Source of the DNA: Candidatus Micrarchaeota archaeon
GTDB taxonomy: Archaea > Micrarchaeota > Micrarchaeia > Micrarchaeales > CABMGC01
DNA: 64,000 nt
Assembly: GCA_021848065.1 (NCBI GenBank)
Contig: JAJZNA010000010.1
Location: 34,586-98,585, forward strand
Direction of reading: 5' to 3'
Position numbers and translations under genes: made by a program
Notes under the pieces: model-generated
Databases searched by the model: none
What the model was told of the DNA's origin: nothing
The model's input: the letters and a program-made list of their open reading frames with translations, nothing else
Shown here: piece by piece, positions 1 to 64,000 of the stretch
How the letters are laid out: every line of letters begins with the position of its first letter
Position numbering within the stretch: the stretch's first letter is position 1

Positions 1-252
1 CAGGACAAGGCAGTGGTTGAGGTATCTGGACCTGGGATAAGCAGCACTGCAAAGTCAGTGAACGCAGACACTGAAGCTCCAAAATTTGAGAACATGTCGA
101 TAAAAGATTACGGAATGGGGGTGTTCATAGAAAAGCTAAGGCAGAAGGGAGTGTCCTTCGGAAAGGTGGGCCCCGCAGACCTCTTCGATGCACTAAGCTT
201 GGAAGGCAGCAAGGACAAGGCAATAAGAAAGGCCCTTGACATGCTTCTGTGA
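1..252 (+). CDS. hypothetical protein, C-terminal fragment (frame open to left window edge)
   Basis: Frame 1 is open from nt 1 to TGA 250-252. No recognisable motif. Confidence 0.35.
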   Translation, partial: QDKAVVEVSGPGISSTAKSVNADTEAPKFENMSIKDYGMGVFIEKLRQKGVSFGKVGPADLFDALSLEGSKDKAIRKALDMLL

Positions 253-261
253 TGACGCCGC

Positions 262-1650
262 TCACTTTCGTTCCTTGTACCTAGCATACTTCAGGAGCTC
301 GGCAAGGGATTTGACGGCCGATGCCGGTGAATCATATACGGGAAGACCAGCACTTTCCATCATTATCCTATGCATGCGCGTGTAATCGGCACCTATGCTT
401 AATACAATTAGTGGCTTTCCAAGTCTGTCCTTCATGTTGACCATCTTTGCCGCAACCCTTGAATCTGCCCCTGGAGTCTGGAATAGTATTATCACAAGGA
501 GCATGTCTACGTTCTCATCATTGCCCACAGTCTCGAGGGCCTTGCCATACCTGACTTCTTCGGCATCTCCGGCTAGGTCTAGTGGATTGCGTATATTGAC
601 AAGTGGGGGCATTGATTTCCTAAGGTCGCGTTTCACTGAATCAGAAAGTTCGGCAAGAGTGAGATCGGGATTCGAGCCTATTGCATCTGCGCACAGTACA
701 CCGGTCCCTCCCCCATTGGTTATTATGGCTACACGGCCCCCGTGTGGATATTTTTCTGAGTCCAGTATCTTTGCAAAGTACAGCAGTTCGCTAAGGTCTT
801 CTGCAATAGTGAATCCGAACTGCCTGAATACCGCCTCATGAGCCTCATAGTTTCCTGCTAGGGCTGCGGTGTGGGAGTGGGCCGCAGACATTCCTGCAGA
901 AGTCCTTCCAGCCTTGAGTACTATGACAGGCTTCTTCTTGGTTATCTTCCTGGCGACTTCTACAAACTCGTGGCCCCGCTTGATGCCCTCGATGTACATG
1001 ATTATTACCTTGGTCTCTTCGTCTTCCATGAGGTAGTTTAGCAGATCCACCTCATCCACGTGTGCGGCGTTGCCATAGGATATAAATTTCGAAAGCCCGA
1101 AGCCCTCTCCAGAAATCAGATCGAGGACTGTGCTTCCCACAGCACCGCTTTGGCATACGAAACTGACACCACCCACTGCAGGTCGGCTAAGCTTGTATGT
1201 TGGGAGGAAGAGGGTGTCTATCCTTGACCTTGGGTCCATGACGCCTAGGCAGTTGGGCCCCAGAGTAGGCATCCCGTATTTTTCAGCTATCTCAACCAGT
1301 TTTTCCTGCAGTTCAGTCTCTCCGACTTCGGAGAACCCGCCGCTCACCACTATGGCAGTCTTCACATGGGCCTTGCCACATTCCTCTAGTGCGGCAGGAA
1401 CGAATTGGGCAGGTATTGATATGACAGCAAGGTCTATCTTGTCTTTTATGTCCAGAACTGACTTGAACGTCTTCACTCCGAGGATATCCTCCTCTGATTT
1501 CACATTTACCGCATAAAGCCTGCCAGGATATCCGGCATTTATGTAGTTCTGAAGTATAACATGCCCAACCTTGTCAGGATCCCTTGATGCGCCTATTATC
1601 GCAACGGATTCAGGCTTGAGCATTGGTTTGAGGTTCATTTTTTTCATCAT
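262..1650 (-). CDS. acdA: ADP-forming acetyl-CoA synthetase / NDP-forming acyl-CoA synthetase, alpha subunit (CoA-binding plus CoA-ligase domains)
   Basis: 462 aa. N-terminus KPESVAIIGASRDPDKVGHV is typical of the CoA-binding Rossmann domain. GPNCLG and SGA..G motifs are succinyl-CoA-ligase-like. Start lies 2 nt after the upstream beta-subunit gene. Confidence 0.85.
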   Translation of the reverse strand: MMKKMNLKPMLKPESVAIIGASRDPDKVGHVILQNYINAGYPGRLYAVNVKSEEDILGVKTFKSVLDIKDKIDLAVISIPAQFVPAALEECGKAHVKTAIVVSGGFSEVGETELQEKLVEIAEKYGMPTLGPNCLGVMDPRSRIDTLFLPTYKLSRPAVGGVSFVCQSGAVGSTVLDLISGEGFGLSKFISYGNAAHVDEVDLLNYLMEDEETKVIIMYIEGIKRGHEFVEVARKITKKKPVIVLKAGRTSAGMSAAHSHTAALAGNYEAHEAVFRQFGFTIAEDLSELLYFAKILDSEKYPHGGRVAIITNGGGTGVLCADAIGSNPDLTLAELSDSVKRDLRKSMPPLVNIRNPLDLAGDAEEVRYGKALETVGNDENVDMLLVIILFQTPGADSRVAAKMVNMKDRLGKPLIVLSIGADYTRMHRIMMESAGLPVYDSPASAVKSLAELLKYARYKERK

Positions 1651-1651
1651 A

Positions 1652-2266
1652 TCACTCCAATATCCTAAGATCTACGGCCTCATAGCTGTCTTCGCGCACC
1701 ACCACTGGATTTAGGTCGAGCTCTTTTATGAAGTCATTCTTCGAGAGCATATCGGACACTTCCATGAGCAGGTTAACGAGCAGGGCAGAGCTCTTGCCAC
1801 CATATGTAACAACGTCCTTTGATTTCAACTGGTTCACCATGTCTAGCGCATCCTGCTTTGTTATTGGACAGACCCTCAAGGAGAAATCCTTGAACACTTC
1901 TACATATATTCCACCTAGTCCGAGTAGAATGAGCTTGCCGAACTGGGGATCGGTCCTCCCTCCGACTATTATCTCCACCCCGGAAGGTGCCATCTTCTGC
2001 GCTATTATCTTGTATGGGGAGAGGGCCTTTCCCTTGCGCTCTAGATCGTGGAAGGCGACACTTATGCCAGGGCCCTGTAGATTAAGCTTGACAAGGCCCG
2101 CCTTGGACTTGTGCAGTGCCTTCTCCGAGATAAGTTTGAGAACGATCTTTGAGCCTGAAGCAAACCTTTCCGCGTCTTCAGCAGAAGATACGTACTTGCT
2201 GTCCACGGATTTTATGCCGTACTTGTCCAGCAGCTTCTTCGCCTCGAAATATTCATACAGCGTCAT
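1652..2266 (-). CDS. acdB: ADP-forming acetyl-CoA synthetase beta subunit (ATP-grasp domain)
   Basis: 204 aa. YEAKKLLDKYGI...KLISEKALHKSKAGLVKLNL is the ATP-grasp_5 pattern. Contiguous with acdA. Confidence 0.8.
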   Translation of the reverse strand: MTLYEYFEAKKLLDKYGIKSVDSKYVSSAEDAERFASGSKIVLKLISEKALHKSKAGLVKLNLQGPGISVAFHDLERKGKALSPYKIIAQKMAPSGVEIIVGGRTDPQFGKLILLGLGGIYVEVFKDFSLRVCPITKQDALDMVNQLKSKDVVTYGGKSSALLVNLLMEVSDMLSKNDFIKELDLNPVVVREDSYEAVDLRILE

Positions 2267-2926
2267 TCACACACCCAACTTGGCAACAAAGACAAAGTAG
2301 TACAGTACAATTATTATTGCTATTAACACTATAAGCGAAATGTACAGGGTGCGCCTCTGGCTGCTCTTGGCAGGCTGCATCTGTGGTGGCTGGGGCTGGA
2401 CTGGTGGCTGTTCTGCAACGGAGGGCGCTGGCTGCTCCTGCTGCGGCTGGGGCGGTGGAGCTTGCTGCGGCTGCAGTTCCTTGGCCTTTAGGAAGCCATT
2501 CTCGGTAAGGTGAAGGTCTGCTCCTCCGCTCTTCAGGTCGTAGATTATTAGGCCCTGCTTATATAGCTTGTAAAGCCTCAGTGCGAGATCCTTAGACCTT
2601 ATATTTAGCGTGTTCTGGAGCTCTACAGGAAGTCTCTTGCCGCCAGACATCTGGAAGAGTATCTCCTGGTCTAGCTTGTCAAGAGGGTTTGATGACTTGG
2701 ATTCGGCCTCGCTCAGGAGAGCCTTACCCATGTCTGACACAACTATGGTGTTGGGACCTGGGTAGTAGGAGCTGAAGTCTATTAACGATTTCTGCTTGAG
2801 AGTTCCTGCGAGGTTTGATGCATCAAAGATGCTTGCATTGATGGCACTTCCGAATTTTTCAAGGGTGGTGTCTGGAGTTATTCTCAACAGGCAGGCAAGG
2901 TCCACAAAATTTATTTCGTCAGCCAT
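2267..2926 (-). CDS. hypothetical membrane-anchored protein (soluble N-domain, P/Q-rich linker, C-terminal TM helix)
   Basis: 219 aa. Linker QPQQAPPPQPQQEQPAPSVAEQPPVQPQPPQMQP is followed by YISLIVLIAIIIVLYYFVFVA. The stop abuts the acdB start, so probably the same operon. Confidence 0.5.
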   Translation of the reverse strand: MADEINFVDLACLLRITPDTTLEKFGSAINASIFDASNLAGTLKQKSLIDFSSYYPGPNTIVVSDMGKALLSEAESKSSNPLDKLDQEILFQMSGGKRLPVELQNTLNIRSKDLALRLYKLYKQGLIIYDLKSGGADLHLTENGFLKAKELQPQQAPPPQPQQEQPAPSVAEQPPVQPQPPQMQPAKSSQRRTLYISLIVLIAIIIVLYYFVFVAKLGV

Positions 2927-2995
2927 ATTACCAATCTCTATTGCACACCAATAAATAAAAGGTTATTCGGACTTATTTAAGCATAGAGTGGTTTC

Positions 2996-4246
2996 TTGGA
3001 GATACGTTTTCTTGGCGGGGCTGGAGAAGTAGGCAGGTCTGGAATACTGCTCAAGGACTCCAAGACCATACTGCTCGACTATGGAATAAAGGTTGACGGG
3101 CATACGGAATATCCTGAAAAGGCCGGTAGGGTGGACGCATGCATAGTAAGCCATGCGCATCTTGATCATAGCGGCTTCTCTCCATCGCTTTACCACGAGG
3201 GTTTCCCTCTCACAGTCGCCACGGAGCCTACCATGAAGCTTGCTGAGCTTCTGATCGAGGATTCCATGAAGATACACAGGAAGAAGCACGAGCATGAGCA
3301 CTTCCACAAGGCGCAGCTGCATACCATGATGAACAGGTATCTGCCCCTCCCTTATTCCCAGACCACAGAGTTTGATAGGTATGACATATCGTTGCACAAT
3401 GCAGGTCATATATGCGGAAGCGCAGTAAGCCTCATAGAGAAAAAGGCGAGCGGAAGGAGGCTTGTTTACACTGGCGACTTCAAGATGGAGCCGCAGCTGC
3501 TGGAGAAGGGGGCTGAGGTTGTCAAGAGCAACATACTCATACTGGAATCCACCTATGCAAACAAGGACCATCCGGACAGGGAAGGGCTCATACAGCGGAT
3601 GGTGGACGAAATATGGGAGACGGTGGACAACGGAGGGACAGCGCTGCTGCCTGCGTTCGCTGTGGGAAGGTCGCAGGAACTTCTAGCCATACTCCAGAGA
3701 AGCGGGCTGATAAAGCGTACATTCATAGACGGCATGGCTCGTGCGGCCACGGACATAGTGGCAGGGTATCCGGATTATGTGAGCGACAGGAGCCTGTTGG
3801 AGAACGCCATAAGGAATTCTGTGTGGGTGGACAGCAGGAGGAAGAAGATGGAGGCAGTAGACGGCGGGAATGTGATAGTCACTACTTCGGGCATGCTCAA
3901 TGGCGGGCCAGTTCTCGACTACATAACCAGGTTGAACAGGGAGTCTAGGATATTCATTACCGGATTCCAGGTCGAAGGGACCAATGGAAACAAGATGATA
4001 CAGGGCAGGCCGATAGACATAGATGGCAGGGACTACAGGGTGAGGACTCCTTTTTCAGTTTATGATCTCTCGGCACATGCTGGAAAGAAGGACATCCACG
4101 AATACGTGAAGAGGAGCTGTCCTGAAACAGTGGTGTGCGTTCACGGCAGTGAGGAGAACACATCCATACTTGCGCAGGATCTTAGGGCTGAGGGATTCGA
4201 TGCGTACGCACCGCGGGTAGGGGATAGCATTAGCGTGGAATTCTGA
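2996..4246 (+). CDS. beta-CASP family metallo-beta-lactamase-fold ribonuclease (aCPSF2/RNase J-like)
   Basis: 416 aa with a TTG start. Has the HAHLDHSG MBL motif, N-terminus IRFLGGAGEVGRSG and a beta-CASP-like C-terminal half (SAHAG). Confidence 0.75.
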   Translation: MEIRFLGGAGEVGRSGILLKDSKTILLDYGIKVDGHTEYPEKAGRVDACIVSHAHLDHSGFSPSLYHEGFPLTVATEPTMKLAELLIEDSMKIHRKKHEHEHFHKAQLHTMMNRYLPLPYSQTTEFDRYDISLHNAGHICGSAVSLIEKKASGRRLVYTGDFKMEPQLLEKGAEVVKSNILILESTYANKDHPDREGLIQRMVDEIWETVDNGGTALLPAFAVGRSQELLAILQRSGLIKRTFIDGMARAATDIVAGYPDYVSDRSLLENAIRNSVWVDSRRKKMEAVDGGNVIVTTSGMLNGGPVLDYITRLNRESRIFITGFQVEGTNGNKMIQGRPIDIDGRDYRVRTPFSVYDLSAHAGKKDIHEYVKRSCPETVVCVHGSEENTSILAQDLRAEGFDAYAPRVGDSISVEF

Positions 4247-4380
4247 ATTGCCTTATAGCATGTAGGCATCTTTGAGCCTTTGAAGCAATTTGAAAAAGGA
4301 CTTGGCTATTGGAAATATCCCCGAAATGCCGCAATGGAGGACATGATGCTGACGCATGATGAAATATATTGCACGCCCTT

Positions 4381-4537
4381 ACTCCTATCTCAAGGATAGG
4401 AGTTTGCGGGAGTGTTGGATTTTATCATTATACGATAGGCATGCAATATGCCTTAAGTTATAGACATTTGCAGGCGGCTTTTGCCTGCCATAGCACATAA
4501 ATCAAGAAATAGAAGGAATTGCCGCCAATATGGCGGC
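4381..4537. other. cluster of four perfect hairpins in a convergent intergenic region (possible terminators or a small structured RNA)
   Basis: Stems: ACTCCTATC/GATAGGAGT (4381-4403), AGGCAT/ATGCCT (about 4435-4452), GCAGGC/GCCTGC (4470-4488), GCCGCC/GGCGGC (4521-4537). Lies between the stops of 2996..4246(+) and 4550..4891(-). Confidence 0.4.
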
Positions 4538-4549
4538 TGTTCCAAGGAT

Positions 4550-4891
4550 TTATTCGGACTCTTCGTCAGAATACTCTGGTACCTCTTCAGGTACTTCTCC
4601 CTTGCCTATTACCTCTATCTTGCCGTATTTTCCGGTTGAGAGCTGAGGCGTGCCCCTGAACTCGCTTACATAGCCATTTGTTATCTTTACCTTGTCCCCC
4701 TTGTTTACAGTCTCTATGTCCTTGCCCCATAGCGATAGCGCTATTGATCCGGTATCATCTTGGAGTGTTACGCTTGCGACGTTGAGCCTCTTGCCATACT
4801 TGGTTATTACTTCCCTTGGCTCCTGCTTTTCTGTTACTGTAGCCTCTATCTCTACGTTGCTGGCTCCTGCCTTTAATTCATTTATTTTCAT
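4550..4891 (-). CDS. ssb: single-OB-fold ssDNA-binding protein (SSB/RPA-like) with acidic C-terminal tail
   Basis: 113 aa. OB-fold pattern VEIEATV...VASVTLQDDTGSIALSLWGKD...GDKVKITNGYVSEFRG. Tail is EEVPEYSDEESE. Confidence 0.75.
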   Translation of the reverse strand: MKINELKAGASNVEIEATVTEKQEPREVITKYGKRLNVASVTLQDDTGSIALSLWGKDIETVNKGDKVKITNGYVSEFRGTPQLSTGKYGKIEVIGKGEVPEEVPEYSDEESE

Positions 4892-4982
4892 GCAAATACA
4901 CCGTATTAGTACTTATCAGATAAATGATACAGGTATATTAACCCTTATGTTGAGTTCCCGCTTTTATGAGGGAGATTCTGCT

Positions 4983-5306
4983 TTAGTAGATTTTTTTGCA
5001 ATGTTCGATGAGTGTCCGGATGGTCCCGGAAGTCTTTATCGTGTAAAGTCCGATGCGCTGCCCGTTGATCTCTTTAACCATTGCAGTTGCGAGCATCAGC
5101 CTCCTTTCAAATCCGCGGTTGACGCGTATTATGAAGGCATGTTGATTGTACTGAAATACGGGCTTGGGGCTTGACTCCATCCTGCCTATCTGCCCTAGTT
5201 GCAGGTCTAGCGCTATGCCTAGGCCTTGGGAAACCGCGGGATTGCGGATGTCTAAAGGTGCGGTGGACTCCACTAGTATGTATCGATTCTTGTGCTTGGT
5301 TATCAT
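4983..5306 (-). CDS. rnp2: RNase P protein component 2 (Pop5 family)
   Basis: 107 aa. KNRYILVE N-terminal motif and Pop5-like size. 4-nt overlap with the upstream Rpp30 gene, the usual archaeal Rpp30-Pop5 pairing. Confidence 0.65.
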   Translation of the reverse strand: MITKHKNRYILVESTAPLDIRNPAVSQGLGIALDLQLGQIGRMESSPKPVFQYNQHAFIIRVNRGFERRLMLATAMVKEINGQRIGLYTIKTSGTIRTLIEHCKKIY

Positions 5307-5806
5307 AATATGTCACCCCCGAATATGACAAACTTGCTGTTTCCCGTGTCCATCAGCATATGAGACACCTCTGCCATCTGCCCGGTTGAGACAAGGTATT
5401 CCGCGCTCTCGGCAAGGGTAACCAGTATACATCGTGCCCCAAGGCTATGCGCAGATGCCAGTATTTTTCTGAGTCTTGAAAGTTCTGACTGCCTCTCCCT
5501 TGGATCCATGCGCAGCATGGCTGAGACAGGTACCAAGATAGGCTTACGGCTCTCCGCCGCCTTCCCTATTAGCTTCTTGTTGAGAATGCTATCTTCGAAT
5601 ATTATGGCCACAACGCCGGGGTCCTTGAGCGCCCTTGCCAAGTTGTTCTGGTCCTTTGAGCGAACAATAATGGGAACGCTGCTTTGTGACGGCGATGCGC
5701 TTAGGGCGATGTCCTTGCCTATGGCATATATCCTTGAGTAGCCAAGGCGGGCCTGAAGGCCCTTGTCTACATCAAAAAGCGCAACATCGAAGTATTCCAT
5801 TTTCAT
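5303..5806 (-). CDS. rnp3: RNase P protein component 3 (Rpp30 family), short form
   Basis: Start chosen at ATG 5806 (MKMEYFDVALFD...), which makes an ATGA overlap with the stop of the DHH gene. The longer tracked ORF (to 6025) would run antisense-free but inside the DHH CDS in another frame, with an Arg-rich, junk-like N-terminus. Confidence 0.6.
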   Translation of the reverse strand: MKMEYFDVALFDVDKGLQARLGYSRIYAIGKDIALSASPSQSSVPIIVRSKDQNNLARALKDPGVVAIIFEDSILNKKLIGKAAESRKPILVPVSAMLRMDPRERQSELSRLRKILASAHSLGARCILVTLAESAEYLVSTGQMAEVSHMLMDTGNSKFVIFGGDIL

Positions 5807-6783
5807 ATCCTTGATTTTATTTTGGACAAAAGATCTGACACAGCCTCCGCGGCGTGGCTGGTGTAAGGGCCGTATGCACCTGCTGCGCAGGGATGACCGC
5901 CTCCCTGGCCTTTGAGCATTAATGCAGCGTCCTTCATAAGGTCGCCTAAGTTTATGGACAGTTTGCTGTTCAATCCCGGGTACATTCGTGCAGATATAGA
6001 TGCCTCGCCGTTGCTTATGGACCAAAATACGGCTATATCAGCCCCAATGGACAGGGCCTTTTCAGCCAGGTCGTTAGGGTGCCCCGAAGCCACGCCGTAC
6101 ACGATCACATATTCGGACTGTAACTCCACAGTTGATGCAAAAAGGTCGGAGATGTGGGACTTCCGAGCATCATACGTATCACGGCGGTAGATGTCATGCA
6201 GGATACCACCGTAGTCTAATCCGGTCTTTGAAAGAAGCGCGGATATCTGACCGAAAGTAACGTGGCTGGCATTCTTTAGCTCGGCAGAATCGGCTATTAT
6301 GCCGTAAAGCAGAAGCCGCATGGCGCGTTCAGGTATGGAGAACCCCAGCCTTTCCAATACTGCATACACTATGCTTGCAGCAGAATTGAACGATTGGTCG
6401 TTGAATACCAGAGCCCTTTGCGGGATTCCGTCAGAAGGAACGTGGTGGTCTATGAACAGAAGTTCTGCAGTAGATTCCTTAATCTGCTGGCTTATGGAAC
6501 CCATTGAGCCCAGGCCATTGGTGTCTACCACTATCACAGCCTCCGCTCCGCTTATGGAGCGGTTATCCCAGAGGTCATAGCCCTGGCCCTTGAGTATGCG
6601 TGCCGCACTCCCGGATATGAAGTCGGGAACTGCGATCTTTGCGCCAGCAATATATTCCGATAAGGCAGCAGCGCTGGACACGCTGTCCAGGTCGCCTACT
6701 GCATGGAAAGTTACGGCCACCTTCCTGGACCGGTATGATTCTATAATATCGCAGAGCTTTTCGAACGTTATTTTTATGCTCAC
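5803..6783 (-). CDS. DHH/DHHA1 family phosphoesterase (NrnA/RecJ-like)
   Basis: 326 aa. Motifs: HAVGDLDSVSSA, VVDTN, IDHH and the DHHA1 motif GGGHPCAAG. Confidence 0.8.
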   Translation of the reverse strand: MSIKITFEKLCDIIESYRSRKVAVTFHAVGDLDSVSSAAALSEYIAGAKIAVPDFISGSAARILKGQGYDLWDNRSISGAEAVIVVDTNGLGSMGSISQQIKESTAELLFIDHHVPSDGIPQRALVFNDQSFNSAASIVYAVLERLGFSIPERAMRLLLYGIIADSAELKNASHVTFGQISALLSKTGLDYGGILHDIYRRDTYDARKSHISDLFASTVELQSEYVIVYGVASGHPNDLAEKALSIGADIAVFWSISNGEASISARMYPGLNSKLSINLGDLMKDAALMLKGQGGGHPCAAGAYGPYTSHAAEAVSDLLSKIKSRI

Positions 6784-7139
6784 TGAGCTCCCTGGCCGGC
6801 GCGGTATATCTGTGTTATCTTCTCGTTGAGCTGCTTTTCCTGCGCCTTGAGGTCGTTGAACTGCTTGGTCATGGACTGTATCCTTGTCTCTGAAAGCTCC
6901 GTCCTGTCCTTTATGTCCACCTGGGCCTTATCCTTTGTGGTCTCAACTATGACTCCGCCCACGCTTATGTATACTTTGCCCATAGCCTTCGATACCTCTT
7001 CGTTGGCACGCTCCAGCTCTGCCTTCTGGTTCCTTAGCTGGTCTAGCTGTATGGCGTACATCCTAAGCTGTTCCTGCACCATCTGGTAGTCTTTGAGCAT
7101 CTTCTCTATCTCCTGTTCGTTAGGTTGCGGCTGTGGCAT
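6780..7139 (-). CDS. pfdB: prefoldin beta subunit
   Basis: Coiled-coil / beta-hairpin / coiled-coil pattern (QLRMYAIQLDQL...VYISVGGVIVETTKDKA...LKAQEKQLNEKI). I prefer ATG 7139 (119 aa). An alternative ATG at 7184 gives 134 aa. Confidence 0.75.
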   Translation of the reverse strand: MPQPQPNEQEIEKMLKDYQMVQEQLRMYAIQLDQLRNQKAELERANEEVSKAMGKVYISVGGVIVETTKDKAQVDIKDRTELSETRIQSMTKQFNDLKAQEKQLNEKITQIYRAGQGAQ

Positions 7140-7212
7140 ATAATCACTTATATAAATTAGTGGCTGAATACTATAATAGGTCATATATATTTATTATTAT
7201 GACTATACTTCT
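7140..7212. promoter_or_regulatory. AT-rich divergent promoter region (TATA-like tracts for pfdB and 7213..7692)
   Basis: ttatataaa at 7148-7156 and atatatttattatta at 7184-7198, 15-30 nt from the flanking start codons. Confidence 0.4.
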
Positions 7213-7692
7213 GTGGTCATTTTGGAGCTTAACGAGGCGTCACTTATAGAGAATGAAGTCACAATAAGGAATCTCAGGCTGCCAAATGAAGTGCTCGAGA
7301 CCAGGAGGGCCGCAATAAGGTGGCTGGCACTATCCCTAGGCATAATAAATCCTGGAGAGTCAAGGTTGAGCTCCCTGGCAGTTCTTGATGCGCTGGTAAA
7401 TTTCCAGTTCATAAAGAAGGTGGACCCAACAGTGCGTGACTTGACAGAGTACATAAACGCCAATTGGGAGAGCATAAACGAGAAGACGCTGAGATACCAT
7501 CTCCTAAGGATGAAGAAGATGGGATACGTAGACAACTCCGGCGGAAAATTTTATTTCAGGCCTCCGGCGACAGGGGACAGATACGACCCTGCCAACTGGG
7601 CCTCAAGGATGTTTGAGTCCAACTATGGCGAGATAGCCAGCAAGGTGGGCAACGTGATAAAAGAGGTAAGGAACAAGTCAATAGGTGTTTGA
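7213..7692 (+). CDS. hypothetical protein with probable winged-helix DNA-binding domain
   Basis: 159 aa with a GTG start. The segment DLTEYINANWESINEKTLRYHLLRMKKMGYV resembles a wHTH recognition helix plus wing. Confidence 0.4.
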   Translation: MVILELNEASLIENEVTIRNLRLPNEVLETRRAAIRWLALSLGIINPGESRLSSLAVLDALVNFQFIKKVDPTVRDLTEYINANWESINEKTLRYHLLRMKKMGYVDNSGGKFYFRPPATGDRYDPANWASRMFESNYGEIASKVGNVIKEVRNKSIGV

Positions 7693-9273
7693 ATGGCTAA
7701 GGTAAAGGAGATATATCTATGGATAATACTGTTTGCTGCGATAGCAATAGGCTCGGTTTACTTCAGGTATTATTACCAGCCGCAGCTTTCGCTCAACGTG
7801 TCGTTTGCTAATTCCACTACATCAGTGTACCCGTACCAGCAGGCAGGCATGCATGTGGTTGTAAGAAATACGGGAGCGTCAACCATATCAAACATGTCGT
7901 TGGGGCTTTATGTCAACGGCAACATAACGCGCACTTACCGTATCACCATACCTGGAGGCGAGAACGCCAGCATGAGCTTCAACTTAACACCGGCGTACAG
8001 CGGCACATACAATATCACGGTAATTGCAGACCCCAGCAAACTGTACTACATAAACAACAGGAATTCTTCACGGGCCAGCGAATTCGTTGATGTGATGCCT
8101 GCAGATACGGCCAATCCTGGGGCTTCATTCACGAGCAACGGCCTGGTAAGCGAGGATATTTACAGGATGTCTACGAGCGGATACGGGTTCACGCTCTTCC
8201 TTGCTAACGACACAGGTGCACAGGAATTCCTGCTCACGCCATTCCAGAACCTAAACAATCTCCTCTACCCGACCCTTGACGTTTACTACAGCTATGTAAA
8301 GGATATTGCAGTGGGCCACGCATACTACAAGAATTATTCCATGGTGTCTGTGTGGCTGAAGGGATACCTTACACCAAATGCCATAGCCACCGTTGCTGTT
8401 GGAAAAGGGCTTAACGTAAGCTATAACGGCAGTCTTGATGTGATAGGCTTGGGTTCTAACACCACAATGTGCACATGGTACTCTGGAGGATGGGTCAAGG
8501 CACTTGCAGTAGTTAACAGCAGCAGGAGCTGCGCGGCATTCGTGGATGAGAATTCGAGCAGGGCCAGCAAGCTTGAAGTTGGCAAGTTCGTATACGGCAA
8601 CCTCAGCATATACAACTACAGCGGATACTTCAGCAACTACACATACACGGGCCAGTGGTCCATTGTGAACAAGTCGTTCCTGTTCCAGAGCGTAAGCACA
8701 GGACCCAATTTCACGAACATTTGTTATGGCAACATAGAGCAGGTAGACAACATATCGTACTGCAGCACATACTACCTTGAACCGCAGAACACCATACTAG
8801 TAAAGACAAATGCCATACTGGGCATGTACAACTTCACTACGTGGGCGCTGACAAACAATCTTACGGTAATAAACCAGACGAGATTCGACAAACAGTTGGT
8901 GGAGAGATACAACATAACGTCACCTTCATCGCAATTCGTCTCTGGCTTCGTCAACTCGTGCTACATAAACGGGAAGATAGGATGCTACGGATCTTCGTGG
9001 AACTACAATTCGCTGAGCCTTGGCCTCATAAACGAGTATAACTCCACAGTGAGGCTGGAAAGTGCAGGGTGCTATACTGAAGGTGCGCAGAACTACACCC
9101 AGATAGGCCAGACGTTGGCTCCTGGAGGATACACTTACATAACAATACCATGTTACCAGAATGGGACCAGGATTTCGGGAGTTCCTTTGGGGCTGCAGGT
9201 CTACCTTAATCTCACATACCAGGTGTCGAATAGCACTTTGAAGGCCATAGGAGATGCAAAGCTCGTCAAGTGA
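7693..9273 (+). CDS. N-terminally anchored extracellular protein, extremely rich in N-glycosylation sequons
   Basis: 526 aa. N-terminal TM is IYLWIILFAAIAIGSVYF. I count about 30 N-x-S/T sequons by eye. Several Cys residues. No catalytic motif recognised. Confidence 0.55.
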   Translation: MAKVKEIYLWIILFAAIAIGSVYFRYYYQPQLSLNVSFANSTTSVYPYQQAGMHVVVRNTGASTISNMSLGLYVNGNITRTYRITIPGGENASMSFNLTPAYSGTYNITVIADPSKLYYINNRNSSRASEFVDVMPADTANPGASFTSNGLVSEDIYRMSTSGYGFTLFLANDTGAQEFLLTPFQNLNNLLYPTLDVYYSYVKDIAVGHAYYKNYSMVSVWLKGYLTPNAIATVAVGKGLNVSYNGSLDVIGLGSNTTMCTWYSGGWVKALAVVNSSRSCAAFVDENSSRASKLEVGKFVYGNLSIYNYSGYFSNYTYTGQWSIVNKSFLFQSVSTGPNFTNICYGNIEQVDNISYCSTYYLEPQNTILVKTNAILGMYNFTTWALTNNLTVINQTRFDKQLVERYNITSPSSQFVSGFVNSCYINGKIGCYGSSWNYNSLSLGLINEYNSTVRLESAGCYTEGAQNYTQIGQTLAPGGYTYITIPCYQNGTRISGVPLGLQVYLNLTYQVSNSTLKAIGDAKLVK

Positions 9274-12046
9274 TACGCACAGTGCAGGTTCCGGGCATAG
9301 AAGCCCCTATGACCTGTTCCTTACCAGGTTCAGGGACTTCACCAGCATACAGAAGGCCTCTTTTGAGATAATAGGGAAGAGGGAAGACTGCATAATAACC
9401 GCGCCTACAGGAAGCGGGAAGACGGAAGCTGCGCTCCTGCCAATCATAGATCGGATAATGCAAAGGGGAAGCAAGGGCATATTTGCCATATACATAACCC
9501 CGCTCAGGGCGCTTAACAGGGACCTTGTGGGTAGGCTGAAATGGCTTGGGAGTGAGCTCGGGATCGATATAGCGGTAAGGCATGGAGACACGCCGCAGTC
9601 TGAGCGCAGGGCCCAGGCAGCAAAACCGCCGCAGATACTCATAACCACCCCAGAAAGCGTACAGAACCTTCTGCTCTCCGGCAGGCTCAGGGAGGCTCTT
9701 TCTAACCTTGATGTTGTGATAGTGGATGAGCTTCACGAACTGTACTACAACAAGCGGGGTGCGCAGCTCTCAATCGCCCTAGAAAGGGTAGCCGAAGTTG
9801 CAGGCGATTTCCAAAGGATAGGGATAAGCGCCACGATAGGCAATATAGATGAGGCTTCAAGGTTTCTATTCTGTTCTGCAGATTACAAGAAAGTGGAGTC
9901 GAAGACTACCAAGCAGCTTGAGTTCAACGTGGATATGCCACTGAAGCCTGCCAAAGATGACGTAGATTTCAGGCAGACCTTCGGACTTGACGTACAAGCG
10001 TACGCAAGGATAGTCAGGGTGGCAGAGCTGATATCAGGATCACAGGCAACCTTGGTGTTCTCTAACACGAGGCAGGTGGTTGAGTCCCTTGGAAGCAAGC
10101 TCATCCAGTTCAGCAAGATGCATGGGATGGCGGAGATAGGCATACACCACAGCTCCATAGACAAGAATGAGAGGGTACTCATAGAGAACAGATTCAAGGA
10201 AGGGAGCCTTAAGGCCATAATCGCCACAAGCTCCCTTGAGCTTGGCATAGACGTGGGCAGGATAGACCTGGTTGTACAGTACGGATCGCCCAGGCAGGCC
10301 ATAAGGCTCATACAAAGAGTTGGGAGAGGAGGGCATAGGGAGGGCGAAAAATCTGTGGGTCATTTGATAGTGCACAACCCTCTTGACGGCATAGAGGCCA
10401 TTTCCATTGTGTCTGCGGTGCTAGAGTTCAGGCTGGAGAAGCAGCATGTTGAAGCTGGAGCCCTGGACGTCCTGGCAAACCAGATCTCTGCAATAACACT
10501 TGAGTATTCCAAGATAGAGAAGGAGCGCATTTTCAACATCGTACGCAGAGCATACCCTTACTCCGGACTTAAGGAGGATGATTTTGAGAGAGTAATTGCA
10601 CTCCTCTCCGACCTTCACATTTTGGCTGTTGAAGGCAAGATGGTATCTAGGCAGAGGAGGGGGCGCATGTACTTCATAAACTCTATAAGCGTTATTCCCG
10701 ACTCAACCAGATTCCTTGTGAAGGAAGCTGTGGAGAATAGGATAATATCAACGCTTGACGAGGAATTCGTATCAGGGCACATAGAGGAAGGGGCAGTATT
10801 CATAACGAAAGGGTTGCCATGGAGGGTAGTGAGCATAGAGGAAGATGTGATATTTGTTGAACCTAGCAACGACCTTAACGCCGCTGTTCCGGACTGGGAT
10901 GGGGAGGATATACCCGTATCCAAAGACATTGCCAGTAGGGTGATGAATAGCTTCAGCGAAGGCCTTCCTGATCCCAGATTCGTGGAGGCTGGGACAAGGA
11001 AGGCTCTTGAGGATTTCATCTCTTCGCAGAACGTATTCTTTGGATTTAAGGAGGGCAATGTAGTTATAGAGGAGATGGAGAACTGCGCCATTGCATACAT
11101 GCCCCTTGGCAAGCAGGCCAATGAATACATGGCAAGGGCCATGGCAGTAATAGCATCGTCATTGGCTGGGGGCAAAGTGAACGTGAAGGCGACGCCATAT
11201 GCACTCATACTTGATTATAGCTATGTAATAAGGAGGCCAGACACATACCAGGTGTTTGAACTCCTTAAGGGCATGGACTTCAGGAACGTGAAATTCGTCT
11301 CTTCATCGGATCTATTCAGGTACAAATTCATACAGGTCGCAAAGCTCTTCGGAGTGATAGACAAATCGGCGAAGGTGACAAAGTCGACCGCCAACAAGAT
11401 AATAAGCTTCTACGAAAACTCGCCAATATACGATGAGGTTGTAAGGGACCTATACAAAAATTACTTTGACATAGATGTGGCAATGGGGTTCGTATCCAAG
11501 CTCAGGAGCGGCGATGTGAGCGTCTCTGTGGCCAAGAAGAGTGGGTCCCCTTTCTCAAAGGAGATACTGCAAACCGTATTCAAGTATGGAGAGATGCTGT
11601 CCGCTCCTGAAAGGCTGTCTGTTATAGAGAAACTTGTGGAGAAATATGACGGGAGGAGTGTGCGCATAAAGTGCACATACTGCGGCCACGTATTCAACGA
11701 GAGGATCAAGGTAGGTAATGAGAGGCGCATACTCTGCCCATCGTGCCAGAGCCCTTTGGTGGTAACTTACAGCGATGAATATGATAAGCTGGTGTCTAAG
11801 AGGCTTTCAGGTGCAAGGCTTAGCGTAAATGATAACAGGATGTACAAGGATATGATGAAGGAGGCGAGCCTTGTTGACGCTTATGGTGACAGGGCGCTGG
11901 TGGCGCTGTCTACCTATGGCATAGGCGTAGAGACCGCGGCAAGGCTGCTGAAATATGTGCGTGGAGATTACAAGATGTTCTTTGTTGACGTCATAGAAGC
12001 GCAGAAGAACTTCATAAGGAACAGGAAGTTCTGGAAACTTGATTAG
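9254..12046 (+). CDS. lhr: Lhr-type large superfamily-2 (DEAD/DEAH) helicase with C-terminal zinc ribbon
   Basis: 930 aa. Motifs: FTSIQKASF (Q motif), APTGSGKTEAA (Walker A), VIVDELHE (Walker B), ATSSLELGIDVG, QRVGRGGH, and C-terminal CTYCGH...CPSCQ. Confidence 0.8.
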   Translation: MQSSSSDTHSAGSGHRSPYDLFLTRFRDFTSIQKASFEIIGKREDCIITAPTGSGKTEAALLPIIDRIMQRGSKGIFAIYITPLRALNRDLVGRLKWLGSELGIDIAVRHGDTPQSERRAQAAKPPQILITTPESVQNLLLSGRLREALSNLDVVIVDELHELYYNKRGAQLSIALERVAEVAGDFQRIGISATIGNIDEASRFLFCSADYKKVESKTTKQLEFNVDMPLKPAKDDVDFRQTFGLDVQAYARIVRVAELISGSQATLVFSNTRQVVESLGSKLIQFSKMHGMAEIGIHHSSIDKNERVLIENRFKEGSLKAIIATSSLELGIDVGRIDLVVQYGSPRQAIRLIQRVGRGGHREGEKSVGHLIVHNPLDGIEAISIVSAVLEFRLEKQHVEAGALDVLANQISAITLEYSKIEKERIFNIVRRAYPYSGLKEDDFERVIALLSDLHILAVEGKMVSRQRRGRMYFINSISVIPDSTRFLVKEAVENRIISTLDEEFVSGHIEEGAVFITKGLPWRVVSIEEDVIFVEPSNDLNAAVPDWDGEDIPVSKDIASRVMNSFSEGLPDPRFVEAGTRKALEDFISSQNVFFGFKEGNVVIEEMENCAIAYMPLGKQANEYMARAMAVIASSLAGGKVNVKATPYALILDYSYVIRRPDTYQVFELLKGMDFRNVKFVSSSDLFRYKFIQVAKLFGVIDKSAKVTKSTANKIISFYENSPIYDEVVRDLYKNYFDIDVAMGFVSKLRSGDVSVSVAKKSGSPFSKEILQTVFKYGEMLSAPERLSVIEKLVEKYDGRSVRIKCTYCGHVFNERIKVGNERRILCPSCQSPLVVTYSDEYDKLVSKRLSGARLSVNDNRMYKDMMKEASLVDAYGDRALVALSTYGIGVETAARLLKYVRGDYKMFFVDVIEAQKNFIRNRKFWKLD

Positions 12047-12065
12047 TGCGAAGGCCGCGGGAAGG

Positions 12066-14522
12066 CTACTGGTTGCTTGGGGCAATAGGCTCTGTCAGGG
12101 CATTGCCCTGAGGCTGCGAGGCATCCAGAAGCACAGCATCAACAACCTTTGTGCCTTGGGGCAGGTGCATGAGCCTTACTCCGCTGGCGGCTCTTCCAGT
12201 AACCCTGATGTCTTTAGTTGGGAAGGTTATGCTGACTCCCTGAGAGTTTATTATGACCACATTTGATTCGCCTGAGAGGAACAGGCACTTTTGCACAGGC
12301 CCGGTCTTCTCGTTTACCTTGAGGTTTATGACGCCGCCGCCTCCACGGCTCTGAAGCCTGTATTCGTTAACGTCGGTTATCTTGCCGTAGCCGTTCTCAG
12401 TTATGGTTAGCACACTGCCGGACTCGTTCGCGGCTATTATGTTCCTCGCCACGTCACTGTGTTTAAGCCGTATGCCCCTGACCCCGATTGCAGTCCTGCC
12501 GATATACCTCAAATCGCCCTCGTCGAACTTTATGGCTTTTCCATCCCTGGATGCCACAATCAGGTTGCGCTCGTTGGAGTACATTATCACATCTGCGATA
12601 TGGTCCCCCTCATTGAGATTTATGGCCCTTATGCCATTGGATCTAGGCCTGGAGAAGAGAGACGCCTTCACTTTCTTGACTATGCCTTTGGAGGTGAGAA
12701 ACGCCAGTTTCGAGTTTGTGAATTCGTTTATGTTGAGTATGCCGATTATCTTCTCGTCCTGCATGTCTATCAGGTTGACTATGGCCTTTCCTTCAGAGTA
12801 CCGCCCGCCTTCGGGGATGTTGTAGGCCTTTACCCAGTATGCCCTGCCAGTATTGGTTATGCCTATGATGAAGTCCTTGTTGTTGCATGTGAGGATCTGC
12901 TTAACGTAGTCTCCCTCCTTGAGGTTTATTGATATTATGCCCTTGCCGCCCCTACCCTGTTCCTTGTAGTTGCTGAGAGCCAGCTTCTTTACGTATCCGC
13001 TGCTTGTGAGGATTACGGTTACCTTCTCGTTGCTTATGGTGTCCTCATCGGTTATCTCGGACGCCTCGTCAGAATAGATTATCTGTGTTCTCCTTGGCCT
13101 GGCGTACCTCTTCTTTATGTCAGCTACCTCATCCTTTATTATCTGGTCAACAACTGCAGGTGTGGAGATGACATTTGAATAGTATTTCACTTTCTCTTCC
13201 AGCGTCTTCTTCTCGTTGGTGAGGGAGTCATTTTCCAGGTGCGTGAGCCTGCTGAGCTTCATGTCCAGTATGGCGTTTGACTGCTTCTCGGTTAGGCCGT
13301 AGCCGGACATGAGCTTGCCCCTGGCCTCGTTTGTATCGCTGCTGGACTTTATGGAGGCAATTATGGAGTCTATCTGCGTTATCGCTAGCAGAAGGCCTTC
13401 CACTATGTGCAGCCTGGCCTGGGCCACATTAAGCTCATAGCGGCTTCTCTTGAGCACCACCTCCCGCCTGTGGGTTAGGAACGTATCTATGAGCTGCACT
13501 ATATTTAGATTTTTAAGGCTCTTTCCGATTATGGCCAGGTTGATTATAGGGAACGTGACCTGCAATTGCGTATGCTTGTAGAGCATGTTAAGTATCTGCT
13601 CTCCCTCTGCGCTTTCCTTGAAGTCTACAACGATCCTTATGCCGCTCTTGTCGCTCTCATCCCTTATGTCCTTGAGGCCCACTATCTTCTTATCGCGCGC
13701 GAGCTGAGCCATCGTCTGAATTATATTCGACTTGTTGACGTTGTAAGGTATCTCGGTTATGGTTATCTTTTTGTTTTCGTCGTCTATTTCCGCTTTGGCC
13801 TTAAGGCTCATCTGGCCTCTGCCGTACAGGTATCCGTTAAATGCGTTTGGCGACATTACCGCTATCCCACCCGTTGGGAAGTCAGGACCCTTCAGCACGT
13901 TCATTATATCGCTGGCCGTGGCGTCCTTATTGTCTATCTTGAGCGTTGTGGCATCGCAGACCTCAGCAAGGTTGTGTGGAGGTATGCTTGTGGCTACCCC
14001 TACGGCTATACCTGTTGCGCCGTTTATAAGCAGATTTGGCACTTTTGATGGAAGAACTATGGGCTCCTTTTCGGTATCGTCAAAATTGGGGGCAAAGTCT
14101 ACCGTCTCCTTGTCTAGGTCCTCCAGTATCTCCTCGGAAAGGCGGGTAAGCCTTACCTCAGTGTATCTCATGGCTGCGGGCAGGTCTCCATCTATGGAAC
14201 CGAAGTTCCCCTGGCCCTCAACCAGAGTATGGTTCATTGAAAAGGTCTGGGCAAGCCTTGCGAGGGAGTCGTATATGGCTGTATCTCCGTGGGGGTGGAA
14301 TTTACCCATAACCTCTCCTACGACCCTTGCGCTTTTCTTGGTAGGCTGGTTATGGAGGTTTTTCAGGTTGTACATTGAGTACAGTATTCTCCTCTGGACC
14401 GGCTTCAGTCCGTCCCTTGCGTCAGGTATAGCCCTGCCTATTATGACGCTCATGGCATAGTCTATGTAGCTGGACTGCAGCTCATCCTCCAAAGAGACCG
14501 GTAGCAAATCTGACATAATCAC
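12066..14522 (-). CDS. gyrA: DNA gyrase subunit A
   Basis: 818 aa. DGLKPVQRRILYSM, KSARVVGEVMGKFHPHGDTAIYD, and active-site AAMRYTE. C-terminal beta-pinwheel repeats. Confidence 0.95.
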   Translation of the reverse strand: MIMSDLLPVSLEDELQSSYIDYAMSVIIGRAIPDARDGLKPVQRRILYSMYNLKNLHNQPTKKSARVVGEVMGKFHPHGDTAIYDSLARLAQTFSMNHTLVEGQGNFGSIDGDLPAAMRYTEVRLTRLSEEILEDLDKETVDFAPNFDDTEKEPIVLPSKVPNLLINGATGIAVGVATSIPPHNLAEVCDATTLKIDNKDATASDIMNVLKGPDFPTGGIAVMSPNAFNGYLYGRGQMSLKAKAEIDDENKKITITEIPYNVNKSNIIQTMAQLARDKKIVGLKDIRDESDKSGIRIVVDFKESAEGEQILNMLYKHTQLQVTFPIINLAIIGKSLKNLNIVQLIDTFLTHRREVVLKRSRYELNVAQARLHIVEGLLLAITQIDSIIASIKSSSDTNEARGKLMSGYGLTEKQSNAILDMKLSRLTHLENDSLTNEKKTLEEKVKYYSNVISTPAVVDQIIKDEVADIKKRYARPRRTQIIYSDEASEITDEDTISNEKVTVILTSSGYVKKLALSNYKEQGRGGKGIISINLKEGDYVKQILTCNNKDFIIGITNTGRAYWVKAYNIPEGGRYSEGKAIVNLIDMQDEKIIGILNINEFTNSKLAFLTSKGIVKKVKASLFSRPRSNGIRAINLNEGDHIADVIMYSNERNLIVASRDGKAIKFDEGDLRYIGRTAIGVRGIRLKHSDVARNIIAANESGSVLTITENGYGKITDVNEYRLQSRGGGGVINLKVNEKTGPVQKCLFLSGESNVVIINSQGVSITFPTKDIRVTGRAASGVRLMHLPQGTKVVDAVLLDASQPQGNALTEPIAPSNQ

Positions 14523-16429
14523 ACATCCAGGGATTTTACCTGCTCGGCATGCTCGTGCAGGAATTTCCTGCGTTGCAGCACGTCGGTTCCCATGAGGATC
14601 TTGAATAGTTCCTCTGCACGCTGGGCATCGCGTATAGTTATCTTCTTAAGTTTCCTGTTGGCGGGATTCATGGTGGTTTCCCACAACTGATCCTCATTCA
14701 TCTCCCCAAGGCCTTTGTATCTCTGCAGGCCGTCCAAATCCACAAGCTCCTTTCTTTTGGATTCCAATTCATCGTCACTGTAACAGTAATACACGTTTTT
14801 GCCTTTGGTGACCTTGTAAAGAGGAGGTATGGCAGCATATACATATCCCTGCTCTATTATCTTGCGCATGTACCTGTAAAAGAATGTGAGCAGGAGCGTC
14901 CTTATGTGGCTTCCGTCGACATCCGCATCGGTCATTATTATGATCTTTTTATAGCGGATGTTGTCTGGATTGAAGGTTTCCCTTATTCCGGTGCCGAATG
15001 CTGTTATCATGGTCTTGATCTCAGCGTTGTCGAATATCCTCTCGTCACTGGCCTTCTCCACATTGAGTATCTTGCCCCTGAGAGGAAGTATGGCCTGGAT
15101 GTTCTTGTCCCTGCCCTGCTTGCTTGAACCGCCTGCGCTGTTCCCCTCGACTATGAATAGTTCGGTCCTTTCGGGGTCGTCCAGTATGCAGTCGGCAAGC
15201 TTGCCAGGAAGCACGGTGCTGTCGAATATCGATTTCTTTCGCGCCATCTCCCTGGCCTTCCTTGCGCTCTCCCTGGCAGATGCTGCAGAAATCACTTTGC
15301 TAGCTATTGCCCGAGCCTCAGAGGGATGCTCCTCGAAGTACCTTGAAAGGAATGCGTAAGTTACTCCCTCCACGATGCTCTTTATTGTGGTGTTGCCTAG
15401 CTTTTCCTTAGTCTGGCCTTCAAACTCGGGATTCTGCATCAACACGCTGAGTACTGCAGTAAGGCCCTCCTTCGCATCTTCCCCAGTCAATTTTAGCTGG
15501 GATTTCTGGAGTTTGTTCTTTTCTATGTAACTGAGTATTGACCTTGTTACAGCTGCATGAAATCCGGAAAGATGGGTTCCGCCTTCACCGGTGCGGATAT
15601 TGTTCACGAAAGGCTCAATCTTTTCATCGTAAGAGTCCACGTACTGCATGGCGAATTCCACAATAGTGTCTCCCTCCTTCTTCTTTGCGGATATGACCCC
15701 AGACACCGGGGTGGAACCCTCATTTATGAACTTGATGAAGTCGAGTATGCCTGACTCTGATACGAATGTTTCCTCCTCATGCGCCCCGAATCGGTCATCC
15801 GAAAGGGTTATGTGAAGCCCTGGATTAAGAAATGCAGTATATCTGAGCCTTTCCTTGAGAAGCGCCGAATCGAATGTCTGTACGCTGAATACTTCCTTGT
15901 CAGGCTTGAACGTTATTGTTGTGCCTGTTTCGGAGGTGTCCCCAAGCGTCTGGAGCTGGGAAGTTGGCAGGCCCTTGGAGAAGCTCTGGCGGTAGACGTG
16001 GCCGTTTCGTCTTACAGTAACATCAGTGTAAACGGAAAGGGCATTGACCACAGTAAGGCCTACGCCGTGGAGGCCCCCTGATACCTTATATACGTCGCTA
16101 TTGAACTTTGCCCCTTTATGTATGGTGGTCATTATGACCTCAAGGGCGCTTTTGCCATACTTCTCCATCATGCCCACAGGGATGCCCCTGCCATCGTCGG
16201 TGACTTCGGCTATATCGGCATCGGGATCCTGTGTGATGTGTATGTGTATATGCTTGCAGTATCCGGCCGCAGCCTCGTCAACAGCATTATCGATGACTTC
16301 GTAGAGAAGATGCAGGACACCGGCAGCACCTGTAGAGCCTATGTACATCCCTGGCCTCTTCCGTATACCTTGAGGCCCTTCCAGGACAACAATTTTTGAA
16401 GCGTCGTAGCTATCCGAATTCGAATCCAT
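14519..16429 (-). CDS. gyrB: DNA gyrase subunit B
   Basis: 636 aa. LEGPQGIRKRPGMYIGS, GGLHGVG, Toprim motifs EGNSAGGS and PLRGKILNV, DADVDGSHI. 4-nt overlap with gyrA. Confidence 0.95.
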   Translation of the reverse strand: MDSNSDSYDASKIVVLEGPQGIRKRPGMYIGSTGAAGVLHLLYEVIDNAVDEAAAGYCKHIHIHITQDPDADIAEVTDDGRGIPVGMMEKYGKSALEVIMTTIHKGAKFNSDVYKVSGGLHGVGLTVVNALSVYTDVTVRRNGHVYRQSFSKGLPTSQLQTLGDTSETGTTITFKPDKEVFSVQTFDSALLKERLRYTAFLNPGLHITLSDDRFGAHEEETFVSESGILDFIKFINEGSTPVSGVISAKKKEGDTIVEFAMQYVDSYDEKIEPFVNNIRTGEGGTHLSGFHAAVTRSILSYIEKNKLQKSQLKLTGEDAKEGLTAVLSVLMQNPEFEGQTKEKLGNTTIKSIVEGVTYAFLSRYFEEHPSEARAIASKVISAASARESARKAREMARKKSIFDSTVLPGKLADCILDDPERTELFIVEGNSAGGSSKQGRDKNIQAILPLRGKILNVEKASDERIFDNAEIKTMITAFGTGIRETFNPDNIRYKKIIIMTDADVDGSHIRTLLLTFFYRYMRKIIEQGYVYAAIPPLYKVTKGKNVYYCYSDDELESKRKELVDLDGLQRYKGLGEMNEDQLWETTMNPANRKLKKITIRDAQRAEELFKILMGTDVLQRRKFLHEHAEQVKSLDV

Positions 16430-16613
16430 CTAAATCAGCAATAAATTAGGCATTTATCTATGCATTTAAAGGAATATAAACCTTTTTGAGAGGCTTTTAC
16501 GACGACAGATTTGGGGAGCGGAGGCTACCAAAGTATTTATAGCTTGGATGGGGAAAAATATGTAAATATACAGTCGCTTGCTGCGATTGTGGGATTTGTT
16601 TGTAAGTGATTTT

Positions 16614-17960
16614 ATGACGAAGAAAAGAGTTATAATAATCGGGGCTGCTGGGCGCGATAGGCCACTTTAGGCCCGCGGATTCCACAACTTTAACGTCTTG
16701 TTCCGCTCCGATGCCGAGTACGAAGTGGTTGCATTCACTGCAGCCCAGATACCGTATATCTCCGGGAGGGCATACCCCAAAGAGCTCAGCGGGAAGCTTT
16801 ACCCGAGGGGGGTACAGGTATATGATGAGAGCGAGCTGGGAGGCCTTATAAAACGCAAGAATGTGGACCTATGCGTGATGTCCTACAGCGACCTTAGATA
16901 TGAAGATGTGATGCATAAGGCAGGCATAGTGAACGCAGCCGGGGCCGATTTCTGGCTGATATCCCCAGACCACACCATGCTCAAATCCAGGAAGCCAGTA
17001 ATAGCGGTATGTGGGGTCAGGACAGGGGTAGGAAAGAGCCAGACTTCAAGATACGTTTCGAAATTTCTTAGGGACAGTGGATTGAAAGTTGTAGTGATAA
17101 GGCATCCTATGCCTTATGGCGTGTTGAGAAACCAGGCTGTTGAAAGATTCTCAAAACTATCGGACCTGGACAAGTATAAGACCACAATAGAGGAGCGTGA
17201 GGACTACGAACCGCACATAAAAAATGGCTTCGTGGTATATGCAGGCGTGGATTACAAGGCCATACTTGAGAAGGCAGAAGAGGAAGCTGACGTAATACTG
17301 TGGGATGGAGGAAATAATGATGCGTCATTCTACAAGCCGGATCTCCTTATAGTGGTTGCAGACCCCCTGCGTGCAGGAAATGAGCTCACGTATTACCCCG
17401 GGGAGACTGTGGCCAGGATGGCTAGTGTGCTGCTCATAAATAAGGTCAACTCAGCAAAGAAGGAGGATGTTGAAAGGGTCAAAGAAGACCTTGAGCGGAT
17501 AAACCCTAATGCGGCCATAGTGCTCGGAAACTCTGAGATATGGGCTGACAACCCGAGGATAATAAAAGGCAGCAAGGTGCTGCTGGTTGAGGACGGGCCC
17601 ACAATAACACACGGCAACATGACGTTTGGGGCCGCTACTGTTGCGGCTAGGCAGTTCGGGGCTGGGAGCGTAGTGAGTGCAAAGGAGTTTGCAGTTGGAA
17701 CAATACGCGAGACTTTCAAAAAATATCCATCACTGGATAGGGAGCTGCCCGCAATGGGCTACAGCCCGAAGCAGATAAGAGATCTAGAGGCAACTATAAA
17801 CCAGGCAGACTGCGACGTCGTGGTGTCGGCCACACCCACAGACCTCAAGCACCTGATAAGCCCGAACAAGCCAATGGTGCAGGTGCACTATGAGCTCGTG
17901 CCCATAGGCAAATCTCTGGACGCGAAGCTCAAGGCGTTTGTGAAAGGCATAAAAAGGTAA
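16614..17960 (+). CDS. COG2403-type P-loop protein (predicted GTPase / cyclic-2,3-diphosphoglycerate-synthetase-like), interrupted by a 21-nt BHB element carrying an in-frame TAG; proposed structure join(16614..16658,16680..17960)
   Basis: ATG 16614 is in the same frame as the tracked ORF 16698..17960. It encodes MTKKRVIIIGAAGRD, then [RPL*ARG], then FHNFNVLFRSDAEYEVVAFTAAQIP. P-loop is CGVRTGVGKSQTS. If unspliced, the gene is a pseudogene or an N-terminally truncated TTG-start ORF. Confidence 0.6.
16659..16679 (+). other. candidate bulge-helix-bulge (BHB) intron within an mRNA
   Basis: The strict hBHBh' fold spans 16649-16684. It has two 3-nt bulges (16657-16659 and 16678-16680) on opposite strands, separated by the 4-bp helix CGCG/CGCG. 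Predicted cuts excise exactly these 21 nt. Confidence 0.55.
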
Positions 17961-17980
17961 AGGTATATTCTTTAGCGTAA

Positions 17981-18055
17981 GGACCCGTAACTCAGCTTGG
18001 TTAGAGTGGCTGGCTCTTAACCAGCAAGTCGAGGGTTCAAATCCCTCCGGGTCCG
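17981..18055 (+). tRNA. tRNA-Lys (anticodon CTT)
   Basis: Manual cloverleaf: acceptor GGACCCG/CGGGTCC, anticodon arm GCTGG-CTCTTAA-CCAGC, T arm GAGGG-TTCAAAT-CCCTC. No encoded CCA. Confidence 0.9.
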
Positions 18056-18122
18056 TACATAGAATATTCAGGCTATTTCTTCACATCCAGAAAAGGAGAA
18101 AAGGGATGGCTGCTTAGAGGGA

Positions 18123-19007
18123 TTATTCCTTAAAGCTGCGTGCGCTTCTCAGGGCCTCGGCAATCTTTACGGCGTCAATGGTTTCGCGCACGTCATGCGT
18201 TCTCACCATGCTTGCGCCATTATAGACAGCTATGGAAGCAGCAGATATAGAACCTGCCAGCCTATCGGAAGGGTCTGGTCTACCCGATATGTGCCCTATG
18301 AAGGACTTGCGCGACACGCCTACGCACACCGGCCTTCCCAAGGCCGTGATACTGTCGAGGTTCCTTATAACGCTGCAGTCCCACTTGTACCAAGGCATGA
18401 TGTCCTGCCTTGAGAATGCACGGCCACTGCCGACATTCCTGAAAAACCCTATCCCGGGGTCTAGCACCACATTTTTAGCAGGTATGCCTGCTTCGGTGGC
18501 AATCTTCAGGCTTCGCGCCAGGATTCGGGCCACGCTTCGTGGCGGGCTACCCCGCATATAGCCCGTTGATTTTGCCATTATTATGGCAGATGCTGAATGA
18601 TCCAATATGGTATCGGCCAACGCAGGATCATAGTTTAAGCCAGTAACATCATTGACTATTGTTGCTCCGGCAGATAGCGCTGCGTCTGCGACTTTTGAGT
18701 AGGATGTATCCACAGATATCGGCAGGCTTGTAGCGTCGACTATGGACCTTACAGCGCGTCTTATCATATCCAATTCGTCATTTGCAGATAGATGTGCCTT
18801 GAGATACGGGGCGGTGGAAGAGGCGCCAACATCCACGGCATCTGCCCCGAGTTCGGCCATGGATGCAGCGGATGAGCCTACCGCAGGCCCGAGAGAACGG
18901 ATAGACCCCTTGTAAAAGGAGCCTTGGGTGAGGTTTATCACCCCAAGCACCCTTACAGGAAACCCATCGCCTACACGAATGCTGGACAAGTTTGCACGAA
19001 CAGCCAT
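18123..19007 (-). CDS. folP: dihydropteroate synthase (pterin-binding domain protein)
   Basis: 294 aa. VLGVINLTQGSFYKGS, DVGASSTAPY, NDVTG, DPGIGF and GVSRKSF are the classic DHPS motifs. Confidence 0.85.
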   Translation of the reverse strand: MAVRANLSSIRVGDGFPVRVLGVINLTQGSFYKGSIRSLGPAVGSSAASMAELGADAVDVGASSTAPYLKAHLSANDELDMIRRAVRSIVDATSLPISVDTSYSKVADAALSAGATIVNDVTGLNYDPALADTILDHSASAIIMAKSTGYMRGSPPRSVARILARSLKIATEAGIPAKNVVLDPGIGFFRNVGSGRAFSRQDIMPWYKWDCSVIRNLDSITALGRPVCVGVSRKSFIGHISGRPDPSDRLAGSISAASIAVYNGASMVRTHDVRETIDAVKIAEALRSARSFKE

Positions 19008-19198
19008 ACTAGCAACCGTTTTTAAGAGTAGGTAGAGAGCCCTAACAGACGCACAATTGATACGTTTATATATCTGAAAGAGTATATTAAAAGGCAGGTG
19101 TAACGCTGCTGCTTTGTTTGCTCCAAAGATATGACTTTGTTTTAGAGTGCCTCAAAACAGGTTTGATGTATTCATACTTAAATATATAAGTGGTTTGT

Positions 19199-19912
19199 AT
19201 GCCTTCAAAAAATAATAAGAATACTAGAAAGTCTGGCGCGAAGAAATCCGTATCAAGGGCTGCTTTGCGTTCCCATAAGCCGCAGGCACATGCACACAAA
19301 CAAGCGCCAGCACGCAGCGGTAAGGCTACCAAGAACCACCCAGTTAAGATCAAAATGCCATCAAAGGCCGCCGAACATGGAGAGGCTGCAGGCAATGCAA
19401 ACGTGAAGCAGGCGGAGGAAGCACGTAAGAACGAGGAACTTGTTGGTAATAATGCTTTGGTGAAGGCCATAAACAGCAATATAGGCCATGGAGCTATGGA
19501 TGTATTGAAGCTTCTTGCCCCAGGCCCGAAGACCGATGAAAGCATCGCTGAAAAGCTTGGTGTGAAGGTAAATGATGTAAGAAGGATCCTAAATGCCATG
19601 AACAGCCACAGTATAGTAAGGTACGATGTAAACAAGGACACTAAGGGATGGCTCATATTCACATGGCGCATAGACTCTGAGAAACTCTCGGAGTACGTAG
19701 CTGAAACGATGCATAAGAAGGATGATGCGGATAGCATGCTTCCTGGAAACTGCAACGATTTTTTCATATGCAAGGGCTGCTACCAGAAGGAAAAGACTGT
19801 TCTGCCGTTCGATTCTGCTTTTGAATACGGTTTTGTCTGCATAAGCTGCAGGAAGCCTTTCACCCCTTTAAGTAGGGAGGAGACTGTTGCCCTTTTCAAA
19901 ACAGCCAACTGA
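19199..19912 (+). CDS. tfe: transcription factor E (TFE-alpha, TFIIE-alpha homologue) with a roughly 85-aa basic N-terminal extension
   Basis: Winged helix (DESIAEKLGVKVNDVRRILNAMNSHSIVRY...WLIFTWRID) plus Zn ribbon (FICKGC...CISC). Start is uncertain: GTG 19190, ATG 19199 or ATG 19355. Confidence 0.75.
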   Translation: MPSKNNKNTRKSGAKKSVSRAALRSHKPQAHAHKQAPARSGKATKNHPVKIKMPSKAAEHGEAAGNANVKQAEEARKNEELVGNNALVKAINSNIGHGAMDVLKLLAPGPKTDESIAEKLGVKVNDVRRILNAMNSHSIVRYDVNKDTKGWLIFTWRIDSEKLSEYVAETMHKKDDADSMLPGNCNDFFICKGCYQKEKTVLPFDSAFEYGFVCISCRKPFTPLSREETVALFKTAN

Positions 19913-20000
19913 TACGGCTGGCCTTACTACAAGCTGTGCCAGGGCCCGAAGTTTACCGATAGGTATTTAACAGGTACCTGTTCTATCTATATCCAGCCAT

Positions 20001-20075
20001 AGCGGGGTAGGGTAGCCTGGAGTGCCCGCCGGGCTCATAACCCGGAGAACGGTGGTTCAAATCCATCTCCCGCTA
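20001..20075 (+). tRNA. initiator tRNA-Met (anticodon CAT)
   Basis: Has the A1:U72 pair. Anticodon arm CCGGG-CTCATAA-CCCGG carries three G:C pairs next to the loop, the archaeal initiator hallmarks. T arm is GGTGG-TTCAAAT-CCATC. Confidence 0.9.
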
Positions 20076-20210
20076 TCAAAGCTCCACCACCCCACAGTTC
20101 CACTATTCGTGCATCTTTAGTAATATATAGTATATAAAAAGAAAAAATGTATTCATATCCGTCGGGGGAAATGTGCCTAAAAAATAGTGGAAGTGTACCC
20201 TGGTGCTTCT

Positions 20211-20666
20211 ATGATTAGCGTTTACGAACTGTCCCTTGCATTGCAAAATGAGAAAAGGACAGGAGAACTTCTTTCTCTTCCAAAGGATTTCTATAAAAAC
20301 CTGCAGAATTCCTATCCAGAAGCCCAGGATTCCAACGAACATAGTAGCCTTGTAAAATTGTCCGAAGGCCTTAAGAAGAGAAGAATTCAGAAACTACTTA
20401 TATATCTTGCATACGGCAAGACGCTCCCCAAGCCGATTCCTGAGGAAGAAGAAGATTTATATATACAAATAAAAAACATAATAGATAAGACTGCCCCAGA
20501 AGCAAAACCAATAAAAATGAAGATATCTAAGAAGATACCTACTGTAATAACCCCTTCAGGAAGCAGCATAGGTCCGTTTGAACAGGACGAGACGGTTTAT
20601 TTAACAAACATAACCGATATAAAATTCATAGTAGATAATAAAATAGGCGAAATAGCGGAAAGTTGA
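20211..20666 (+). CDS. GINS complex subunit, Gins51 (Gins15) family
   Basis: 151 aa from ATG 20211. A-domain pattern LSLPKDFYKNL...KKRRIQKLLIYLA...EEEDLYIQI. B-domain pattern IPTVITPSGSSIGPFEQDETVYL. Assigned by pattern recognition only. Confidence 0.55.
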   Translation: MISVYELSLALQNEKRTGELLSLPKDFYKNLQNSYPEAQDSNEHSSLVKLSEGLKKRRIQKLLIYLAYGKTLPKPIPEEEEDLYIQIKNIIDKTAPEAKPIKMKISKKIPTVITPSGSSIGPFEQDETVYLTNITDIKFIVDNKIGEIAES

Positions 20667-20671
20667 TCTGA

Positions 20672-20953
20672 ATGAAAATAAACAAAGAGATAATGTCCTA
20701 CTGCAAATTCTGCAGGAAGCACACGTCACATAATGTGAAGACATACACAAAGAAAGCGCAGAGGGGTCTTAGCCTCGGTACAAGGAGACACAACCGCGCC
20801 ATAAAAGGATATGTAGGCAGCATCGAACCTAAGATACACCCAAAGAAGTTGGGGAGAAAGCAGAAGGTAATGGTGGCATGCAGCCAGTGCAAGAAGATAA
20901 CAGAGCGTGTGTTCGGCATGAGGACCAAGAAGAAGATAGAAATAGCCAGGTAA
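20672..20953 (+). CDS. rpl44e: 50S ribosomal protein L44e (eL42)
   Basis: 93 aa. Has YCKFCRKHTSH...CSQCKK zinc-ribbon cysteines and a basic composition. Confidence 0.9.
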   Translation: MKINKEIMSYCKFCRKHTSHNVKTYTKKAQRGLSLGTRRHNRAIKGYVGSIEPKIHPKKLGRKQKVMVACSQCKKITERVFGMRTKKKIEIAR

Positions 20954-20957
20954 TCTT

Positions 20958-21719
20958 TTGATTCTGAAAAAAGACCTCCCAGACATAGACGAATTTGTCA
21001 TTGTAAAAATAACGAAGATAATGCCACACGGCGCTTACTGCAGGCTAACCGAATATGACATAGATGCATACCTACCTATATCTGAGATCTCCTCGGGATG
21101 GATAAAGAACATACACGAATTCATAAAGGAAGGCCAGCAAAATGTCGCAAAGGTAATCTTCGTCGATAGGGGCAAGAGGTCCGTAGACGTCTCTTTGAAG
21201 AAGGTCTCTGGCAAGGCAAAGAAGGACAAGATCAACGAGTACAGCATAGAGAAAAGGTCAGAAGGTATATTTCAAAAGGCCATAGCCGCATCAAATCGCG
21301 AAGCCCAGAAGGATGCTCTCAAGATCGAGGCTGCGGCAGCAGCCAAGACCTACACAGAGCTTGTAAACAACATTTTTGAAGGTAAGGATCCGCTCTCAGC
21401 ATCTACTGACAAGGAGTTCAAGGACGCCCTCTATGCCCTGGTGCTAAAGACAATCAAGCCCAAGTCATATACTGTGTCATACAACATGGAACTTGTCACG
21501 ACCGACACTAAGAAAGGCATAAGGACCATAAAGGACGTCTTGCTGAAGGTACAGAAGTTGGGTGTTGACGTGCTGTACATGGGCGCACCCCACTACCGCT
21601 TGCTTTCCACAGACAGCAGTTACCCCAAGGCAGAAGAGAGGATAAAGGCCGCCACAAAATTCCTGGACAGCTACAAGAACATAGAGTATACACTAAAAAC
21701 AAACAAAGTGCAAGTATGA
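20958..21719 (+). CDS. eif2a: translation initiation factor aIF-2 alpha subunit
   Basis: 253 aa with a TTG start. S1 domain is EFVIVKITKIMPHGAYCRLTEYDIDAYLPISEISSGWIKNI. Sits in the conserved position after rpl44e. Confidence 0.85.
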   Translation: MILKKDLPDIDEFVIVKITKIMPHGAYCRLTEYDIDAYLPISEISSGWIKNIHEFIKEGQQNVAKVIFVDRGKRSVDVSLKKVSGKAKKDKINEYSIEKRSEGIFQKAIAASNREAQKDALKIEAAAAAKTYTELVNNIFEGKDPLSASTDKEFKDALYALVLKTIKPKSYTVSYNMELVTTDTKKGIRTIKDVLLKVQKLGVDVLYMGAPHYRLLSTDSSYPKAEERIKAATKFLDSYKNIEYTLKTNKVQV

Positions 21720-22471
21720 ATAAGACGACCATATACTACAGGAAAAAGAAATTCAAGAATCCCATTCTTGTAGTTGGCCTGCCTGGCATAGGCAGTGTGG
21801 GTGCATTGGTGTGCGAGCACCTCAAGGCAGAACTAGGCGCAAAGAGGTTCGCAACGCTTTACTCACCGCATTTCATACACCAGACCATAATGCTCAAGAG
21901 CGGTTTCACTCGCCTTATAAGCAACAGGTTCTACTACAAGGAACTTAAGTCAAACACTCTCATATTGCTCCTGGGGGACACGCAGGCACCCACTCCAGAG
22001 GGCCAGTACGAAGTCAACGAATACATAGCCAAGTTTTTCAAGCACCTTGGCGGCAAAAGCATATACACCATAGGTGGATATAGTGCAGGCGGCTCCTATG
22101 TACAGGCACCAAAGGTATTTGGAGTAGCTACAAGCAAGAAAATGAAGGACTCACTAAGCAGCAACGGTGTAATATTCGGGAAGACCAATGGCGCCATATG
22201 GGGGTCAGCCGGCCTTCTTGTCTCCTTCGCTAAAAAATACAAGATGGATGCAGCATGCATAATGGGGGAGACCGGGGCGCTTGATATAGACGCAAACTCT
22301 GCAAAGGCGGTATTAAGCACCTTGGAGAAGATACTTAATGTCAAGGTAAACCTTGAAAACATAGACAAGATAAAGAGCGAGACAGACAAGATGCTTAAGG
22401 AGATAGAGGCTGCTTCTAAGGCTCAGGAATCCCCTCCTTCCCCAAAGGACAACTTCCCATATATACGCTGA
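21716..22471 (+). CDS. PAC2-family proteasome assembly chaperone (COG1938)
   Basis: 251 aa. NPILVVGLPGIGSVGALVCEHL is the family N-terminal motif. 4-nt overlap with eif2a. Confidence 0.75.
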   Translation: MNKTTIYYRKKKFKNPILVVGLPGIGSVGALVCEHLKAELGAKRFATLYSPHFIHQTIMLKSGFTRLISNRFYYKELKSNTLILLLGDTQAPTPEGQYEVNEYIAKFFKHLGGKSIYTIGGYSAGGSYVQAPKVFGVATSKKMKDSLSSNGVIFGKTNGAIWGSAGLLVSFAKKYKMDAACIMGETGALDIDANSAKAVLSTLEKILNVKVNLENIDKIKSETDKMLKEIEAASKAQESPPSPKDNFPYIR

Positions 22472-22472
22472 T

Positions 22473-24191
22473 TCATCGCCTTCTCAGAAGCGCGAGTCCT
22501 ATCACAACAATGATTACTATTGCTGCAGCTGCAAGCATTTCCAGAGTCACTATCTCGCTCTGGCTCACCGTGTCGTAATACACTGTAGTGACTGTGGTGG
22601 GCACCGTGGTGGGGCTGGAATACTTTGATGTGTTCGATATATACGCCGCTATGCCTTCAAGGGCATTTGTTGCAAATATGTCCGTACTAAAATCCGGCTT
22701 TCCTGTTGTAGCAATTGCACCACCCTTCCATCCCTTCACCGCAAGGTTTGATGCGCTCTCCGCCGTACTCAATCCAAAAGTATAAACTGATGGGAAAGGG
22801 CGTATCGTCCCATTGTCGTTGTAATATATCCATAGGGACGAGTTCATGCTGTTAAAGTAAGAATTCGCGCCGTTTGCCTCTCCCCCAAAAACTAACTCAG
22901 AATCATAATAATTGCCTATGTTGCTTCCATCTCCAGGGGTCATATAGTATGGTGTTGTAAGCAGTGTTGAATTTGATGATCCAGGCACAAGAACCTTATC
23001 GAAGAATATTAGGGGTTTAATCCCAGCAGACCCATTCTTCAGTATCTGGTACCCAAATGAGGCTACAGTGCCTTCACTGGTCTGGTTCTCCATTACAACC
23101 AGTTTGATCCTGAAAGGGAATGAATAGTTTAGGTAATACGATGGGTATGAAAATGCATAGAAATTGGGGCTGCTGCACGATGTGCATCCTGATAAGTTCC
23201 CGTTGCCTACCAACGCACCGCTTGAGAACTTTGCAGTAGGGCTGGTGCTGTTCCACACATTGTCTATTAGGTAATACTGCATGGAACTGGTGTTGAAGTC
23301 AACAACATCCTGCAGCCAGAGTACTCTCTCCTTTCCGTTAACATGTGTGTTAAGCGCCACGTTCAGCTGAAGGCTTGCACCGTGCTTGGAGTTGTTGCCA
23401 CTGGCACCTGCATTGTAAGCCGCCAGCGAGGTTATGTTGGCAACTCCTATGACCTCCCCTGTACTTACCTGGTATGGGTATATCCTTCCAGAGATGTTGT
23501 ACAGCCCGTAGCTTGCAATTCCTGCAGAATAATTGGATCCCCCAGCCACATAGGAAAGTGGATTTATGAGTGTCGGCGTCGTGTTAACATAAATGAATAT
23601 GCTGCTTCTCCCAGCTGATGATATCGAGATCGTGTGGCTCCCCTTGTTAAGTGTGGTGTTCACTATATCCAGATTGGTGTTCGCATTCACCCTTGTGGAC
23701 ACACCAGCAAGGCTGAACACGAGCGGATTGGCAAGATAATCTGATGATGAAAGAAGCGTAACATACACGTTGCTGTAATTGCCTATGCTAAAACTGTAGT
23801 TGTACGTGCCGTTGGCATAAGCCATCGTGCCTTTCCCGTCAGGAACAACTATGGCACCAGAATCGAGCTCTGTCGGCGTCTTTGCCTCTGATATTACTGT
23901 ATATGTGCCTGGCCCAAGGCTGAGCCGGTACACCCCTGTGGAGGCAGACGAATTGTAAACTGCGTTCACCTTGCCTCCATTAAGGAAAGTGCCGAAATCA
24001 TAACTGTGTATCACCATCAGGTCTATTGGGGATGATGTGTTGATGCCTACAACCATGAATTCCCCGCTATTTACTGTAAGATTGTTGTAAAGGAAATAGC
24101 CTGGGTTCAGTTGCTGAGTCGCGACTGCCTGGCCCACAAGCACAAGCGCTGCTATCGCGGCTATATAAAACTTCATACTAAGCTGTACCAC
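22473..24191 (-). CDS. thermopsin-like (peptidase A5 family) surface protein with signal peptide and C-terminal TM anchor
   Basis: 572 aa. Thermopsin-domain-like motifs: GIASYGLYN, GASLQLNVAL, VLWLQDVVDFNT, LIDNVWN. Has an N-terminal hydrophobic signal, C-terminal MLAAAAIVIIVVIGLALLRRR and many N-x-S/T sequons. Confidence 0.6.
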   Translation of the reverse strand: MVQLSMKFYIAAIAALVLVGQAVATQQLNPGYFLYNNLTVNSGEFMVVGINTSSPIDLMVIHSYDFGTFLNGGKVNAVYNSSASTGVYRLSLGPGTYTVISEAKTPTELDSGAIVVPDGKGTMAYANGTYNYSFSIGNYSNVYVTLLSSSDYLANPLVFSLAGVSTRVNANTNLDIVNTTLNKGSHTISISSAGRSSIFIYVNTTPTLINPLSYVAGGSNYSAGIASYGLYNISGRIYPYQVSTGEVIGVANITSLAAYNAGASGNNSKHGASLQLNVALNTHVNGKERVLWLQDVVDFNTSSMQYYLIDNVWNSTSPTAKFSSGALVGNGNLSGCTSCSSPNFYAFSYPSYYLNYSFPFRIKLVVMENQTSEGTVASFGYQILKNGSAGIKPLIFFDKVLVPGSSNSTLLTTPYYMTPGDGSNIGNYYDSELVFGGEANGANSYFNSMNSSLWIYYNDNGTIRPFPSVYTFGLSTAESASNLAVKGWKGGAIATTGKPDFSTDIFATNALEGIAAYISNTSKYSSPTTVPTTVTTVYYDTVSQSEIVTLEMLAAAAIVIIVVIGLALLRRR

Positions 24192-24231
24192 ACCAAAATA
24201 TATTAAACTTGAACAAGAAAGCTAAATGGTT

Positions 24232-24304
24232 GCGCCAGTAGTATAGCCTGGTAGAACTCGGCCTTCCCAAGGCCGTAACCCGGGTTCAAATCCCGGCTGG
24301 CGCA
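24232..24304 (+). tRNA. tRNA-Gly (anticodon CCC)
   Basis: Acceptor GCGCCAG/CTGGCGC, anticodon arm CGGCC-TTCCCAA-GGCCG, T arm CCGGG-TTCAAAT-CCCGG. No encoded CCA. Confidence 0.9.
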
Positions 24305-24354
24305 TTCAAGCATACGGGGCTCTGGTATTTAATCTTTGGTCGCCAGAGTACATC

Positions 24355-25269
24355 ATGGCACAGCAAAACTACTTGTGGATGGATGGGAAGTTTGTAAGGT
24401 CTGTGGACGCGAAGGTGCACATACTGACGCATTCGCTCCAGTACGGGAGCGGCATATTCGAGGGCATACGGTGCTACAATACTGACAATGGCCCTGCCAT
24501 ATTCAGACTGAAGGACCATGCCAAAAGGTTTTTCAACACAGCAAAAATATACAGGATGCCTCTGAAGATCAGCATATCCGAATTGGAAGCTGCATGCATA
24601 GGCACCATAAACAAGAACCATCTCAAATCAGCATACATACGGCCGTTTGCCTTCTACAAGGAGCCGGGCATAGGGTTCAATGTGTCAGGAAAGACTACAA
24701 GCGTGGCGATAGCTGCCATAGAATTTGGTCCTCTATTCGGCGAAGGCCAGAAAGGCATAAAGTGTATGGTTTCTTCATGGAACCGCATAAACTCAACAAT
24801 ACTGCCGGCAGGGGCAAAGGCCAGCGGAAACTACATCAACTCAATACTTGCCTCACAAGAGGCAAATGCCGCAGGGTACGACGAAGCAATACTTATGTCC
24901 TCATCAGGCACAGTGGCCGAGGGCCCCGGAGAGAATATCTTCATAGTCCAGGACAATATCCTCATAACCCCACCCAAATCCGCAAACATACTGCTAGGCA
25001 TAACCCGTGACTCTATAATAAAGATCGCAGAAAACATAGGGCTGCAAGTCGTGGAAAGGGACATCAGGCGCGAAGAGCTTTACACCAGCGACGAGGCATT
25101 CTTCTCAGGCACTGCAGCAGAACTGACCCCAATCATATCGATAGACTCACGGCAGATAGCAAATGGGCGTCAGGGACCTGTTACCAAGATGCTCAGGGAC
25201 AGGTATGCTGCCATAGTAAGGGGTGAAGACAAAGAGTTCTCGAACTGGCTGACATTCACAAAAGGCTAG
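24355..25269 (+). CDS. ilvE: branched-chain amino acid aminotransferase (class IV PLP enzyme)
   Basis: 304 aa. WMDGKFV...HSLQYGSGIFEGIRCY, ASGNYINS, and GITRDSII with E...FFSGTAAE. Confidence 0.9.
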   Translation: MAQQNYLWMDGKFVRSVDAKVHILTHSLQYGSGIFEGIRCYNTDNGPAIFRLKDHAKRFFNTAKIYRMPLKISISELEAACIGTINKNHLKSAYIRPFAFYKEPGIGFNVSGKTTSVAIAAIEFGPLFGEGQKGIKCMVSSWNRINSTILPAGAKASGNYINSILASQEANAAGYDEAILMSSSGTVAEGPGENIFIVQDNILITPPKSANILLGITRDSIIKIAENIGLQVVERDIRREELYTSDEAFFSGTAAELTPIISIDSRQIANGRQGPVTKMLRDRYAAIVRGEDKEFSNWLTFTKG

Positions 25270-25933
25270 GAAGTAGGAGGAACACTGCTGAGCAAAGAGC
25301 TGCGCCCCCTATTGCGCACATGAGGTTTGAGGTGTATTTGTTTCCAATTCCTTTCTCCTCAAAATATCCGAATAAGGAGTCTACAACATTCCCAAAGACG
25401 CCTGACACTACTACAATGACGAAAATGATTACAGAGCCCCCTATTGCGAATGCCGTAAGGCCTATCAGGAAGGATGCCACTGCACCCATAAGTGTGCCAA
25501 ACCATGTAACTGCCCCTGACCTTCCCTTCCTGGCGGGCTTCATGGTCAATAGCATAATGGGTTCTCCATCAAGAACTCCGAACTCACTAGCAAACTTATC
25601 TGCTGTTATTGCGCACACACTTGCAACAAAGGCGAACACCAAAACAGTTGTAGGCACTGTGAAATATAGTGAATTGAAGAAGTATACAACCACTAGGACT
25701 ATCGGCACCAGCCCGTTTGCCATCACATTCTTCCAGCTCCTGGTCTTCTCGTATCCCTTCATGTGCATCTTGACTTCGTCCTTGGCCTTTGTTGCTATTG
25801 CAGAGAGGACTAGGAAGTCTATAAGGACTGCCATGAAGAACCACCACATATCCAGCCCGAATGCAAGTATAACTACCCCGAATATGAGTGCCACAAAAAC
25901 GCCGCTCACATTGAGCGTAAATAAAGATGCCAT
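25256..25933 (-). CDS. DUF92/TIGR00297-like integral membrane protein
   Basis: 225 aa and multi-pass. Has the TADKFASEFG motif typical of the family. Confidence 0.5.
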   Translation of the reverse strand: MASLFTLNVSGVFVALIFGVVILAFGLDMWWFFMAVLIDFLVLSAIATKAKDEVKMHMKGYEKTRSWKNVMANGLVPIVLVVVYFFNSLYFTVPTTVLVFAFVASVCAITADKFASEFGVLDGEPIMLLTMKPARKGRSGAVTWFGTLMGAVASFLIGLTAFAIGGSVIIFVIVVVSGVFGNVVDSLFGYFEEKGIGNKYTSNLMCAIGGAALCSAVFLLLPSLL

Positions 25934-26298
25934 AAAGCCTATATGCCTGCTAAGCTATAAAAGCCATAACGTCGTCCCGAGCAGGGTGTCAGGGCGTCGC
26001 ACTTCCACTATTTCGGAGGTTTTTTAAACCCATTTATCCTATAATAAAAGTACGAGTTCTCTATCATGGAGGAGTAAAACTGGTCGCCTTGCCAGCACGT
26101 GCTTGTCACGCTTGCTGGCCTCTTCCTATTTACCTGTCATATCCTCCAAAGTCAATTCTCAATGTTCTTGTCTTGACATGTTTATCCAGGATCCTGGTTA
26201 ATTAACGTCCAAAATAACAAAAATAAACCTAATTTTGATAGAAAAACACGATTTTTAATATCTCGCCAAATCCCAACCAATCAACCAATGGTGGCAAC

Positions 26299-27702
26299 AT
26301 GGCATTGAAAACATTCGATAGGTCTAAGCTATCGATGGGCTGGGCGCCGCTCGAAGCGTACGGCCTTGCTGACAAGCATACTCCTGTGGTAACGTCACAT
26401 CAAGAGAGCCCGACTCTGGCTTATTACACCCCTATGGATACGGGTATAGCCGATTCGCAAAGGGCGCTGATGGGCTTACGGCCTGGGGAAACCGCCATTG
26501 CCATTACTGTACCTGGTCAAGTAGAACACCTAAGAAACATAGGGCTACTACGTGGCGCAAGCGTGTTGGAGATAACTGCTACCAAAAATGATGTGCGCAT
26601 GCATGGCGACGTTCTGGCGCATTTGATAGGCAATAGGGTCCAATTCGACAAAGGCAGCATGCTGGTACCCGTATATCCCAGCGATGAGATGGCGCACCAG
26701 GCAGACCTGCTCGGCATGTCCTACATCCCCCTTCCTTCCATTAACATAACAAATAGCAAGGCGACCCTTAGCCGTGACTCCATAGAATTCGGATTCAATA
26801 CGATACCACGGGCAGTAATACGCACGGATTCCGACATCCAAAACGCAGTAGAAAAGTTCGCAGGCGCCAAGACTGGAGCCTGGCTTAAGTACCCACTTGC
26901 CGCTGGGGGCTTGGGGATAATACGTATTGAGTCTGTTACCACTGCCGCGCTCACAGAGAGCCTGAAGAAGCTCAGGTCAAATTTGGAAAAGTTCTACAAT
27001 TCAAAAGGCGCCTCAAGCCAATTCAAAACCTTCTGGCCTGACAGTTCTGCAGGCCCCTCCATAGGCATAGCCTTAGAGCTCGACTGGAACAACATAGGCA
27101 TAGCCCGTGGCGATTTCTGCACTCATCTATTCGTTGACGGCCTCGGAGGCATGGAAATAGTGGAGCAGATAATGAATATAACCTCCAGCAGCGGGAAATA
27201 TCTCGGTGGAGTTAGGGCCGAAGTAGACGCAGAAATCTGGTCCGCCGCAGAGCCCCACATAGTACGCTTCGCCCAGTCACAGTGGTCCAAAGGATATAAG
27301 GGCCTTCTTGTCATAGACTGGACCGCTATAGATGTAAAAGAGGCACGATACCTGCCACATGGGGCAGAAGGCCTGTACATTGGTATAACTGACCCTAATG
27401 CAAGAAGCGCAGGCGGTAGCACCTACTCAATGATACCCGCACATATTCTTGGCGCAGGGAGTTTCAAGGGGATCAAAGTCCGCGGGCCAGCCCCAATATT
27501 CACAATATCTGATTTCATAGAAACAATCGGCCCGCTGGCTTTCGGGGACCCTGGCAAGTCGGGCCTTGTGCTACCTTTCAGCGTAGAGCCAGGATCAACG
27601 ACCTTCAGAATCGCAGTGCTAGGCAAGGATAAGGGTCACGTGGATCACATACTGCGCCAAGGCCTGATAGGCGCAAGGCGCGTCGAATTGCTAACGGGCT
27701 AG
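26299..27702 (+). CDS. ATP-grasp-fold ligase-like protein of unknown specificity
   Basis: 467 aa. GAWLKYPLAAGGLGIIRIE is a Lys plus Gly-rich loop. YIGITDPNARSAGGS resembles the E-x-N-x-R Mg-binding motif. The N-terminal roughly 170 aa could be a pre-ATP-grasp domain. No close family recognised. Confidence 0.45.
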   Translation: MALKTFDRSKLSMGWAPLEAYGLADKHTPVVTSHQESPTLAYYTPMDTGIADSQRALMGLRPGETAIAITVPGQVEHLRNIGLLRGASVLEITATKNDVRMHGDVLAHLIGNRVQFDKGSMLVPVYPSDEMAHQADLLGMSYIPLPSINITNSKATLSRDSIEFGFNTIPRAVIRTDSDIQNAVEKFAGAKTGAWLKYPLAAGGLGIIRIESVTTAALTESLKKLRSNLEKFYNSKGASSQFKTFWPDSSAGPSIGIALELDWNNIGIARGDFCTHLFVDGLGGMEIVEQIMNITSSSGKYLGGVRAEVDAEIWSAAEPHIVRFAQSQWSKGYKGLLVIDWTAIDVKEARYLPHGAEGLYIGITDPNARSAGGSTYSMIPAHILGAGSFKGIKVRGPAPIFTISDFIETIGPLAFGDPGKSGLVLPFSVEPGSTTFRIAVLGKDKGHVDHILRQGLIGARRVELLTG

Positions 27703-27714
27703 CCACAGGTCTTT

Positions 27715-28467
27715 TCAAGTGTCAGAAACCGCGGAACCATTCCTGGAAGAATGCCCCTGCGCATGGGAAAATAAATGGATCTTGCTGTCAGCTACCATCT
27801 CCCCGCTTATGCCGTAACTCAAGAGTGTGGAAGAGAACACCGCCTTACCATAGTGTAGTTCTCCCATATACATATCATAGTATTTTTTCTTACTCTTGTT
27901 CACATAATAATTTTTGAAGTACATGTCTATGTCCCTGCTCTCACGGCCTATTGTCATAATTATCACGTTAAGAGCGCTTTCAGTGTACTTCTCAAGGGTC
28001 TCCATGCTCTTCTCGATTCCGAATCTGGCTGCATGCTTCAGCATCAGTTCGCAGTCAATGCTGGAGCTGCTATCGTAGCCTATGTCATTACCCATCCTTT
28101 TCATATCCACCCGTCCGTTATGGGCCAGGAACATCATCTCCTTCTCCGTGGTCTCCACATACGGTCCACAAAAAATGGGGCCGATAAGGCGCTTTTCAGC
28201 AGCGTGCCTTGCATGGAATACTGCGTGCATATTGCCCATTATCCTTGGTAGCTCGTGGTCATCCTCGAATATCGGCTTATCGCTCTTGTAATTGTACAGC
28301 CTGCCTTCATCTGCAAGTATCACATAGCCCCACCCATCCGGATGGCTATTGAAACTCATTCCTGCCTCCTCGGCAAGCACATCATGCTCTGCAGATTTCT
28401 TCAATGCACTATAAAGGGAATCCAATTCGCTGATAGAAGATCCTGAATAAGCAAAAGTCCTGCACAA
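27715..28467 (-). CDS. class-II (Ntn-type) glutamine amidotransferase, YafJ/EgtC-like
   Basis: 250 aa. Starts MC (nucleophile Cys2). Has the HPDGWGY motif, then HAR and AHNG segments. Confidence 0.65.
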   Translation of the reverse strand: MCRTFAYSGSSISELDSLYSALKKSAEHDVLAEEAGMSFNSHPDGWGYVILADEGRLYNYKSDKPIFEDDHELPRIMGNMHAVFHARHAAEKRLIGPIFCGPYVETTEKEMMFLAHNGRVDMKRMGNDIGYDSSSSIDCELMLKHAARFGIEKSMETLEKYTESALNVIIMTIGRESRDIDMYFKNYYVNKSKKKYYDMYMGELHYGKAVFSSTLLSYGISGEMVADSKIHLFSHAQGHSSRNGSAVSDT

Positions 28468-28598
28468 GCTCTCATCCGCTTAAATGGGGCCGCCGAAGTA
28501 TATATAATTATGGAAGCGATTTCCGCCCCCTTATACGGGTTTTATATTTCTTTTCTGAGCAATAAATAAGCTAATCTTTTCGTTAGACAGGTATCGTC

Positions 28599-29549
28599 AT
28601 GGCCAAAGACAAAGGCATAAAGGAACTTGAAGATCTCCCCGGAATAGGGCCCACATCAGCAGAGAAGCTCAAGGCAGCTGGATATGATGATATAGAAAAG
28701 ATAGCAACAGCATCCCCGCATGAGGTGTCAGATATCTCCGGGATAAGCGTAGACGCCGCAAAGAAGGCAGTAGATGCCGCAAAACAGGCCACCACGCTGG
28801 AGTTCAGCACCGGAAACCAGATACTTGAAAAGAGGATACTTCTTGGCAAGATAAGCGCAGGCGCCAAAGGGCTTAACGAGCTCCTTGGCGGTGGCGTAGA
28901 GGCCAATGCCATAACCGAAGCGTACGGCAAGTTCGCATCAGGCAAAACGCAGTTGGGGTTCCAGCTGTGCGTGAATGTGCAGAGACCTGTAAATGAAGGC
29001 GGTCTAGATGGCAAAGTCCTTTTCATAGACACCGAAGGCACGTTCAGGCCTGACAGACTGGAGCAGGTTGCAAAGGCTGGTGGAATGGACCCGAAGCAGG
29101 TCCTTGAGAACATATTTGTAGTGCGTGCAACAAGCACTGACCAGCAGATTCTTGCCATAGAGCGTGCCGACAAACTGATAAGGGAATCTAACATAAAGCT
29201 CGTAGTAGTGGACTCCCTAATGGCTCTCTTCAGGTCGGAGTTTCTCGGCAGGGGAGCTCTCGGAGAGAGGCAGCAGAAACTGAACTCGCACATCCACAAA
29301 CTGCAGAAGCTTGCCGATACTTATGATCTTGCAATATACATGACAAACCAGGTCATGGACAACCCAGGGATTCTCTTCGGGGATCCTACAACGCCCGTGG
29401 GTGGGAATGTCGTGGCCCACGCCGCTACCACCAGACTCTATATGAGGAAATCGAAGGAAGAGAAAAGGATAGTGAGGCTCGTGGACTCCCCAAACATGCC
29501 TGAGGGCGAAGCCGTCATAAAGATAACTTCAGAAGGCATAAAGGACTGA
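28599..29549 (+). CDS. radA: DNA repair and recombination protein RadA
   Basis: 316 aa. N-terminal HhH is LEDLPGIGPTSAEKLKAAGY. Walker A is GKFASGKTQ. Walker B is LVVVDS. Confidence 0.95.
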   Translation: MAKDKGIKELEDLPGIGPTSAEKLKAAGYDDIEKIATASPHEVSDISGISVDAAKKAVDAAKQATTLEFSTGNQILEKRILLGKISAGAKGLNELLGGGVEANAITEAYGKFASGKTQLGFQLCVNVQRPVNEGGLDGKVLFIDTEGTFRPDRLEQVAKAGGMDPKQVLENIFVVRATSTDQQILAIERADKLIRESNIKLVVVDSLMALFRSEFLGRGALGERQQKLNSHIHKLQKLADTYDLAIYMTNQVMDNPGILFGDPTTPVGGNVVAHAATTRLYMRKSKEEKRIVRLVDSPNMPEGEAVIKITSEGIKD

Positions 29550-29550
29550 C

Positions 29551-30321
29551 ATGCTACTTATCATAGGACTTGGTCTGGACACCAAGGAAATCTCCGTCAA
29601 GGCCCTCGAGGCGCTGAAGGCAGCAGACTTGATTTATGCCGAGCAGTATACTACCTTCCTGCCAGCCGGGTATCTTGATTACCTTAGCGAAGTGACCGGC
29701 AGGCCCATAGTGCAGTTGACACGCTCACAGCTGGAAGAAGGGGCCCAGTCAACCGTAGCCCCGGCAAAATCAGGCACAATGGCGATACTGGTACCAGGAG
29801 ACCCTCTCATAGCAACAACGCACTATGCTACTATCATATACGCCGCAAGAAAGCTTGGAATATCCGTAAAGGTTTATCATTCATCATCCATATACTCTGC
29901 CGCAATAGGCTCAAGCGGCCTGGATGTATACCGTTTCGGCACTACTGTCACAATACCTTACTGGCACGAAAAGTACCATCCAGTCTCTTTTCTAGACTCC
30001 ATACAAAAAAATCTGGCAGGCAATAACCATTCCCTGGTGCTGCTGGATTTGAACCAGGCAGAGAGGCGCCCAATGCACCTTGAAGAGGCAATATCGATCC
30101 TTAAGGACGCGGAGAAAAGCCGGGCCGGAGGCCTTGTAAACGATTCGCTGCGAATATTGGTGTTGGGGGATATAGCCAGGCCCTCACAGGCAATAGCCTA
30201 TGTCCAAATAGCCAACGTTCAAAGGATATATGGCATGTTCAAAGGGAAGACCATATCAATTATAGTGCCATCAAATCCCACTGTAGCCGAGCTAGAGGCA
30301 TTGGCTCAGTTTGAAGCCTAA
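29551..30321 (+). CDS. dphB: diphthine synthase
   Basis: 256 aa. LLIIGLGL...ISVKALEALKAADLIYAEQYT and LVPGDPLIATTH are tetrapyrrole-methylase-fold DphB motifs. Confidence 0.9.
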   Translation: MLLIIGLGLDTKEISVKALEALKAADLIYAEQYTTFLPAGYLDYLSEVTGRPIVQLTRSQLEEGAQSTVAPAKSGTMAILVPGDPLIATTHYATIIYAARKLGISVKVYHSSSIYSAAIGSSGLDVYRFGTTVTIPYWHEKYHPVSFLDSIQKNLAGNNHSLVLLDLNQAERRPMHLEEAISILKDAEKSRAGGLVNDSLRILVLGDIARPSQAIAYVQIANVQRIYGMFKGKTISIIVPSNPTVAELEALAQFEA

Positions 30322-31388
30322 TCACTCCCTTTCCAGTACTTCATGCTGTAGAGCAATGATGCCAATCCGAAGCCTTCAACAAACCAGACCGTTGCGACCC
30401 TGAACATTATGGTTATTGCAGATGCTATGGCGAGCCCGATAGTCTCAGGGAAGAAAATCTGGAGCTGGCTGACCAGCGCAGCGTCCGTAACGCCCAGCGT
30501 TCCTGGTATGCCTGTTATCATACCCAGAACTAGCGACGATGAGAATATGAACAGGACTATCGGTATATCGGCTATGGTGAGGTGCACTCCGAAGGCCTCT
30601 ATCACAAGGAACAGGGCCATGCCGTTAAGGAACATTGATGGTATCGTGAGCGCCATCGAGTAAAGGAACGGCATAAGTCCAAGCTTCTTATTGTTCTCGA
30701 AGTACATGTCCGCAGTTGATATGACTATGTCAAGCCTTTTCAGTATCTTGAACCTCATCCTGAACTTCATGTACTTCTTCTTCACGAATTCAAAAGGCCT
30801 TCTTATGTAGACAAACAGGAATGGGACTATGAGCAGAAATGTTATCACGAATGCCACGGAGACGAACTTGCCTACAATTACTGCAGTAACGTCTGTTATT
30901 ATTGCGAAACCTAGGAAATCTGTGAATATGTCTGCTACAACAGCAGGAAAAGTTGCCGCAAACCTGACTTTTGATAGCTTATTTATTGTATACGAAACTA
31001 TGGCCCTGCCCCATCTTCCCGGAGTTATGTCCATGGAGTACATGGACATGTATATCACAAAGTTCCTTCGCAGCGGTATGTGCACCCCCAGCCTTTTCAA
31101 GTAAAGCGACCACTTCGGGAATCTCATCGAGTAACTGGCAAGTATCACTAGAAGTGCGGCTGCGAAAAACCAGACATTTATGGAGACGAACGCGTCGATG
31201 AATTGCCCAAGGCCCTCATTCCATATTGCATATGCGGCTATGGCTATGAAGACCAGAAAACTTATCGAAAGTATGAAGAATACTGCAGACCTGGCGTCTC
31301 CGACTGCGCTTTTGTACTGTGCCTTTGACTTTATTTTGCCTATATCCTTGATACTTGTTCCTTTCGAAGACATAAACTTACTTCTCAA
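30318..31388 (-). CDS. UPF0104 / flippase-like (LPG-synthase-TM type) integral membrane protein
   Basis: 356 aa with about 8 TM helices. Has the family-like segment RFPKWSLYLKRLG...GRWGRAIVSY. Confidence 0.5.
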   Translation of the reverse strand: MRSKFMSSKGTSIKDIGKIKSKAQYKSAVGDARSAVFFILSISFLVFIAIAAYAIWNEGLGQFIDAFVSINVWFFAAALLVILASYSMRFPKWSLYLKRLGVHIPLRRNFVIYMSMYSMDITPGRWGRAIVSYTINKLSKVRFAATFPAVVADIFTDFLGFAIITDVTAVIVGKFVSVAFVITFLLIVPFLFVYIRRPFEFVKKKYMKFRMRFKILKRLDIVISTADMYFENNKKLGLMPFLYSMALTIPSMFLNGMALFLVIEAFGVHLTIADIPIVLFIFSSSLVLGMITGIPGTLGVTDAALVSQLQIFFPETIGLAIASAITIMFRVATVWFVEGFGLASLLYSMKYWKGSD

Positions 31389-32397
31389 ATCTTATTATCC
31401 TCTCCCTGTACGCGTTCTCATCTCTGCACAGAAGGGCTATATTGCTGCTCTCATGGTAATCTGCAAGCATATACCCTGACTCCTTAGCCATCTGCTCTGC
31501 AAAAGACATTATGTCCTTTTTGTCAGGCATCTGCTGGTATGATAGGTCCCTGCTCTCATTCCTGGCCCCTCCTACATATACAAATCCCTTGACCTCAACG
31601 TAATGCGGGTCTCCCTTCTTTATAAGGTCTGCAAATCCTTTGACGTCCACCATGTTCACGCCCCTTATCAGGGTAAGCCTGAATACTCTTCTTGTCTCAA
31701 GGGTCTTGAAGACTTCTAGGAACTTCATAAAGCTGTCCCATCCGCTCAGTGTCTTTGGCCTTGTGACCTTGTCGTACACCTCCTTGTTGGGTGCCTGCAC
31801 AGACACGTAGAGCTGCGTGGGCAGCACAGTCATGCTCTTGAGTGCATTGGCCATGGTCCCGTTCGTCACAAGAAACGTGCTTATCTTCCTCCTATGGAAT
31901 GCTGCTAGCAGGCCGCTTATCTTTGGGTAGAACAGTGGCTCTCCAGTAAGGCTCAGTGCAACATGGGCAGGGTCGTTTGCCTGTTCCCAGAGCTTCGGCT
32001 TTACCTTATCATTTCCCTTATATCCGCTTATTATCCTTTTATGCTCCTCAACGAGCCCTTCCACCACTTCTTCAGGGTCATCCCACTCCTTCATTGCATT
32101 TATCTCGTTCCACTTGAAGCCTTCCTCTTCAGGTATGATCCTCCAGCAGAACGTGCAGGCGAGGTTGCATCCTATTGCCGGGGTCGCCTGTATGCATCTC
32201 CAGCTGCGTATTCCATAGAACCTGTGCTTGTAGCATGTTACGCCCCCCTTCAGGCTGCTGGAAGTATAACTGCAAATCTTAGTAGCAGAATGCTTCCCGA
32301 CAAAATGGTATCCTTGCTTCTTCATCATGGAAGCAAGTTCCGCAGGCATGTGTGGGTCAGCCTTCAACTCCTGCTTCTGTAGCGCCTTAGCTCCCAT
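31378..32397 (-). CDS. taw1: tRNA 4-demethylwyosine synthase (radical SAM, Taw1/TYW1)
   Basis: 339 aa. GYHFVGKHSATKIC, CYKHRFYGI, and radical-SAM cluster motif CNLACTFCWR. Confidence 0.85.
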   Translation of the reverse strand: MGAKALQKQELKADPHMPAELASMMKKQGYHFVGKHSATKICSYTSSSLKGGVTCYKHRFYGIRSWRCIQATPAIGCNLACTFCWRIIPEEEGFKWNEINAMKEWDDPEEVVEGLVEEHKRIISGYKGNDKVKPKLWEQANDPAHVALSLTGEPLFYPKISGLLAAFHRRKISTFLVTNGTMANALKSMTVLPTQLYVSVQAPNKEVYDKVTRPKTLSGWDSFMKFLEVFKTLETRRVFRLTLIRGVNMVDVKGFADLIKKGDPHYVEVKGFVYVGGARNESRDLSYQQMPDKKDIMSFAEQMAKESGYMLADYHESSNIALLCRDENAYRERIIRFEK

Positions 32398-32506
32398 GAA
32401 ATCACTATCGTATTACCCCACATACAAATATAAATGCCTAATTGCTATTCGTCAGGAAATTCAGGCAGACCTATCTTTATAATACAAGACACTTCCAAAT
32501 ACATCC

Positions 32507-33259
32507 ATGCAGAACATAGATCTTATTTATGTGCTTGGCCCTGCCGTAGCATTTATTGTATCATTTCTTCTTATCGCATACTTCTGGAAGGTCAAGCGAA
32601 AATTGGACATATGGGTCATGCTATACTCCCTTGCCGCATACGCGATTGCAATAGCTGCAAAGGTCATATTCCAGCACTTCACGTATTCCTATGTAAACTC
32701 CTACGGCAATCCCTACCTACTGGGCCTTTATTTTGGGCTCCAGACATCGATACTTGAAGTGGGGCTGGCATATCTGTTTGCAAGGTATGCCATATCCAGG
32801 AGCAAGATGACTAAAGATGCGGCAGGCGCATACGGAGTAGGCCTGGCATTCTGGGAGAACGGTGCCCTACTGGGCCTGCTCCCCATCCTGAACCTACTGA
32901 TTGTTTACTCCGTGCTTGCATCTGGCGCTCCGTCTTCCCAGCAGATTTACAACACATTAATTAAATCAAACCCAGCACTTTTCTATCCGGCAGCTCAGGC
33001 AATATTCCCAACGCTCCTCTCAATAATGGAGAGAATCTCTTCAATAATAGTACATTACTCCTGGGGCTTGCTGGTCGTACTGGCTGCAGCCACAGGAAAG
33101 AAGAGATATCTTGCAATAGCTCTTCCCATGGGCATGGTCGATTTCATCGTGCCTTTTGCAGGTACCATCCCATCCTACGTGCTGGAGCTGATAGTGTTTG
33201 CAGTGGCCCTGGTGTCCCTGTTAGCAGCCAAGCTTTCAGCTAAGGCTGAGCACGCTTAG
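32507..33259 (+). CDS. multi-pass membrane protein, possibly YhfC-like intramembrane metalloprotease family
   Basis: 250 aa with about 7 TM helices. Weak motif resemblance (ILEVGLAYLFARY, GLAFWENG, MERISSIIVH). Confidence 0.35.
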   Translation: MQNIDLIYVLGPAVAFIVSFLLIAYFWKVKRKLDIWVMLYSLAAYAIAIAAKVIFQHFTYSYVNSYGNPYLLGLYFGLQTSILEVGLAYLFARYAISRSKMTKDAAGAYGVGLAFWENGALLGLLPILNLLIVYSVLASGAPSSQQIYNTLIKSNPALFYPAAQAIFPTLLSIMERISSIIVHYSWGLLVVLAAATGKKRYLAIALPMGMVDFIVPFAGTIPSYVLELIVFAVALVSLLAAKLSAKAEHA

Positions 33260-33337
33260 TGCAGCAGTTCAATCAAGCTCTACTGCCCGATTCGGGCCAG
33301 CGATACCTATTTAAACTGTCATACGTCAAAACCTATC

Positions 33338-34225
33338 ATGGAAGGAATTGATGTATTGTCGAACATTTACACAGCGCTGAGGAAGCATCCAATATACTTC
33401 TTGCCCCAGCTAATCTTCACTATACTGTTAGTATTGATGATTTTGGCAATTGCGCTTCCCATATCCTCATCACTAATCGCGCAGAACATAACAAACAATA
33501 CATCAACCTCAGCCGCAGTGACTGCCCTGGCCGCTTCATTTGTAGCCACCCTTCCCGACTTTTTAGTGGTGGGGGTAATCATGTTTCTGGCTAGTGTGCT
33601 GCTCAACGGTATGTACATAGACCTTGTATCAAAATGGAAGAATGCATCAGCGTCCCTATCAGAATCGGTTAATGCTACTATAAGCCGCTTTGTTGATCTT
33701 TTCCTCTATTACCTACTCATATTCGTGATAGAAGCAGCGATATTTTTCATAGTATTCGCACCTTCAATCGGTCCTTTCCTAAATGCAATCGCATCTCCTT
33801 CAAGCGCGGCTTCAACAGCCTGGATAGGTGCAGGCCTTGGCCTTCTGGGCTCAGCGGCCGTCTGTGTGGTTCTCAGTGTAATACTTGTACCGCTTTTCTT
33901 TACAGCCCCAGTTATAATAATGCTTGAAAATAAAGGGCCCATAAAGGCACTCAAGGAAAGCATAGCTATTGGCCGAAAGGACTTCTTTGGCATTCTCGGG
34001 GTTCTAGTGGTCTTTGTTGTGGCGTACCTGATAATCGCAGGGGCCGCAAACGCCATTGCAGTCATACCTGTGGTTGGGCCGCTACTGAACCTTGTGGTAA
34101 GCATATTCCTGCCAATACTTTCGTATCTGATCGCCCCTATGTACTATGTCACTTTCGTAAAGCCTGCAAGAGCAAAGCCTGCAAGAACCAAGGCTACACC
34201 AGCAAGGAGAAGACGCAAGGGCTAA
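33338..34225 (+). CDS. hypothetical multi-pass membrane protein with basic C-terminal tail
   Basis: 295 aa with about 6 TM helices. Tail is KPARAKPARTKATPARRRRKG. Confidence 0.45.
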   Translation: MEGIDVLSNIYTALRKHPIYFLPQLIFTILLVLMILAIALPISSSLIAQNITNNTSTSAAVTALAASFVATLPDFLVVGVIMFLASVLLNGMYIDLVSKWKNASASLSESVNATISRFVDLFLYYLLIFVIEAAIFFIVFAPSIGPFLNAIASPSSAASTAWIGAGLGLLGSAAVCVVLSVILVPLFFTAPVIIMLENKGPIKALKESIAIGRKDFFGILGVLVVFVVAYLIIAGAANAIAVIPVVGPLLNLVVSIFLPILSYLIAPMYYVTFVKPARAKPARTKATPARRRRKG

Positions 34226-34265
34226 GCACTAGGTATATTGCCTGCCACTAAAAACTTCAGATAGC

Positions 34266-35423
34266 ATGGTAGAGATAAAGTATGCAAACGAGCGGTTCAC
34301 CGTTACCGATCAGTCCAGCGTGGACATCCTTAGACGCGGCCATTTTGGTTCTGTTAACAAATCCAGGCTTACATTATCTCCAGAGGAAGCCCTCTATCTT
34401 ATCGATATGAGGAATGCAGAATGTTTGTCCTCTAACGGTTCAAAGCTACACTTCAATGACGTTGCCGCCAAATTCTGGAAATCTCGGAAGTTCACGGCAA
34501 GATACTTTACCTACAAGGATTGGCGGGATAGGGGGCTTATAATAAAGCCTAATTCCCTGATCCAAGGCCCATCAGAGAGCGCACATCTGAAAGAGTATCC
34601 AAAAGCAGAGCTCAATCTCGGGGCGTACAAGCTGAAGGGGGTGTTTTTCAAATCCGACCTCATCACGATCGTAGAGGGCGGGGATGATGCAAAATCCATA
34701 TACGAAAATCTCTGGCTAGGCCAGTATGGCTCTTACAAGGCTTCGGAGCGCGGGATACTCAACAAGCTCGACATCTATGAGACCATGCTTCTGCTCTCTA
34801 AGGGAAATCTTTTGCTTTCAAACGCCTCAAAGAAGGATATACTGCGGTTTGCATCCACACGAAGGAAGGACTTCCAGCAGCTCTACAGTGTATACTGTGA
34901 CTGGAGGGAGAAGGGCTACGTGATAAAGACCGGATTCAAGTTCGGCACGCATTTCAGGGTATACTTCCCAGGCGCGAAACCCGTTAAGGATGACAAATCC
35001 ACATGGACCCACTCAAAGCACGTGATACATGTATTTCCCAAGGAGTCCAAGCTGCTGATATCAGAATGGGCCAGGGTGATACGGGTTGCCCATTCGGTAA
35101 GGAAGACCTTCATTCTGGCGGTTCCGGGAGCTACAAAGGCGAGGAAGGCAAAGAACGATTATATACTATACCACAGGCGCGGCGGAGATGCCGAGAATCC
35201 CGATATTGATCCGCCAAGGTATGCCATGCTCTCGCTGAGCGAGGAGGAGTACATAGGCGGAAGCGAGCTTGCAGCAGCAATATCTGATGCCATGGGTAGG
35301 AAACTGGAGCTTATCGTGGCAATAGCCGATAGGGAGACTTCCGTAACCTACTACCACGTGCGACAGATAAGGCTCAAGGGCAGCAGCAACGAATACTACG
35401 AGATAGATTGGATGCAGCCGTGA
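34266..35423 (+). CDS. endA: tRNA-splicing endonuclease, three-unit fused architecture (partial N unit + full catalytic unit + C-terminal unit)
   Basis: 385 aa, about twice the M. jannaschii-type subunit. Catalytic unit: WREKGYVIKTGFKFGTHFRVYFPG...HSKHVIHV. Degenerate first unit: WRDRGLIIKPNS. Extra C-terminal unit: YILYHRRG...VTYYHVRQIRL. Confidence 0.8.
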   Translation: MVEIKYANERFTVTDQSSVDILRRGHFGSVNKSRLTLSPEEALYLIDMRNAECLSSNGSKLHFNDVAAKFWKSRKFTARYFTYKDWRDRGLIIKPNSLIQGPSESAHLKEYPKAELNLGAYKLKGVFFKSDLITIVEGGDDAKSIYENLWLGQYGSYKASERGILNKLDIYETMLLLSKGNLLLSNASKKDILRFASTRRKDFQQLYSVYCDWREKGYVIKTGFKFGTHFRVYFPGAKPVKDDKSTWTHSKHVIHVFPKESKLLISEWARVIRVAHSVRKTFILAVPGATKARKAKNDYILYHRRGGDAENPDIDPPRYAMLSLSEEEYIGGSELAAAISDAMGRKLELIVAIADRETSVTYYHVRQIRLKGSSNEYYEIDWMQP

Positions 35424-35528
35424 GCGTCTGGAGCCCTACTGCAAGAAATATGGGAATATACCAACGACAGCTACAGTATTTATAAATGCTTGTTAAATAG
35501 TATAGATAAGGCGAAAACAGGCGATACC

Positions 35529-35807
35529 ATGAAACTCTCAGAAATATATCGTATGGACATATACAGTGATGCGGGTCAGTATCTTGGCGAAGTTCAGGAT
35601 ATAATCATAGACCTGGAACACGGTGAGGTAAGCAGGCTTCTCATGATACCATGGAAGACTGCAAAGGGCGAGGCAAAGACCACCCTGAGGAACAAGTCCA
35701 TACTTTACAAGAACGTAAAGAACGTGAGCGATGTCGTACTCGTATCATCTCCGTTAGGAAACTCACAGGACGCAAAGAAGGAAGAAGTCGACGACCTGTC
35801 AAGGTAA
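35529..35807 (+). CDS. PRC-barrel domain protein
   Basis: 92 aa from ATG 35529. IYSDAGQYLGEVQDIIIDLEHGEVSRLLM is the PRC-barrel pattern. TATA-like tttataaat at 35479-35487. Confidence 0.6.
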   Translation: MKLSEIYRMDIYSDAGQYLGEVQDIIIDLEHGEVSRLLMIPWKTAKGEAKTTLRNKSILYKNVKNVSDVVLVSSPLGNSQDAKKEEVDDLSR

Positions 35808-35809
35808 GT

Positions 35810-36346
35810 TCACAGCTTCTTTGGGAGGTGTATTCCTCTCTGGTTAAGGTATTCGCCTTTGTAAGCGTTGCTTACCCTGTTTAATGTGGATGCGAATATT
35901 ACGTGGGCAAACCTTACCTTTGGCCTTAGCAGTATGGGAAACCTGCTGCTGTTGAAGACTTCAAGGGTAACGTTTCCCGCAAATCCAGCATCTATGATCG
36001 TAGGAGGCATGAACAGGCCGTGTCTTGCCCATGTGCTCCTAAGTTCTACGAATCCCATCAGGGTATCCGGCAGTCCCACGATCTCATGCGTTGAGAGGAG
36101 CACCTGCTCCAGCGGCTCTATGACTATCTCCTCCTTGCCCTTCTCCACCACATACTCGTCCTTTATGCTCTCCGCATCTGAGGGGTCAATTATCTTCTTG
36201 GCATCCCTATCTTTGTTATGCCTAGCCACCTCATCTGAAAGCCTAAGGTCCACCCCGTTCTCCCTGACTATCTCCTCCTGGAATGGGTCTATAACAAGCC
36301 TCTTCTCCCTTATGAAGTTCCTGAGATCAAAATCTGACAATATCAT
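35810..36346 (-). CDS. dcd: dCTP deaminase (dUTPase superfamily)
   Basis: 178 aa. MILSD..L...I......I.P and GVDLRL, IIDAGFAGNVTLE. Confidence 0.85.
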   Translation of the reverse strand: MILSDFDLRNFIREKRLVIDPFQEEIVRENGVDLRLSDEVARHNKDRDAKKIIDPSDAESIKDEYVVEKGKEEIVIEPLEQVLLSTHEIVGLPDTLMGFVELRSTWARHGLFMPPTIIDAGFAGNVTLEVFNSSRFPILLRPKVRFAHVIFASTLNRVSNAYKGEYLNQRGIHLPKKL

Positions 36347-36366
36347 AATTCCACCTAAAGTATTAC

Positions 36367-36984
36367 TTATATGTCTATACCATTTTCCCTAAGGGCCGAG
36401 AGCACGTTTGCATGCACCTCATCTACCTCCCTCGTGCCGTCCACTCTTGCCCATTTTGTGCTGTATCCCTCATTTATCATGCGATCATAAATTGCCTTCA
36501 CATCATTCTGATACTGTGTATTCCTCTCATTCTTGTCCGTATACCCTTTCTGCCTCGCCTTCCTCTCAGCCACAAGCTCTATCGGTATGTCAAGGTATAT
36601 CGTCACTGCAGGTATGTTTACATTCATCAGGTCAACAAGCTTCTTCGCCCTCTCATAATCAAAGCCCCCAGCACACTGGTATGCTATTGTTGAGTAGAAG
36701 TACCTGTCCATTATAACCATCTTTCCCTCCTCCAGCTCCTTCCTTACCTGTATGTTGTCCTTTACCTTGTCCGCAAGGTGCAGAAGTATCTGTTCATCGA
36801 CATTGAGCATCAGGTGGCCGTGCAGGTACCTGTCTATCATCTTTCCGTAATCCGAGCTATAATCAGGGTATGTGTATATCTTGACATCGTGGCCCTTCGC
36901 AGCCAAGGCCTTGGAGAGCATCTCAGATTGGGTATGCTTGCCTGCACCGTCAACTCCCTCCACACATATTATAAGCCCGGCCAT
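36367..36984 (-). CDS. tmk: thymidylate kinase
   Basis: 205 aa. P-loop is ICVEGVDGAGKHTQ. DRY motif is MDRYFYST. Confidence 0.9.
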   Translation of the reverse strand: MAGLIICVEGVDGAGKHTQSEMLSKALAAKGHDVKIYTYPDYSSDYGKMIDRYLHGHLMLNVDEQILLHLADKVKDNIQVRKELEEGKMVIMDRYFYSTIAYQCAGGFDYERAKKLVDLMNVNIPAVTIYLDIPIELVAERKARQKGYTDKNERNTQYQNDVKAIYDRMINEGYSTKWARVDGTREVDEVHANVLSALRENGIDI

Positions 36985-37043
36985 GAAATAACTCCAGATT
37001 AAACATTAATAAATAAGAGCATAGATAATAAAAGCGCATCACT

Positions 37044-37118
37044 GCTCCTATCGTCTAGTCCGGCCAAGGACGTGGGGCTTTCAACCCCGCAACTCGGGTT
37101 CAAATCCCGATGGGAGCA
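37044..37118 (+). tRNA. tRNA-Glu (anticodon TTC)
   Basis: Acceptor GCTCCTA/TGGGAGC, anticodon arm TGGGG-CTTTCAA-CCCCG, T arm TCGGG-TTCAAAT-CCCGA. Confidence 0.9.
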
Positions 37119-37168
37119 ACTTTTTCAGCCCTTATTTAAAATTTAAGCATTTCTTTCATAATACATTT

Positions 37169-38107
37169 ATGAAAATCGTAATACCTGATGACCTGGGACT
37201 TCTCCCCAAGCATTACAAAACCATAAAGTCCATGGGGGACGCTGAAATATATCTGGATCTGCCCTCAGACAAAACTTTTGCTGATAGGATAAAGGATGCG
37301 GATATCATAACTAGCGGCTGGACGGCCATCACACCTGCAATGATGGACAGCGCCAAGAGCCTGAAATATATAATCATAGAAGCGAGCGGATATCAGCAGT
37401 GGGTGGACGCAGCGTACGCCGCAAAGAAGGGCATAGCTGTATTGAATTGTCCTACATACAGCTCTGCCGCAGTAGCAAACATGACAATAGCCTTCATGCT
37501 CTCCCTAACGCGCAAGATAAAGGCAGCAAACGAAACCATCATGAAGGGCAAGTGGCTGAAAAATCCATACCGTGGGATGGAACTTGAGGGCAGGACTCTG
37601 GGACTCATAGGCTACGGAAATATCGGCAGAAGGGTTGCCGAAATTGCAGAGAAGCTAGGCATGAAAGTTGAATACTGCAATTCAAAGACAGCTTCTAGAA
37701 TAGATAAAATACTCCGAGTTTCTGATGTGGTATCGCTTCATCTACCACTGAATGGTAATACCAAGCACATCATGAATTCAAGGAGATTGGGCCTCATGAA
37801 AAAGGGGGCGTACCTAATTAACGTATCCAGGGGCGGCCTCGTAGACCAGAAGGCCCTTGCCAGGGCCCTGAAATCGGGCAGCATCGCTGGAGCCGCGCTG
37901 GACGTGTTCGAGGATGAACCTCGGCGCGAAACGTCCAAAGGCGTATCTAAGGACATAATCGGGCTGTCACGAATGGGCAATGTCATAGCGACCCCACACA
38001 TAGCCTACAATACAACTGACATGACCGAACGTATGGGCGAAGAGATTATACGCAACATTGAGTCATGCATCAAAGGGCGGCCTATAAACGTTGTAAACCG
38101 ACCATAA
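37169..38107 (+). CDS. D-isomer-specific 2-hydroxyacid dehydrogenase family (phosphoglycerate dehydrogenase / glyoxylate reductase-like)
   Basis: 312 aa. NAD-binding loop is LGLIGYGNIGRRVA. Also LINVSRGGLVD and GAALDVFEDEP. Confidence 0.8.
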   Translation: MKIVIPDDLGLLPKHYKTIKSMGDAEIYLDLPSDKTFADRIKDADIITSGWTAITPAMMDSAKSLKYIIIEASGYQQWVDAAYAAKKGIAVLNCPTYSSAAVANMTIAFMLSLTRKIKAANETIMKGKWLKNPYRGMELEGRTLGLIGYGNIGRRVAEIAEKLGMKVEYCNSKTASRIDKILRVSDVVSLHLPLNGNTKHIMNSRRLGLMKKGAYLINVSRGGLVDQKALARALKSGSIAGAALDVFEDEPRRETSKGVSKDIIGLSRMGNVIATPHIAYNTTDMTERMGEEIIRNIESCIKGRPINVVNRP

Positions 38108-38148
38108 CCTGATCCATTATCCGAGCGTCTTCAGGCTCTCCAAATGTT

Positions 38149-39018
38149 TCATATATTGAGCAGGGTCAGCACGAGGTTGCCCAAAGACAGTGATATCACA
38201 ACCCCGAGGAATATGAACAAGGAGAACGGTACAGAATTGCGGTAAACTGGCAACTTCCTTTTTATGCCCTTCATCTTGCTTATGGAGGATGCCGTAGCGA
38301 GCCTTCCAAAGGCAGGATAAGCCTTTCTGAAGTAATCCAAGTCTTCCTGGCTCATAATGTTTATGGCTATCATGTCCCCCTCTTCAAGCGCCTTGGGGTA
38401 GATCATGCTGGTCATCTCCTGGTATATGTCATGTTCGAACACTATGCTAATGCATGATGCTACTGCAAGAGACATAACTATCACTGCTGCAACAATCCCC
38501 ATGGCCGAAAGGTACGAGAAGGCAAAAGCGAACATTGTGTAAGTGACCAATAGCACCGCCCCAAGAAGCATGTTCCTTCCCCTAGGCCTGGAAAGCTTCT
38601 TTCCCGCAAGTATCCTTTTGTACAGTATGTAGTAGATTGGTATGAAGAGAGCTGCAGTATATCCTGCACCTATTATCACTGACACTATGAAAGGTATATT
38701 GAGCTGTGACATGCCGTTAAGGTACGAAGATGCCTGAATGGGTAGCACCAACGCTATGAATACCAGTTCCAGTACATCCCCACCGCCTAGGTAACCTGAC
38801 CGGTATACAAGGAAGCCCAGAAGGGCCACTATTGCTGCAATTGCAAAATCCAATAGTATGATACTATAATTGAAAAGAACTGCCGTAACTATGCCTATGA
38901 CAAGGGTGGCATAAACTACCTTGTCAGGTATGTTCCTCTTGTTGAACACATCAAACAGTGCGTACACAAGGGTTACAGCCAATAGCACCGCAATTTCCAA
39001 TGCGGTATAAGCGGCCAT
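38149..39018 (-). CDS. A24-family prepilin/preflagellin peptidase (FlaK/PibD-like)
   Basis: 289 aa, polytopic. Two catalytic-Asp contexts: YALFDVFNKRNIPDK and YLGGGDVLEL. Confidence 0.7.
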   Translation of the reverse strand: MAAYTALEIAVLLAVTLVYALFDVFNKRNIPDKVVYATLVIGIVTAVLFNYSIILLDFAIAAIVALLGFLVYRSGYLGGGDVLELVFIALVLPIQASSYLNGMSQLNIPFIVSVIIGAGYTAALFIPIYYILYKRILAGKKLSRPRGRNMLLGAVLLVTYTMFAFAFSYLSAMGIVAAVIVMSLAVASCISIVFEHDIYQEMTSMIYPKALEEGDMIAINIMSQEDLDYFRKAYPAFGRLATASSISKMKGIKRKLPVYRNSVPFSLFIFLGVVISLSLGNLVLTLLNI

Positions 39019-39107
39019 AGCAAACTATTCCTGTAAACGCTTAAAAATGCATCAGCGGAGCATAAAACCCGCTTTTTAGGCACGGGCTTTCCCAAGCCCA
39101 TGCCCTA

Positions 39108-39136
39108 GTGCATGGCCTCATTGCAAGGCCATGCAC
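39108..39136. other. perfect 10-bp hairpin (GTGCATGGCC / GGCCATGCAC, 9-nt loop)
   Basis: Read directly from the sequence. Lies 90-118 nt upstream of the peptidase start. A second hairpin GGGCTT/AAGCCC is at 39084-39099. Confidence 0.6.
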
Positions 39137-39143
39137 CCACCTA

Positions 39144-39206
39144 CCCAACTATTTACATTCATCCCACCCCAACTTTCCCAATCTCATAACGGCCTGCCCA
39201 ACTTTC
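39144..39206. repeat. three direct copies of CCCAACT(A/T)T(T/C)
   Basis: Copies begin at 39144, 39168 and 39197, with spacing of 24 and 29 nt. They lie in the intergenic region between the wHTH regulator and the prepilin peptidase. Confidence 0.4.
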
Positions 39207-39266
39207 AGCAGCATTGCCTGCCCATGCAGACCCGGCGTGTCGACAACCAATTCTATCTTCGGCTCA

Positions 39267-39605
39267 TTAGGCTCCAACTTGCGTAGTGACCATGACGTGA
39301 TGATACTGCCTGTTCTGCACGTCAGTCACCTTGCTTCTTATCACCCGCATACCAATTTCCGTAAGTTCGAGAGGCCTTGCCTTCTCTCCCTTTTCCATGA
39401 AATCTACCAGTCCAGCCCGTTTAAGTTTCTTAAGCGTATACCAGACCCCGCTCTGCGAGGCTCCGTACTTTGATGATATGAAGTCAACGAAGTCAGTAGC
39501 TGTTGGAACTACGTTCAGTCCAATCTCGTACAGCAGCCGCAGCTCCTTGTCAGTGACTCGGAGTTGTTCCACATTTTCGATACTAGATATAGTTTGTAAA
39601 GGCAT
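39267..39605 (-). CDS. small winged-helix transcriptional regulator (MarR/ArsR-like)
   Basis: 112 aa from ATG 39605. SQSGVWYTLKKLKRAGLVDFMEKGEKARPLELTEIG is a recognition helix plus wing. The longer tracked ORF (to 39707) adds a junk-like N-terminus. Confidence 0.6.
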   Translation of the reverse strand: MPLQTISSIENVEQLRVTDKELRLLYEIGLNVVPTATDFVDFISSKYGASQSGVWYTLKKLKRAGLVDFMEKGEKARPLELTEIGMRVIRSKVTDVQNRQYHHVMVTTQVGA

Positions 39606-39836
39606 AAGAGCACCCGAACAGAAAAGGAAGAAGTATGATACTCTTATGCAACGGATATATACTTTGTATTTGTATATATCGTTGCTCCTACAGCTATTGA
39701 GTCGCATATAGCAGCGTTCAAATTAAAAGCTAGCGTTGGCATCCAAGTTGCCACATGATACATTTCCGTGAACGCGCTTTTCATTTGCGACCCATTCTAT
39801 ACTTCCTTATACCCGCTCCACTTATTTAAACCTTTC

Positions 39837-40451
39837 CTACAACTTTTTACCTTTATGAGCGTTACCCGACCTTCTTATTGTGGCTATAACGTCGGTAATA
39901 TTCTCCTTAAGCTTCTCTATGCTGGCTGTGTTTGCTATTACAAAATCAGCTTCACGGATCACATGCATGACTCCATGTTTCTCTTCGGATTTCGCCTTCA
40001 TGAATCCTCTCTTCTCACGCTGCTCGAGCCATCTGAACCCTTTCAGCGTCTTCGGATCCTCCGGCTTGCCACGCCTCTTGAGCCTCCTGAACCTCACACT
40101 CATTGGTGCGAGAAGAGCAACTATGCGTATATGCTTTATGTGCCTCCTGAAATAATACATTTCGTATGTGCTCCTTACTCCCATTATCGCTATCTCTGCC
40201 CTCCTCTTCCTTATCTTCCTTAGGGCGTATCTTGCGTAAACGTCCTTGCCGTACTTCTCCCTCAGTTTCCTTGTAAACTCTCTTGCGGCTACTGGATCTG
40301 AACGGGGTATGTTATTCTTCTTGAGCAGTTCCCTCCATATGTCCCCAAGCTCTATGACTTCGAATCCTTTCTTCTTCAGCATCTCTGCGACAATGCTCTT
40401 CCCGGATCCCGGGAGACCTACAACTGCAAGTATTATCTGTTTCTTGACCAT
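39837..40451 (-). CDS. P-loop nucleotide kinase, UPF0200 / dephospho-CoA-kinase-like family
   Basis: 204 aa. Walker A is VVGLPGSGKS. Basic lid-like region is RFRRLKRRGKPEDP. Confidence 0.55.
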   Translation of the reverse strand: MVKKQIILAVVGLPGSGKSIVAEMLKKKGFEVIELGDIWRELLKKNNIPRSDPVAAREFTRKLREKYGKDVYARYALRKIRKRRAEIAIMGVRSTYEMYYFRRHIKHIRIVALLAPMSVRFRRLKRRGKPEDPKTLKGFRWLEQREKRGFMKAKSEEKHGVMHVIREADFVIANTASIEKLKENITDVIATIRRSGNAHKGKKL

Positions 40452-40458
40452 GGCACCA

Positions 40459-40788
40459 TCAATGCACTCTTGTGCCTTCAGCTACATCTCTGTTTGGCAC
40501 AAGTATTGATACGTTTCCTGTCTCTCCTGCAGCGAGCATCATCCCCTGCGACTCTATCCCTGCTATGGTCTTGGGTTCGAGATTGACTATGCATGCTACC
40601 TTCATGCCGTTAAGATCTTCCTTGGTGTAATCGCCCTTCACTCCGGCGACAATTGTCCTCAGCCCTATTTCCGGGCCGAAATCCACAGATAGCTTGTACA
40701 TGGGCTTTCTTGCCTTTTCATGGTCTTCCACGGATATTATCTTACCTATACGTATATCCATCTCAGAAAAAGCGTCCAAATTGACCAT
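40459..40788 (-). CDS. stand-alone tRNA-binding domain protein (Trbp111/CsaA-like OB fold)
   Basis: 109 aa. DIRIGKIISVEDHEKARKPMYKLSVDFG...CIVNLEPKTIAGIESQGMMLAA. Confidence 0.8.
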   Translation of the reverse strand: MVNLDAFSEMDIRIGKIISVEDHEKARKPMYKLSVDFGPEIGLRTIVAGVKGDYTKEDLNGMKVACIVNLEPKTIAGIESQGMMLAAGETGNVSILVPNRDVAEGTRVH

Positions 40789-40828
40789 AAAAGCACAAGT
40801 TAATTAAAAAGTTAAGTTATTTAACATT

Positions 40829-41362
40829 GTGCGATGCTTCACTGGCATAGATGTCCCCGACCAGATCAAGAAAAGGATACTCGAAGTTCAGGGACTGATG
40901 CCAAGGGAAAACCTCACGCTTGTAAGGGAAGATGCACTGCACATAACACTTCACTTCTTCGACCACATAAGTGAGAATCAGGTACGGAAGGTAATCAAGG
41001 CATTGGATTCCGAATCCCCTGGAAAGTTTGACGTGGATATAAGGGGCATATCCTATTTTGGAGGGAAAGAAATACACACAATATTTGTTAAAGTAAATGA
41101 TCCAGAAGGCAGAATAACGTCGCTATACCGCAACATTGGGGAGTCACTTGCCTCTGGTGGCGTGCGCTATGACTCCAAGGCATATACTCCGCACATAACG
41201 ATTGCGCGTTGCAAGAGGGATGGGTATAGGCTGGCCGGCTTTATGGATGGCAACAGTGATACAGAATTCGGCAGTTTCTCAGTAGAGCGCATATTCCTGA
41301 AACAGAGCGTCCTTTCCAACCAAGGGCCAGTATATACCACACTACACGAACACGAGATTTGA
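40829..41362 (+). CDS. thpR: RNA 2',3'-cyclic phosphodiesterase (2H family, ThpR/LigT)
   Basis: 177 aa with a GTG start. Two H-x-T-x motifs: HITLHF and HITIAR. Confidence 0.8.
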   Translation: MRCFTGIDVPDQIKKRILEVQGLMPRENLTLVREDALHITLHFFDHISENQVRKVIKALDSESPGKFDVDIRGISYFGGKEIHTIFVKVNDPEGRITSLYRNIGESLASGGVRYDSKAYTPHITIARCKRDGYRLAGFMDGNSDTEFGSFSVERIFLKQSVLSNQGPVYTTLHEHEI

Positions 41363-42013
41363 ACGTGTCTTCTCGTATTCATCCTTGCTCAATGTGCATG
41401 TAAGTTCCCCAAGCCGGTATGCCCTGTTCAGCAGAAGCAGGTTGTATGGCACACCTGTCTTGAGGTCTATTGATATATGCCTAATCTCCGTACCGAAGAG
41501 ATCAAGCTCCATGAAATGGCCCTTCAGGTGGTTGGCTAGCATCTCCACAGACCCGCACATTTCCGCATCGCCATTCTGCAGGCCTATGGCCCTGAGTTCT
41601 ATGTTGGGACGTTTCCAGTTCGACGCCATACGTACAATCCTTGACACGTCGCTTCCTGCAAACGGTTTGCTCAGGCGCGCCACTATTGCGCTTCTGGAAT
41701 TTACTTCATAAATCAGCACGAGAAGATCATGGGTGATATTTGCTGAGTTTACATACCTTGTACCATGGGGCAGAACTGATATGCATGTGCCTGTCTTGAG
41801 CTCAAGACCCATGCCTGACACTTTTCCCAATGATGTGTGCTGCCTATTGCCTGTAGCGACTCTAAGCGGCCTTGTGTAGAAATCCCCTATGGCCATGTCC
41901 TTGTATGAAGTTAATACATCCATTGGCAAGACACTACTCCAATATCTCCAAGAAAAGTATAAAATAGGTCCCATGCAATGTATTGCTGTACAACTGGCCA
42001 TCCACAGCAACAT
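41342..42013 (-). CDS. hypothetical protein (weak CheD-like pattern)
   Basis: 223 aa with an uncertain start (alternatives 41923 and 41896). Segments TGTCISV, ELRAIGLQNG and LFGTEIRHISIDLKTG loosely parallel the CheD blocks GSCVAV, AKIAGGA and GGNRARSVEYNIETG. Confidence 0.3.
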   Translation of the reverse strand: MLLWMASCTAIHCMGPILYFSWRYWSSVLPMDVLTSYKDMAIGDFYTRPLRVATGNRQHTSLGKVSGMGLELKTGTCISVLPHGTRYVNSANITHDLLVLIYEVNSRSAIVARLSKPFAGSDVSRIVRMASNWKRPNIELRAIGLQNGDAEMCGSVEMLANHLKGHFMELDLFGTEIRHISIDLKTGVPYNLLLLNRAYRLGELTCTLSKDEYEKTRSNLVFV

Positions 42014-42073
42014 TTTTAAATTCTTAAGTATATATCAAGATAACTGCTGCCTTATTGTAGCTGTACTGATTTC

Positions 42074-42643
42074 ATGAAACTTACAATAGTGGAGAGTAAC
42101 AAAGACTCAATAAAGTTTAACCTCTCAGAAACGAACTATTCGTTTGCGAATGCCCTGAGGAGAGCCATGATAAATGGTGTGGGCACGCTTGCCATAGACT
42201 CGGTCACGTTCTATGAGAACTCAAGTGCTATGTTCGACGAGTACATAGCCCATAGGATAGGCCTTATACCCATCGTGACACCAAAGGATTATGATGAGAA
42301 GGACGAGGTCGTGTTCTCACTCAGCGCAGAGGGCCCGTGCACAGTATACTCAAAGGATTTAGTCAGCACATCAAAGGGAATAAAGGTCGCAAATGAAAAG
42401 ATACCGATAATAAAGCTCGCAGAGGGCCAGCGCATAAAGATAGATGGAAAGGCGATTTTCAACAGCGCCATAAAGAGCGCCAAGTTCCAACCCGGACTGG
42501 TAACATACAAGGCAATAGACGACAGCAACTTCGAGTTTTATGTTGAAAGTTTCGGTCAGATGCCTCCTGTGGAGATAGTACAGAGAGCCCTGAACATGAT
42601 AGGCAATAATATAAAAGAGGTATACAAAGAAATAAAGAAGTGA
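42074..42643 (+). CDS. rpoD: DNA-directed RNA polymerase subunit D (Rpo3)
   Basis: 189 aa. FANALRRAMINGVGTLAIDSVTFYENSSAMFDEYIAHRIGLIPI. Confidence 0.9.
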   Translation: MKLTIVESNKDSIKFNLSETNYSFANALRRAMINGVGTLAIDSVTFYENSSAMFDEYIAHRIGLIPIVTPKDYDEKDEVVFSLSAEGPCTVYSKDLVSTSKGIKVANEKIPIIKLAEGQRIKIDGKAIFNSAIKSAKFQPGLVTYKAIDDSNFEFYVESFGQMPPVEIVQRALNMIGNNIKEVYKEIKK

Positions 42644-42647
42644 CAAC

Positions 42648-42737
42648 GCAGGGGTGGCAGAGCTTGGTCAAATGCGCTGGCTTGAGGGGTCAGTAGCTTT
42701 AGGGCTTGCGTGAGTTCAAATCTCACCCCCTGCACCA
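42648..42737 (+). tRNA. tRNA-Leu (anticodon GAG), class II with long variable arm and genomically encoded CCA
   Basis: Acceptor GCAGGGG/CCCCTGC, anticodon arm CTGGC-TTGAGGG-GTCAG, T arm GTGAG-TTCAAAT-CTCAC, then A-CCA at 42734-42737. Starts 4 nt after the rpoD stop. Confidence 0.9.
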
Positions 42738-42743
42738 ACAAAG

Positions 42744-43097
42744 GTGAACATTGTGCAAATAGAAAATACAAAGATAAGCAGATGGATAGACACGCTTTCG
42801 AAGTCAAGGCAGACTGCCAAGAATAAGGCGCTAATGGCCTACCTGCTCAAGCTGGCGTCAAAGCCGAAAAGGCAGCGCGTAAGCGTTAACCTGTCCAAGC
42901 TCGAGCGCCTGGCTGCGGAAAATGAGTTCATTGTAGTGCCTGGCAAGGTGCTCGGCAGTGGGGATATAAAGAAAAGCATAAATATCACTGCGATAGACTT
43001 CTCATCAAGCGCCCTCGAGAAGCTGAAGATGTCAAAGTGCAAGGTTGTTGATCTGAGCGAGGTAGTTGCAAAGGGAGGCGCAAGGATAATAATATGA
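42744..43097 (+). CDS. rpl18e: 50S ribosomal protein L18e
   Basis: 117 aa. VNLSKLERLAAENEFIVVPGKVLGSGDI matches the L18e core. An alternative GTG at 42753 is preceded by the SD-like AGGTGA at 42742-42747. Confidence 0.85.
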   Translation: MNIVQIENTKISRWIDTLSKSRQTAKNKALMAYLLKLASKPKRQRVSVNLSKLERLAAENEFIVVPGKVLGSGDIKKSINITAIDFSSSALEKLKMSKCKVVDLSEVVAKGGARIII

Positions 43098-43107
43098 TAA
43101 TACGGTA

Positions 43108-43545
43108 ATGTTTATGGCTGATTATGTTATAGATGGAACTGACAAGGTGCTCGGTAGGGTAGGAAGCCGTGTCGCAAAGCTTCTGCTGCAGGATAACAAC
43201 GTTACAATACTCAATTCCGAGAAGATGGTAATGACTGGCCATCCACAGGACCTGGTGTCAAAATACAAGCAGCTCGTAGAACTGAAGGACAAGGCAAACC
43301 CGGAGCATTCTCCATATTGGCCAAGGAGACCTGACATGTTCGTCAAGAGAGTTATAAGGGGCATGCTGCCTTACAAGAGACCCAAGGGCAAGACTGCATT
43401 CAAGAAGCTCAGGGTTTACGTAGGCGTTCCTGCCACCCTCAAGGACGCGAAGCTGTATGAACTTAAGTCCAAGAACCCATCAGAGATATTTGAGACCACG
43501 ATCTCGATCCAGCAGCTTACAGAAAAGCTGGGCTACAAGCTGTGA
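43108..43545 (+). CDS. rpl13: 50S ribosomal protein L13 (uL13)
   Basis: 145 aa. IDGTDKVLGRVGSRVAKLL...RVIRGMLPYK. Confidence 0.9.
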   Translation: MFMADYVIDGTDKVLGRVGSRVAKLLLQDNNVTILNSEKMVMTGHPQDLVSKYKQLVELKDKANPEHSPYWPRRPDMFVKRVIRGMLPYKRPKGKTAFKKLRVYVGVPATLKDAKLYELKSKNPSEIFETTISIQQLTEKLGYKL

Positions 43546-43865
43546 TAACGATGCATATGTTGTCCTACATACAAAACACATATCTCTCAAACTCCGCAAA
43601 GAACGGCAACCTTAAAAAGGTCAAGGCCGCCCTTAAGCTTGGAGCAGACATGAATGCAAGGACAAATGGATGGACTGCATGGATGCAGGCCGTATCTAAT
43701 GGACATGAAGACATTGCGACATTCCTGGAGATGAAAGGAGCAGAAGTGACCGAATCTGACCGCATAAATGCAGAGATAAGGGCCAAGATGAACAAGGCAT
43801 GCAACGTTATTTCAGGAAGTGCTACAAGGCACATGGCAAGGATGATTAATCACGCAAAAAACTAG
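43542..43865 (+). CDS. small ankyrin-repeat protein
   Basis: 107 aa (alternative ATG starts at 43551 and 43557). SAKNGNLKKVKAALKLGADMNARTNGWTAWMQAVSNGHEDIATFLEMKGAEV fits the ANK consensus (..G..LH.A...GH.....LL..GAD.N). It fills the whole L13-S9 gap. Confidence 0.65.
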   Translation: MITMHMLSYIQNTYLSNSAKNGNLKKVKAALKLGADMNARTNGWTAWMQAVSNGHEDIATFLEMKGAEVTESDRINAEIRAKMNKACNVISGSATRHMARMINHAKN

Positions 43866-43878
43866 CAAGCTGATAGCA

Positions 43879-44418
43879 ATGGCAAATGAATCAAAAGGCA
43901 TTGAAAACTTGGACAAGGAGCTTGAAACGCTTTACCAACCGAAACAAGGCCAGAAGGCCGCAGCAAAAAAGACGGCTACGAGAGCAAAGAAGACCCCCTC
44001 TGCTGCCAAGAAAGCCCCAGTGCTTTCAAAAGGCAAGAGGAAGAGGGCTGTCGCAAGGGCATCACTAATACCTGGACACGGTACTATCCGATTCAATGGT
44101 GTGGCTATAGACCTGGTCAAGCCAAAGGAGATCAGGGAATTCATACTTGAACCTGTACGCATCTCCAAAGCGGCCCGCGACATAGTACACAACTCAGACA
44201 TAAAGATAAGTGTATACGGCGGCGGCACGAGCGGACAAGCTCAGGCCGCAAGGACTGCCCTTGCAAAGGTCATAACCGAAGCGTCAGGCCTCGATTCGTT
44301 GAGGAGCCTGTACATGGAGTATGACAGGACCCTGCTTATAGATGACTACAGGCGTGTAGAGCCTAAGAAGTTCCTAGGACCAAAGGCACGTGCAAAGTTC
44401 CAGACGTCATACAGGTGA
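43879..44418 (+). CDS. rps9: 30S ribosomal protein S9 (uS9) with a K/A-rich N-terminal extension
   Basis: 179 aa. Core is [12 protein letters not shown]...[18 protein letters not shown]...KFQTSYR. The extra roughly 45 aa is [30 protein letters not shown]. Confidence 0.9.
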
Positions 44419-44431
44419 AGAGGTTTTTGCG

Positions 44432-44632
44432 ATGATGATACCAATACGATGTTTCTCCTGCGGCCAGGTTATCGCCGACAAGTGGGAGGAGTTCAATACC
44501 AAGGTAAACTCCCAGAAGGCAGATTCGGACAGCACTCTGACCGCTCTTGGAGTGAACAGGTACTGCTGCAGAAGGATGCTCGCAAGCCACGTCGATTTGA
44601 TAGACGAGGTTATAAACTACAGCAGAAAATAA
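44432..44632 (+). CDS. rpoN: DNA-directed RNA polymerase subunit N (Rpo10)
   Basis: 66 aa from ATG 44432. [21 protein letters not shown]...RYCCRRML zinc-binding motif. Confidence 0.9.
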
Positions 44633-44671
44633 ACATACATTTAAAAAGCAATAGTGCTTAATATAAGCTGC

Positions 44672-44766
44672 GGGGTCGTCTGCTAGCTTGGTTAGGCTCT
44701 GTGCTTAGGGAGCATAAGACCCGAGTTCAAAATAAGCGAATGCTTATGAAAGTCTCGGCGACCCCG
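44672..44766 (+). tRNA. tRNA-Pro with a 21-nt T-loop (59/60) intron; anticodon reads AGG at canonical positions 34-36
   Basis: Acceptor GGGGTCG/CGACCCC, anticodon arm TGTGC-TTAGGGA-GCATA, T stem CCGAG/CTCGG. The T loop TTCAAA...T is interrupted by 44732-44752. The mature length would be 74 nt. Confidence 0.8.
44732..44752 (+). other. non-canonical tRNA intron (position 59/60) in a strict hBHBh' motif
   Basis: Outer helix is the T stem. Central helix is TTCA (44726-29) / TGAA (44747-50). Bulges are AAA (44730-32) and AGT (44751-53). Inner helix is TAAGC/GCTTA with a GAAT loop. Confidence 0.75.
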
Positions 44767-44779
44767 ATCAGGTGGAAAA

Positions 44780-45394
44780 ATGTCAAACGAACTGTTGATA
44801 GACCAGGCAACGTACTTAGAGGCAGGAATACACATAGGGACAAAGATAAAGACCCCAGGAATGAAGAAGTTCATCTACAAGGTAAGGGAAGACGGTCTGT
44901 ACCTGCTGGATCTCAACACCATAGACCAGAAAATAAAGAACGCGGCAAAGTTCCTCGCCCAGTATGAGCCTGGGGAGATAGTCGTAACCGCATCAAGAAT
45001 ATACGCCATAGCGTCCGCATCAAAGTTTGCAGAGATAATAAAGGCCAAGATGCTGAGCGGCAGGGTTGTACCTGGAATATTCACAAACCCTCACAGGGAG
45101 GACTTCATGGAACCTGGCATACTCTTGCTAAGCGACACTAGGAACGAGAGGCAGGCAGTGAAGGAGGCCAGTAAGACAAACATACCTATAGTTGCCCTGT
45201 GTGATACTGACAACTGGATAAAATACGTTGATCTTGTCATACCTTGCAACAACAAGGGAAGGCGCTCACTCGCACTTATCTACTACCTCCTGGCAAGGGA
45301 GTTCCTCAAGGAGAAAGGGTTAATAAAGTCAAACGAGGAATTCAATTACAAAGTCTCCGACTTCGAAGCAAAGGTGGAGATGAAGGCGAAGTAA
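44780..45394 (+). CDS. rps2: 30S ribosomal protein S2 (uS2)
   Basis: 204 aa. LLEAGIHIGTK...DGLYLLDL...LLLSDTRNERQAVKEA...IPIVALCDTDN. SD-like AGGTGG at 44770-44775. Confidence 0.9.
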   Translation: MSNELLIDQATYLEAGIHIGTKIKTPGMKKFIYKVREDGLYLLDLNTIDQKIKNAAKFLAQYEPGEIVVTASRIYAIASASKFAEIIKAKMLSGRVVPGIFTNPHREDFMEPGILLLSDTRNERQAVKEASKTNIPIVALCDTDNWIKYVDLVIPCNNKGRRSLALIYYLLAREFLKEKGLIKSNEEFNYKVSDFEAKVEMKAK

Positions 45395-45409
45395 TTGGGC
45401 CCAAAGCGG

Positions 45410-45925
45410 ATGAAACTCCAGGTTGCAGTAGACTTTCTATCCTCATACGGGATTGCCCTCGTAATAATATTCATAGCTTTCGCTGCCATATACTCTATAG
45501 CCCTGAGTCCCAACAATCCTGCAGTCTTTTGCACTCCAAATCCTGGTTTTGACTGCGCCTTTGTTTCCATAAATGCGTCTGGCGTTATGACTGCCAAGCT
45601 CTCACAGGCTACTGGAACCGAGATAACAATAAATGGAATAGCCTGCTCGTCACAGCAGAGCAGTTCCGCAGACGTCCCAGCCTTCGGCAATACTGGGGTG
45701 TCAAGTTCAATATCTTATTATCCTTCGCAATACTACCCACCTGGAAATTCTATGTACAGCGGAAGCTCGTACGTATTCAGGATGTACTGCTACTCGTCAT
45801 CTTCGGGCGTGGCTACAGGAAAGACTGGCACTCCTTTCACAGGATACATCTGGCTTAACTACACCGTACCTAACTACGGCTCTGTAGTGCAGAAAGTTGC
45901 CGTGTTCTCAACAGTATACTCCTAG
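45410..45925 (+). CDS. putative type IV pilin-like protein (class III signal peptide candidate)
   Basis: 171 aa from ATG 45410 (the tracked TTG start at 45395 adds MGPKR). N-terminus is MKLQVAVDFLSSYGIALVIIFIAFAAIY, giving Q at +1, an acidic residue at +5 and a hydrophobic helix. The rest is Ser/Tyr/Cys-rich and extracellular-like. Confidence 0.4.
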   Translation: MKLQVAVDFLSSYGIALVIIFIAFAAIYSIALSPNNPAVFCTPNPGFDCAFVSINASGVMTAKLSQATGTEITINGIACSSQQSSSADVPAFGNTGVSSSISYYPSQYYPPGNSMYSGSSYVFRMYCYSSSSGVATGKTGTPFTGYIWLNYTVPNYGSVVQKVAVFSTVYS

Positions 45926-45928
45926 GCT

Positions 45929-47452
45929 TCATTCAGCCCTGCTGAAAAGTATTTCTGGCTTTTCTACCTTGAACTCGTTTGACAACTTCTTCGCCTCCTC
46001 AAAGCTCGATGGGGTCTCGTGTATGTATCCCAGGAGCCTCTCAGCGCTTGATGGCATGTATGGATATGTGAGTATGCCCAGTATCCTGCATATGTTGGCG
46101 CATATGAAAAGTACCTTCTTAGCCTTAGCCTCATCCTCCTTGATCAGCTTCCACGGTGCGCTGTTCTGGAAGTACCTGTTGCCCAGGTTTGATATCTCAA
46201 GTATCTTGAGTAGCGCTACGTTCAGCTGTTCCGCCTCAAGCATCCTCTCAACTTCACCAACAAGGCCCGTTATCTGGCCTACCAACTCCATGTCTTCATC
46301 TCCAAGCTTCTGCTTCTCCACCTTTCCTCCCAGCTTGCTGGATATGAATGTAAGCGTGCGATTTACGAAGTTGCCCAGGTTGCCTACAAGCTCGTTGTTT
46401 ATCACGTCCTTCAACGTCCTGTCTGAGAAGTCGCCATCCTGGAATGTGGATATCTCCTTCATAAGGTAGTACCTGACAGGATCCGTGCCGTACTTTCTTA
46501 TCACGTCCATGGGATCAACTACGTTTCCTATGGATTTGGACATCTTCTCCCCCTCAACAGTTATGTATCCGTGGACAAGTATGGACCTGGGAACTTCGAA
46601 TCCTCCTGACATCAACATGGCGGGCCAGTATATGGCATGGAACCTAACAATGCCTTTTCCTATCACGTGCATGTCTATCGGCCACATCTCATTGAATGCC
46701 TTTCTGTCAGATGCAATTCCTGCTGCAGTCAGGTAGTATCCCAGCGCATCAAACCAGACGTAAAGTATCTGGGACGGATCTCCCGGTACGGGTATGCCCC
46801 ACCCGTGCGCCCTATTTACAGACCGCGACACGCTGAAATCCTCAAGCCCACTCCTCATGAAGTTGACCACCTCCGCCTTCCTGCTGCTTGGGATTATTCT
46901 TATTTCATCTTTCTCTATGGCTGCAATGAGCCTGTCCTGATATTTGGACAGCCTGAAGAAGTAATTCTCTTCCTCAACCCGCTCCGGCTTGGTGCGGTGT
47001 TCCGGGCACAATCCGCCGTCAAGTTCACCTTCAGCATAAAACAATTCGCAGCCCACGCAGTAAAGCCCGCTGTACTTCTTCTTGTATATGTCGCCGCTGG
47101 CATTGCATGCGTCCCACAGTATCTGCGTCATCTTCCAATGGTCTCCTTTCAGAGAGGTCCTCACAAAGGTGTCGTACGACATGTTTATGCTGTCTACAAG
47201 ATCCCTGAATAGGGCAGAGTTCCTTTGGCAAAGGTCCTCCGTTTTCATGCCCAGTTTCTCGGCAGATAGGGCATTCTTCAGGCTGTTCTCATCCGTTCCT
47301 GTCGCCAGGAACACATTATCTCCCTTAAGCCTCCTGTACCTGGCTATAACGTCGGCCTGGACGAACTCGAGGGCATGGCCAATATGCGGCGGAGCGTTAA
47401 CATAAGGTATTGACGTTGCTATATAGAACTTAGGCAAGGATACACCTGGCAA
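45929..47452 (-). CDS. metG: methionyl-tRNA synthetase (core enzyme, no C-terminal tRNA-binding appendix)
   Basis: 507 aa. PYVNAPPHIGH (HIGH motif), KMSKS, and a CxxC knuckle (CVGC...CPEH). Confidence 0.95.
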   Translation of the reverse strand: MPGVSLPKFYIATSIPYVNAPPHIGHALEFVQADVIARYRRLKGDNVFLATGTDENSLKNALSAEKLGMKTEDLCQRNSALFRDLVDSINMSYDTFVRTSLKGDHWKMTQILWDACNASGDIYKKKYSGLYCVGCELFYAEGELDGGLCPEHRTKPERVEEENYFFRLSKYQDRLIAAIEKDEIRIIPSSRKAEVVNFMRSGLEDFSVSRSVNRAHGWGIPVPGDPSQILYVWFDALGYYLTAAGIASDRKAFNEMWPIDMHVIGKGIVRFHAIYWPAMLMSGGFEVPRSILVHGYITVEGEKMSKSIGNVVDPMDVIRKYGTDPVRYYLMKEISTFQDGDFSDRTLKDVINNELVGNLGNFVNRTLTFISSKLGGKVEKQKLGDEDMELVGQITGLVGEVERMLEAEQLNVALLKILEISNLGNRYFQNSAPWKLIKEDEAKAKKVLFICANICRILGILTYPYMPSSAERLLGYIHETPSSFEEAKKLSNEFKVEKPEILFSRAE

Positions 47453-47540
47453 GGCTTACTTCCACTATTCTATTATTTGATAGATGTTTTTTTATTTGTA
47501 TGTAATACTGGTATAGGGGACAGTCTTATTCAGTGATACT

Positions 47541-49604
47541 ATGGATGCCATAACTGCCGAAGCGATTTCAAGCAAGATAAATGACTTCCTTAATGCGTAC
47601 TACGAGGATCAGGTCAACGAACTATTCATAAGCTATCCGAAAAGGCGAAGCCTTCTGGTTGACCTTAAGGACCTGGAGAAGTTCGATATTGATCTTGCAA
47701 ATGAATTCCTGGAGAACCCAGACTCTATCGTACCCATAGCCAACAAGACCCTCTCCAGGCGAAATCCCAATCCTGACGCCGATACACCAGTACACATGCG
47801 CCTTTTCGGGTCAGACGCAAACATGCCATTGATACAGGACGTTGGGTCCGAATACATAGGCAGACTGCTTACTCTGGACTCCCTCGTGGTAAAGCGTTCA
47901 GAGATAATACCGCGTGTGCACCTAGCAAAATACCGTTGCACCTTCTGTGGCACGACCCTCGAGCTTCGCGTAGAGCAGGATGAGCCGATGGACATCTGCC
48001 CCCAGTGCAAACGCAGGTCACTCAAGCAGATAACCAACGAGTCGAAGTTCATCAACATGCAGCGCATAGCCGTGCAGGACCCGCTGGAGAGGCTAAAGGG
48101 AAGCACCCCAACATGGCACCTAGAGGTCATACTTGATGACGATCTGGTGAACACCATCATACCTGGTGACAGGGTGGACATCACCGGAATCCTGCGCATA
48201 CGGCCCAGAAAGACCCCGCACGGCAAGGAGGACAAGATACTTTTCACCCCATATCTGGACGCACTCACGCTCAAGCCGAAGCAGAAGGAGTTTGCCGAGT
48301 TGGAGATAACGCAGGAGGAAGAAGAGGCCATAAAGGAGATGTCAAAGGATCCTGTAATATTCGACAAAATAGCCAAGTCAATCGCTCCGTCAATATATGG
48401 CCACGACGAGATAAAGCAAGCCCTCGCCCTGCAGCTTTTCGGAGGGACTCCGGACAAGAAGCTCATCGACGGGGGAAAGATAAGGGCCGACATGCACATA
48501 CTGCTTATAGGGGATCCCGGAAGCGCAAAGACCAGGCTGCTTCAGGCCGTCACCACACTGGTACCTAAGGGCATATACGTAAGCGGCAAGTCAACGACCT
48601 CAGCAGGTCTTACAGCGTCTGCCGAAAGGGACGAATTCTCCGAAGGCGGGTGGACGCTTAAGGCTGGCGCCCTAGTCCTGGGATCAGGAGGGCAGGTCAG
48701 CATCGACGAATTCGACAAGATAGGGGACGAGGACAAGTCGTCCCTTCTAGAAGCCCTCGAGTCCCAGACAATAAGCGTGGCAAAGGCAGGAATAGTGGCA
48801 AAGTTCCAGGCCAAGGCATCAGTTCTAGCTGCGGCAAACCCCAAATACGGGCGGTTCGACAAGAATGCATACCCTGCCGACCAGTTTGATATACCTCCAG
48901 CCCTGCTCTCAAGGTTCGATCTAATATTTCCAATTCCCGACGTCCTTGACGAAGAACAGGACACGCGCATAGCAAAGCACATACTCACCCAGCACGAGGC
49001 TGCCGGAGCAGTTGTGTCAGGTGCAAATGACGTAGAGAACATACAGGCCCCTCCACTGGACTCCGAAGTACTAAGGAAGTACATAGCCTATGCGAAGAAG
49101 AACGTCAAGCCAAGGCTATCCCCTGAGGCAAGCAAGATAATATCCGATTATTATATCGGCCTGAGGAAGCTAGGAATCAAGCAGGGGGCTACGCCCATAA
49201 CTCCAAGGCAGATAGAAGGCCTTGTAAGGATAGCCGAAGCCTCGGCCAAATCAAGACTTTCAGAAAACATAATACTTAGGGACGCCGAGATAGCTGTATC
49301 ACTTTTTGAATTCATGTTCAAGACCCTTGCCGTAGACAGCAGCGGAAGGAGGGACATAGACATGCTTATGACGGGGGTGCCTAAGGAGAAGGTAAACCAG
49401 ATAAACTCCATAATCGCCCTGATAAAGAAGATTGATGACGATACCGGCGCCGGTGCGCCAATAGTCACCGTACTGGACGAGGCAGAGAAGCAGGGGATAA
49501 GCAGGGACAAGACGACAAAGTTCATCAACGAGCTCGAAAGGAGCGGTGACATCTACTCCCCGAAAGCAGGCATATTAAAAATTGTGAGGCGCGAAGAAGA
49601 ATAA
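47541..49604 (+). CDS. mcm: MCM replicative helicase
   Basis: 687 aa. Zn motif is CTFCG...CPQC. Walker A is GDPGSAKT. Walker B is IDEFDK. Arginine finger is SRFDL. Has a C-terminal wHTH. Confidence 0.95.
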   Translation: MDAITAEAISSKINDFLNAYYEDQVNELFISYPKRRSLLVDLKDLEKFDIDLANEFLENPDSIVPIANKTLSRRNPNPDADTPVHMRLFGSDANMPLIQDVGSEYIGRLLTLDSLVVKRSEIIPRVHLAKYRCTFCGTTLELRVEQDEPMDICPQCKRRSLKQITNESKFINMQRIAVQDPLERLKGSTPTWHLEVILDDDLVNTIIPGDRVDITGILRIRPRKTPHGKEDKILFTPYLDALTLKPKQKEFAELEITQEEEEAIKEMSKDPVIFDKIAKSIAPSIYGHDEIKQALALQLFGGTPDKKLIDGGKIRADMHILLIGDPGSAKTRLLQAVTTLVPKGIYVSGKSTTSAGLTASAERDEFSEGGWTLKAGALVLGSGGQVSIDEFDKIGDEDKSSLLEALESQTISVAKAGIVAKFQAKASVLAAANPKYGRFDKNAYPADQFDIPPALLSRFDLIFPIPDVLDEEQDTRIAKHILTQHEAAGAVVSGANDVENIQAPPLDSEVLRKYIAYAKKNVKPRLSPEASKIISDYYIGLRKLGIKQGATPITPRQIEGLVRIAEASAKSRLSENIILRDAEIAVSLFEFMFKTLAVDSSGRRDIDMLMTGVPKEKVNQINSIIALIKKIDDDTGAGAPIVTVLDEAEKQGISRDKTTKFINELERSGDIYSPKAGILKIVRREEE

Positions 49605-49770
49605 CGGTGTTTGTCTGGAGAGGAAGATAGAGAATAGGCAGCTTCTTAACATAATAACTCTTTTCGCAATAGTCCAGTTCGCGGGATTCCTGATATCCAT
49701 CTATGCGCTGGGCCCCGCAGAGCTCTATGCCGCACCTTCACAGCCTTCAGTATCCATTTCAGACGCCGTA

Positions 49771-50658
49771 ATGTACCTGCTTTACATAATCGTATTCTCA
49801 GCAGCTATAATAATCGTATTCAGATTCATAAAAGGCAACATACTGTTCGTATTGCTGGAAGCCTTCGTGGTTCTCTTTGCAACGGCATTTTTGCTGTTCA
49901 TAGTGCTGGCAACAGCGCTTCCTGCAGTTAACTACCTATACATCGCGCTGTTCTCGGCCCTAGTGGCAATTGCCCTCATAGTGGCCAAGAACTACAGGCC
50001 CAAGCTGAGGAATCTTATAGCCATAACCTCCAGCATTGGTGTGGGCGTGGTCATAGGCCTGAACGGCTTCAACGTCGCATACCTTCTGATGATGTTCATA
50101 GCCGTATACGATTACATAGCCGTATTCGTGACAAAGCACATGATAACCCTTGCCAGAGAGGTATCCTCCCGCAATCTTGCATTCCTTATAGGTTCAAGCG
50201 ACATAGAGGCCATACCAAAGAAATACACAACGCAGAAAGACAGGGCGGACTTCAGGAAGAGCGTTGACATAAAGTCAGTGAAGGACCCCGTACTTAAGAA
50301 GCTGATTTCATCCGGTGCCATACCAATAGTATCACAGGTGCAGCTTGGCACTGGGGACCTTGCCCTGCCGCTCATGCTCACTGTAAGCGCCTACATAAGC
50401 TTCATCAACTACGCCATACCAGTCATGATAATACTCGGCTCCATCTCGGGCCTTGTGTTCACAATGTACTTGTTGAAGCGCTATAAGGTGGCGCTTCCGG
50501 CAATACCTCCTCTCTTTGCATTCATAAACCTCTTCCTAGGCCTGGCCTTCCTACTGGTGAAGACTTCGCAGACATGGCTGTGGGCCGGCTTCCTTGCCAT
50601 AGCTGCGGCTACACTTGCTGTGCTCATGTCAAAGCTTAGGCGGCTCGCGTCGCAATGA
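49771..50658 (+). CDS. presenilin / signal-peptide-peptidase-like intramembrane aspartyl protease (A22 family); true N-terminus probably lies upstream
   Basis: Motifs: YDYIAVF (first catalytic Asp), LGTGDLALP (GxGD) and PAIPPL (PAL-like). The same frame is open from 49588 and encodes a TM1-like helix, but holds no ATG/GTG/TTG before 49771. Confidence 0.75.
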   Translation: MYLLYIIVFSAAIIIVFRFIKGNILFVLLEAFVVLFATAFLLFIVLATALPAVNYLYIALFSALVAIALIVAKNYRPKLRNLIAITSSIGVGVVIGLNGFNVAYLLMMFIAVYDYIAVFVTKHMITLAREVSSRNLAFLIGSSDIEAIPKKYTTQKDRADFRKSVDIKSVKDPVLKKLISSGAIPIVSQVQLGTGDLALPLMLTVSAYISFINYAIPVMIILGSISGLVFTMYLLKRYKVALPAIPPLFAFINLFLGLAFLLVKTSQTWLWAGFLAIAAATLAVLMSKLRRLASQ

Positions 50659-50712
50659 ATCCGCAAAGGTTTATAATCATTAAAGCAGATATCGCTAGTG
50701 CTTATTGCTGGG

Positions 50713-51036
50713 ATGATTTGCATGATAGAACTCACAAGTAAAAATTTCGATTCGGAAGTGCTGAAGTCAGACATGCCTGTCGTTGTTGATTTCTGGGCCA
50801 CATGGTGCGGTCCATGCCGTATATTCAGCCCTATAATCGAGGATGTTGCTAAGGACTACTCCAGCAAGGCGAAGTTCGGCAAGCTGGACACCGATGAAAA
50901 CTCAGACATAGCGTCAAGGTACAACATAATGTCTATACCTACTGTCCTTCTCTTCCAGAACGGCGAAGTCAAGGCCATGTCCGTTGGCGCGCTCCCAAAG
51001 GAGTCATTCAAGAAATGGCTTGACGGCAACCTCTAA
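50713..51036 (+). CDS. trx: thioredoxin
   Basis: WCGPC active site with DFWATWCGPCR context. Start is ambiguous (GTG 50698, ATG 50713, ATG 50722). TATA-like gtttataatc at about 50667-50676. Confidence 0.85.
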   Translation: MICMIELTSKNFDSEVLKSDMPVVVDFWATWCGPCRIFSPIIEDVAKDYSSKAKFGKLDTDENSDIASRYNIMSIPTVLLFQNGEVKAMSVGALPKESFKKWLDGNL

Positions 51037-51053
51037 GGCATGCGGAGATAAAG

Positions 51054-52367
51054 ATGGCCATAAAGACGCCTCAGGGCGATATCGTTGGGCTGCCAAGGGG
51101 CACCAGCGACTTCATTCCTAAGGATTCAATAGCGATAGAGGAGATACTGGAAGTTGCCACCGAGGTCTTCAGACGCTACGGCTTCTCACCGATAATAACC
51201 CCGGCCATAGAGAATACTGCCACATTAAGCGCTAAGGCCTATGGTGAGGAGTCCACCAAGGAGATGTATCTTCTCGATGGCGGCCAGGAAGCCTTAAGGT
51301 TCGATCTTACCGTGCCGCTGGCAAGATACATGGCCATGAACAAGGACACGCCATTCCCTTTCAAGAGATACCAGATCGGAAATGTCTGGAGGAAGGACGA
51401 GCCGCAGCGCATGAGGTCCAGGGAGTTCCTACAGGCAGACTTGGATATAGTGGGGGTAAGCGATCAAAGGGCTGACGCAGAGTGCGTAGCGGCCATCTCG
51501 GAGATAATGTGGAAGCTGGGCATTGAGGATTTCAGCATATTCGTGAACAGCAGGGGACTGCTGAATTCAGTGCTAGACTCTTACAAGGTGTCCAAGGATT
51601 CGCAGGCCGAGGTCATAAGGGTAATAGACAAGATGCACAAGACAAGCGTCAACGACACCATAAGCAGGCTTGTGCAGTTGGGCCTGGCACAGACTGACGC
51701 TGAGAACATGGTAAACTTCATAACATGGGGCAGCACCAACGAGGAGAAGCTGGGCAAGCTTGAGATAAATGCTCCGGCAGCAAAGGCTGAGGCGTCCAAG
51801 CTCAGGGATTTCTTATCACTCCTGTCAAATTACGATATAAAAGGAAGCGTTAATGTGGATTTCTCACTGGCAAGGGGCCTCGATTACTACACTGGGATGA
51901 TATTCGAGTTCTCTGTAGTAACGGCAGGGCGCAGGTCACCTTCTTTGGCCGGTGGCGGAAGATACGACGGCCTTATAGGGATGTACTCAAAGTCCCCAAC
52001 ACCTGCCGTGGGCATGTCGATAGGTATAACACGCGTGCTGGAGATGCTTAGGGAGAGGGTAGGCAGCGAGGTCGGACGCAAGTCCTATCCACAGGTCTTC
52101 ATCGCAAGCATAGGGAAGGAGAACACGGCCTATTCCATAGGCATAGCAAGCAGGCTCAGGGCTTCAGGGATATACGTAGACCTAAACGTAGCTGAGAAAG
52201 GCATATCAAAGCAGCTAGAGTACTCGAACAGCATAGGGGTTAAATATGTTGTCATAGTAGGTAACAGGGAGAGGGAGTCCAAAAAGGTAAACCTTAAGGA
52301 CATGTCAAGCGGAAGCGAGGAGATGCTTGACATAGACCTCTTGATTCAAAGATTAAAGGGGAGCTGA
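51054..52367 (+). CDS. hisS: histidyl-tRNA synthetase
   Basis: 437 aa. PRGTSDF, class II motifs (YQIGNVWRKDEPQRMRSREFLQADLD; GGGRYDGL), and a C-terminal anticodon-binding domain. Confidence 0.95.
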   Translation: MAIKTPQGDIVGLPRGTSDFIPKDSIAIEEILEVATEVFRRYGFSPIITPAIENTATLSAKAYGEESTKEMYLLDGGQEALRFDLTVPLARYMAMNKDTPFPFKRYQIGNVWRKDEPQRMRSREFLQADLDIVGVSDQRADAECVAAISEIMWKLGIEDFSIFVNSRGLLNSVLDSYKVSKDSQAEVIRVIDKMHKTSVNDTISRLVQLGLAQTDAENMVNFITWGSTNEEKLGKLEINAPAAKAEASKLRDFLSLLSNYDIKGSVNVDFSLARGLDYYTGMIFEFSVVTAGRRSPSLAGGGRYDGLIGMYSKSPTPAVGMSIGITRVLEMLRERVGSEVGRKSYPQVFIASIGKENTAYSIGIASRLRASGIYVDLNVAEKGISKQLEYSNSIGVKYVVIVGNRERESKKVNLKDMSSGSEEMLDIDLLIQRLKGS

Positions 52368-52372
52368 TAACA

Positions 52373-52882
52373 ATGGCAAAATCTGAATTAGAGGAAGTTA
52401 CTCACAAGGCCATAAGGAATGGTGGCCTGCTAGTCAAGCTTTATTTTGACATGCAGAGTCAGAAGAAAGATGACCTCCAGCCGCTTATGACCGACTTGAT
52501 AAACAACAGGCTGCTCAAGTCACCTGGGGTCATATACTGCGCAGGGGTTATAGACGAGCCTATCCAACTGGAAGACGTCTACTCCACCAATGCAATAGTG
52601 ACTGTTCTGTTCAAGGACATAGGCGCACTCATAAACGTAGTCTTCAACTTCGCCCCTATAGGTGTGGAGATACAGAAGCCTGAGGGCGAGTACACCGTCA
52701 AGATAAGCGACCTTAATGGCGTTCTTGTCACACTTTCACAGATATCCTCAGAGTACTCAAAATACATACTTACCAAGGTTCTCGGCAAGGAGGAACTCGA
52801 TAAAGTCAATCAGAGCCTCAGGGTGAGGGAAGAACTCGGAAAGCGCCTCATGGATAAGCCGGAGCCTAAGCAAGATTCCTGA
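52373..52882 (+). CDS. hypothetical protein
   Basis: 169 aa and soluble, with no motif recognised. Starts 5 nt after hisS. Confidence 0.45.
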   Translation: MAKSELEEVTHKAIRNGGLLVKLYFDMQSQKKDDLQPLMTDLINNRLLKSPGVIYCAGVIDEPIQLEDVYSTNAIVTVLFKDIGALINVVFNFAPIGVEIQKPEGEYTVKISDLNGVLVTLSQISSEYSKYILTKVLGKEELDKVNQSLRVREELGKRLMDKPEPKQDS

Positions 52883-53975
52883 GGAAGAACCTTTTCAGTA
52901 TGAGGCTTGGCCTGTCCATGTCCCCATACATTCCCAGGAACCTGTCTATACCAAAAGTGCGCATTACCTTAAGTGCGGCTCCCATGCTTCCCTGTCCCAT
53001 AGACCTGTATGTCTTGTTTATCATGGAATGCATCCACAGATCGGCTCCATGCCTTCTCCTGAACTCACGTTCATAGTCTGACAGCCTTCCTGCGCCTTCC
53101 AGATGCTTTGCAATCGCTTCAGCAGCCATTCCAGCGGCCTTGCCGCCGAAGATTATGCCTCCGCCCGTGGTTGGCTTAACCTGCCCTGCCGCATCCCCTA
53201 TAAGCACTACGCCATTGGCATCGTCAGCAATCCTTTTCCTCATGGCCATCGGTATCATGCATGCGCCTTCCGATAGCGGTTTGATCCCTCCAATAATATT
53301 GCTTACTTCCTTTTGCCTGATGAATGCGTCAAACGCCGCTCTTGCATTCCCCAATGTTGATTCTATGCCTACTCCAACTTCCAAAACATCATGTTCGTTC
53401 GGGGCAAGCCACGCAAAGAGCCCCTTATACCTGCTGTTATCGAAGAACAGGTCCACCATTTTAGGATCCGGGGCTCTGACCTCATACTCTGCCTTGTAAG
53501 TAAGTACAAACCTATCCATGCTACCCATGCCGAACGCACTTGCCACTGTGGATACTGCCCCGTCAGCTCCCACTATCACCCCATGCCCTTGGAGCCCCGT
53601 AAGAAAGGACGAATCTATCCTCTTTCCTGTTATAACCTCGGCCCCTTCCCCTGCCGCCTCGTCAAAGCATATATCATTAAGCTTCTGCCTTTCGAGTATG
53701 TGTGCCACAGGGGTTTTGGAGACAACGCTCATGGTCTCGTTCCCACAGTGTATGTTTGCACCATAAAGCGTGTTCGTTATGCTGCTCTCGTACTTCAGGT
53801 CGAGTTCGGACAGGCCGCTTATGGACAGTATTCCAGATGCCCTGACAGGCAAGCCCAGAACCCGTTTCTGGTCATACACTGTCGTGCGTACGCCTCTCGC
53901 AGCTAGCCTTTTGGCCGCAATCAGCCCTGCCGTCGCTGCTCCTACTACATATGCGTGGTTACCCAAATAAAACAC
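52866..53975 (-). CDS. geranylgeranyl reductase family FAD-dependent oxidoreductase (archaeal lipid saturation)
   Basis: 369 aa. N-terminal dinucleotide fold is YVVGAATAGLIAAKRLAARG. Also GADGAVS and LIGDAAGQVKPTTGGGI. Confidence 0.8.
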   Translation of the reverse strand: MFYLGNHAYVVGAATAGLIAAKRLAARGVRTTVYDQKRVLGLPVRASGILSISGLSELDLKYESSITNTLYGANIHCGNETMSVVSKTPVAHILERQKLNDICFDEAAGEGAEVITGKRIDSSFLTGLQGHGVIVGADGAVSTVASAFGMGSMDRFVLTYKAEYEVRAPDPKMVDLFFDNSRYKGLFAWLAPNEHDVLEVGVGIESTLGNARAAFDAFIRQKEVSNIIGGIKPLSEGACMIPMAMRKRIADDANGVVLIGDAAGQVKPTTGGGIIFGGKAAGMAAEAIAKHLEGAGRLSDYEREFRRRHGADLWMHSMINKTYRSMGQGSMGAALKVMRTFGIDRFLGMYGDMDRPSLILKRFFLRNLA

Positions 53976-54044
53976 AACTTTATAATAACCTTGCCTGACA
54001 ATATCCTACCTGTCAAATACTATATTACTTTTGGTATTGGTTAA

Positions 54045-57000
54045 ATGTCTCTTTTAATATCCCTCTTAATAGGATTGATATCAATAATCCTGCCAGGGTT
54101 CTTCCTTGCGCTCGCTCTGCTCAAGAAGACCGGAATGCCCATGTTCGAGATAGCTGTGATAGGCTTCATCTTCGGGCTTATATTTCCACCCACGATGATC
54201 TGGCTTGAGTCTTTCCTGATACCTTACATACACGCATTCACATTTTCCAATGCCCTGTACAATGCCAACGTGCTTGTACTTACTATAATAGGCATAATAC
54301 TCTCAATACAGCAGGGAGCCATATCCATAAACTCACTATCTTCGCTAAAGCTTGGGCCCACTGGCACTAGGGCGCAGATAAAGAGGGACATGGAGAAGGA
54401 CTACAGGAAGCGTGTAGCCAACATAAGGCGCACTCTCGCAGAGCTTAACGCCGACATGAGGATAGTGCGCGAGCACGAGAGGCAGGAGGAGGAGATGGTC
54501 AGCATGCACCGCGAGGAGCTGCAGTCCATGTCCGGTGTGGGCGAGGAAGAGAGGAAGAAGATAGCCGAAGTGCACATGGGGCAGGAGGAGAGGCTCTTCG
54601 AGGAACATGAGCAGGAGGAACGTATGCTGATACAGGGTACGGGCCCTGCGCCGCCATCACAGAAGCCTTTCCAGCTAAGCTATGTCTGGGTAATACTTCT
54701 TGTTCTCATGGTCATAGCTTTCGGCACAAGGATGCTTAGTATAGTGTCATCTCCAACCTACTTCGAATTCGACCCGTATTACGACATGATAAGCACCCAA
54801 TACATACTCACATACGGATATCAGCTGCTTTACGATCATGCCGCATGGCCGTCCCTAATAAACGGAACCATTCACAGGCTGCAGCCACTCATACCTTATT
54901 TGGAGGCCTACTGGTATAATCTGGCAGCTCCAGCAGCAACGGCCGCAAATACGACTCTGTCAGGCACTTCTGCAGGACTTTCAAGCCCCAACACCACGCT
55001 TTTATCCCTAGTCAGCGGATACTATCCGCCCATATCTGCCGCGTTACTGGTATTCGTGGTCTTCATGTTCCTGTACCATGAATATGGCGAATTTGAAGGC
55101 CTAATCGGCGCAGGTCTGGCCACAGTCATGCCGCTCTTGATCACTACTTTCATAGCGGGTGAGCAACTGCTCGAACCGTGGGGCATATTTGCATTATTTT
55201 TCTTCTATGCAGCGTACCTGCTCGCAGCAAAATATCCAGACGAGCCCAGATACGCAATACTTGCAGGAATAGCGTTTGCATCAAACTTCCTAGGCGCACA
55301 CTACTATACCGTGACTGCCGGAATCCTATCCGGATACATAATACTGCAGGGAATCATAAACATCTTCAGGGGCAATGACAATAAGTCCTTCTACAAGATG
55401 AACGCGATAGTGATAGCGGTCATAGTCATATTCTTCATATTCTATAATGCATATTCAGCGACGCTTACGGAAAGGACTCCAGGAATACTTGGAATACCAA
55501 TAATCATAGGGTTCCCCCTCTTTTCGCTAATAGGCATATTCGTTGCAGACATCCTGGTCAGGAGACTCTCACAGAGGCCTGACGTCATACGCATAAACTC
55601 CGGAGATACGGCAAGATACGCATTTCTTGCCATATTTGCGCTGTTCCTGATAGTCGTAACTGCAATACTGTATTCCATAGTGGGTTACCTGATATTCGTA
55701 ATTCCGATAATAATGCTTGAGGCCGTGGCATATCCGATCATAGCGCGCCAGGTATTGCGCAAAGGCTCTGCTAAGAGCACCGCCGCCCTCATGTTCAGCG
55801 TGGAGGCCATAATGGTTCTTGCAGCGATCGCGATGGTTGTGGTCTTGCTCACCCCTCTCGGAAAGTCTGTATTCGCATACATACAGCTGAGCAAGAAGTT
55901 CACAACCCCTTCATCTCCCCTCTTCATGACGGTACAGGAGTATGCGCCTACTGGCATAAACTATGACTTCGGATCCGGAGGTTTCGGCCTCATCGGTTCT
56001 AGCATAGGCGGCATAAGCCTGATAGTCTGGGCCGTACTTATTGCATTTTCAGTGTTGGTAATACTCGCCATTTACAGCAGGGATTCCAAGGCCAGCGTTC
56101 TAGCATTCGCAGCCGTATGGTCCGTAGCAGTCGCCGGCATGATAGAGGTCAAGTATCTGCCGCACTTCGGTGTCGCATACATAATCGCTATAGGCGCCGT
56201 GTTCGGGGAGCTTTCCATACTTTATTCAAATAGGCATTCCGACAAAAATTCAGAACTGATCAAAAAAGTACTGTTCTATGCAGGCATAGTAATAGTGATA
56301 CTAGCTGCAATACCAACTGGTTTCCAGCTTCTCAGCGCTGCATCCAATCCAAACTGCAACACGATGGGCAACAACCAGCTCGGCGCCGTACTGTACTGCA
56401 ACCAGGTTCCTCAGTATTGGCTGCAGGCAACTGACTGGATGAAGTCAAATGTCGGCCCTTATGGCCCTAGGATACTTGCATGGTGGGACTATGGAGACTG
56501 GATAAACTGGTTTGGAAACAGCAATGCTGTGATAAGGGGAGACAATTCCGTCCCGCAGACCGACTACAATGTAGCTGCCCATTACGTTCTTACGAGCCGC
56601 GACGGCATCAATACCACCAGCACGCAGAAATTCATGGACTCCGTCCAGGCAAAGTACATCCTGTTCGATTCCCAACTCGTGCCTAAGTGGGGTGCGCTGG
56701 ACTTTCTCGCCTGCGTCGACATCAACCAGACGAGCGACTCTTATGCAGCGTCGCAGGGTGCGCAGTTCGGACTGCCATATGCCCTTGGCACATCTGCATG
56801 TGAACTCAGGCACGACCCGGCATACCTGTACATACCTATAAGCCAGAACATAAACAACTACTGCACGCTCCCAGGCAACTCATCAAACGTATACCTTCAC
56901 GGATTCGTGGTAGTGGGTTCTAGCCCTATAAACACAACATACTGCGTCTCAATATCTGCAATAAACAGCGGCAAGCCTGCATACCTCCTGTACTCCAACG

Positions 57001-57338
57001 GCACCAAGTCGAATGCGATAATGGCTCCCGCCTTCTACTCAGCAACCAGTGTACAGGGACAACCGTTCATAACCTTCCTGTTGCTATACGCACCGAATGC
57101 AAACGGCACCATAACCAATGCGCCTTCGGACTTCTACAACTCCACATACTACAAGGGATTCTTCCTGGGCAAGCTGCCAGGATTCACGCAGGTCTATCCG
57201 GCCAACTTCACTGGAATAAACTTCGTGAACTCGACCAACAACATCGTTATATACCAGTCCAACAACTTCACAGGCACGCTGCCTGTAGTAACCCAGAAGC
57301 CAAGCTACGTGCACAACAACTATACAATGCCAGGCTAA
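54045..57338 (+). CDS. aglB: archaeal oligosaccharyltransferase AglB (STT3 family) with an extra N-terminal 3-TM plus charged coiled-coil module
   Basis: 1097 aa. WWDYGDW motif (AWWDYGDWINW). EL1 motif is EFDPYYDM. More than 13 TM helices. Residues about 105-205 are E/R/K-rich (EHERQEEEMVSMHREELQ...EEHEQEERM). Confidence 0.85.
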   Translation: MSLLISLLIGLISIILPGFFLALALLKKTGMPMFEIAVIGFIFGLIFPPTMIWLESFLIPYIHAFTFSNALYNANVLVLTIIGIILSIQQGAISINSLSSLKLGPTGTRAQIKRDMEKDYRKRVANIRRTLAELNADMRIVREHERQEEEMVSMHREELQSMSGVGEEERKKIAEVHMGQEERLFEEHEQEERMLIQGTGPAPPSQKPFQLSYVWVILLVLMVIAFGTRMLSIVSSPTYFEFDPYYDMISTQYILTYGYQLLYDHAAWPSLINGTIHRLQPLIPYLEAYWYNLAAPAATAANTTLSGTSAGLSSPNTTLLSLVSGYYPPISAALLVFVVFMFLYHEYGEFEGLIGAGLATVMPLLITTFIAGEQLLEPWGIFALFFFYAAYLLAAKYPDEPRYAILAGIAFASNFLGAHYYTVTAGILSGYIILQGIINIFRGNDNKSFYKMNAIVIAVIVIFFIFYNAYSATLTERTPGILGIPIIIGFPLFSLIGIFVADILVRRLSQRPDVIRINSGDTARYAFLAIFALFLIVVTAILYSIVGYLIFVIPIIMLEAVAYPIIARQVLRKGSAKSTAALMFSVEAIMVLAAIAMVVVLLTPLGKSVFAYIQLSKKFTTPSSPLFMTVQEYAPTGINYDFGSGGFGLIGSSIGGISLIVWAVLIAFSVLVILAIYSRDSKASVLAFAAVWSVAVAGMIEVKYLPHFGVAYIIAIGAVFGELSILYSNRHSDKNSELIKKVLFYAGIVIVILAAIPTGFQLLSAASNPNCNTMGNNQLGAVLYCNQVPQYWLQATDWMKSNVGPYGPRILAWWDYGDWINWFGNSNAVIRGDNSVPQTDYNVAAHYVLTSRDGINTTSTQKFMDSVQAKYILFDSQLVPKWGALDFLACVDINQTSDSYAASQGAQFGLPYALGTSACELRHDPAYLYIPISQNINNYCTLPGNSSNVYLHGFVVVGSSPINTTYCVSISAINSGKPAYLLYSNGTKSNAIMAPAFYSATSVQGQPFITFLLLYAPNANGTITNAPSDFYNSTYYKGFFLGKLPGFTQVYPANFTGINFVNSTNNIVIYQSNNFTGTLPVVTQKPSYVHNNYTMPG

Positions 57339-57366
57339 AGCCAGGCATCCAAAACCGGCATGCCAT

Positions 57367-58518
57367 ATGAAATTGATCCTTCTCCAACCGTACCTTAACC
57401 TCAGGGGCGGTGTGGAGCGTGTCATACTTAAGGTCGCACAGCACTACGATGCCCCAGTATATACTCTGGAGTACAACAAGGCCAATACCTTCGAAGAGTT
57501 CAGCGACGTGAATGTGCAGATAATAGGCAAGGATGTTCCGCTCGCAGATAAGCTCCCTTACCGCGCGTCGCAGGGGCTCAGGTATGGGTACAATTTCTAC
57601 AACCTGAAGGTAAAGGAGGATTACGATGTACTGAACCCGCACATATCCCCAAGTGAGTGGATAAGGCACAAGAACGAGAGGGTCATGTGGTACTGCCATA
57701 CGCCTCCACGCGAGGTATACGACCTCTACGAGACCAGGATGCAGAACAGGTCGTACAAGCAGAAGCTCCTATATGCTGCACTGGTAGGAACATACAAGCT
57801 CATGTCCAGGGGAATAACAAAGAAGATAGAGCGCATAGCAACCAACTCAAAGACCACGCAGGAACGCATAATGAAGTATTACGGAAGAGACGCTACCGTC
57901 ATCAATCCTGGAATAGATGTGAATGAGTTCGAAAACAACGGGGACTCTAAATACTTCTTCTATCCATCGCGCATAGTGGTTAACAAGAGGCAGGACTATG
58001 TTATAAGCGCATTCAGCCAGTTCGTAAAGAAGTCCAAGAATTCAAAGTACAAATTGATAATAGCTGGAACTCTCTCAAAGGATCCAGAACACCAGAAGTA
58101 CTTCGAGAAGCTCAAGGCCATGTCAAAGGGCCTGAACGTAGTATTCGACACCAACGTAGATGACGGCAGGCTCAAGGAGCTGTACTCTAAGTCTACCGCA
58201 GTGATGTTCGCAGCTATAAACGAAGACTATGGCTTCGTGCCCATAGAGGCTATGGCTAGCGCCAAGCCCATAATATCTGTGAATGAAGGCGGACCTAGGG
58301 AGACCATAGCCAATGGAAAGACAGGCTTCCTGGTCTCATCCCCATCCAATATGGCAGAGAGAATGCTGCAGTTAGTGGATGATGAATCTGCTGCAGATGC
58401 CATGGGGAAGGCCGGGAGGGACCTGGTCAAGAAGAAATACTCCTGGGAGGCCTTCTTCAAGAAGATGGATCCTGTGCTAAGGTCAGTTGCCACTTCCGAT
58501 TCAGGTAACGCAGAATGA
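57367..58518 (+). CDS. glycosyltransferase family 4 (GT-B, Glycos_transf_1)
   Basis: 383 aa. EDYGFVPIEAMASAKPIISVNEGGPRETI..GKTGFLV is the E-x7-E region. Confidence 0.85.
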   Translation: MKLILLQPYLNLRGGVERVILKVAQHYDAPVYTLEYNKANTFEEFSDVNVQIIGKDVPLADKLPYRASQGLRYGYNFYNLKVKEDYDVLNPHISPSEWIRHKNERVMWYCHTPPREVYDLYETRMQNRSYKQKLLYAALVGTYKLMSRGITKKIERIATNSKTTQERIMKYYGRDATVINPGIDVNEFENNGDSKYFFYPSRIVVNKRQDYVISAFSQFVKKSKNSKYKLIIAGTLSKDPEHQKYFEKLKAMSKGLNVVFDTNVDDGRLKELYSKSTAVMFAAINEDYGFVPIEAMASAKPIISVNEGGPRETIANGKTGFLVSSPSNMAERMLQLVDDESAADAMGKAGRDLVKKKYSWEAFFKKMDPVLRSVATSDSGNAE

Positions 58519-58531
58519 GTTGCATACTGGC

Positions 58532-58963
58532 CTAATACGACTCCATCATCTTCTTGAGCATGGAGCTCTTGAACTTCATGTGCTTGAAAGGCTTTATCCT
58601 CACGATCCTTGCATTCAGGCCGTTTTCATCCAGGAACCTTTTAAGGTAGCCCATATCCACCTTCTGGTCATATCCGAGCGCTATGACATCAGGCCTGAAC
58701 TTAAGAAGCGTCTTGTATATGTCGTTCCATTTCCTTATCCTTCCCCCAAGCACCGCCTTCCATACAAATCTTAGCGAGCCCACTATCTCCACTCTGGATC
58801 TTTCATCCATGAGTGGCGTCTTGCCCTTCAGCATCTCCATGCTCCTGTCCCTTGCCACTACTACTATGAGCTGTCCGTACCTGCTGGCCCCTTTAAGGTA
58901 GCGTATGTGCCCAGGGTGGATCACGTCAAAGGACCCAAAAGCCAATACTGTGCGCCTGCTCAT
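58532..58963 (-). CDS. ribL: archaeal FAD synthetase RibL-like cytidylyltransferase-fold protein
   Basis: 143 aa from ATG 58963. VLAFGSFDVIHPGHIRYL and IVVVARD..KGK.P are close in pattern to MJ1179-type RibL. Confidence 0.7.
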   Translation of the reverse strand: MSRRTVLAFGSFDVIHPGHIRYLKGASRYGQLIVVVARDRSMEMLKGKTPLMDERSRVEIVGSLRFVWKAVLGGRIRKWNDIYKTLLKFRPDVIALGYDQKVDMGYLKRFLDENGLNARIVRIKPFKHMKFKSSMLKKMMESY

Positions 58964-59152
58964 ATTCCCACACAAGAGAATATCCACAAATAGGGTTAAA
59001 TATCACACTAGTTTGGCATTTTTTAAAGGCGTTCAGCTAATTTTGGCTGCTTCCAATTCTTGCCCCCCATATCCACATCGCTAGTACAAAGCCAAGACAA
59101 TGGAAAAATATATAAATGCATAGCGTTTAATATAATTAATTAAAATTAATTA

Positions 59153-60286
59153 ATGATATTAATGCCAAACCCTTATGACCCCCAAGGTCCAGCGAGGCCA
59201 GAGTACTTTGGTGGTAGAAAAGCAGTACTTGCAAGCATAGCTGAACGGATATCAATAGCTAGGCAACATAAAAAATCCGGAGGAATTCTAATATATGGTC
59301 ACAGGGGCGTTGGAAAGACATCCTTGATAGATAAAGCTATAAGCGAAGTCTCAGGAACTGAAGACAGTCCCTCTGACATATTGGTTATAAGCAGAAGGCT
59401 TGCGCGCACAACAAATGACCAAGAACTGTACCAGATGTTGAATGAAGGATTACGTCAGCAAGTAGCGAACAGGAAAAATTTTTTGGATAGGATACGCACT
59501 GCGGCAAGAAGCGTAAGTGGCATTGCAGCATTTGAATTAAGCATAAGTTTTTCAGAAAATAAGGAAGAAAAAACACCATATAGTCAATGGCGAGAGCTTG
59601 TCGAATCTTTAATGAATGTTGGGATAATCCTTATCACAATAGATGACGCCGATTTTCTTTCCCGTGAAGCCATAGGTGAACTTAAGACTATTGTGGAAGA
59701 ACTTTCTAGCACACCCATCATTTTAATAATCAGCGGCTTTATTGGATTTGAAGAGAAGTTGGTTGACGAATATTCTCCAGTAGCACGAATATTCTCAGGA
59801 GCAGATTTTAACATAGGTAAATTTTCATTAGAAGAAGTTAAAGAAGTTTTGTTAAAGCCTCTGGTCAACGAAAAGACAAGCTGGACTGAAAACGCAATTA
59901 CATTAGTACAAAAAGTCACAAGCGGTTATCCCTATCTCGTTCAATGTATTGCATCTGCAAGTTACATAGAAAATGAAACCATAGGCGAAAATAGGGTTAA
60001 AGATAAAATAAATCCAGCGGTGGCCATTGGCAGAAGCTGGCTCGAGCATGAAATTCCAGATGCATCGGATCAGGATGTCATTTCCTTTGCCAGGATCGCA
60101 AGCTTAGACAAAGATATGTTACAGAGCACTGAAATAAGCAGGGTGGGCGTGTCCCCTCCCTATATAGGCAGACTTGTAAGATTAGGTGTATTGAAAAAAG
60201 TTAGGCATGGTAGATATTCGTTGGAAAAGTCACCCATGATTGCTACTTTTGAGCTTTTAAAAAGAGGTTTATCTCTAAGCGATTGA
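59153..60286 (+). CDS. AAA+/STAND-like ATPase (archaeal ATPase PF01637-like) with C-terminal winged helix
   Basis: 377 aa. EYFGGRKAVLASI then Walker A IYGHRGVGKTSL. Walker B is ILITIDDADFL. C-terminal PPYIGRLVRLGVLKKVRHGRYSL is wHTH-like. The gene looks visibly AT-richer than its neighbours. Confidence 0.6.
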   Translation: MILMPNPYDPQGPARPEYFGGRKAVLASIAERISIARQHKKSGGILIYGHRGVGKTSLIDKAISEVSGTEDSPSDILVISRRLARTTNDQELYQMLNEGLRQQVANRKNFLDRIRTAARSVSGIAAFELSISFSENKEEKTPYSQWRELVESLMNVGIILITIDDADFLSREAIGELKTIVEELSSTPIILIISGFIGFEEKLVDEYSPVARIFSGADFNIGKFSLEEVKEVLLKPLVNEKTSWTENAITLVQKVTSGYPYLVQCIASASYIENETIGENRVKDKINPAVAIGRSWLEHEIPDASDQDVISFARIASLDKDMLQSTEISRVGVSPPYIGRLVRLGVLKKVRHGRYSLEKSPMIATFELLKRGLSLSD

Positions 60287-60440
60287 TTTGATCAGATGGC
60301 ATGCTCTAACCACTTCTGGATCAAAGCCGCTCACACAGAAACATATAAAAAGTTTGCTTGCGTATAATAATTACAGTTATCATCACATAGTAGTCAATTC
60401 ACGTAACATACTCATAATCTATTTGTAAATGTTAAACCAA

Positions 60441-60445
60441 AGGTG
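60441..60445 (+). promoter_or_regulatory. Shine-Dalgarno-like AGGTG upstream of the thermosome gene
   Basis: AGGTG lies 6 nt upstream of ATG 60452. The same element precedes rps2 (44770) and rpl18e (42742). Confidence 0.5.
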
Positions 60446-60451
60446 TAAAAT

Positions 60452-62113
60452 ATGGCAGAAAATCAATTAGGAGGACAACAGTACATGGTATTGCCTGAAG
60501 GTGCAAGCAGGCTTCTTGGTAAGGAAGCACAAAGAACTAACATCGCAGTTGGGTACGCTGTGGCAAGCATAGTAAAGACCACTCTTGGTCCAAAGGGAAT
60601 GGACAAGATGCTGGTAAGCGAACTCGGTGACATAATAATAACCAACGACGGTGCGACTATACTCGAAGAGATGAACGTTGAGCACCCAGTAGCAAAGATT
60701 CTAGTGGAAGTCGCCAAGACGCAGGATAAGGAAGTTGGGGACGGAACGACATCTGCAGTAATTCTTGCAGGCGACCTTCTGAAGGCCGCAGGCCAGCTCC
60801 TCGATCAGGGCATACCTCCTGCAGCAATAATAAGGGGCTATGAGATAGCCAGGGAGAAGGCTTCAGCAGCACTGAAGGCCGCTTCAAGCGACATCTCGAT
60901 ATCCGACGATGATAAGCTCGCCAGGATAGCCACAATATCTGTGGGCTCCAAGAACATAGGCAGCGATGTGACAAAGAAGTACCTCACAAAGCTCGCAATA
61001 CAGGCAATAAAGCAGGTGGCTACCAAGCACGATGGCAAGGTCATGATAGATAAGGACTTCATAAAGTTGGAGAAGAAGGAAGGCGGAAGCATAGAGGACA
61101 CGCAGTTCATAAACGGCGTGCTCATAGACAAGGAGATAGCCCATCCAGGCATGCCGAAGTCTGTGAAGGATGCCAGGATAGCGCTCCTCGATGTGGCTCT
61201 CGAGATAGAGAAGACCGAGACAGATGCAAAGATCGAGATAACCTCTCCAGAGCAGATGCAGGCATTCCTCAACCAGGAGGAGAACATGCTCAGGCAGATG
61301 GTCGAGAAGATAGCAAAATCAAAGGCAACCGTAGTCTTCGTACAGAAGGGCATAGACGATGTCGCCCAGCACTTCCTCTCCAAGCAGGGCATAACTGCTG
61401 TAAGGAGGGTAAAGAAGAGCGACATGGAGAAGCTGTCAAAGGCAACCGGAGCAAGGATGGTTACGAGCCTGGACGACCTCACAGAGGAAGACCTTGGATT
61501 CGCAGGCATAGTTGAAGAAAGGAAGATCTCCGGAGAACAGATGGTGTTCGTTGAGAAGTGCAAGGACCCTAAGAGCGTATCAATATTCGTAAGGGGCGCA
61601 ACAAAGCAGGCCACTGACGAAGTCGAGAGGGCGCTCACTGACGTAATAGGTGCTCTCACAAGCGCCGTGGAGAACGGCAAGTACGTGACCGGAGGGGGAA
61701 GCACAGAAATTGAGATAGCAATGAAGCTCAGGGAATCCGCAACAGACATTGGCGGAAGGGAGCAGCTCGCAATACAGGCATTCGCAGACGCAATGGAGGT
61801 CATACCAAAGGCTCTTGCAGACAGTGCAGGCATGGACCCTATAGACACGCTGGTTCAGCTCAGGTCAAAGCACAAGGCTGACAACGGCAGGTCTTTCGGA
61901 ATCGATGTCTACAACAACAAGATTGCCGACATGGAAAGCCTCGGCGTAATAGAGCCGCTGAAGGTCAAGTCCCAGGCAATATCAAGCGCTACAGAAGCCA
62001 CAGTATCGATCCTAAGGATAGACGATATGATAAGCTCCAAGGGCAGCAAGGGCCCTGCCGGAGCCGGAGGCATGGGCGGAATGCCAGGGGGCATGGGCGG
62101 AATGGAGGACTGA
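60452..62113 (+). CDS. ths: thermosome subunit (group II chaperonin)
   Basis: 553 aa. [33 protein letters not shown] and a C-terminal [13 protein letters not shown] tail. Confidence 0.95.
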
Positions 62114-62121
62114 TGTCCCCC

Positions 62122-62160
62122 ATTTTCCTTTCTTTTCCTTTCCTTATTTTTATTATTTCT
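62122..62160 (+). terminator. pyrimidine/oligo-T-rich tract after the thermosome gene (archaeal intrinsic terminator candidate)
   Basis: attttcctttcttttcctttccttatttttattatttc begins 9 nt after the stop codon. Confidence 0.5.
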
Positions 62161-62293
62161 AGTATTTTGGAACTTCAAACCGCATTTTCAGGAGTTTCAG
62201 GTTGAAAACACAAAGCTTTCCTAAGTTCTATCTGAGCGTCAGAACCCTCAAATCCCCAACGTTGCAAAAATATATGCAAAATCTTTATAGTAT

Positions 62294-62713
62294 CTAGGCA
62301 CTATTTTTACGCACTCTGTAAGATAGCATAAAGATCAAAATCAACAGAACCAGCATTGCTGCCCACGGTATGGTTGATAATATCGCATTTTTTTGCTTTT
62401 GCTGATCGAATTGACGATTTATATTTGTTAGATTATCACTGACATTAAATGAGTTGAGGGTACTTTGACCATATGTATTCAGGGCCGAAATTGCACATTG
62501 TCCTAAAAGGTTTCCTGCATCACTTTTGGTCAGGTTTACCAATTGCGAGATGTATGTGCTATTTGCTGCATGCATGAAGAAGCAGCTATGAAACCCATTG
62601 CCGCTATTGGAAACGCTGATATATGATGCATAAGCCATATATGTAACTAGCAGAATGCCTAATGCAGTACATATTCTGAGTATACGTACTGCCATCACAT
62701 TCCTATGCAGCAT
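62294..62713 (-). CDS. hypothetical small membrane protein (N- and C-terminal TM helices, Asn/Ser-rich ectodomain)
   Basis: 139 aa. TM helices are ILRICTALGILLVTYMAYA and IPWAAMLVLLILIFML. AT-rich with no homology recognised. Confidence 0.4.
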   Translation of the reverse strand: MLHRNVMAVRILRICTALGILLVTYMAYASYISVSNSGNGFHSCFFMHAANSTYISQLVNLTKSDAGNLLGQCAISALNTYGQSTLNSFNVSDNLTNINRQFDQQKQKNAILSTIPWAAMLVLLILIFMLSYRVRKNSA

Positions 62714-62953
62714 CAGAATAACCTTTTATTCTTTTTAGAATGAAAACTATAAAAATTAACCGATTTTTAAATAATAACCAAGATCTCCTATACCTATAAC
62801 AATGCCTCAAAACATCTCATACGTATGAAAGCACCTTATTATTCTATCAATCTGTTAATGGGTATTGGGATTAACTGGGCGCTTTCCGTATATTTCTAAC
62901 ATTATTTTAGTTTTGTCAATTCGTGATGCCCGATTATGGCAAATTATTAAACC

Positions 62954-63568
62954 TTGCCTAACGATATACTATCCTCAGCTTTAGGTGATTCCATAACAAA
63001 ACTAGTACTGGTTACAGGCACTGCCGGAGCAGGAAAGAGCACAATACTCGGTCGCGTATCTCAGGAGCAGAAGGATCTAAGGATAATCAATCTTGGTACT
63101 GAGATGCTGGACATACTCAAGGAGAAGTTCAACATAACCGACAGGGACAAGATAAGGACGCTTGATGACAAGAACACGATACTTGTCAGAAACGAGATCA
63201 TGAATAGGATAATTGCATCGAAGGAGGACGCCATTATAGACACACATGCATCCGTCAAGCAGGGCAGGAGATACAGGCCTGGCTTTTCCATAGACGAGCT
63301 TGAGAAGATCCGCATAGGCGCCATAATCTATGTTGACGCCACCTCAGAGGAGATCCTGGAGAGGAGCCTTAGCGATACGGGAAGGCAGCGTGCCTACAGC
63401 ACTCTTGCGGAGATTGACGAATGGAGGAGCGTCAATATATCGATTATATCGACGTTTGCGGTATATTTAAATATACCAATATACATAATATATAACCAAC
63501 ACGGAAAGCAAGACGAAGCCACCGCGGAAGTCCTAAGGATCATCCGTGAAATAATGGTGCCCAAATGA
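62954..63568 (+). CDS. adkA: archaeal-type adenylate kinase
   Basis: 204 aa with a TTG start. P-loop is VTGTAGAGKST. Also IIDTHASVK and the overall AdkA pattern. Followed by the DUF106 gene, as in the conserved secY-adk-DUF106 arrangement. Confidence 0.8.
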   Translation: MPNDILSSALGDSITKLVLVTGTAGAGKSTILGRVSQEQKDLRIINLGTEMLDILKEKFNITDRDKIRTLDDKNTILVRNEIMNRIIASKEDAIIDTHASVKQGRRYRPGFSIDELEKIRIGAIIYVDATSEEILERSLSDTGRQRAYSTLAEIDEWRSVNISIISTFAVYLNIPIYIIYNQHGKQDEATAEVLRIIREIMVPK

Positions 63569-64000
63569 ATTTCATAGCTTTAGAGTTAGCGCTAATCGCA
63601 GCAGGATACGTTGCAGTCTCAGTCATAGCCCAGAGAAAGATATCCAATGTAAAGCGGATAAGGGAGATAAGGACACAGCTCAACGCCAAGATGGCCAACA
63701 TGCGTAAGCTTGACCGTAATACAAGCCGTGAGATTATGGACGCAGAGCAGAAGGAGATGGCAGCGTTGACATCAGAGATGATGAAGCATCAGCTCAAGGC
63801 CAGCATGATAGTGCTTCCAGTATTCGTAATACTTGTGTACTTCGCGTTGCCTTACATATTCGGCAATCAGAACTTCAGCATAACCCTACTCTCGTTCAAA
63901 CTGACTTACTCAAGCTTCTTCGTAGCCGTCGCATTTGTGCTCGGCATGCTCTCACAGGCCGTGATAGCCGTGTACGACAAGATGGCCGCAAAGAAGGCAG
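63565..64000 (+). CDS. DUF106 / EMC3-Oxa1-like membrane insertase homologue, 5' partial (runs off the window)
   Basis: ATG 63565 overlaps the adkA stop (ATGA). Has a TM helix, then a coiled basic region (KRIREIRTQLNAKMANMRKL...QKEMAALTSEMMKHQLK), then another TM helix. No stop before 64000. Confidence 0.6.
   Translation, partial: MNFIALELALIAAGYVAVSVIAQRKISNVKRIREIRTQLNAKMANMRKLDRNTSREIMDAEQKEMAALTSEMMKHQLKASMIVLPVFVILVYFALPYIFGNQNFSITLLSFKLTYSSFFVAVAFVLGMLSQAVIAVYDKMAAKKA

Follow-up and report, generated by a model that had tools for sequence, protein, structure and literature searches.

The window, i.e. the whole 64-kb stretch of DNA analysed, carries on its forward strand a COG2403-type gene (16614..17960) with a 21-nt insert near its 5' end, and further downstream a gene for a splicing endonuclease and a tRNA gene with a 21-nt intron of its own. 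The features are as follows:

16606..16610, + strand: Shine-Dalgarno-like GTGAT, 3 nt upstream of ATG 16614 (weak, inferential support for this start)
16614..16658, + strand: predicted exon 1, 15 codons, MTKKRVIIIGAAGRD (beta-1 strand, glycine-rich loop, start of helix 1)
16649..16684, + strand: hBHBh' (bulge-helix-bulge, BHB) motif, twelve pairs and two 3-nt bulges
16649-52 (tggg) with 16681-84 (tcca), + strand: outer helix, 3 Watson-Crick pairs and 1 G.U
16653-56 (CGCG) with 16674-77 (CGCG), + strand: central helix
16657-59 (ata) and 16678-80 (gat), + strand: bulges
16660-63 (GGCC) with 16670-73 (GGCC), + strand: inner helix, closed by the loop acttta (16664-69)
16659..16679, + strand: predicted BHB intron A GGCC ACTTTA GGCC CGCG GA, 21 nt, phase 0, absent from homologous proteins
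16668..16670, + strand: TAG within the predicted intron, in frame on translation
16680..17960, + strand: predicted exon 2, 426 codons and stop, beginning FHNFNVLFR (COG2403 family)
34266..35423, + strand: three-unit (epsilon-2 type) tRNA/RNA splicing endonuclease EndA (Pfam tRNA_int_endo, 3.4e-29)
44671..44767, + strand: tRNA-Pro(AGG) with a 21-nt strict-BHB intron at 44732-44752, position 59/60 (ARAGORN after intron removal)

The open reading frame 16698..17960 is in frame with the ATG at 16614, and translation from this ATG reads MTKKRVIIIGAAGRD-RPL*ARG-FHNFN..., with the asterisk at the TAG. When the 21 nt of 16659-16679 are taken out, GAT is joined to TTC and a 441-aa open reading frame results, in which MTKKRVIIIGAAGRD is fused to FHNFN. 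Deletions of 21 nt shifted by 1 or 2 bases either way give, in our own reading, RDI, REF or RGF at the junction, and never RDF. The first-pass annotation had proposed this insert as an mRNA intron; its coordinates, helices, bulges, ATG frame and 441-aa product all proved right when the sequence was re-read. The archaeal Shine-Dalgarno consensus is GGUGAU, which the GTGAT at 16606..16610 matches over 5 nt, and no comparable motif was seen before the alternative starts TTG 16698 and GTG 16725. Exon 2 belongs to the COG2403 family ('predicted GTPase / cyclic 2,3-diphosphoglycerate synthase-like'), and the host protein gave a distant match to the solved cDPG synthetase 9sxb. The AlphaFold model of P0002, a 78%-identical intron-less homologue, has a strand at residues 4-10 and a helix at 13-23 (pLDDT about 90). 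On this model helix 1 begins at the junction, which directly follows the glycine-rich loop, and a product begun at 16698 or 16725 would be without strand 1 and helix 1. The N-terminal peptide expected of the full-length, exon-1-encoded product is MTKKRVIIIGAAGRDFHNFN, and the peptide expected from the spliced gene product is VIIIGAAGRDFHNFNVLFR.

The insert is single-copy within the 64-kb window, and the idea of a repeated element was therefore dropped. A strict scan of both strands for BHB motifs (12 pairs, at most 1 G.U, intron of 12-60 nt) found 5 in the window against 2.85 expected, the mean of 20 dinucleotide-preserving shuffles, which is chance level; a looser scan returned 144. Counting of BHB motifs was dropped as evidence, since strict ones occur at chance frequency and loose ones are plentiful. 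The chance of a strict motif at exactly the site and length of 16649-16684 is roughly 5e-7, by our own arithmetic from the shuffle scan. The BHB fold, at -14.5 kcal/mol, is less stable than a competing imperfect hairpin at -18.4 and so is not the minimum free energy (MFE) structure, and the folding z-score of the insert region is -1.16. Folding energy thus speaks neither for nor against the BHB; the MFE fold also misses the BHB of the genuine tRNA intron (44732-44752). Several other candidates for coding-sequence introns in the window (19167-19193, 45664-45684(-), 5321-5355(-), 50070-50111(-), 25244-25282, 52276-52343, 48411-48432(-), 36288-36373(-) and others) were rejected, none being convincing: they lie in AT-rich spacers, inside uninterrupted open reading frames or antisense to the likely gene, or would fuse neighbouring genes.

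The junction motif (GxxG[RK]D[FY]) is uninterrupted in 314 of the 322 family proteins retrieved, and GxxG[RK]DF is unbroken in 116 of the best 120 homologues. Among the eight exceptions, one (P0337) is a neighbour protein that is unrelated, and the other seven come from insert-carrying genes annotated in truncated form; a 7-residue insertion at the junction was found in none of the 322. The contiguous GRD-FHN put forward in the first-pass annotation is the rule in the family, and the junction defined by structure agrees exactly with that defined by homology. The intron is missing from the closest homologues, which are Micrarchaeota proteins of 77-79% identity. A scan of a genome collection with the spliced protein gave intron-less loci only (80 of 80 among the matches listed), because its peptide patterns span the junction.

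Inserts of 21 nt at the same codon junction were found in L083, which is 92% identical to the window at the nucleotide level, and in two distant lineages; the host proteins of the three carrier lineages are only 51-56% identical to one another. The distant cases came from a metagenome scan with the exon flanks and any 21 nt between them (insert sequence unconstrained, length fixed at 21 nt), which returned the two loci L090 (A GACC TTCCTA GGTC CGCG AA) and L091 (T AGCC GTTTCA GGCT CGCG AA). Both inserts form the same BHB in the same register, and in both lineages the host protein is nearest to Bathyarchaeia/Thermoproteota. A variable-length intron pattern was matched four times on viral contigs; all four came from a single GC-rich phage sequence with no relation to the gene and were discarded as false positives. 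With L094, the distinct insert sequences number five (window, L083, L090, L091, L094), and the BHB geometry is the same in all. Over the five, 59 of 60 base-pair cells are kept, as against 20-52% in controls with slid 3' partners. Compensatory changes occur at two pairs and wobble changes at two. Within the inner helix, G-C is replaced by A-U, with both sides changed, at two positions, and C-G by U.G at a third. Both compensatory changes sit in the only helix without coding constraint; the central helix is invariant, and the 6-nt loop varies at nearly every position. Shuffle controls matched the observed covariation score in 15 of 500 trials, the statistical power being modest with only five distinct sequences. 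Between the window and L083, the stretch from 16574 to 16753 differs at three positions, all intronic: two in the loop and one C-to-U change that keeps a G.U pair. L091 and L094 differ in the same pattern. Helix-preserving and compensatory changes at related loci, which the first-pass annotation had suggested looking for, are thus present. The identical 21 nt also occur in NCBI assembly GCA_027332045.1, in three assemblies from ENA and in four Logan runs; since no fewer than four separate sequencing runs agree, as do distinct assemblies at NCBI and ENA, the evidence is against an assembly artefact. The organism is present in the samples behind SRR13221994, SRR13221996, SRR13190158 and SRR22746133.

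An in-frame TAG is present in 5 of 5 insert variants, three of which have it as codon 4 and two as codon 1 (our reading), and the insert peptides, if translated, would be RPL*ARG, RLL*ARG, RPS*VRE, *PFQARE and *LFWARE.

The EndA at 34266..35423 matches the ARMAN-2 EndA structure 4fz2 over residues 6-385 (E = 1.3e-151), which together with the Pfam match upholds the earlier assignment of a three-unit enzyme. EndA recognises BHB motifs whatever their context, and in archaea it is normally RtcB that joins the products of BHB cleavage. Broad BHB specificity is reported for the ARMAN-2-type epsilon-2 enzyme (PMC3239211), and the EndA of the window is presumed to be the enzyme that cuts the motif at 16649-16684; an EndA is assumed for the L091 lineage, the contigs of L090 and L091 both being short. 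No RtcB was seen among the seven large open reading frames of the window that were scanned, a 64-kb window being a small part of the genome. The unspliced tRNA-Pro is missed by ARAGORN and by Rfam and is called by ARAGORN once 44732-44752 is removed in silico, in line with the earlier claim of a tRNA whose intron at 59/60 is of the same 21-nt length. This intron is cut in the register predicted for 16659-16679 and serves as an internal control; the two show no sequence similarity.

It is very likely, judged from these sequence comparisons, that 16614..17960 is an intact gene interrupted by a 21-nt archaeal BHB intron. The marks of such an intron were found together: the 3-4-3 geometry, a functional product predicted on excision, structural covariation and an endonuclease in the window. 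What counts against it is that the closest homologues, at 77-79% identity, are intron-less and that the carriers are only 51-56% identical, besides the competing MFE hairpin, the chance-level frequency of strict BHB motifs, the negative RtcB result among seven large open reading frames and the small set of five sequences behind the covariation. Pre-mRNA would be transcribed from upstream of ATG 16614, and 16649-16684 would fold into a helix, a 3-nt bulge, a 4-bp helix, a second 3-nt bulge and a helix. EndA would cut each bulge after its second nucleotide and release 16659-16679, and an RtcB-type RNA ligase would join the exons and probably circularise the intron; both the cleavage and ligation in vivo and the identity of the ligating enzyme are what we infer. 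The spliced mRNA, with GAAGRD joined directly to FHNFN, would encode the full 441-aa COG2403-family protein; on unspliced mRNA, translation would end at the intron TAG after 18 codons.

The gene callers give products of 411 aa and 420 aa (P0001, P0121, P0122), as in a truncated or decaying gene that the insert has disabled, with translation starting at TTG 16698 or GTG 16725 and exon 1 left as a remnant or a 5' leader. The in-frame TAG and the absence of the insert from the closest relatives would fit the same explanation, which we nevertheless regard as very unlikely. The start codon and the 15 conserved codons of exon 1 are kept in all three carrier lineages. Exon 1 of the window and of L083 differ at 0 of 45 nt despite 22.6% divergence at the four-fold sites of exon 2; zero change in a neutral exon 1 has a chance of about 1e-5 by our own arithmetic. 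A shortened product would miss strand 1 and helix 1, the motif is retained by all 314 intact family members, and neither downstream start has a Shine-Dalgarno-like motif ahead of it. Nor would random disabling insertions be expected to hit the same codon junction repeatedly and to have covarying helices. The codon differences in exon 2 between the window and L083 (60 synonymous vs 12 nonsynonymous) are not those of a pseudogene, which agrees with the first-pass reading of an intact gene; these comparisons show purifying selection on both exons, and strong selection of this kind on exon 2. Alternatively, the TAG might be read through or recoded, giving a 448-aa protein that has seven extra residues in the region of the glycine-rich loop. 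The insert is indeed a multiple of 3 and in frame, and the stop is TAG in every variant, never TAA or TGA. Recoding is extremely unlikely all the same: the TAG shifts between codons 4 and 1, the insert peptides differ between variants, and the changes keep the RNA pairing rather than the peptide. Moreover, an insertion at the junction is tolerated in 0 of 314 homologues, and the site is the start of helix 1, beside a nucleotide-binding-type loop. The window showed no pyrrolysine machinery; its sole match to the PylS C-terminal domain is weak, sub-threshold and from the histidyl-tRNA synthetase open reading frame.

In T4 gene 60 a stop codon and a stable hairpin closely follow the take-off codon, and a stop codon and a stable hairpin soon after the potential take-off codon give the present locus a superficial likeness to it. 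Translational bypassing of this type, in which the ribosome would leave the mRNA at the Asp codon that precedes hairpin and stop and land downstream, has in our estimation a next to negligible probability. The only matching downstream GAT (16678-80) is not in the frame of FHNFN, and a ribosome landing on it would continue with S-T-T... (our reading); L090 has GAC at the take-off site and no matching landing codon; and bypassing predicts neither the 3-4-3 bulge geometry nor the covariation. A BHB site might also be cut without productive re-ligation, so that the mRNA is destroyed or down-regulated or a small RNA is released. The indifference of EndA to context would allow this, and the one non-tRNA, non-rRNA substrate in Haloferax is a 5' UTR element affecting expression (PMC7714728). 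We hold such an outcome to be very improbable: the cuts fall exactly where joining restores the conserved motif in phase 0, the coding capacity of exon 1 is conserved in all carriers, and RtcB would normally ligate the products.

With the BHB intron as the preferred reading, the COG2403-type gene would very probably be only the second protein-coding family known to need BHB splicing. The cbf5 pre-mRNA intron of Crenarchaeota was reportedly described by Watanabe in 2002. The literature searched, up to 2026, has cbf5 as the only archaeal coding sequence reported with a BHB intron, together with putative, unconfirmed introns predicted in other protein-coding genes (PMC7714728, PMC2738675). The naming of cbf5 as the protein-coding example in the first-pass annotation therefore stands, with the caveat of these predictions and of the 5' UTR intron of the Haloferax volcanii mRNA HVO_1309, confirmed in vivo and in vitro (PMC7714728). 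The intron of cbf5, which encodes an RNA pseudouridine synthase, measures 16-44 bp in Crenarchaeota (Yokobori 2009, PMC2738675). The predicted COG2403-type intron is likewise a short BHB intron in a coding sequence and at 21 nt too short for a homing enzyme. Both introns break a functionally essential motif, so that removal is needed. Common to both are also mis-annotation by gene callers, a patchy phylogenetic distribution that implies gain and loss, and a broad-specificity endonuclease in the host. The host gene here is COG2403-type, however, so that the intron is not a member of the cbf5 intron family though it would work alike. The hosts are Micrarchaeota (DPANN) and two lineages nearest to Bathyarchaeia/Thermoproteota, the endonuclease is epsilon-2 rather than (alpha-beta)2, the motif is of the strict 3-4-3 hBHBh' kind (relaxed forms are frequent in cbf5), and every variant has an in-frame TAG. 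Splicing of cbf5 was shown experimentally, while the COG2403-type intron is predicted from its sequence. HVO_1309 shares the predicted use of an mRNA, rather than a tRNA or rRNA, as BHB substrate, but its intron lies in the untranslated leader and leaves the reading frame uninterrupted. Non-canonical tRNA introns, e.g. at position 59/60, are known from ARMAN-2 / Micrarchaeum (PMC3239211). Genome type, epsilon-2 EndA family and mini-intron anatomy are the same there, the host RNA at the present locus being a messenger instead. A more distant likeness is to HAC1 and XBP1, also cases of protein-only, spliceosome-independent removal of a very short mRNA intron that changes the protein made, as is predicted here. 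In these, IRE1 cuts at a pair of 7-nt-loop hairpins and splicing is regulated; the XBP1 intron has 26 nt, and a tRNA ligase, which in animals is RtcB, seals the exons. The present locus differs in the enzyme (tRNA splicing endonuclease vs IRE1) and in the recognition element (BHB vs hairpin pair), and regulation is known only for HAC1 and XBP1.

A second, unrelated BHB-intron gene family in DPANN archaea with a three-unit epsilon-2 endonuclease would, if true, make protein-only mRNA splicing in Archaea more than a one-gene curiosity. The ARMAN-2-type enzyme has already been purified and crystallised, and the COG2403-type motif is a candidate for a natural non-tRNA substrate. Since annotation pipelines systematically truncate intron-bearing genes, seven database entries would be wrong.

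With distant carriers and intron-less close relatives, there would have been either one ancient intron with many losses or repeated gain at the same site; we know of no demonstrated mechanism for either route. The insert is present in one DPANN and two TACK-like lineages and missing from closer relatives, which points to repeated gain or functional retention, and it is a tentative suggestion, more doubtful than probable, that the mini-intron is not a passive relic but either site-specifically mobile or functionally maintained. Gain may have been repeated at a CGCG-containing target, e.g. by EndA/RtcB reverse splicing followed by reverse transcription or recombination, or at the same site by short-patch lateral transfer. 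By analogy with HAC1/XBP1, the intron may instead be kept for a role such as splicing-gated expression, and the always-present in-frame UAG could be a fail-safe against translation of the unspliced message. The recurrence of the insert at one site in distant lineages makes BHB intron gain directly testable. The synonymous sites of the exons suit the helices: of the 80 intron-less loci among the matches listed, 19 use CGC as the Arg codon and 6 have the full exon context compatible with the BHB, which all three carrier lineages possess.

The frame opened by ATG 16614 reads MTKKRVIIIGAAGRD, followed by seven codons (agg cca ctt TAG gcc cgc gga), and resumes as FHNFNVLFR... up to the stop codon at 17958-17960. 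The first-pass annotation described this start, the frame and the helices, bulges and loop of a motif of the bulge-helix-bulge (BHB) type, and re-reading of the window agreed with it throughout. Predicted cuts past the second bulge nucleotide on both strands would release 16659-16679 (21 nt, phase 0), as had been claimed; the RDF junction is obtained only with this deletion, since 21-nt deletions shifted by 1-2 bases yield RDI, REF or RGF. The features concerned are as follows.

16614..16658, exon 1 of the COG2403-family gene
16649-16684, predicted BHB motif: outer helix tggg/tcca, central helix CGCG/CGCG, inner helix GGCC/GGCC, with 3-nt bulges ata and gat and a 6-nt loop
16659-16679, predicted intron
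16680..17960, exon 2
34266..35423, splicing endonuclease (EndA), with tRNA-intron endonuclease domains
44671-44767, tRNA-Pro(AGG), with a 21-nt intron at position 59/60 (44732-44752)

The spliced protein (441 aa) is a member of the widespread COG2403 family, labelled 'predicted GTPase' or 'cyclic 2,3-diphosphoglycerate synthase' depending on the source. It matches the solved cDPG synthetase 9sxb distantly and passed no model cut-off in the NCBIfam search. The contiguous N-terminal motif given in the first-pass annotation is unbroken at the junction in 314/322 family-length proteins collected, the eight exceptions being seven truncated annotations of insert-carrying genes and one unrelated neighbour protein. 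The spliced form fits the alignment of homologues, with GxxG[RK]DF uninterrupted in 116 of the best 120 matches (GRDY in two); the closest intron-less relatives among these 120 are Micrarchaeota proteins of 77-79% identity. In the AlphaFold model of P0002, an intron-less homologue 78% identical (pLDDT 90.8), residues 4-10 form strand 1 and residues 13-23 helix 1, which places the junction D15|F16 at the start of helix 1, directly past the glycine-rich turn. On this model, translation from 16698 or 16725 would give a protein without strand 1 and helix 1. Public gene calls are N-terminally truncated at all carrier loci (411, 417 or 420 aa versus 437-441 aa; P0001, P0121, P0122, P0123 and P0319-P0321, with window calls starting at 16725 and 16698), because the callers stop at the TAG of the intron, a systematic annotation error.

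The insert is not an assembly artefact: the identical 21 nt are present in NCBI GCA_027332045.1, in three ENA assemblies (ERZ27237460, ERZ27237444 and ERZ27237285) and in Logan assemblies from four separate runs. A diverged insert-carrying relative, L083 (GCA_964561405.1), is 92.3% identical to the window across 4.3 kb. Between the two, exon 2 codons differ by 60 synonymous and 12 nonsynonymous changes, and 44/195 four-fold sites (22.6%) differ, which indicates strong purifying selection on the gene. Exon 1 is unchanged (0/45 nt) and the intron carries three changes in 21 nt, C16663T (C-G to U.G) and two in the loop; these are the only differences in 16574-16753.

Distant carriers were sought in the JGI metagenome collection with the pattern GGNGCNGCNGGNMGNGAY, any 21 nt, TTYCANNNNTTYAAY, leaving the insert sequence unconstrained. 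Two loci were obtained, L090 and L091, the latter with two identical copies (L092 and L093) and a variant (L094).

L090, 1242-1262, insert A GACC TTCCTA GGTC CGCG AA, preceded by MYRENVIIMGAAGRD
L091, 3463-3443 (minus strand), insert T AGCC GTTTCA GGCT CGCG AA, preceded by VKRKKVVIMGAAGRD
L094, variant in the L091 cluster, insert T AGCT GTTCTG GGCT CGCG AA

The L090 and L091 inserts both fold into the BHB of the window insert with its register unchanged, and their exon 2 frames are open throughout the available length. L090 is archaeal, as its neighbours encode Alba and an Rpb6-type RNA polymerase subunit. L094 differs from L091 by a C-to-U change with G.U retained, plus loop changes; related loci (L083, L090, L091, L094) thus carry the insert with pairing-preserving changes. 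In alignment A4 (five distinct insert sequences), 59/60 paired cells are standard, compared with 20-52% when the 3' partners are slid. The central helix does not vary. The inner helix, the sole one made wholly of intron nucleotides, changes from G-C to A-U on both sides at two pairs and from C-G to U.G at one, and the outer-helix pair adjoining the central helix is G.U in some variants and A-U in others. The covariation is consistent in direction, with modest power from five sequences; shuffle controls match or exceed the observed score in 15/500 trials. Among the matches listed, 19 of 80 intron-less loci use CGC for this Arg, and 6 of 80 have the full BHB-compatible exon context GGR CGC GAY TTC CA. 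That context is found in 3/3 carrier lineages (chance ~4e-4 by our arithmetic), which fits either selection for helix upkeep or insertion-site preference. A relaxed pattern, CGCGAY N9-39 CGCGRATTYCANNNNTTYAAY, matched the IMG/VR contigs L095-L098. All four carry the same GC-rich phage sequence, which has no relation to the gene, and were rejected; specificity therefore requires the exon-1 codons for the glycine loop.

The strict motif by itself is not above chance. Scanning of both window strands (12 pairs including no more than one G.U, introns of 12-60 nt) gave 5 matches versus a mean of 2.85 in 20 dinucleotide-preserving shuffles, and a looser definition gave 144. What counts is that the BHB coincides with an insertion defined independently of it; for a strict motif to fall at one given site and length, the chance is ~5e-7 (our arithmetic from the strict scan). 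Three more strict BHB-like motifs, at 25778-25821 (+), 47342-47399 (-) and 6277-6304 (-), all lie in uninterrupted ORFs or ambiguous overlaps, equal the shuffle expectation in number and are probably due to chance. The BHB at 16649-16684 is not the minimum-energy fold (-14.5 versus -18.4 kcal/mol; z = -1.16). The genuine tRNA intron BHB of the window is likewise absent from its minimum-energy fold, so that folding energy is uninformative for the mRNA insert. The competing imperfect hairpin, in 16641-16683, pairs GGGGCUGC (16641-48) with 16675-83 and is predicted to be 3.9 kcal/mol more stable; it could be a rival to, or a gate on, endonuclease recognition.

The tRNA intron of the same length and register bore out what had been claimed: 44732-44752 is a strict BHB, and its in-silico removal yields an ARAGORN call of tRNA-Pro(AGG). 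On the unspliced window this tRNA was called neither by ARAGORN (with or without intron mode) nor by Rfam. Its A34 anticodon is unusual for Archaea. The three-unit EndA was likewise recovered at 34266..35423, with a match to the ARMAN-2 structure 4fz2 (E = 1.3e-151). RtcB ligase was not found among the seven large ORFs scanned in the 64-kb window. The ARMAN-2 enzyme cleaves relaxed as well as strict BHB motifs, and introns, including ones at position 59/60, heavily disrupt the tRNA genes of ARMAN-2 (PMC3239211); mRNA substrates are not discussed in papers on this enzyme.

On comparative evidence, the insert is very likely an intron, a predicted addition in new lineages to a known, extremely small class. 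That the gene is truncated or decaying is highly improbable in view of the conserved exon 1, the same-site recurrence, the covariation and the protein fold. BHB cleavage without ligation is equally improbable, as it leaves the exact phase-0 restoration unexplained. Read-through of TAG with translation of the insert is still harder to credit: the family tolerates no insertion at the junction, the insert peptides are not conserved, and the TAG shifts from codon 4 (window, L083, L090) to codon 1 (L091, L094). Least probable is ribosomal hopping, for which an in-frame landing codon is absent. All five intron variants contain an in-frame TAG (16668-16670 in the window) and none TAA or TGA. With about four structurally free codons, a stop is expected by chance at ~0.18 per independent lineage, so the stop is possibly under selection and may block an aberrant full-length protein from unspliced mRNA.

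In the literature searched, the sole coding-sequence BHB intron to have been confirmed is that of crenarchaeal cbf5 (16-44 bp), the example given in the first-pass annotation (PMC2738675, PMC7714728); for other protein-coding genes, introns had been predicted but lacked confirmation (PMC2738675). The BHB of HVO_1309 is a 5' UTR element (PMC7714728), whereas the present insert lies inside coding sequence. Searches for DPANN or Micrarchaeota with BHB introns retrieved nothing on this kind of intron. Pairwise identity among the three carrier proteins is 51-56%, and each is 65-79% identical to intron-less homologues of its own, so that similarity does not group the carriers together; the named proteins nearest to L090 and L091 come from Bathyarchaeia, Thermoproteota and Odinarchaeota. 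The same-site pattern reflects either an old intron with many losses or repeated entry at one site. Many losses, repeated site-specific gain and short-patch transfer are candidates for the patchy distribution, none with an established mechanism. The scan fixed the insert length, so the shared 21 nt is partly an ascertainment effect. Upstream of the intron-containing gene, and divergent from it, are the genes for DNA gyrase A and B (12066-16429, minus strand), and the order gyrA, gyrB, COG2403 gene, pterin-binding protein, TFE-alpha, GINS and L44e is kept in loci L001, L083 and L084.

Follow-up and report, generated by a model that had tools for sequence, protein, structure and literature searches.

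A tRNA-Pro(AGG) gene between rpoN and rps2 of a Micrarchaeota genome, split in its T loop by a BHB intron

Main

The closest described relative of the gene reported here is the pre-tRNA-Pro of ARMAN-2 (Candidatus Micrarchaeum acidiphilum), which carries strict-BHB introns at positions 53/54 and 59/60 (Fujishima et al. 2011, NAR 39:9695, Fig. 1C; PMC3239211). In the pre-tRNA-Cys of the same organism the 59/60 intron is relaxed and 13 nt long, and the ε2 EndA cleaves it in vitro; the ARMAN-2 intron sites overlap those at which introns are mainly inserted in archaea with an (αβ)2 EndA (PMC3239211). Broad substrate specificity is conferred on the ε2 enzyme by the ARMAN-2-specific loop (ASL). The catalytic residues and the ASL lysine were defined in Hirata et al. 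2012; there, the narrow-specificity AFU EndA cleaved a strict BHB and failed on a relaxed T-loop substrate. That introns at non-canonical positions need broad-specificity enzymes is a generalisation made in the literature (PMC3239211; PMC5829648).

The gene lies in a 64,000-nt stretch of DNA (the window, meaning the whole stretch analysed) and is very probably a functional Micrarchaeota (ARMAN-2-like) tRNA-Pro(AGG) gene with a 21-nt BHB intron at 59/60, as judged from its sequence and its relatives. The T-loop 59/60 intron of this lineage's tRNA-Pro was already published in 2011, which the initial annotation had overlooked (PMC3239211), and the window gene is an orthologue or close analogue. 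It shares with the ARMAN-2 pre-tRNA-Pro the phylum, the tRNA family, the 59/60 site, the strict hBHBh′ motif and the ε2 type of EndA, and the two-intron form occurs in 18 relatives of the window's organism. It differs in having the 59/60 intron only and in its anticodon, which is AGG rather than GGG, the anticodon given for ARMAN-2 by the paper's label. The ARMAN-2 pre-tRNA-Cys is alike in T-loop insertion position and enzyme family, and its relaxed hBH type recurs in many tRNA-Pro orthologues (11–13-nt inserts). It is, however, a different tRNA, and the window intron is strict with a 5-bp inner helix, so that relaxed specificity is not in itself required.

Two further systems are more distant. 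The non-canonical BHB introns of Thermoproteales and other Crenarchaeota share the splicing signal, the chemistry and the use of sites outside the anticodon loop (PMC3239211; PMC4033280), but that lineage is unrelated and its enzyme is an (αβ)2 heterotetramer with a Crenarchaea-specific loop, in contrast to the three-unit homodimer with the ASL. Some of the Thermoproteales introns were apparently transposed recently, whereas the window's intron is vertically conserved across the phylum sample. ARMAN-4 and ARMAN-5, with their tRNA-Pro(AGG) and tRNA-Leu(AAG), resemble the window in having a tRNA-Pro with A34 (PMC3239211); they belong to another ARMAN group, however, with an EndA type different from that of ARMAN-2, and the tRNA-Leu of the window is GAG, with G34.

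A tRNA-Pro gene split in its T loop

The locus comprises the following features, all on the forward strand.

44432..44632, +, rpoN (RNA polymerase subunit N), upstream neighbour; PF01194, E=3.8e-27
44640..44647, +, TATA-like box TTTAAAAA, −32 to −25 from tRNA nucleotide 1
44672-44766, +, tRNA-Pro(AGG) gene, from the sequence and from ARAGORN after in-silico splicing
44672..44731, +, 5′ exon, from the acceptor 5′ strand to T-loop nucleotides 54–59 (TTCAAA)
44721..44758, +, hBHBh′ splicing motif, with predicted cuts after 44731 and 44752
44732..44752, +, 21-nt BHB intron ATAAGCGAATGCTTATGAAAG at tRNA position 59/60, the removal of which is needed and enough for detection
44753..44766, +, 3′ exon: T60, CTCGG, CGACCCC and discriminator G73
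44780..45394, +, rps2 (ribosomal protein S2), downstream neighbour; PF00318

The acceptor stem pairs GGGGTCG (44672–78) with CGACCCC (44759–65). After U8 comes a weak D arm (U10·U25, G11-C24, C12-G23, U13·G22), which amounts to a 3-bp D stem. The anticodon arm is formed by TGTGC and GCATA around the loop TTAGGGA, placing the anticodon at A44707, G44708 and G44709 and G37 at 44710, and is followed by a 4-nt variable region. The T stem consists of CCGAG (44721–25) and CTCGG (44754–58), and between its two strands stand TTCAAA, the insert ATAAGCGAATGCTTATGAAAG and a single T. No CCA end is encoded.

Three features of this tRNA are odd: A34, the 3-bp D stem with U10·U25, and G73 in place of the A of some relatives. 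Because all three are conserved in relatives, we read them as traits of the lineage, not of decay. The discriminator at 44766 is G in the window and in about two thirds of the related loci, and A in the others. ARAGORN draws an eighth acceptor pair, C-1:G73, which we dismissed; position −1 does not covary with the discriminator across loci, so the pair is probably not real.

The initial annotation described a tRNA-Pro with a 21-nt intron at 59/60, embedded between rpoN and rps2. Every coordinate that it gave agrees with the sequence, the two neighbours are identified by PF01194 and PF00318, and the intron call is borne out both by ARAGORN after excision and by the orthologues. It had also held that none of the other five tRNAs in the window has an intron; this is borne out, and all five have the T loop TTCAAAT.

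Detection requires removal of the intron

As it stands in the genome, the locus yields no tRNA from ARAGORN or from the Rfam tRNA model, even at E<=10; the Rfam cmscan of 251 nt at this threshold returned a chance sRNA match only. ARAGORN in intron mode (-i), also with lowered thresholds, gave no match on the unspliced locus, because only anticodon-loop introns are modelled. Deleting 44732–44752 produces a 74-nt cloverleaf with the T loop TTCAAAT, which ARAGORN calls as tRNA-Pro(agg). The ARAGORN intron search proposed in the initial annotation is thus without a call on the unspliced gene and succeeds once the 21 nt are removed. Rfam covariance scoring was applied to a natural intronless orthologue (L038) as a stand-in for the spliced sequence; this gene scores 52.7 bits on the Rfam tRNA model (gathering score 29) and is likewise called tRNA-Pro(agg) by ARAGORN.

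We scanned for BHB-like motifs with G-U pairs allowed, an outer helix of at least 5 bp, an inner helix of at least 3 bp and an intron of 11–150 nt. The forward strand of the window holds 53 such motifs and ten shuffles hold 43–73, a chance frequency at which we dismissed the motif as stand-alone evidence. In-silico splicing was carried out on 8,324 BHB-like candidates from both strands, strict and relaxed hBH, with ARAGORN run on each product. Excision creates a new tRNA in one of the 8,324, that of 44732–44752. Three other ARAGORN calls after in-silico splicing were set aside as artefacts, as they overlap known intronless tRNAs. The placement of the motif, unlike the motif itself, is beyond chance. 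Among these 8,324 candidates there was no further intron-containing tRNA in the window, within the reach of a scan that covers single introns of up to 150 nt and misses genes with two introns or longer ones.

On its own the window gene opens no new question, and its main value is practical, as a tRNA-Pro that standard finders miss. ARAGORN and Rfam both miss this tRNA-Pro(AGG), the isoacceptor for CCU, and genomes of this lineage would score as being without it unless a BHB-aware search is used.

The splicing motif

In the predicted hBHBh′ fold the T stem (CCGAG/CTCGG, 5 bp) serves as the outer helix. The central helix has 4 bp, TTCA (44726–29) with TGAA (44747–50), and is flanked by two 3-nt bulges, AAA (44730–32) and AGT (44751–53). 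The inner helix, TAAGC (44733–37) with GCTTA (44742–46), has 5 bp and is closed by a GAAT loop. The geometry is 3-4-3 and all 14 of the 14 pairs are Watson–Crick, so the helices and bulges of the strict motif claimed at the outset are where they had been placed. If both strands are cut after the second nucleotide of the bulge, excision gives, in silico, the TTCAAAT loop and the 74-nt tRNA that had been predicted. The same loop occurs naturally in the four orthologues without a 59/60 insert (L038, L032, L044 and L057).

For the isolated T arm the BHB conformer has a computed energy of −11.3 kcal/mol against −13.1 for the MFE fold, and is thus less stable by 1.8. In the MFE fold the T stem is kept, the central helix is opened and the inner hairpin is one pair longer (6 bp). 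As the MFE fold does no more than add one pair to the inner hairpin, the BHB conformer is predicted to be accessible in the precursor.

No second copy of the intron turned up in the window when as many as 3 mismatches were allowed. Its sequence is unique there, and nothing points to an intron family that is dispersed or mobile.

A T-loop intron series across Micrarchaeota

The best homologue of the S2 protein has 94% identity, and those homologues that are named by source belong to Candidatus Micrarchaeota or Micrarchaeaceae. A genome scan based on an S2 alignment gave 80 loci (L001–L080), nearly all titled Micrarchaeota. Both place the organism among the ARMAN-type archaea of the Micrarchaeota. 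The same tRNA stands directly upstream of rps2 in 76 of the 80 loci, and over the aligned stretch its 5′ exon is 88–100% identical in these 76. The remaining four are L036, which has no upstream sequence, and L048, L069 and L070. In the MAGs of L048 and L069 (about 2960–3000) rpoN runs straight up to rps2 and the tRNA is missing from between the two, and in L070 the upstream neighbourhood is different; judging from these loci, the tRNA-Pro of the three genomes must be elsewhere or absent. The 76 genes fall into four forms.

59/60 intron only: 54 of 76 loci
53/54 and 59/60 introns: 18 of 76 loci (L009, L012, L014, L016, L018, L025, L039, L043, L046 and nine more: L050, L052, L055, L061, L062, L066, L068, L075, L080)
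53/54 intron only: 3 of 76 loci (L032, L044, L057)
Intronless: 1 of 76 loci (L038)

The 59/60 insert is accordingly present in 72 of the 76 genes, with a length of 11–32 nt and an inner helix of 0–9 bp. We parsed 71 of the 72 inserts, the one in L043 being read by eye, with a layout as in the L051 group. In all 71 parsed loci the central helix is complete, the four nucleotides ahead of the 3′ bulge making four of four pairs with U54–A57 (with an occasional G·U), and excision gives TTCAAAT. All 16 further copies from metagenomes also have a T-loop intron.

Covariation was examined in an alignment of the window and 12 related loci of the 21-nt intron class (n=13). All 377 of 377 pair cells in the 13 aligned sequences are standard pairs, against 38–47% when the partners are slid. 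Double changes affect six pairs, namely four of the five inner-helix pairs, the T-stem pair 52:62 (alignment columns 53:84; A-U in 7 sequences, C-G in 6) and one anticodon-stem pair. On four of five measures 0–1 of 500 shuffles reached the observed covariation; on the fifth, further pair types, 139 of 500 did. The apical tetraloop of the intron is hypervariable across the aligned loci. This pattern has the signature of selection that acts on BHB splice geometry and not on intron sequence, and it would not fit a decaying insertion. From its distribution, the 59/60 intron is best read as ancient in the phylum and vertically inherited.

Strictness varies within this one gene. Many 59/60 introns are 11–13 nt long, lack a real inner helix and are therefore of the relaxed hBH type (among them L049, L074, L063, L060, L056, L076, L053, L047, L045, L041, L034, L008 and L046), and the strict 21-nt form is found in the window's close relatives, which yields a natural strict-to-relaxed series. 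The 53/54 intron, present in 21 of the 76 related genes, is 11–20 nt long and ends in ...GGGAA; its central helix would be CCCG (48–51) with CGGG. It is enriched with the variable region CATGAC (13 of 25, against 2 of 31 for TAAGAC), which lets T44 and A57 form an outer-helix pair. The window gene has no 53/54 intron: CCGAG is followed directly by TTCAAA.

The series points to an old 59/60 intron that almost all sampled members of the phylum share and that drifts between strict and relaxed BHB, while the 53/54 intron comes and goes. It may be useful for studying the substrate tolerance of ε2 EndA. With this 76-genome comparison, the window gene is a further, well-supported case of ε2 endonucleases occurring together with non-canonical tRNA introns, as is known for Micrarchaeota.

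The splicing endonuclease

The window also encodes the enzyme expected to act on this substrate.

34266..35423, +, EndA, ε2-type (three units, αN-α-βC, in a single polypeptide), 385 aa; Pfam PF01974 and PF02778, the catalytic and N-terminal domains of tRNA-intron endonucleases

An EndA at these coordinates had been named in the initial annotation, and the comparison with ARMAN-2 bears this out. Residues 6–385 align end to end with residues 9–387 of ARMAN-2 EndA (4FZ2, E=1.3e-151). In the alignment the catalytic Y233/H249/K280 correspond to Y236/H251/K282 of ARMAN-2, and K158 of the specificity loop, in GSYKASER, corresponds to K161 in the ASL sequence GTYKVSEH, so that both the triad and the ASL lysine are conserved. 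This EndA is the enzyme predicted to cut the BHB. The initial annotation had further stated that a broad-specificity endonuclease is required. That statement stands as a generalisation in the literature; the window gene does not demonstrate it, because its BHB is strict and the need has been shown for relaxed motifs only. A 2025 paper on the ARMAN-2 EndA structure makes no mention of tRNA-Pro.

Proposed maturation and alternative readings

We propose that a TATA-box promoter of its own, about 30 nt ahead of the gene, drives its transcription, possibly along with that of rps2. In the precursor, the UGAA at the intron's 3′ end would pair with U54–A57 to form a 4-bp helix with two staggered 3-nt bulges. 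This central helix would be stacked between the T stem and the intron hairpin, so that the BHB would form at the expense of the T loop. The homodimeric ε2 EndA could then bind the pseudo-symmetric motif and cut after 44731 and 44752, leaving a 2′,3′-cyclic phosphate and a 5′-OH by analogy with characterised archaeal EndAs. An RtcB-type ligase would join the exons and probably circularise the intron; in the window, a motif-level regex search over 64 kb, a weak test, gave no credible match to an RtcB ligase or to a TadA-like deaminase. After ligation the UUCAAAU T loop could form and allow the T-loop/D-loop tertiary fold. End trimming and, since no CCA is encoded, CCA addition would last give the mature tRNA.

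Other readings of the locus would make it a pseudogene or leave the insert in the mature tRNA. A tRNA-Pro that lost its function when 21 nt were inserted in the T loop, and that is now decaying, would explain why neither standard tRNA finders nor the Rfam covariance model accept the locus, and the weak D stem and an A34 that is atypical for Archaea might seem to point the same way. Yet both of these traits are invariant in the lineage, the gene holds the same position in 76 of 80 Micrarchaeota loci with a 5′ exon 88–100% identical over the aligned stretch, and the insert retains a precise BHB with compensatory substitutions, a splice geometry that a pseudogene would not keep across S2 divergence down to 70% identity; we therefore regard decay as hardly credible. 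Retention of the insert, giving a mature tRNA with an enlarged T arm and an extra hairpin, would accord with the MFE fold, which keeps the T stem and places a stable 6-bp hairpin in the loop. That hairpin, however, ranges from 0 to 9 bp, varies in sequence and length and is absent from many 11–13-nt inserts, while the only parts that stay constant are those that a BHB needs, the TGAA complementary to U54–A57 and the 3-nt bulges. The four orthologues that lack the 59/60 insert have a normal 7-nt loop, and from established tRNA knowledge an interrupted T loop could not make the T-loop/D-loop contacts, so that this reading, too, has a negligible chance of being right.

Even if the insert is excised, the junction might lie elsewhere in the A-run, for example at 58/59 or 57/58, or follow a relaxed-motif register. 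Many orthologues have the 3′ bulge AAT, in which both cuts could move 1–2 nt in the 5′ direction and still give the same product, and for these the A-run leaves a placement from sequence alone ambiguous. The bulge of the window gene is AGT, against which other registers differ from TTCAAAT: only cuts after 44731 and 44752 give this loop, a shift by one giving TTCAAGT, and its junction is therefore unambiguous. With a 3-4-3 geometry, moreover, the cuts must fall between the second and third nucleotides of each bulge (established EndA mechanism; PMC3239211). A different junction in the window gene is accordingly very improbable, and excision of 44732–44752 from a functional tRNA-Pro(AGG) precursor is the reading that we retain.

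A further idea concerns not whether the intron is spliced but why it persists. All sampled Micrarchaeota lineages but one keep at least one T-loop BHB intron in this single A34 tRNA-Pro, which stands straight between its probable promoter and the start codon of rps2, on which ground the intron might be a retained functional element of an unusual tRNA and not a neutral passenger; we hold this to be doubtful. If it were true, splicing might be an obligatory checkpoint that gates T-loop folding or modification, or might gate the release of rps2 mRNA from a shared transcript, or might keep integrases from targeting the gene's 3′ half.

An invariant A34

A34 is unusual in Archaea, and to our knowledge no wobble A-to-I deaminase is known there. 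The anticodon AGG, which the initial annotation had overlooked, is invariant in the window, the 76 genome loci and the 16 metagenome copies (within L001–L096), and the anticodon loop across loci is UUAGGGA or CUAGGGC. In the metagenome collection the same anticodon arm with G34 (GGG) had 0 matches, against 16 for the A34 control. CCC codons are used in the window (118 of 628 Pro codons). The invariant A34 would imply either that Archaea have an A-to-I wobble deaminase not yet described or that A34 decodes without being modified. A34 tRNA-Pro(AGG) has been reported by Fujishima 2011 for ARMAN-4 and ARMAN-5 only (PMC3239211), and in the literature on A34 in Micrarchaeota we found nothing relevant beyond that paper.

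Promoter and flanking genes

The TATA-like box TTTAAAAA is probably the archaeal promoter of the tRNA, and an A/T-rich box at about −33 to −25 is kept in nearly all of 74 orthologous upstream regions. The rps2 start follows the tRNA after only 13 nt (44767–44782) and is preceded by a GGTG Shine–Dalgarno-like motif. From the box and this short distance we deduce a probable promoter of the tRNA's own and a possible co-transcription of rps2 from it. The layout of TATA box, tRNA and short gap to rps2 is common to most related loci; it suggests a tRNA-rps2 co-transcript in which processing of the tRNA 3′ end would create a short rps2 leader.

Upstream, the listed rpoN ORF opens with GTG at 44390 and the PF01194 match begins at ORF residue 16; the true start is likely to be the ATG at 44432. 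Further upstream lie the genes for S9, L13 and L18e and a tRNA-Leu(GAG). Between rpl13 and rps9 there is an additional ORF of 107 aa with ankyrin repeats (43542–43865, +; Pfam Ank_2, E=4e-9). With tblastn, none of the 80 related Micrarchaeota loci showed a counterpart, so the ORF has the look of an insertion into the core operon that is specific to this genome; it overlaps the L13 stop and sits inside the conserved ribosomal-protein/RNA-polymerase operon.
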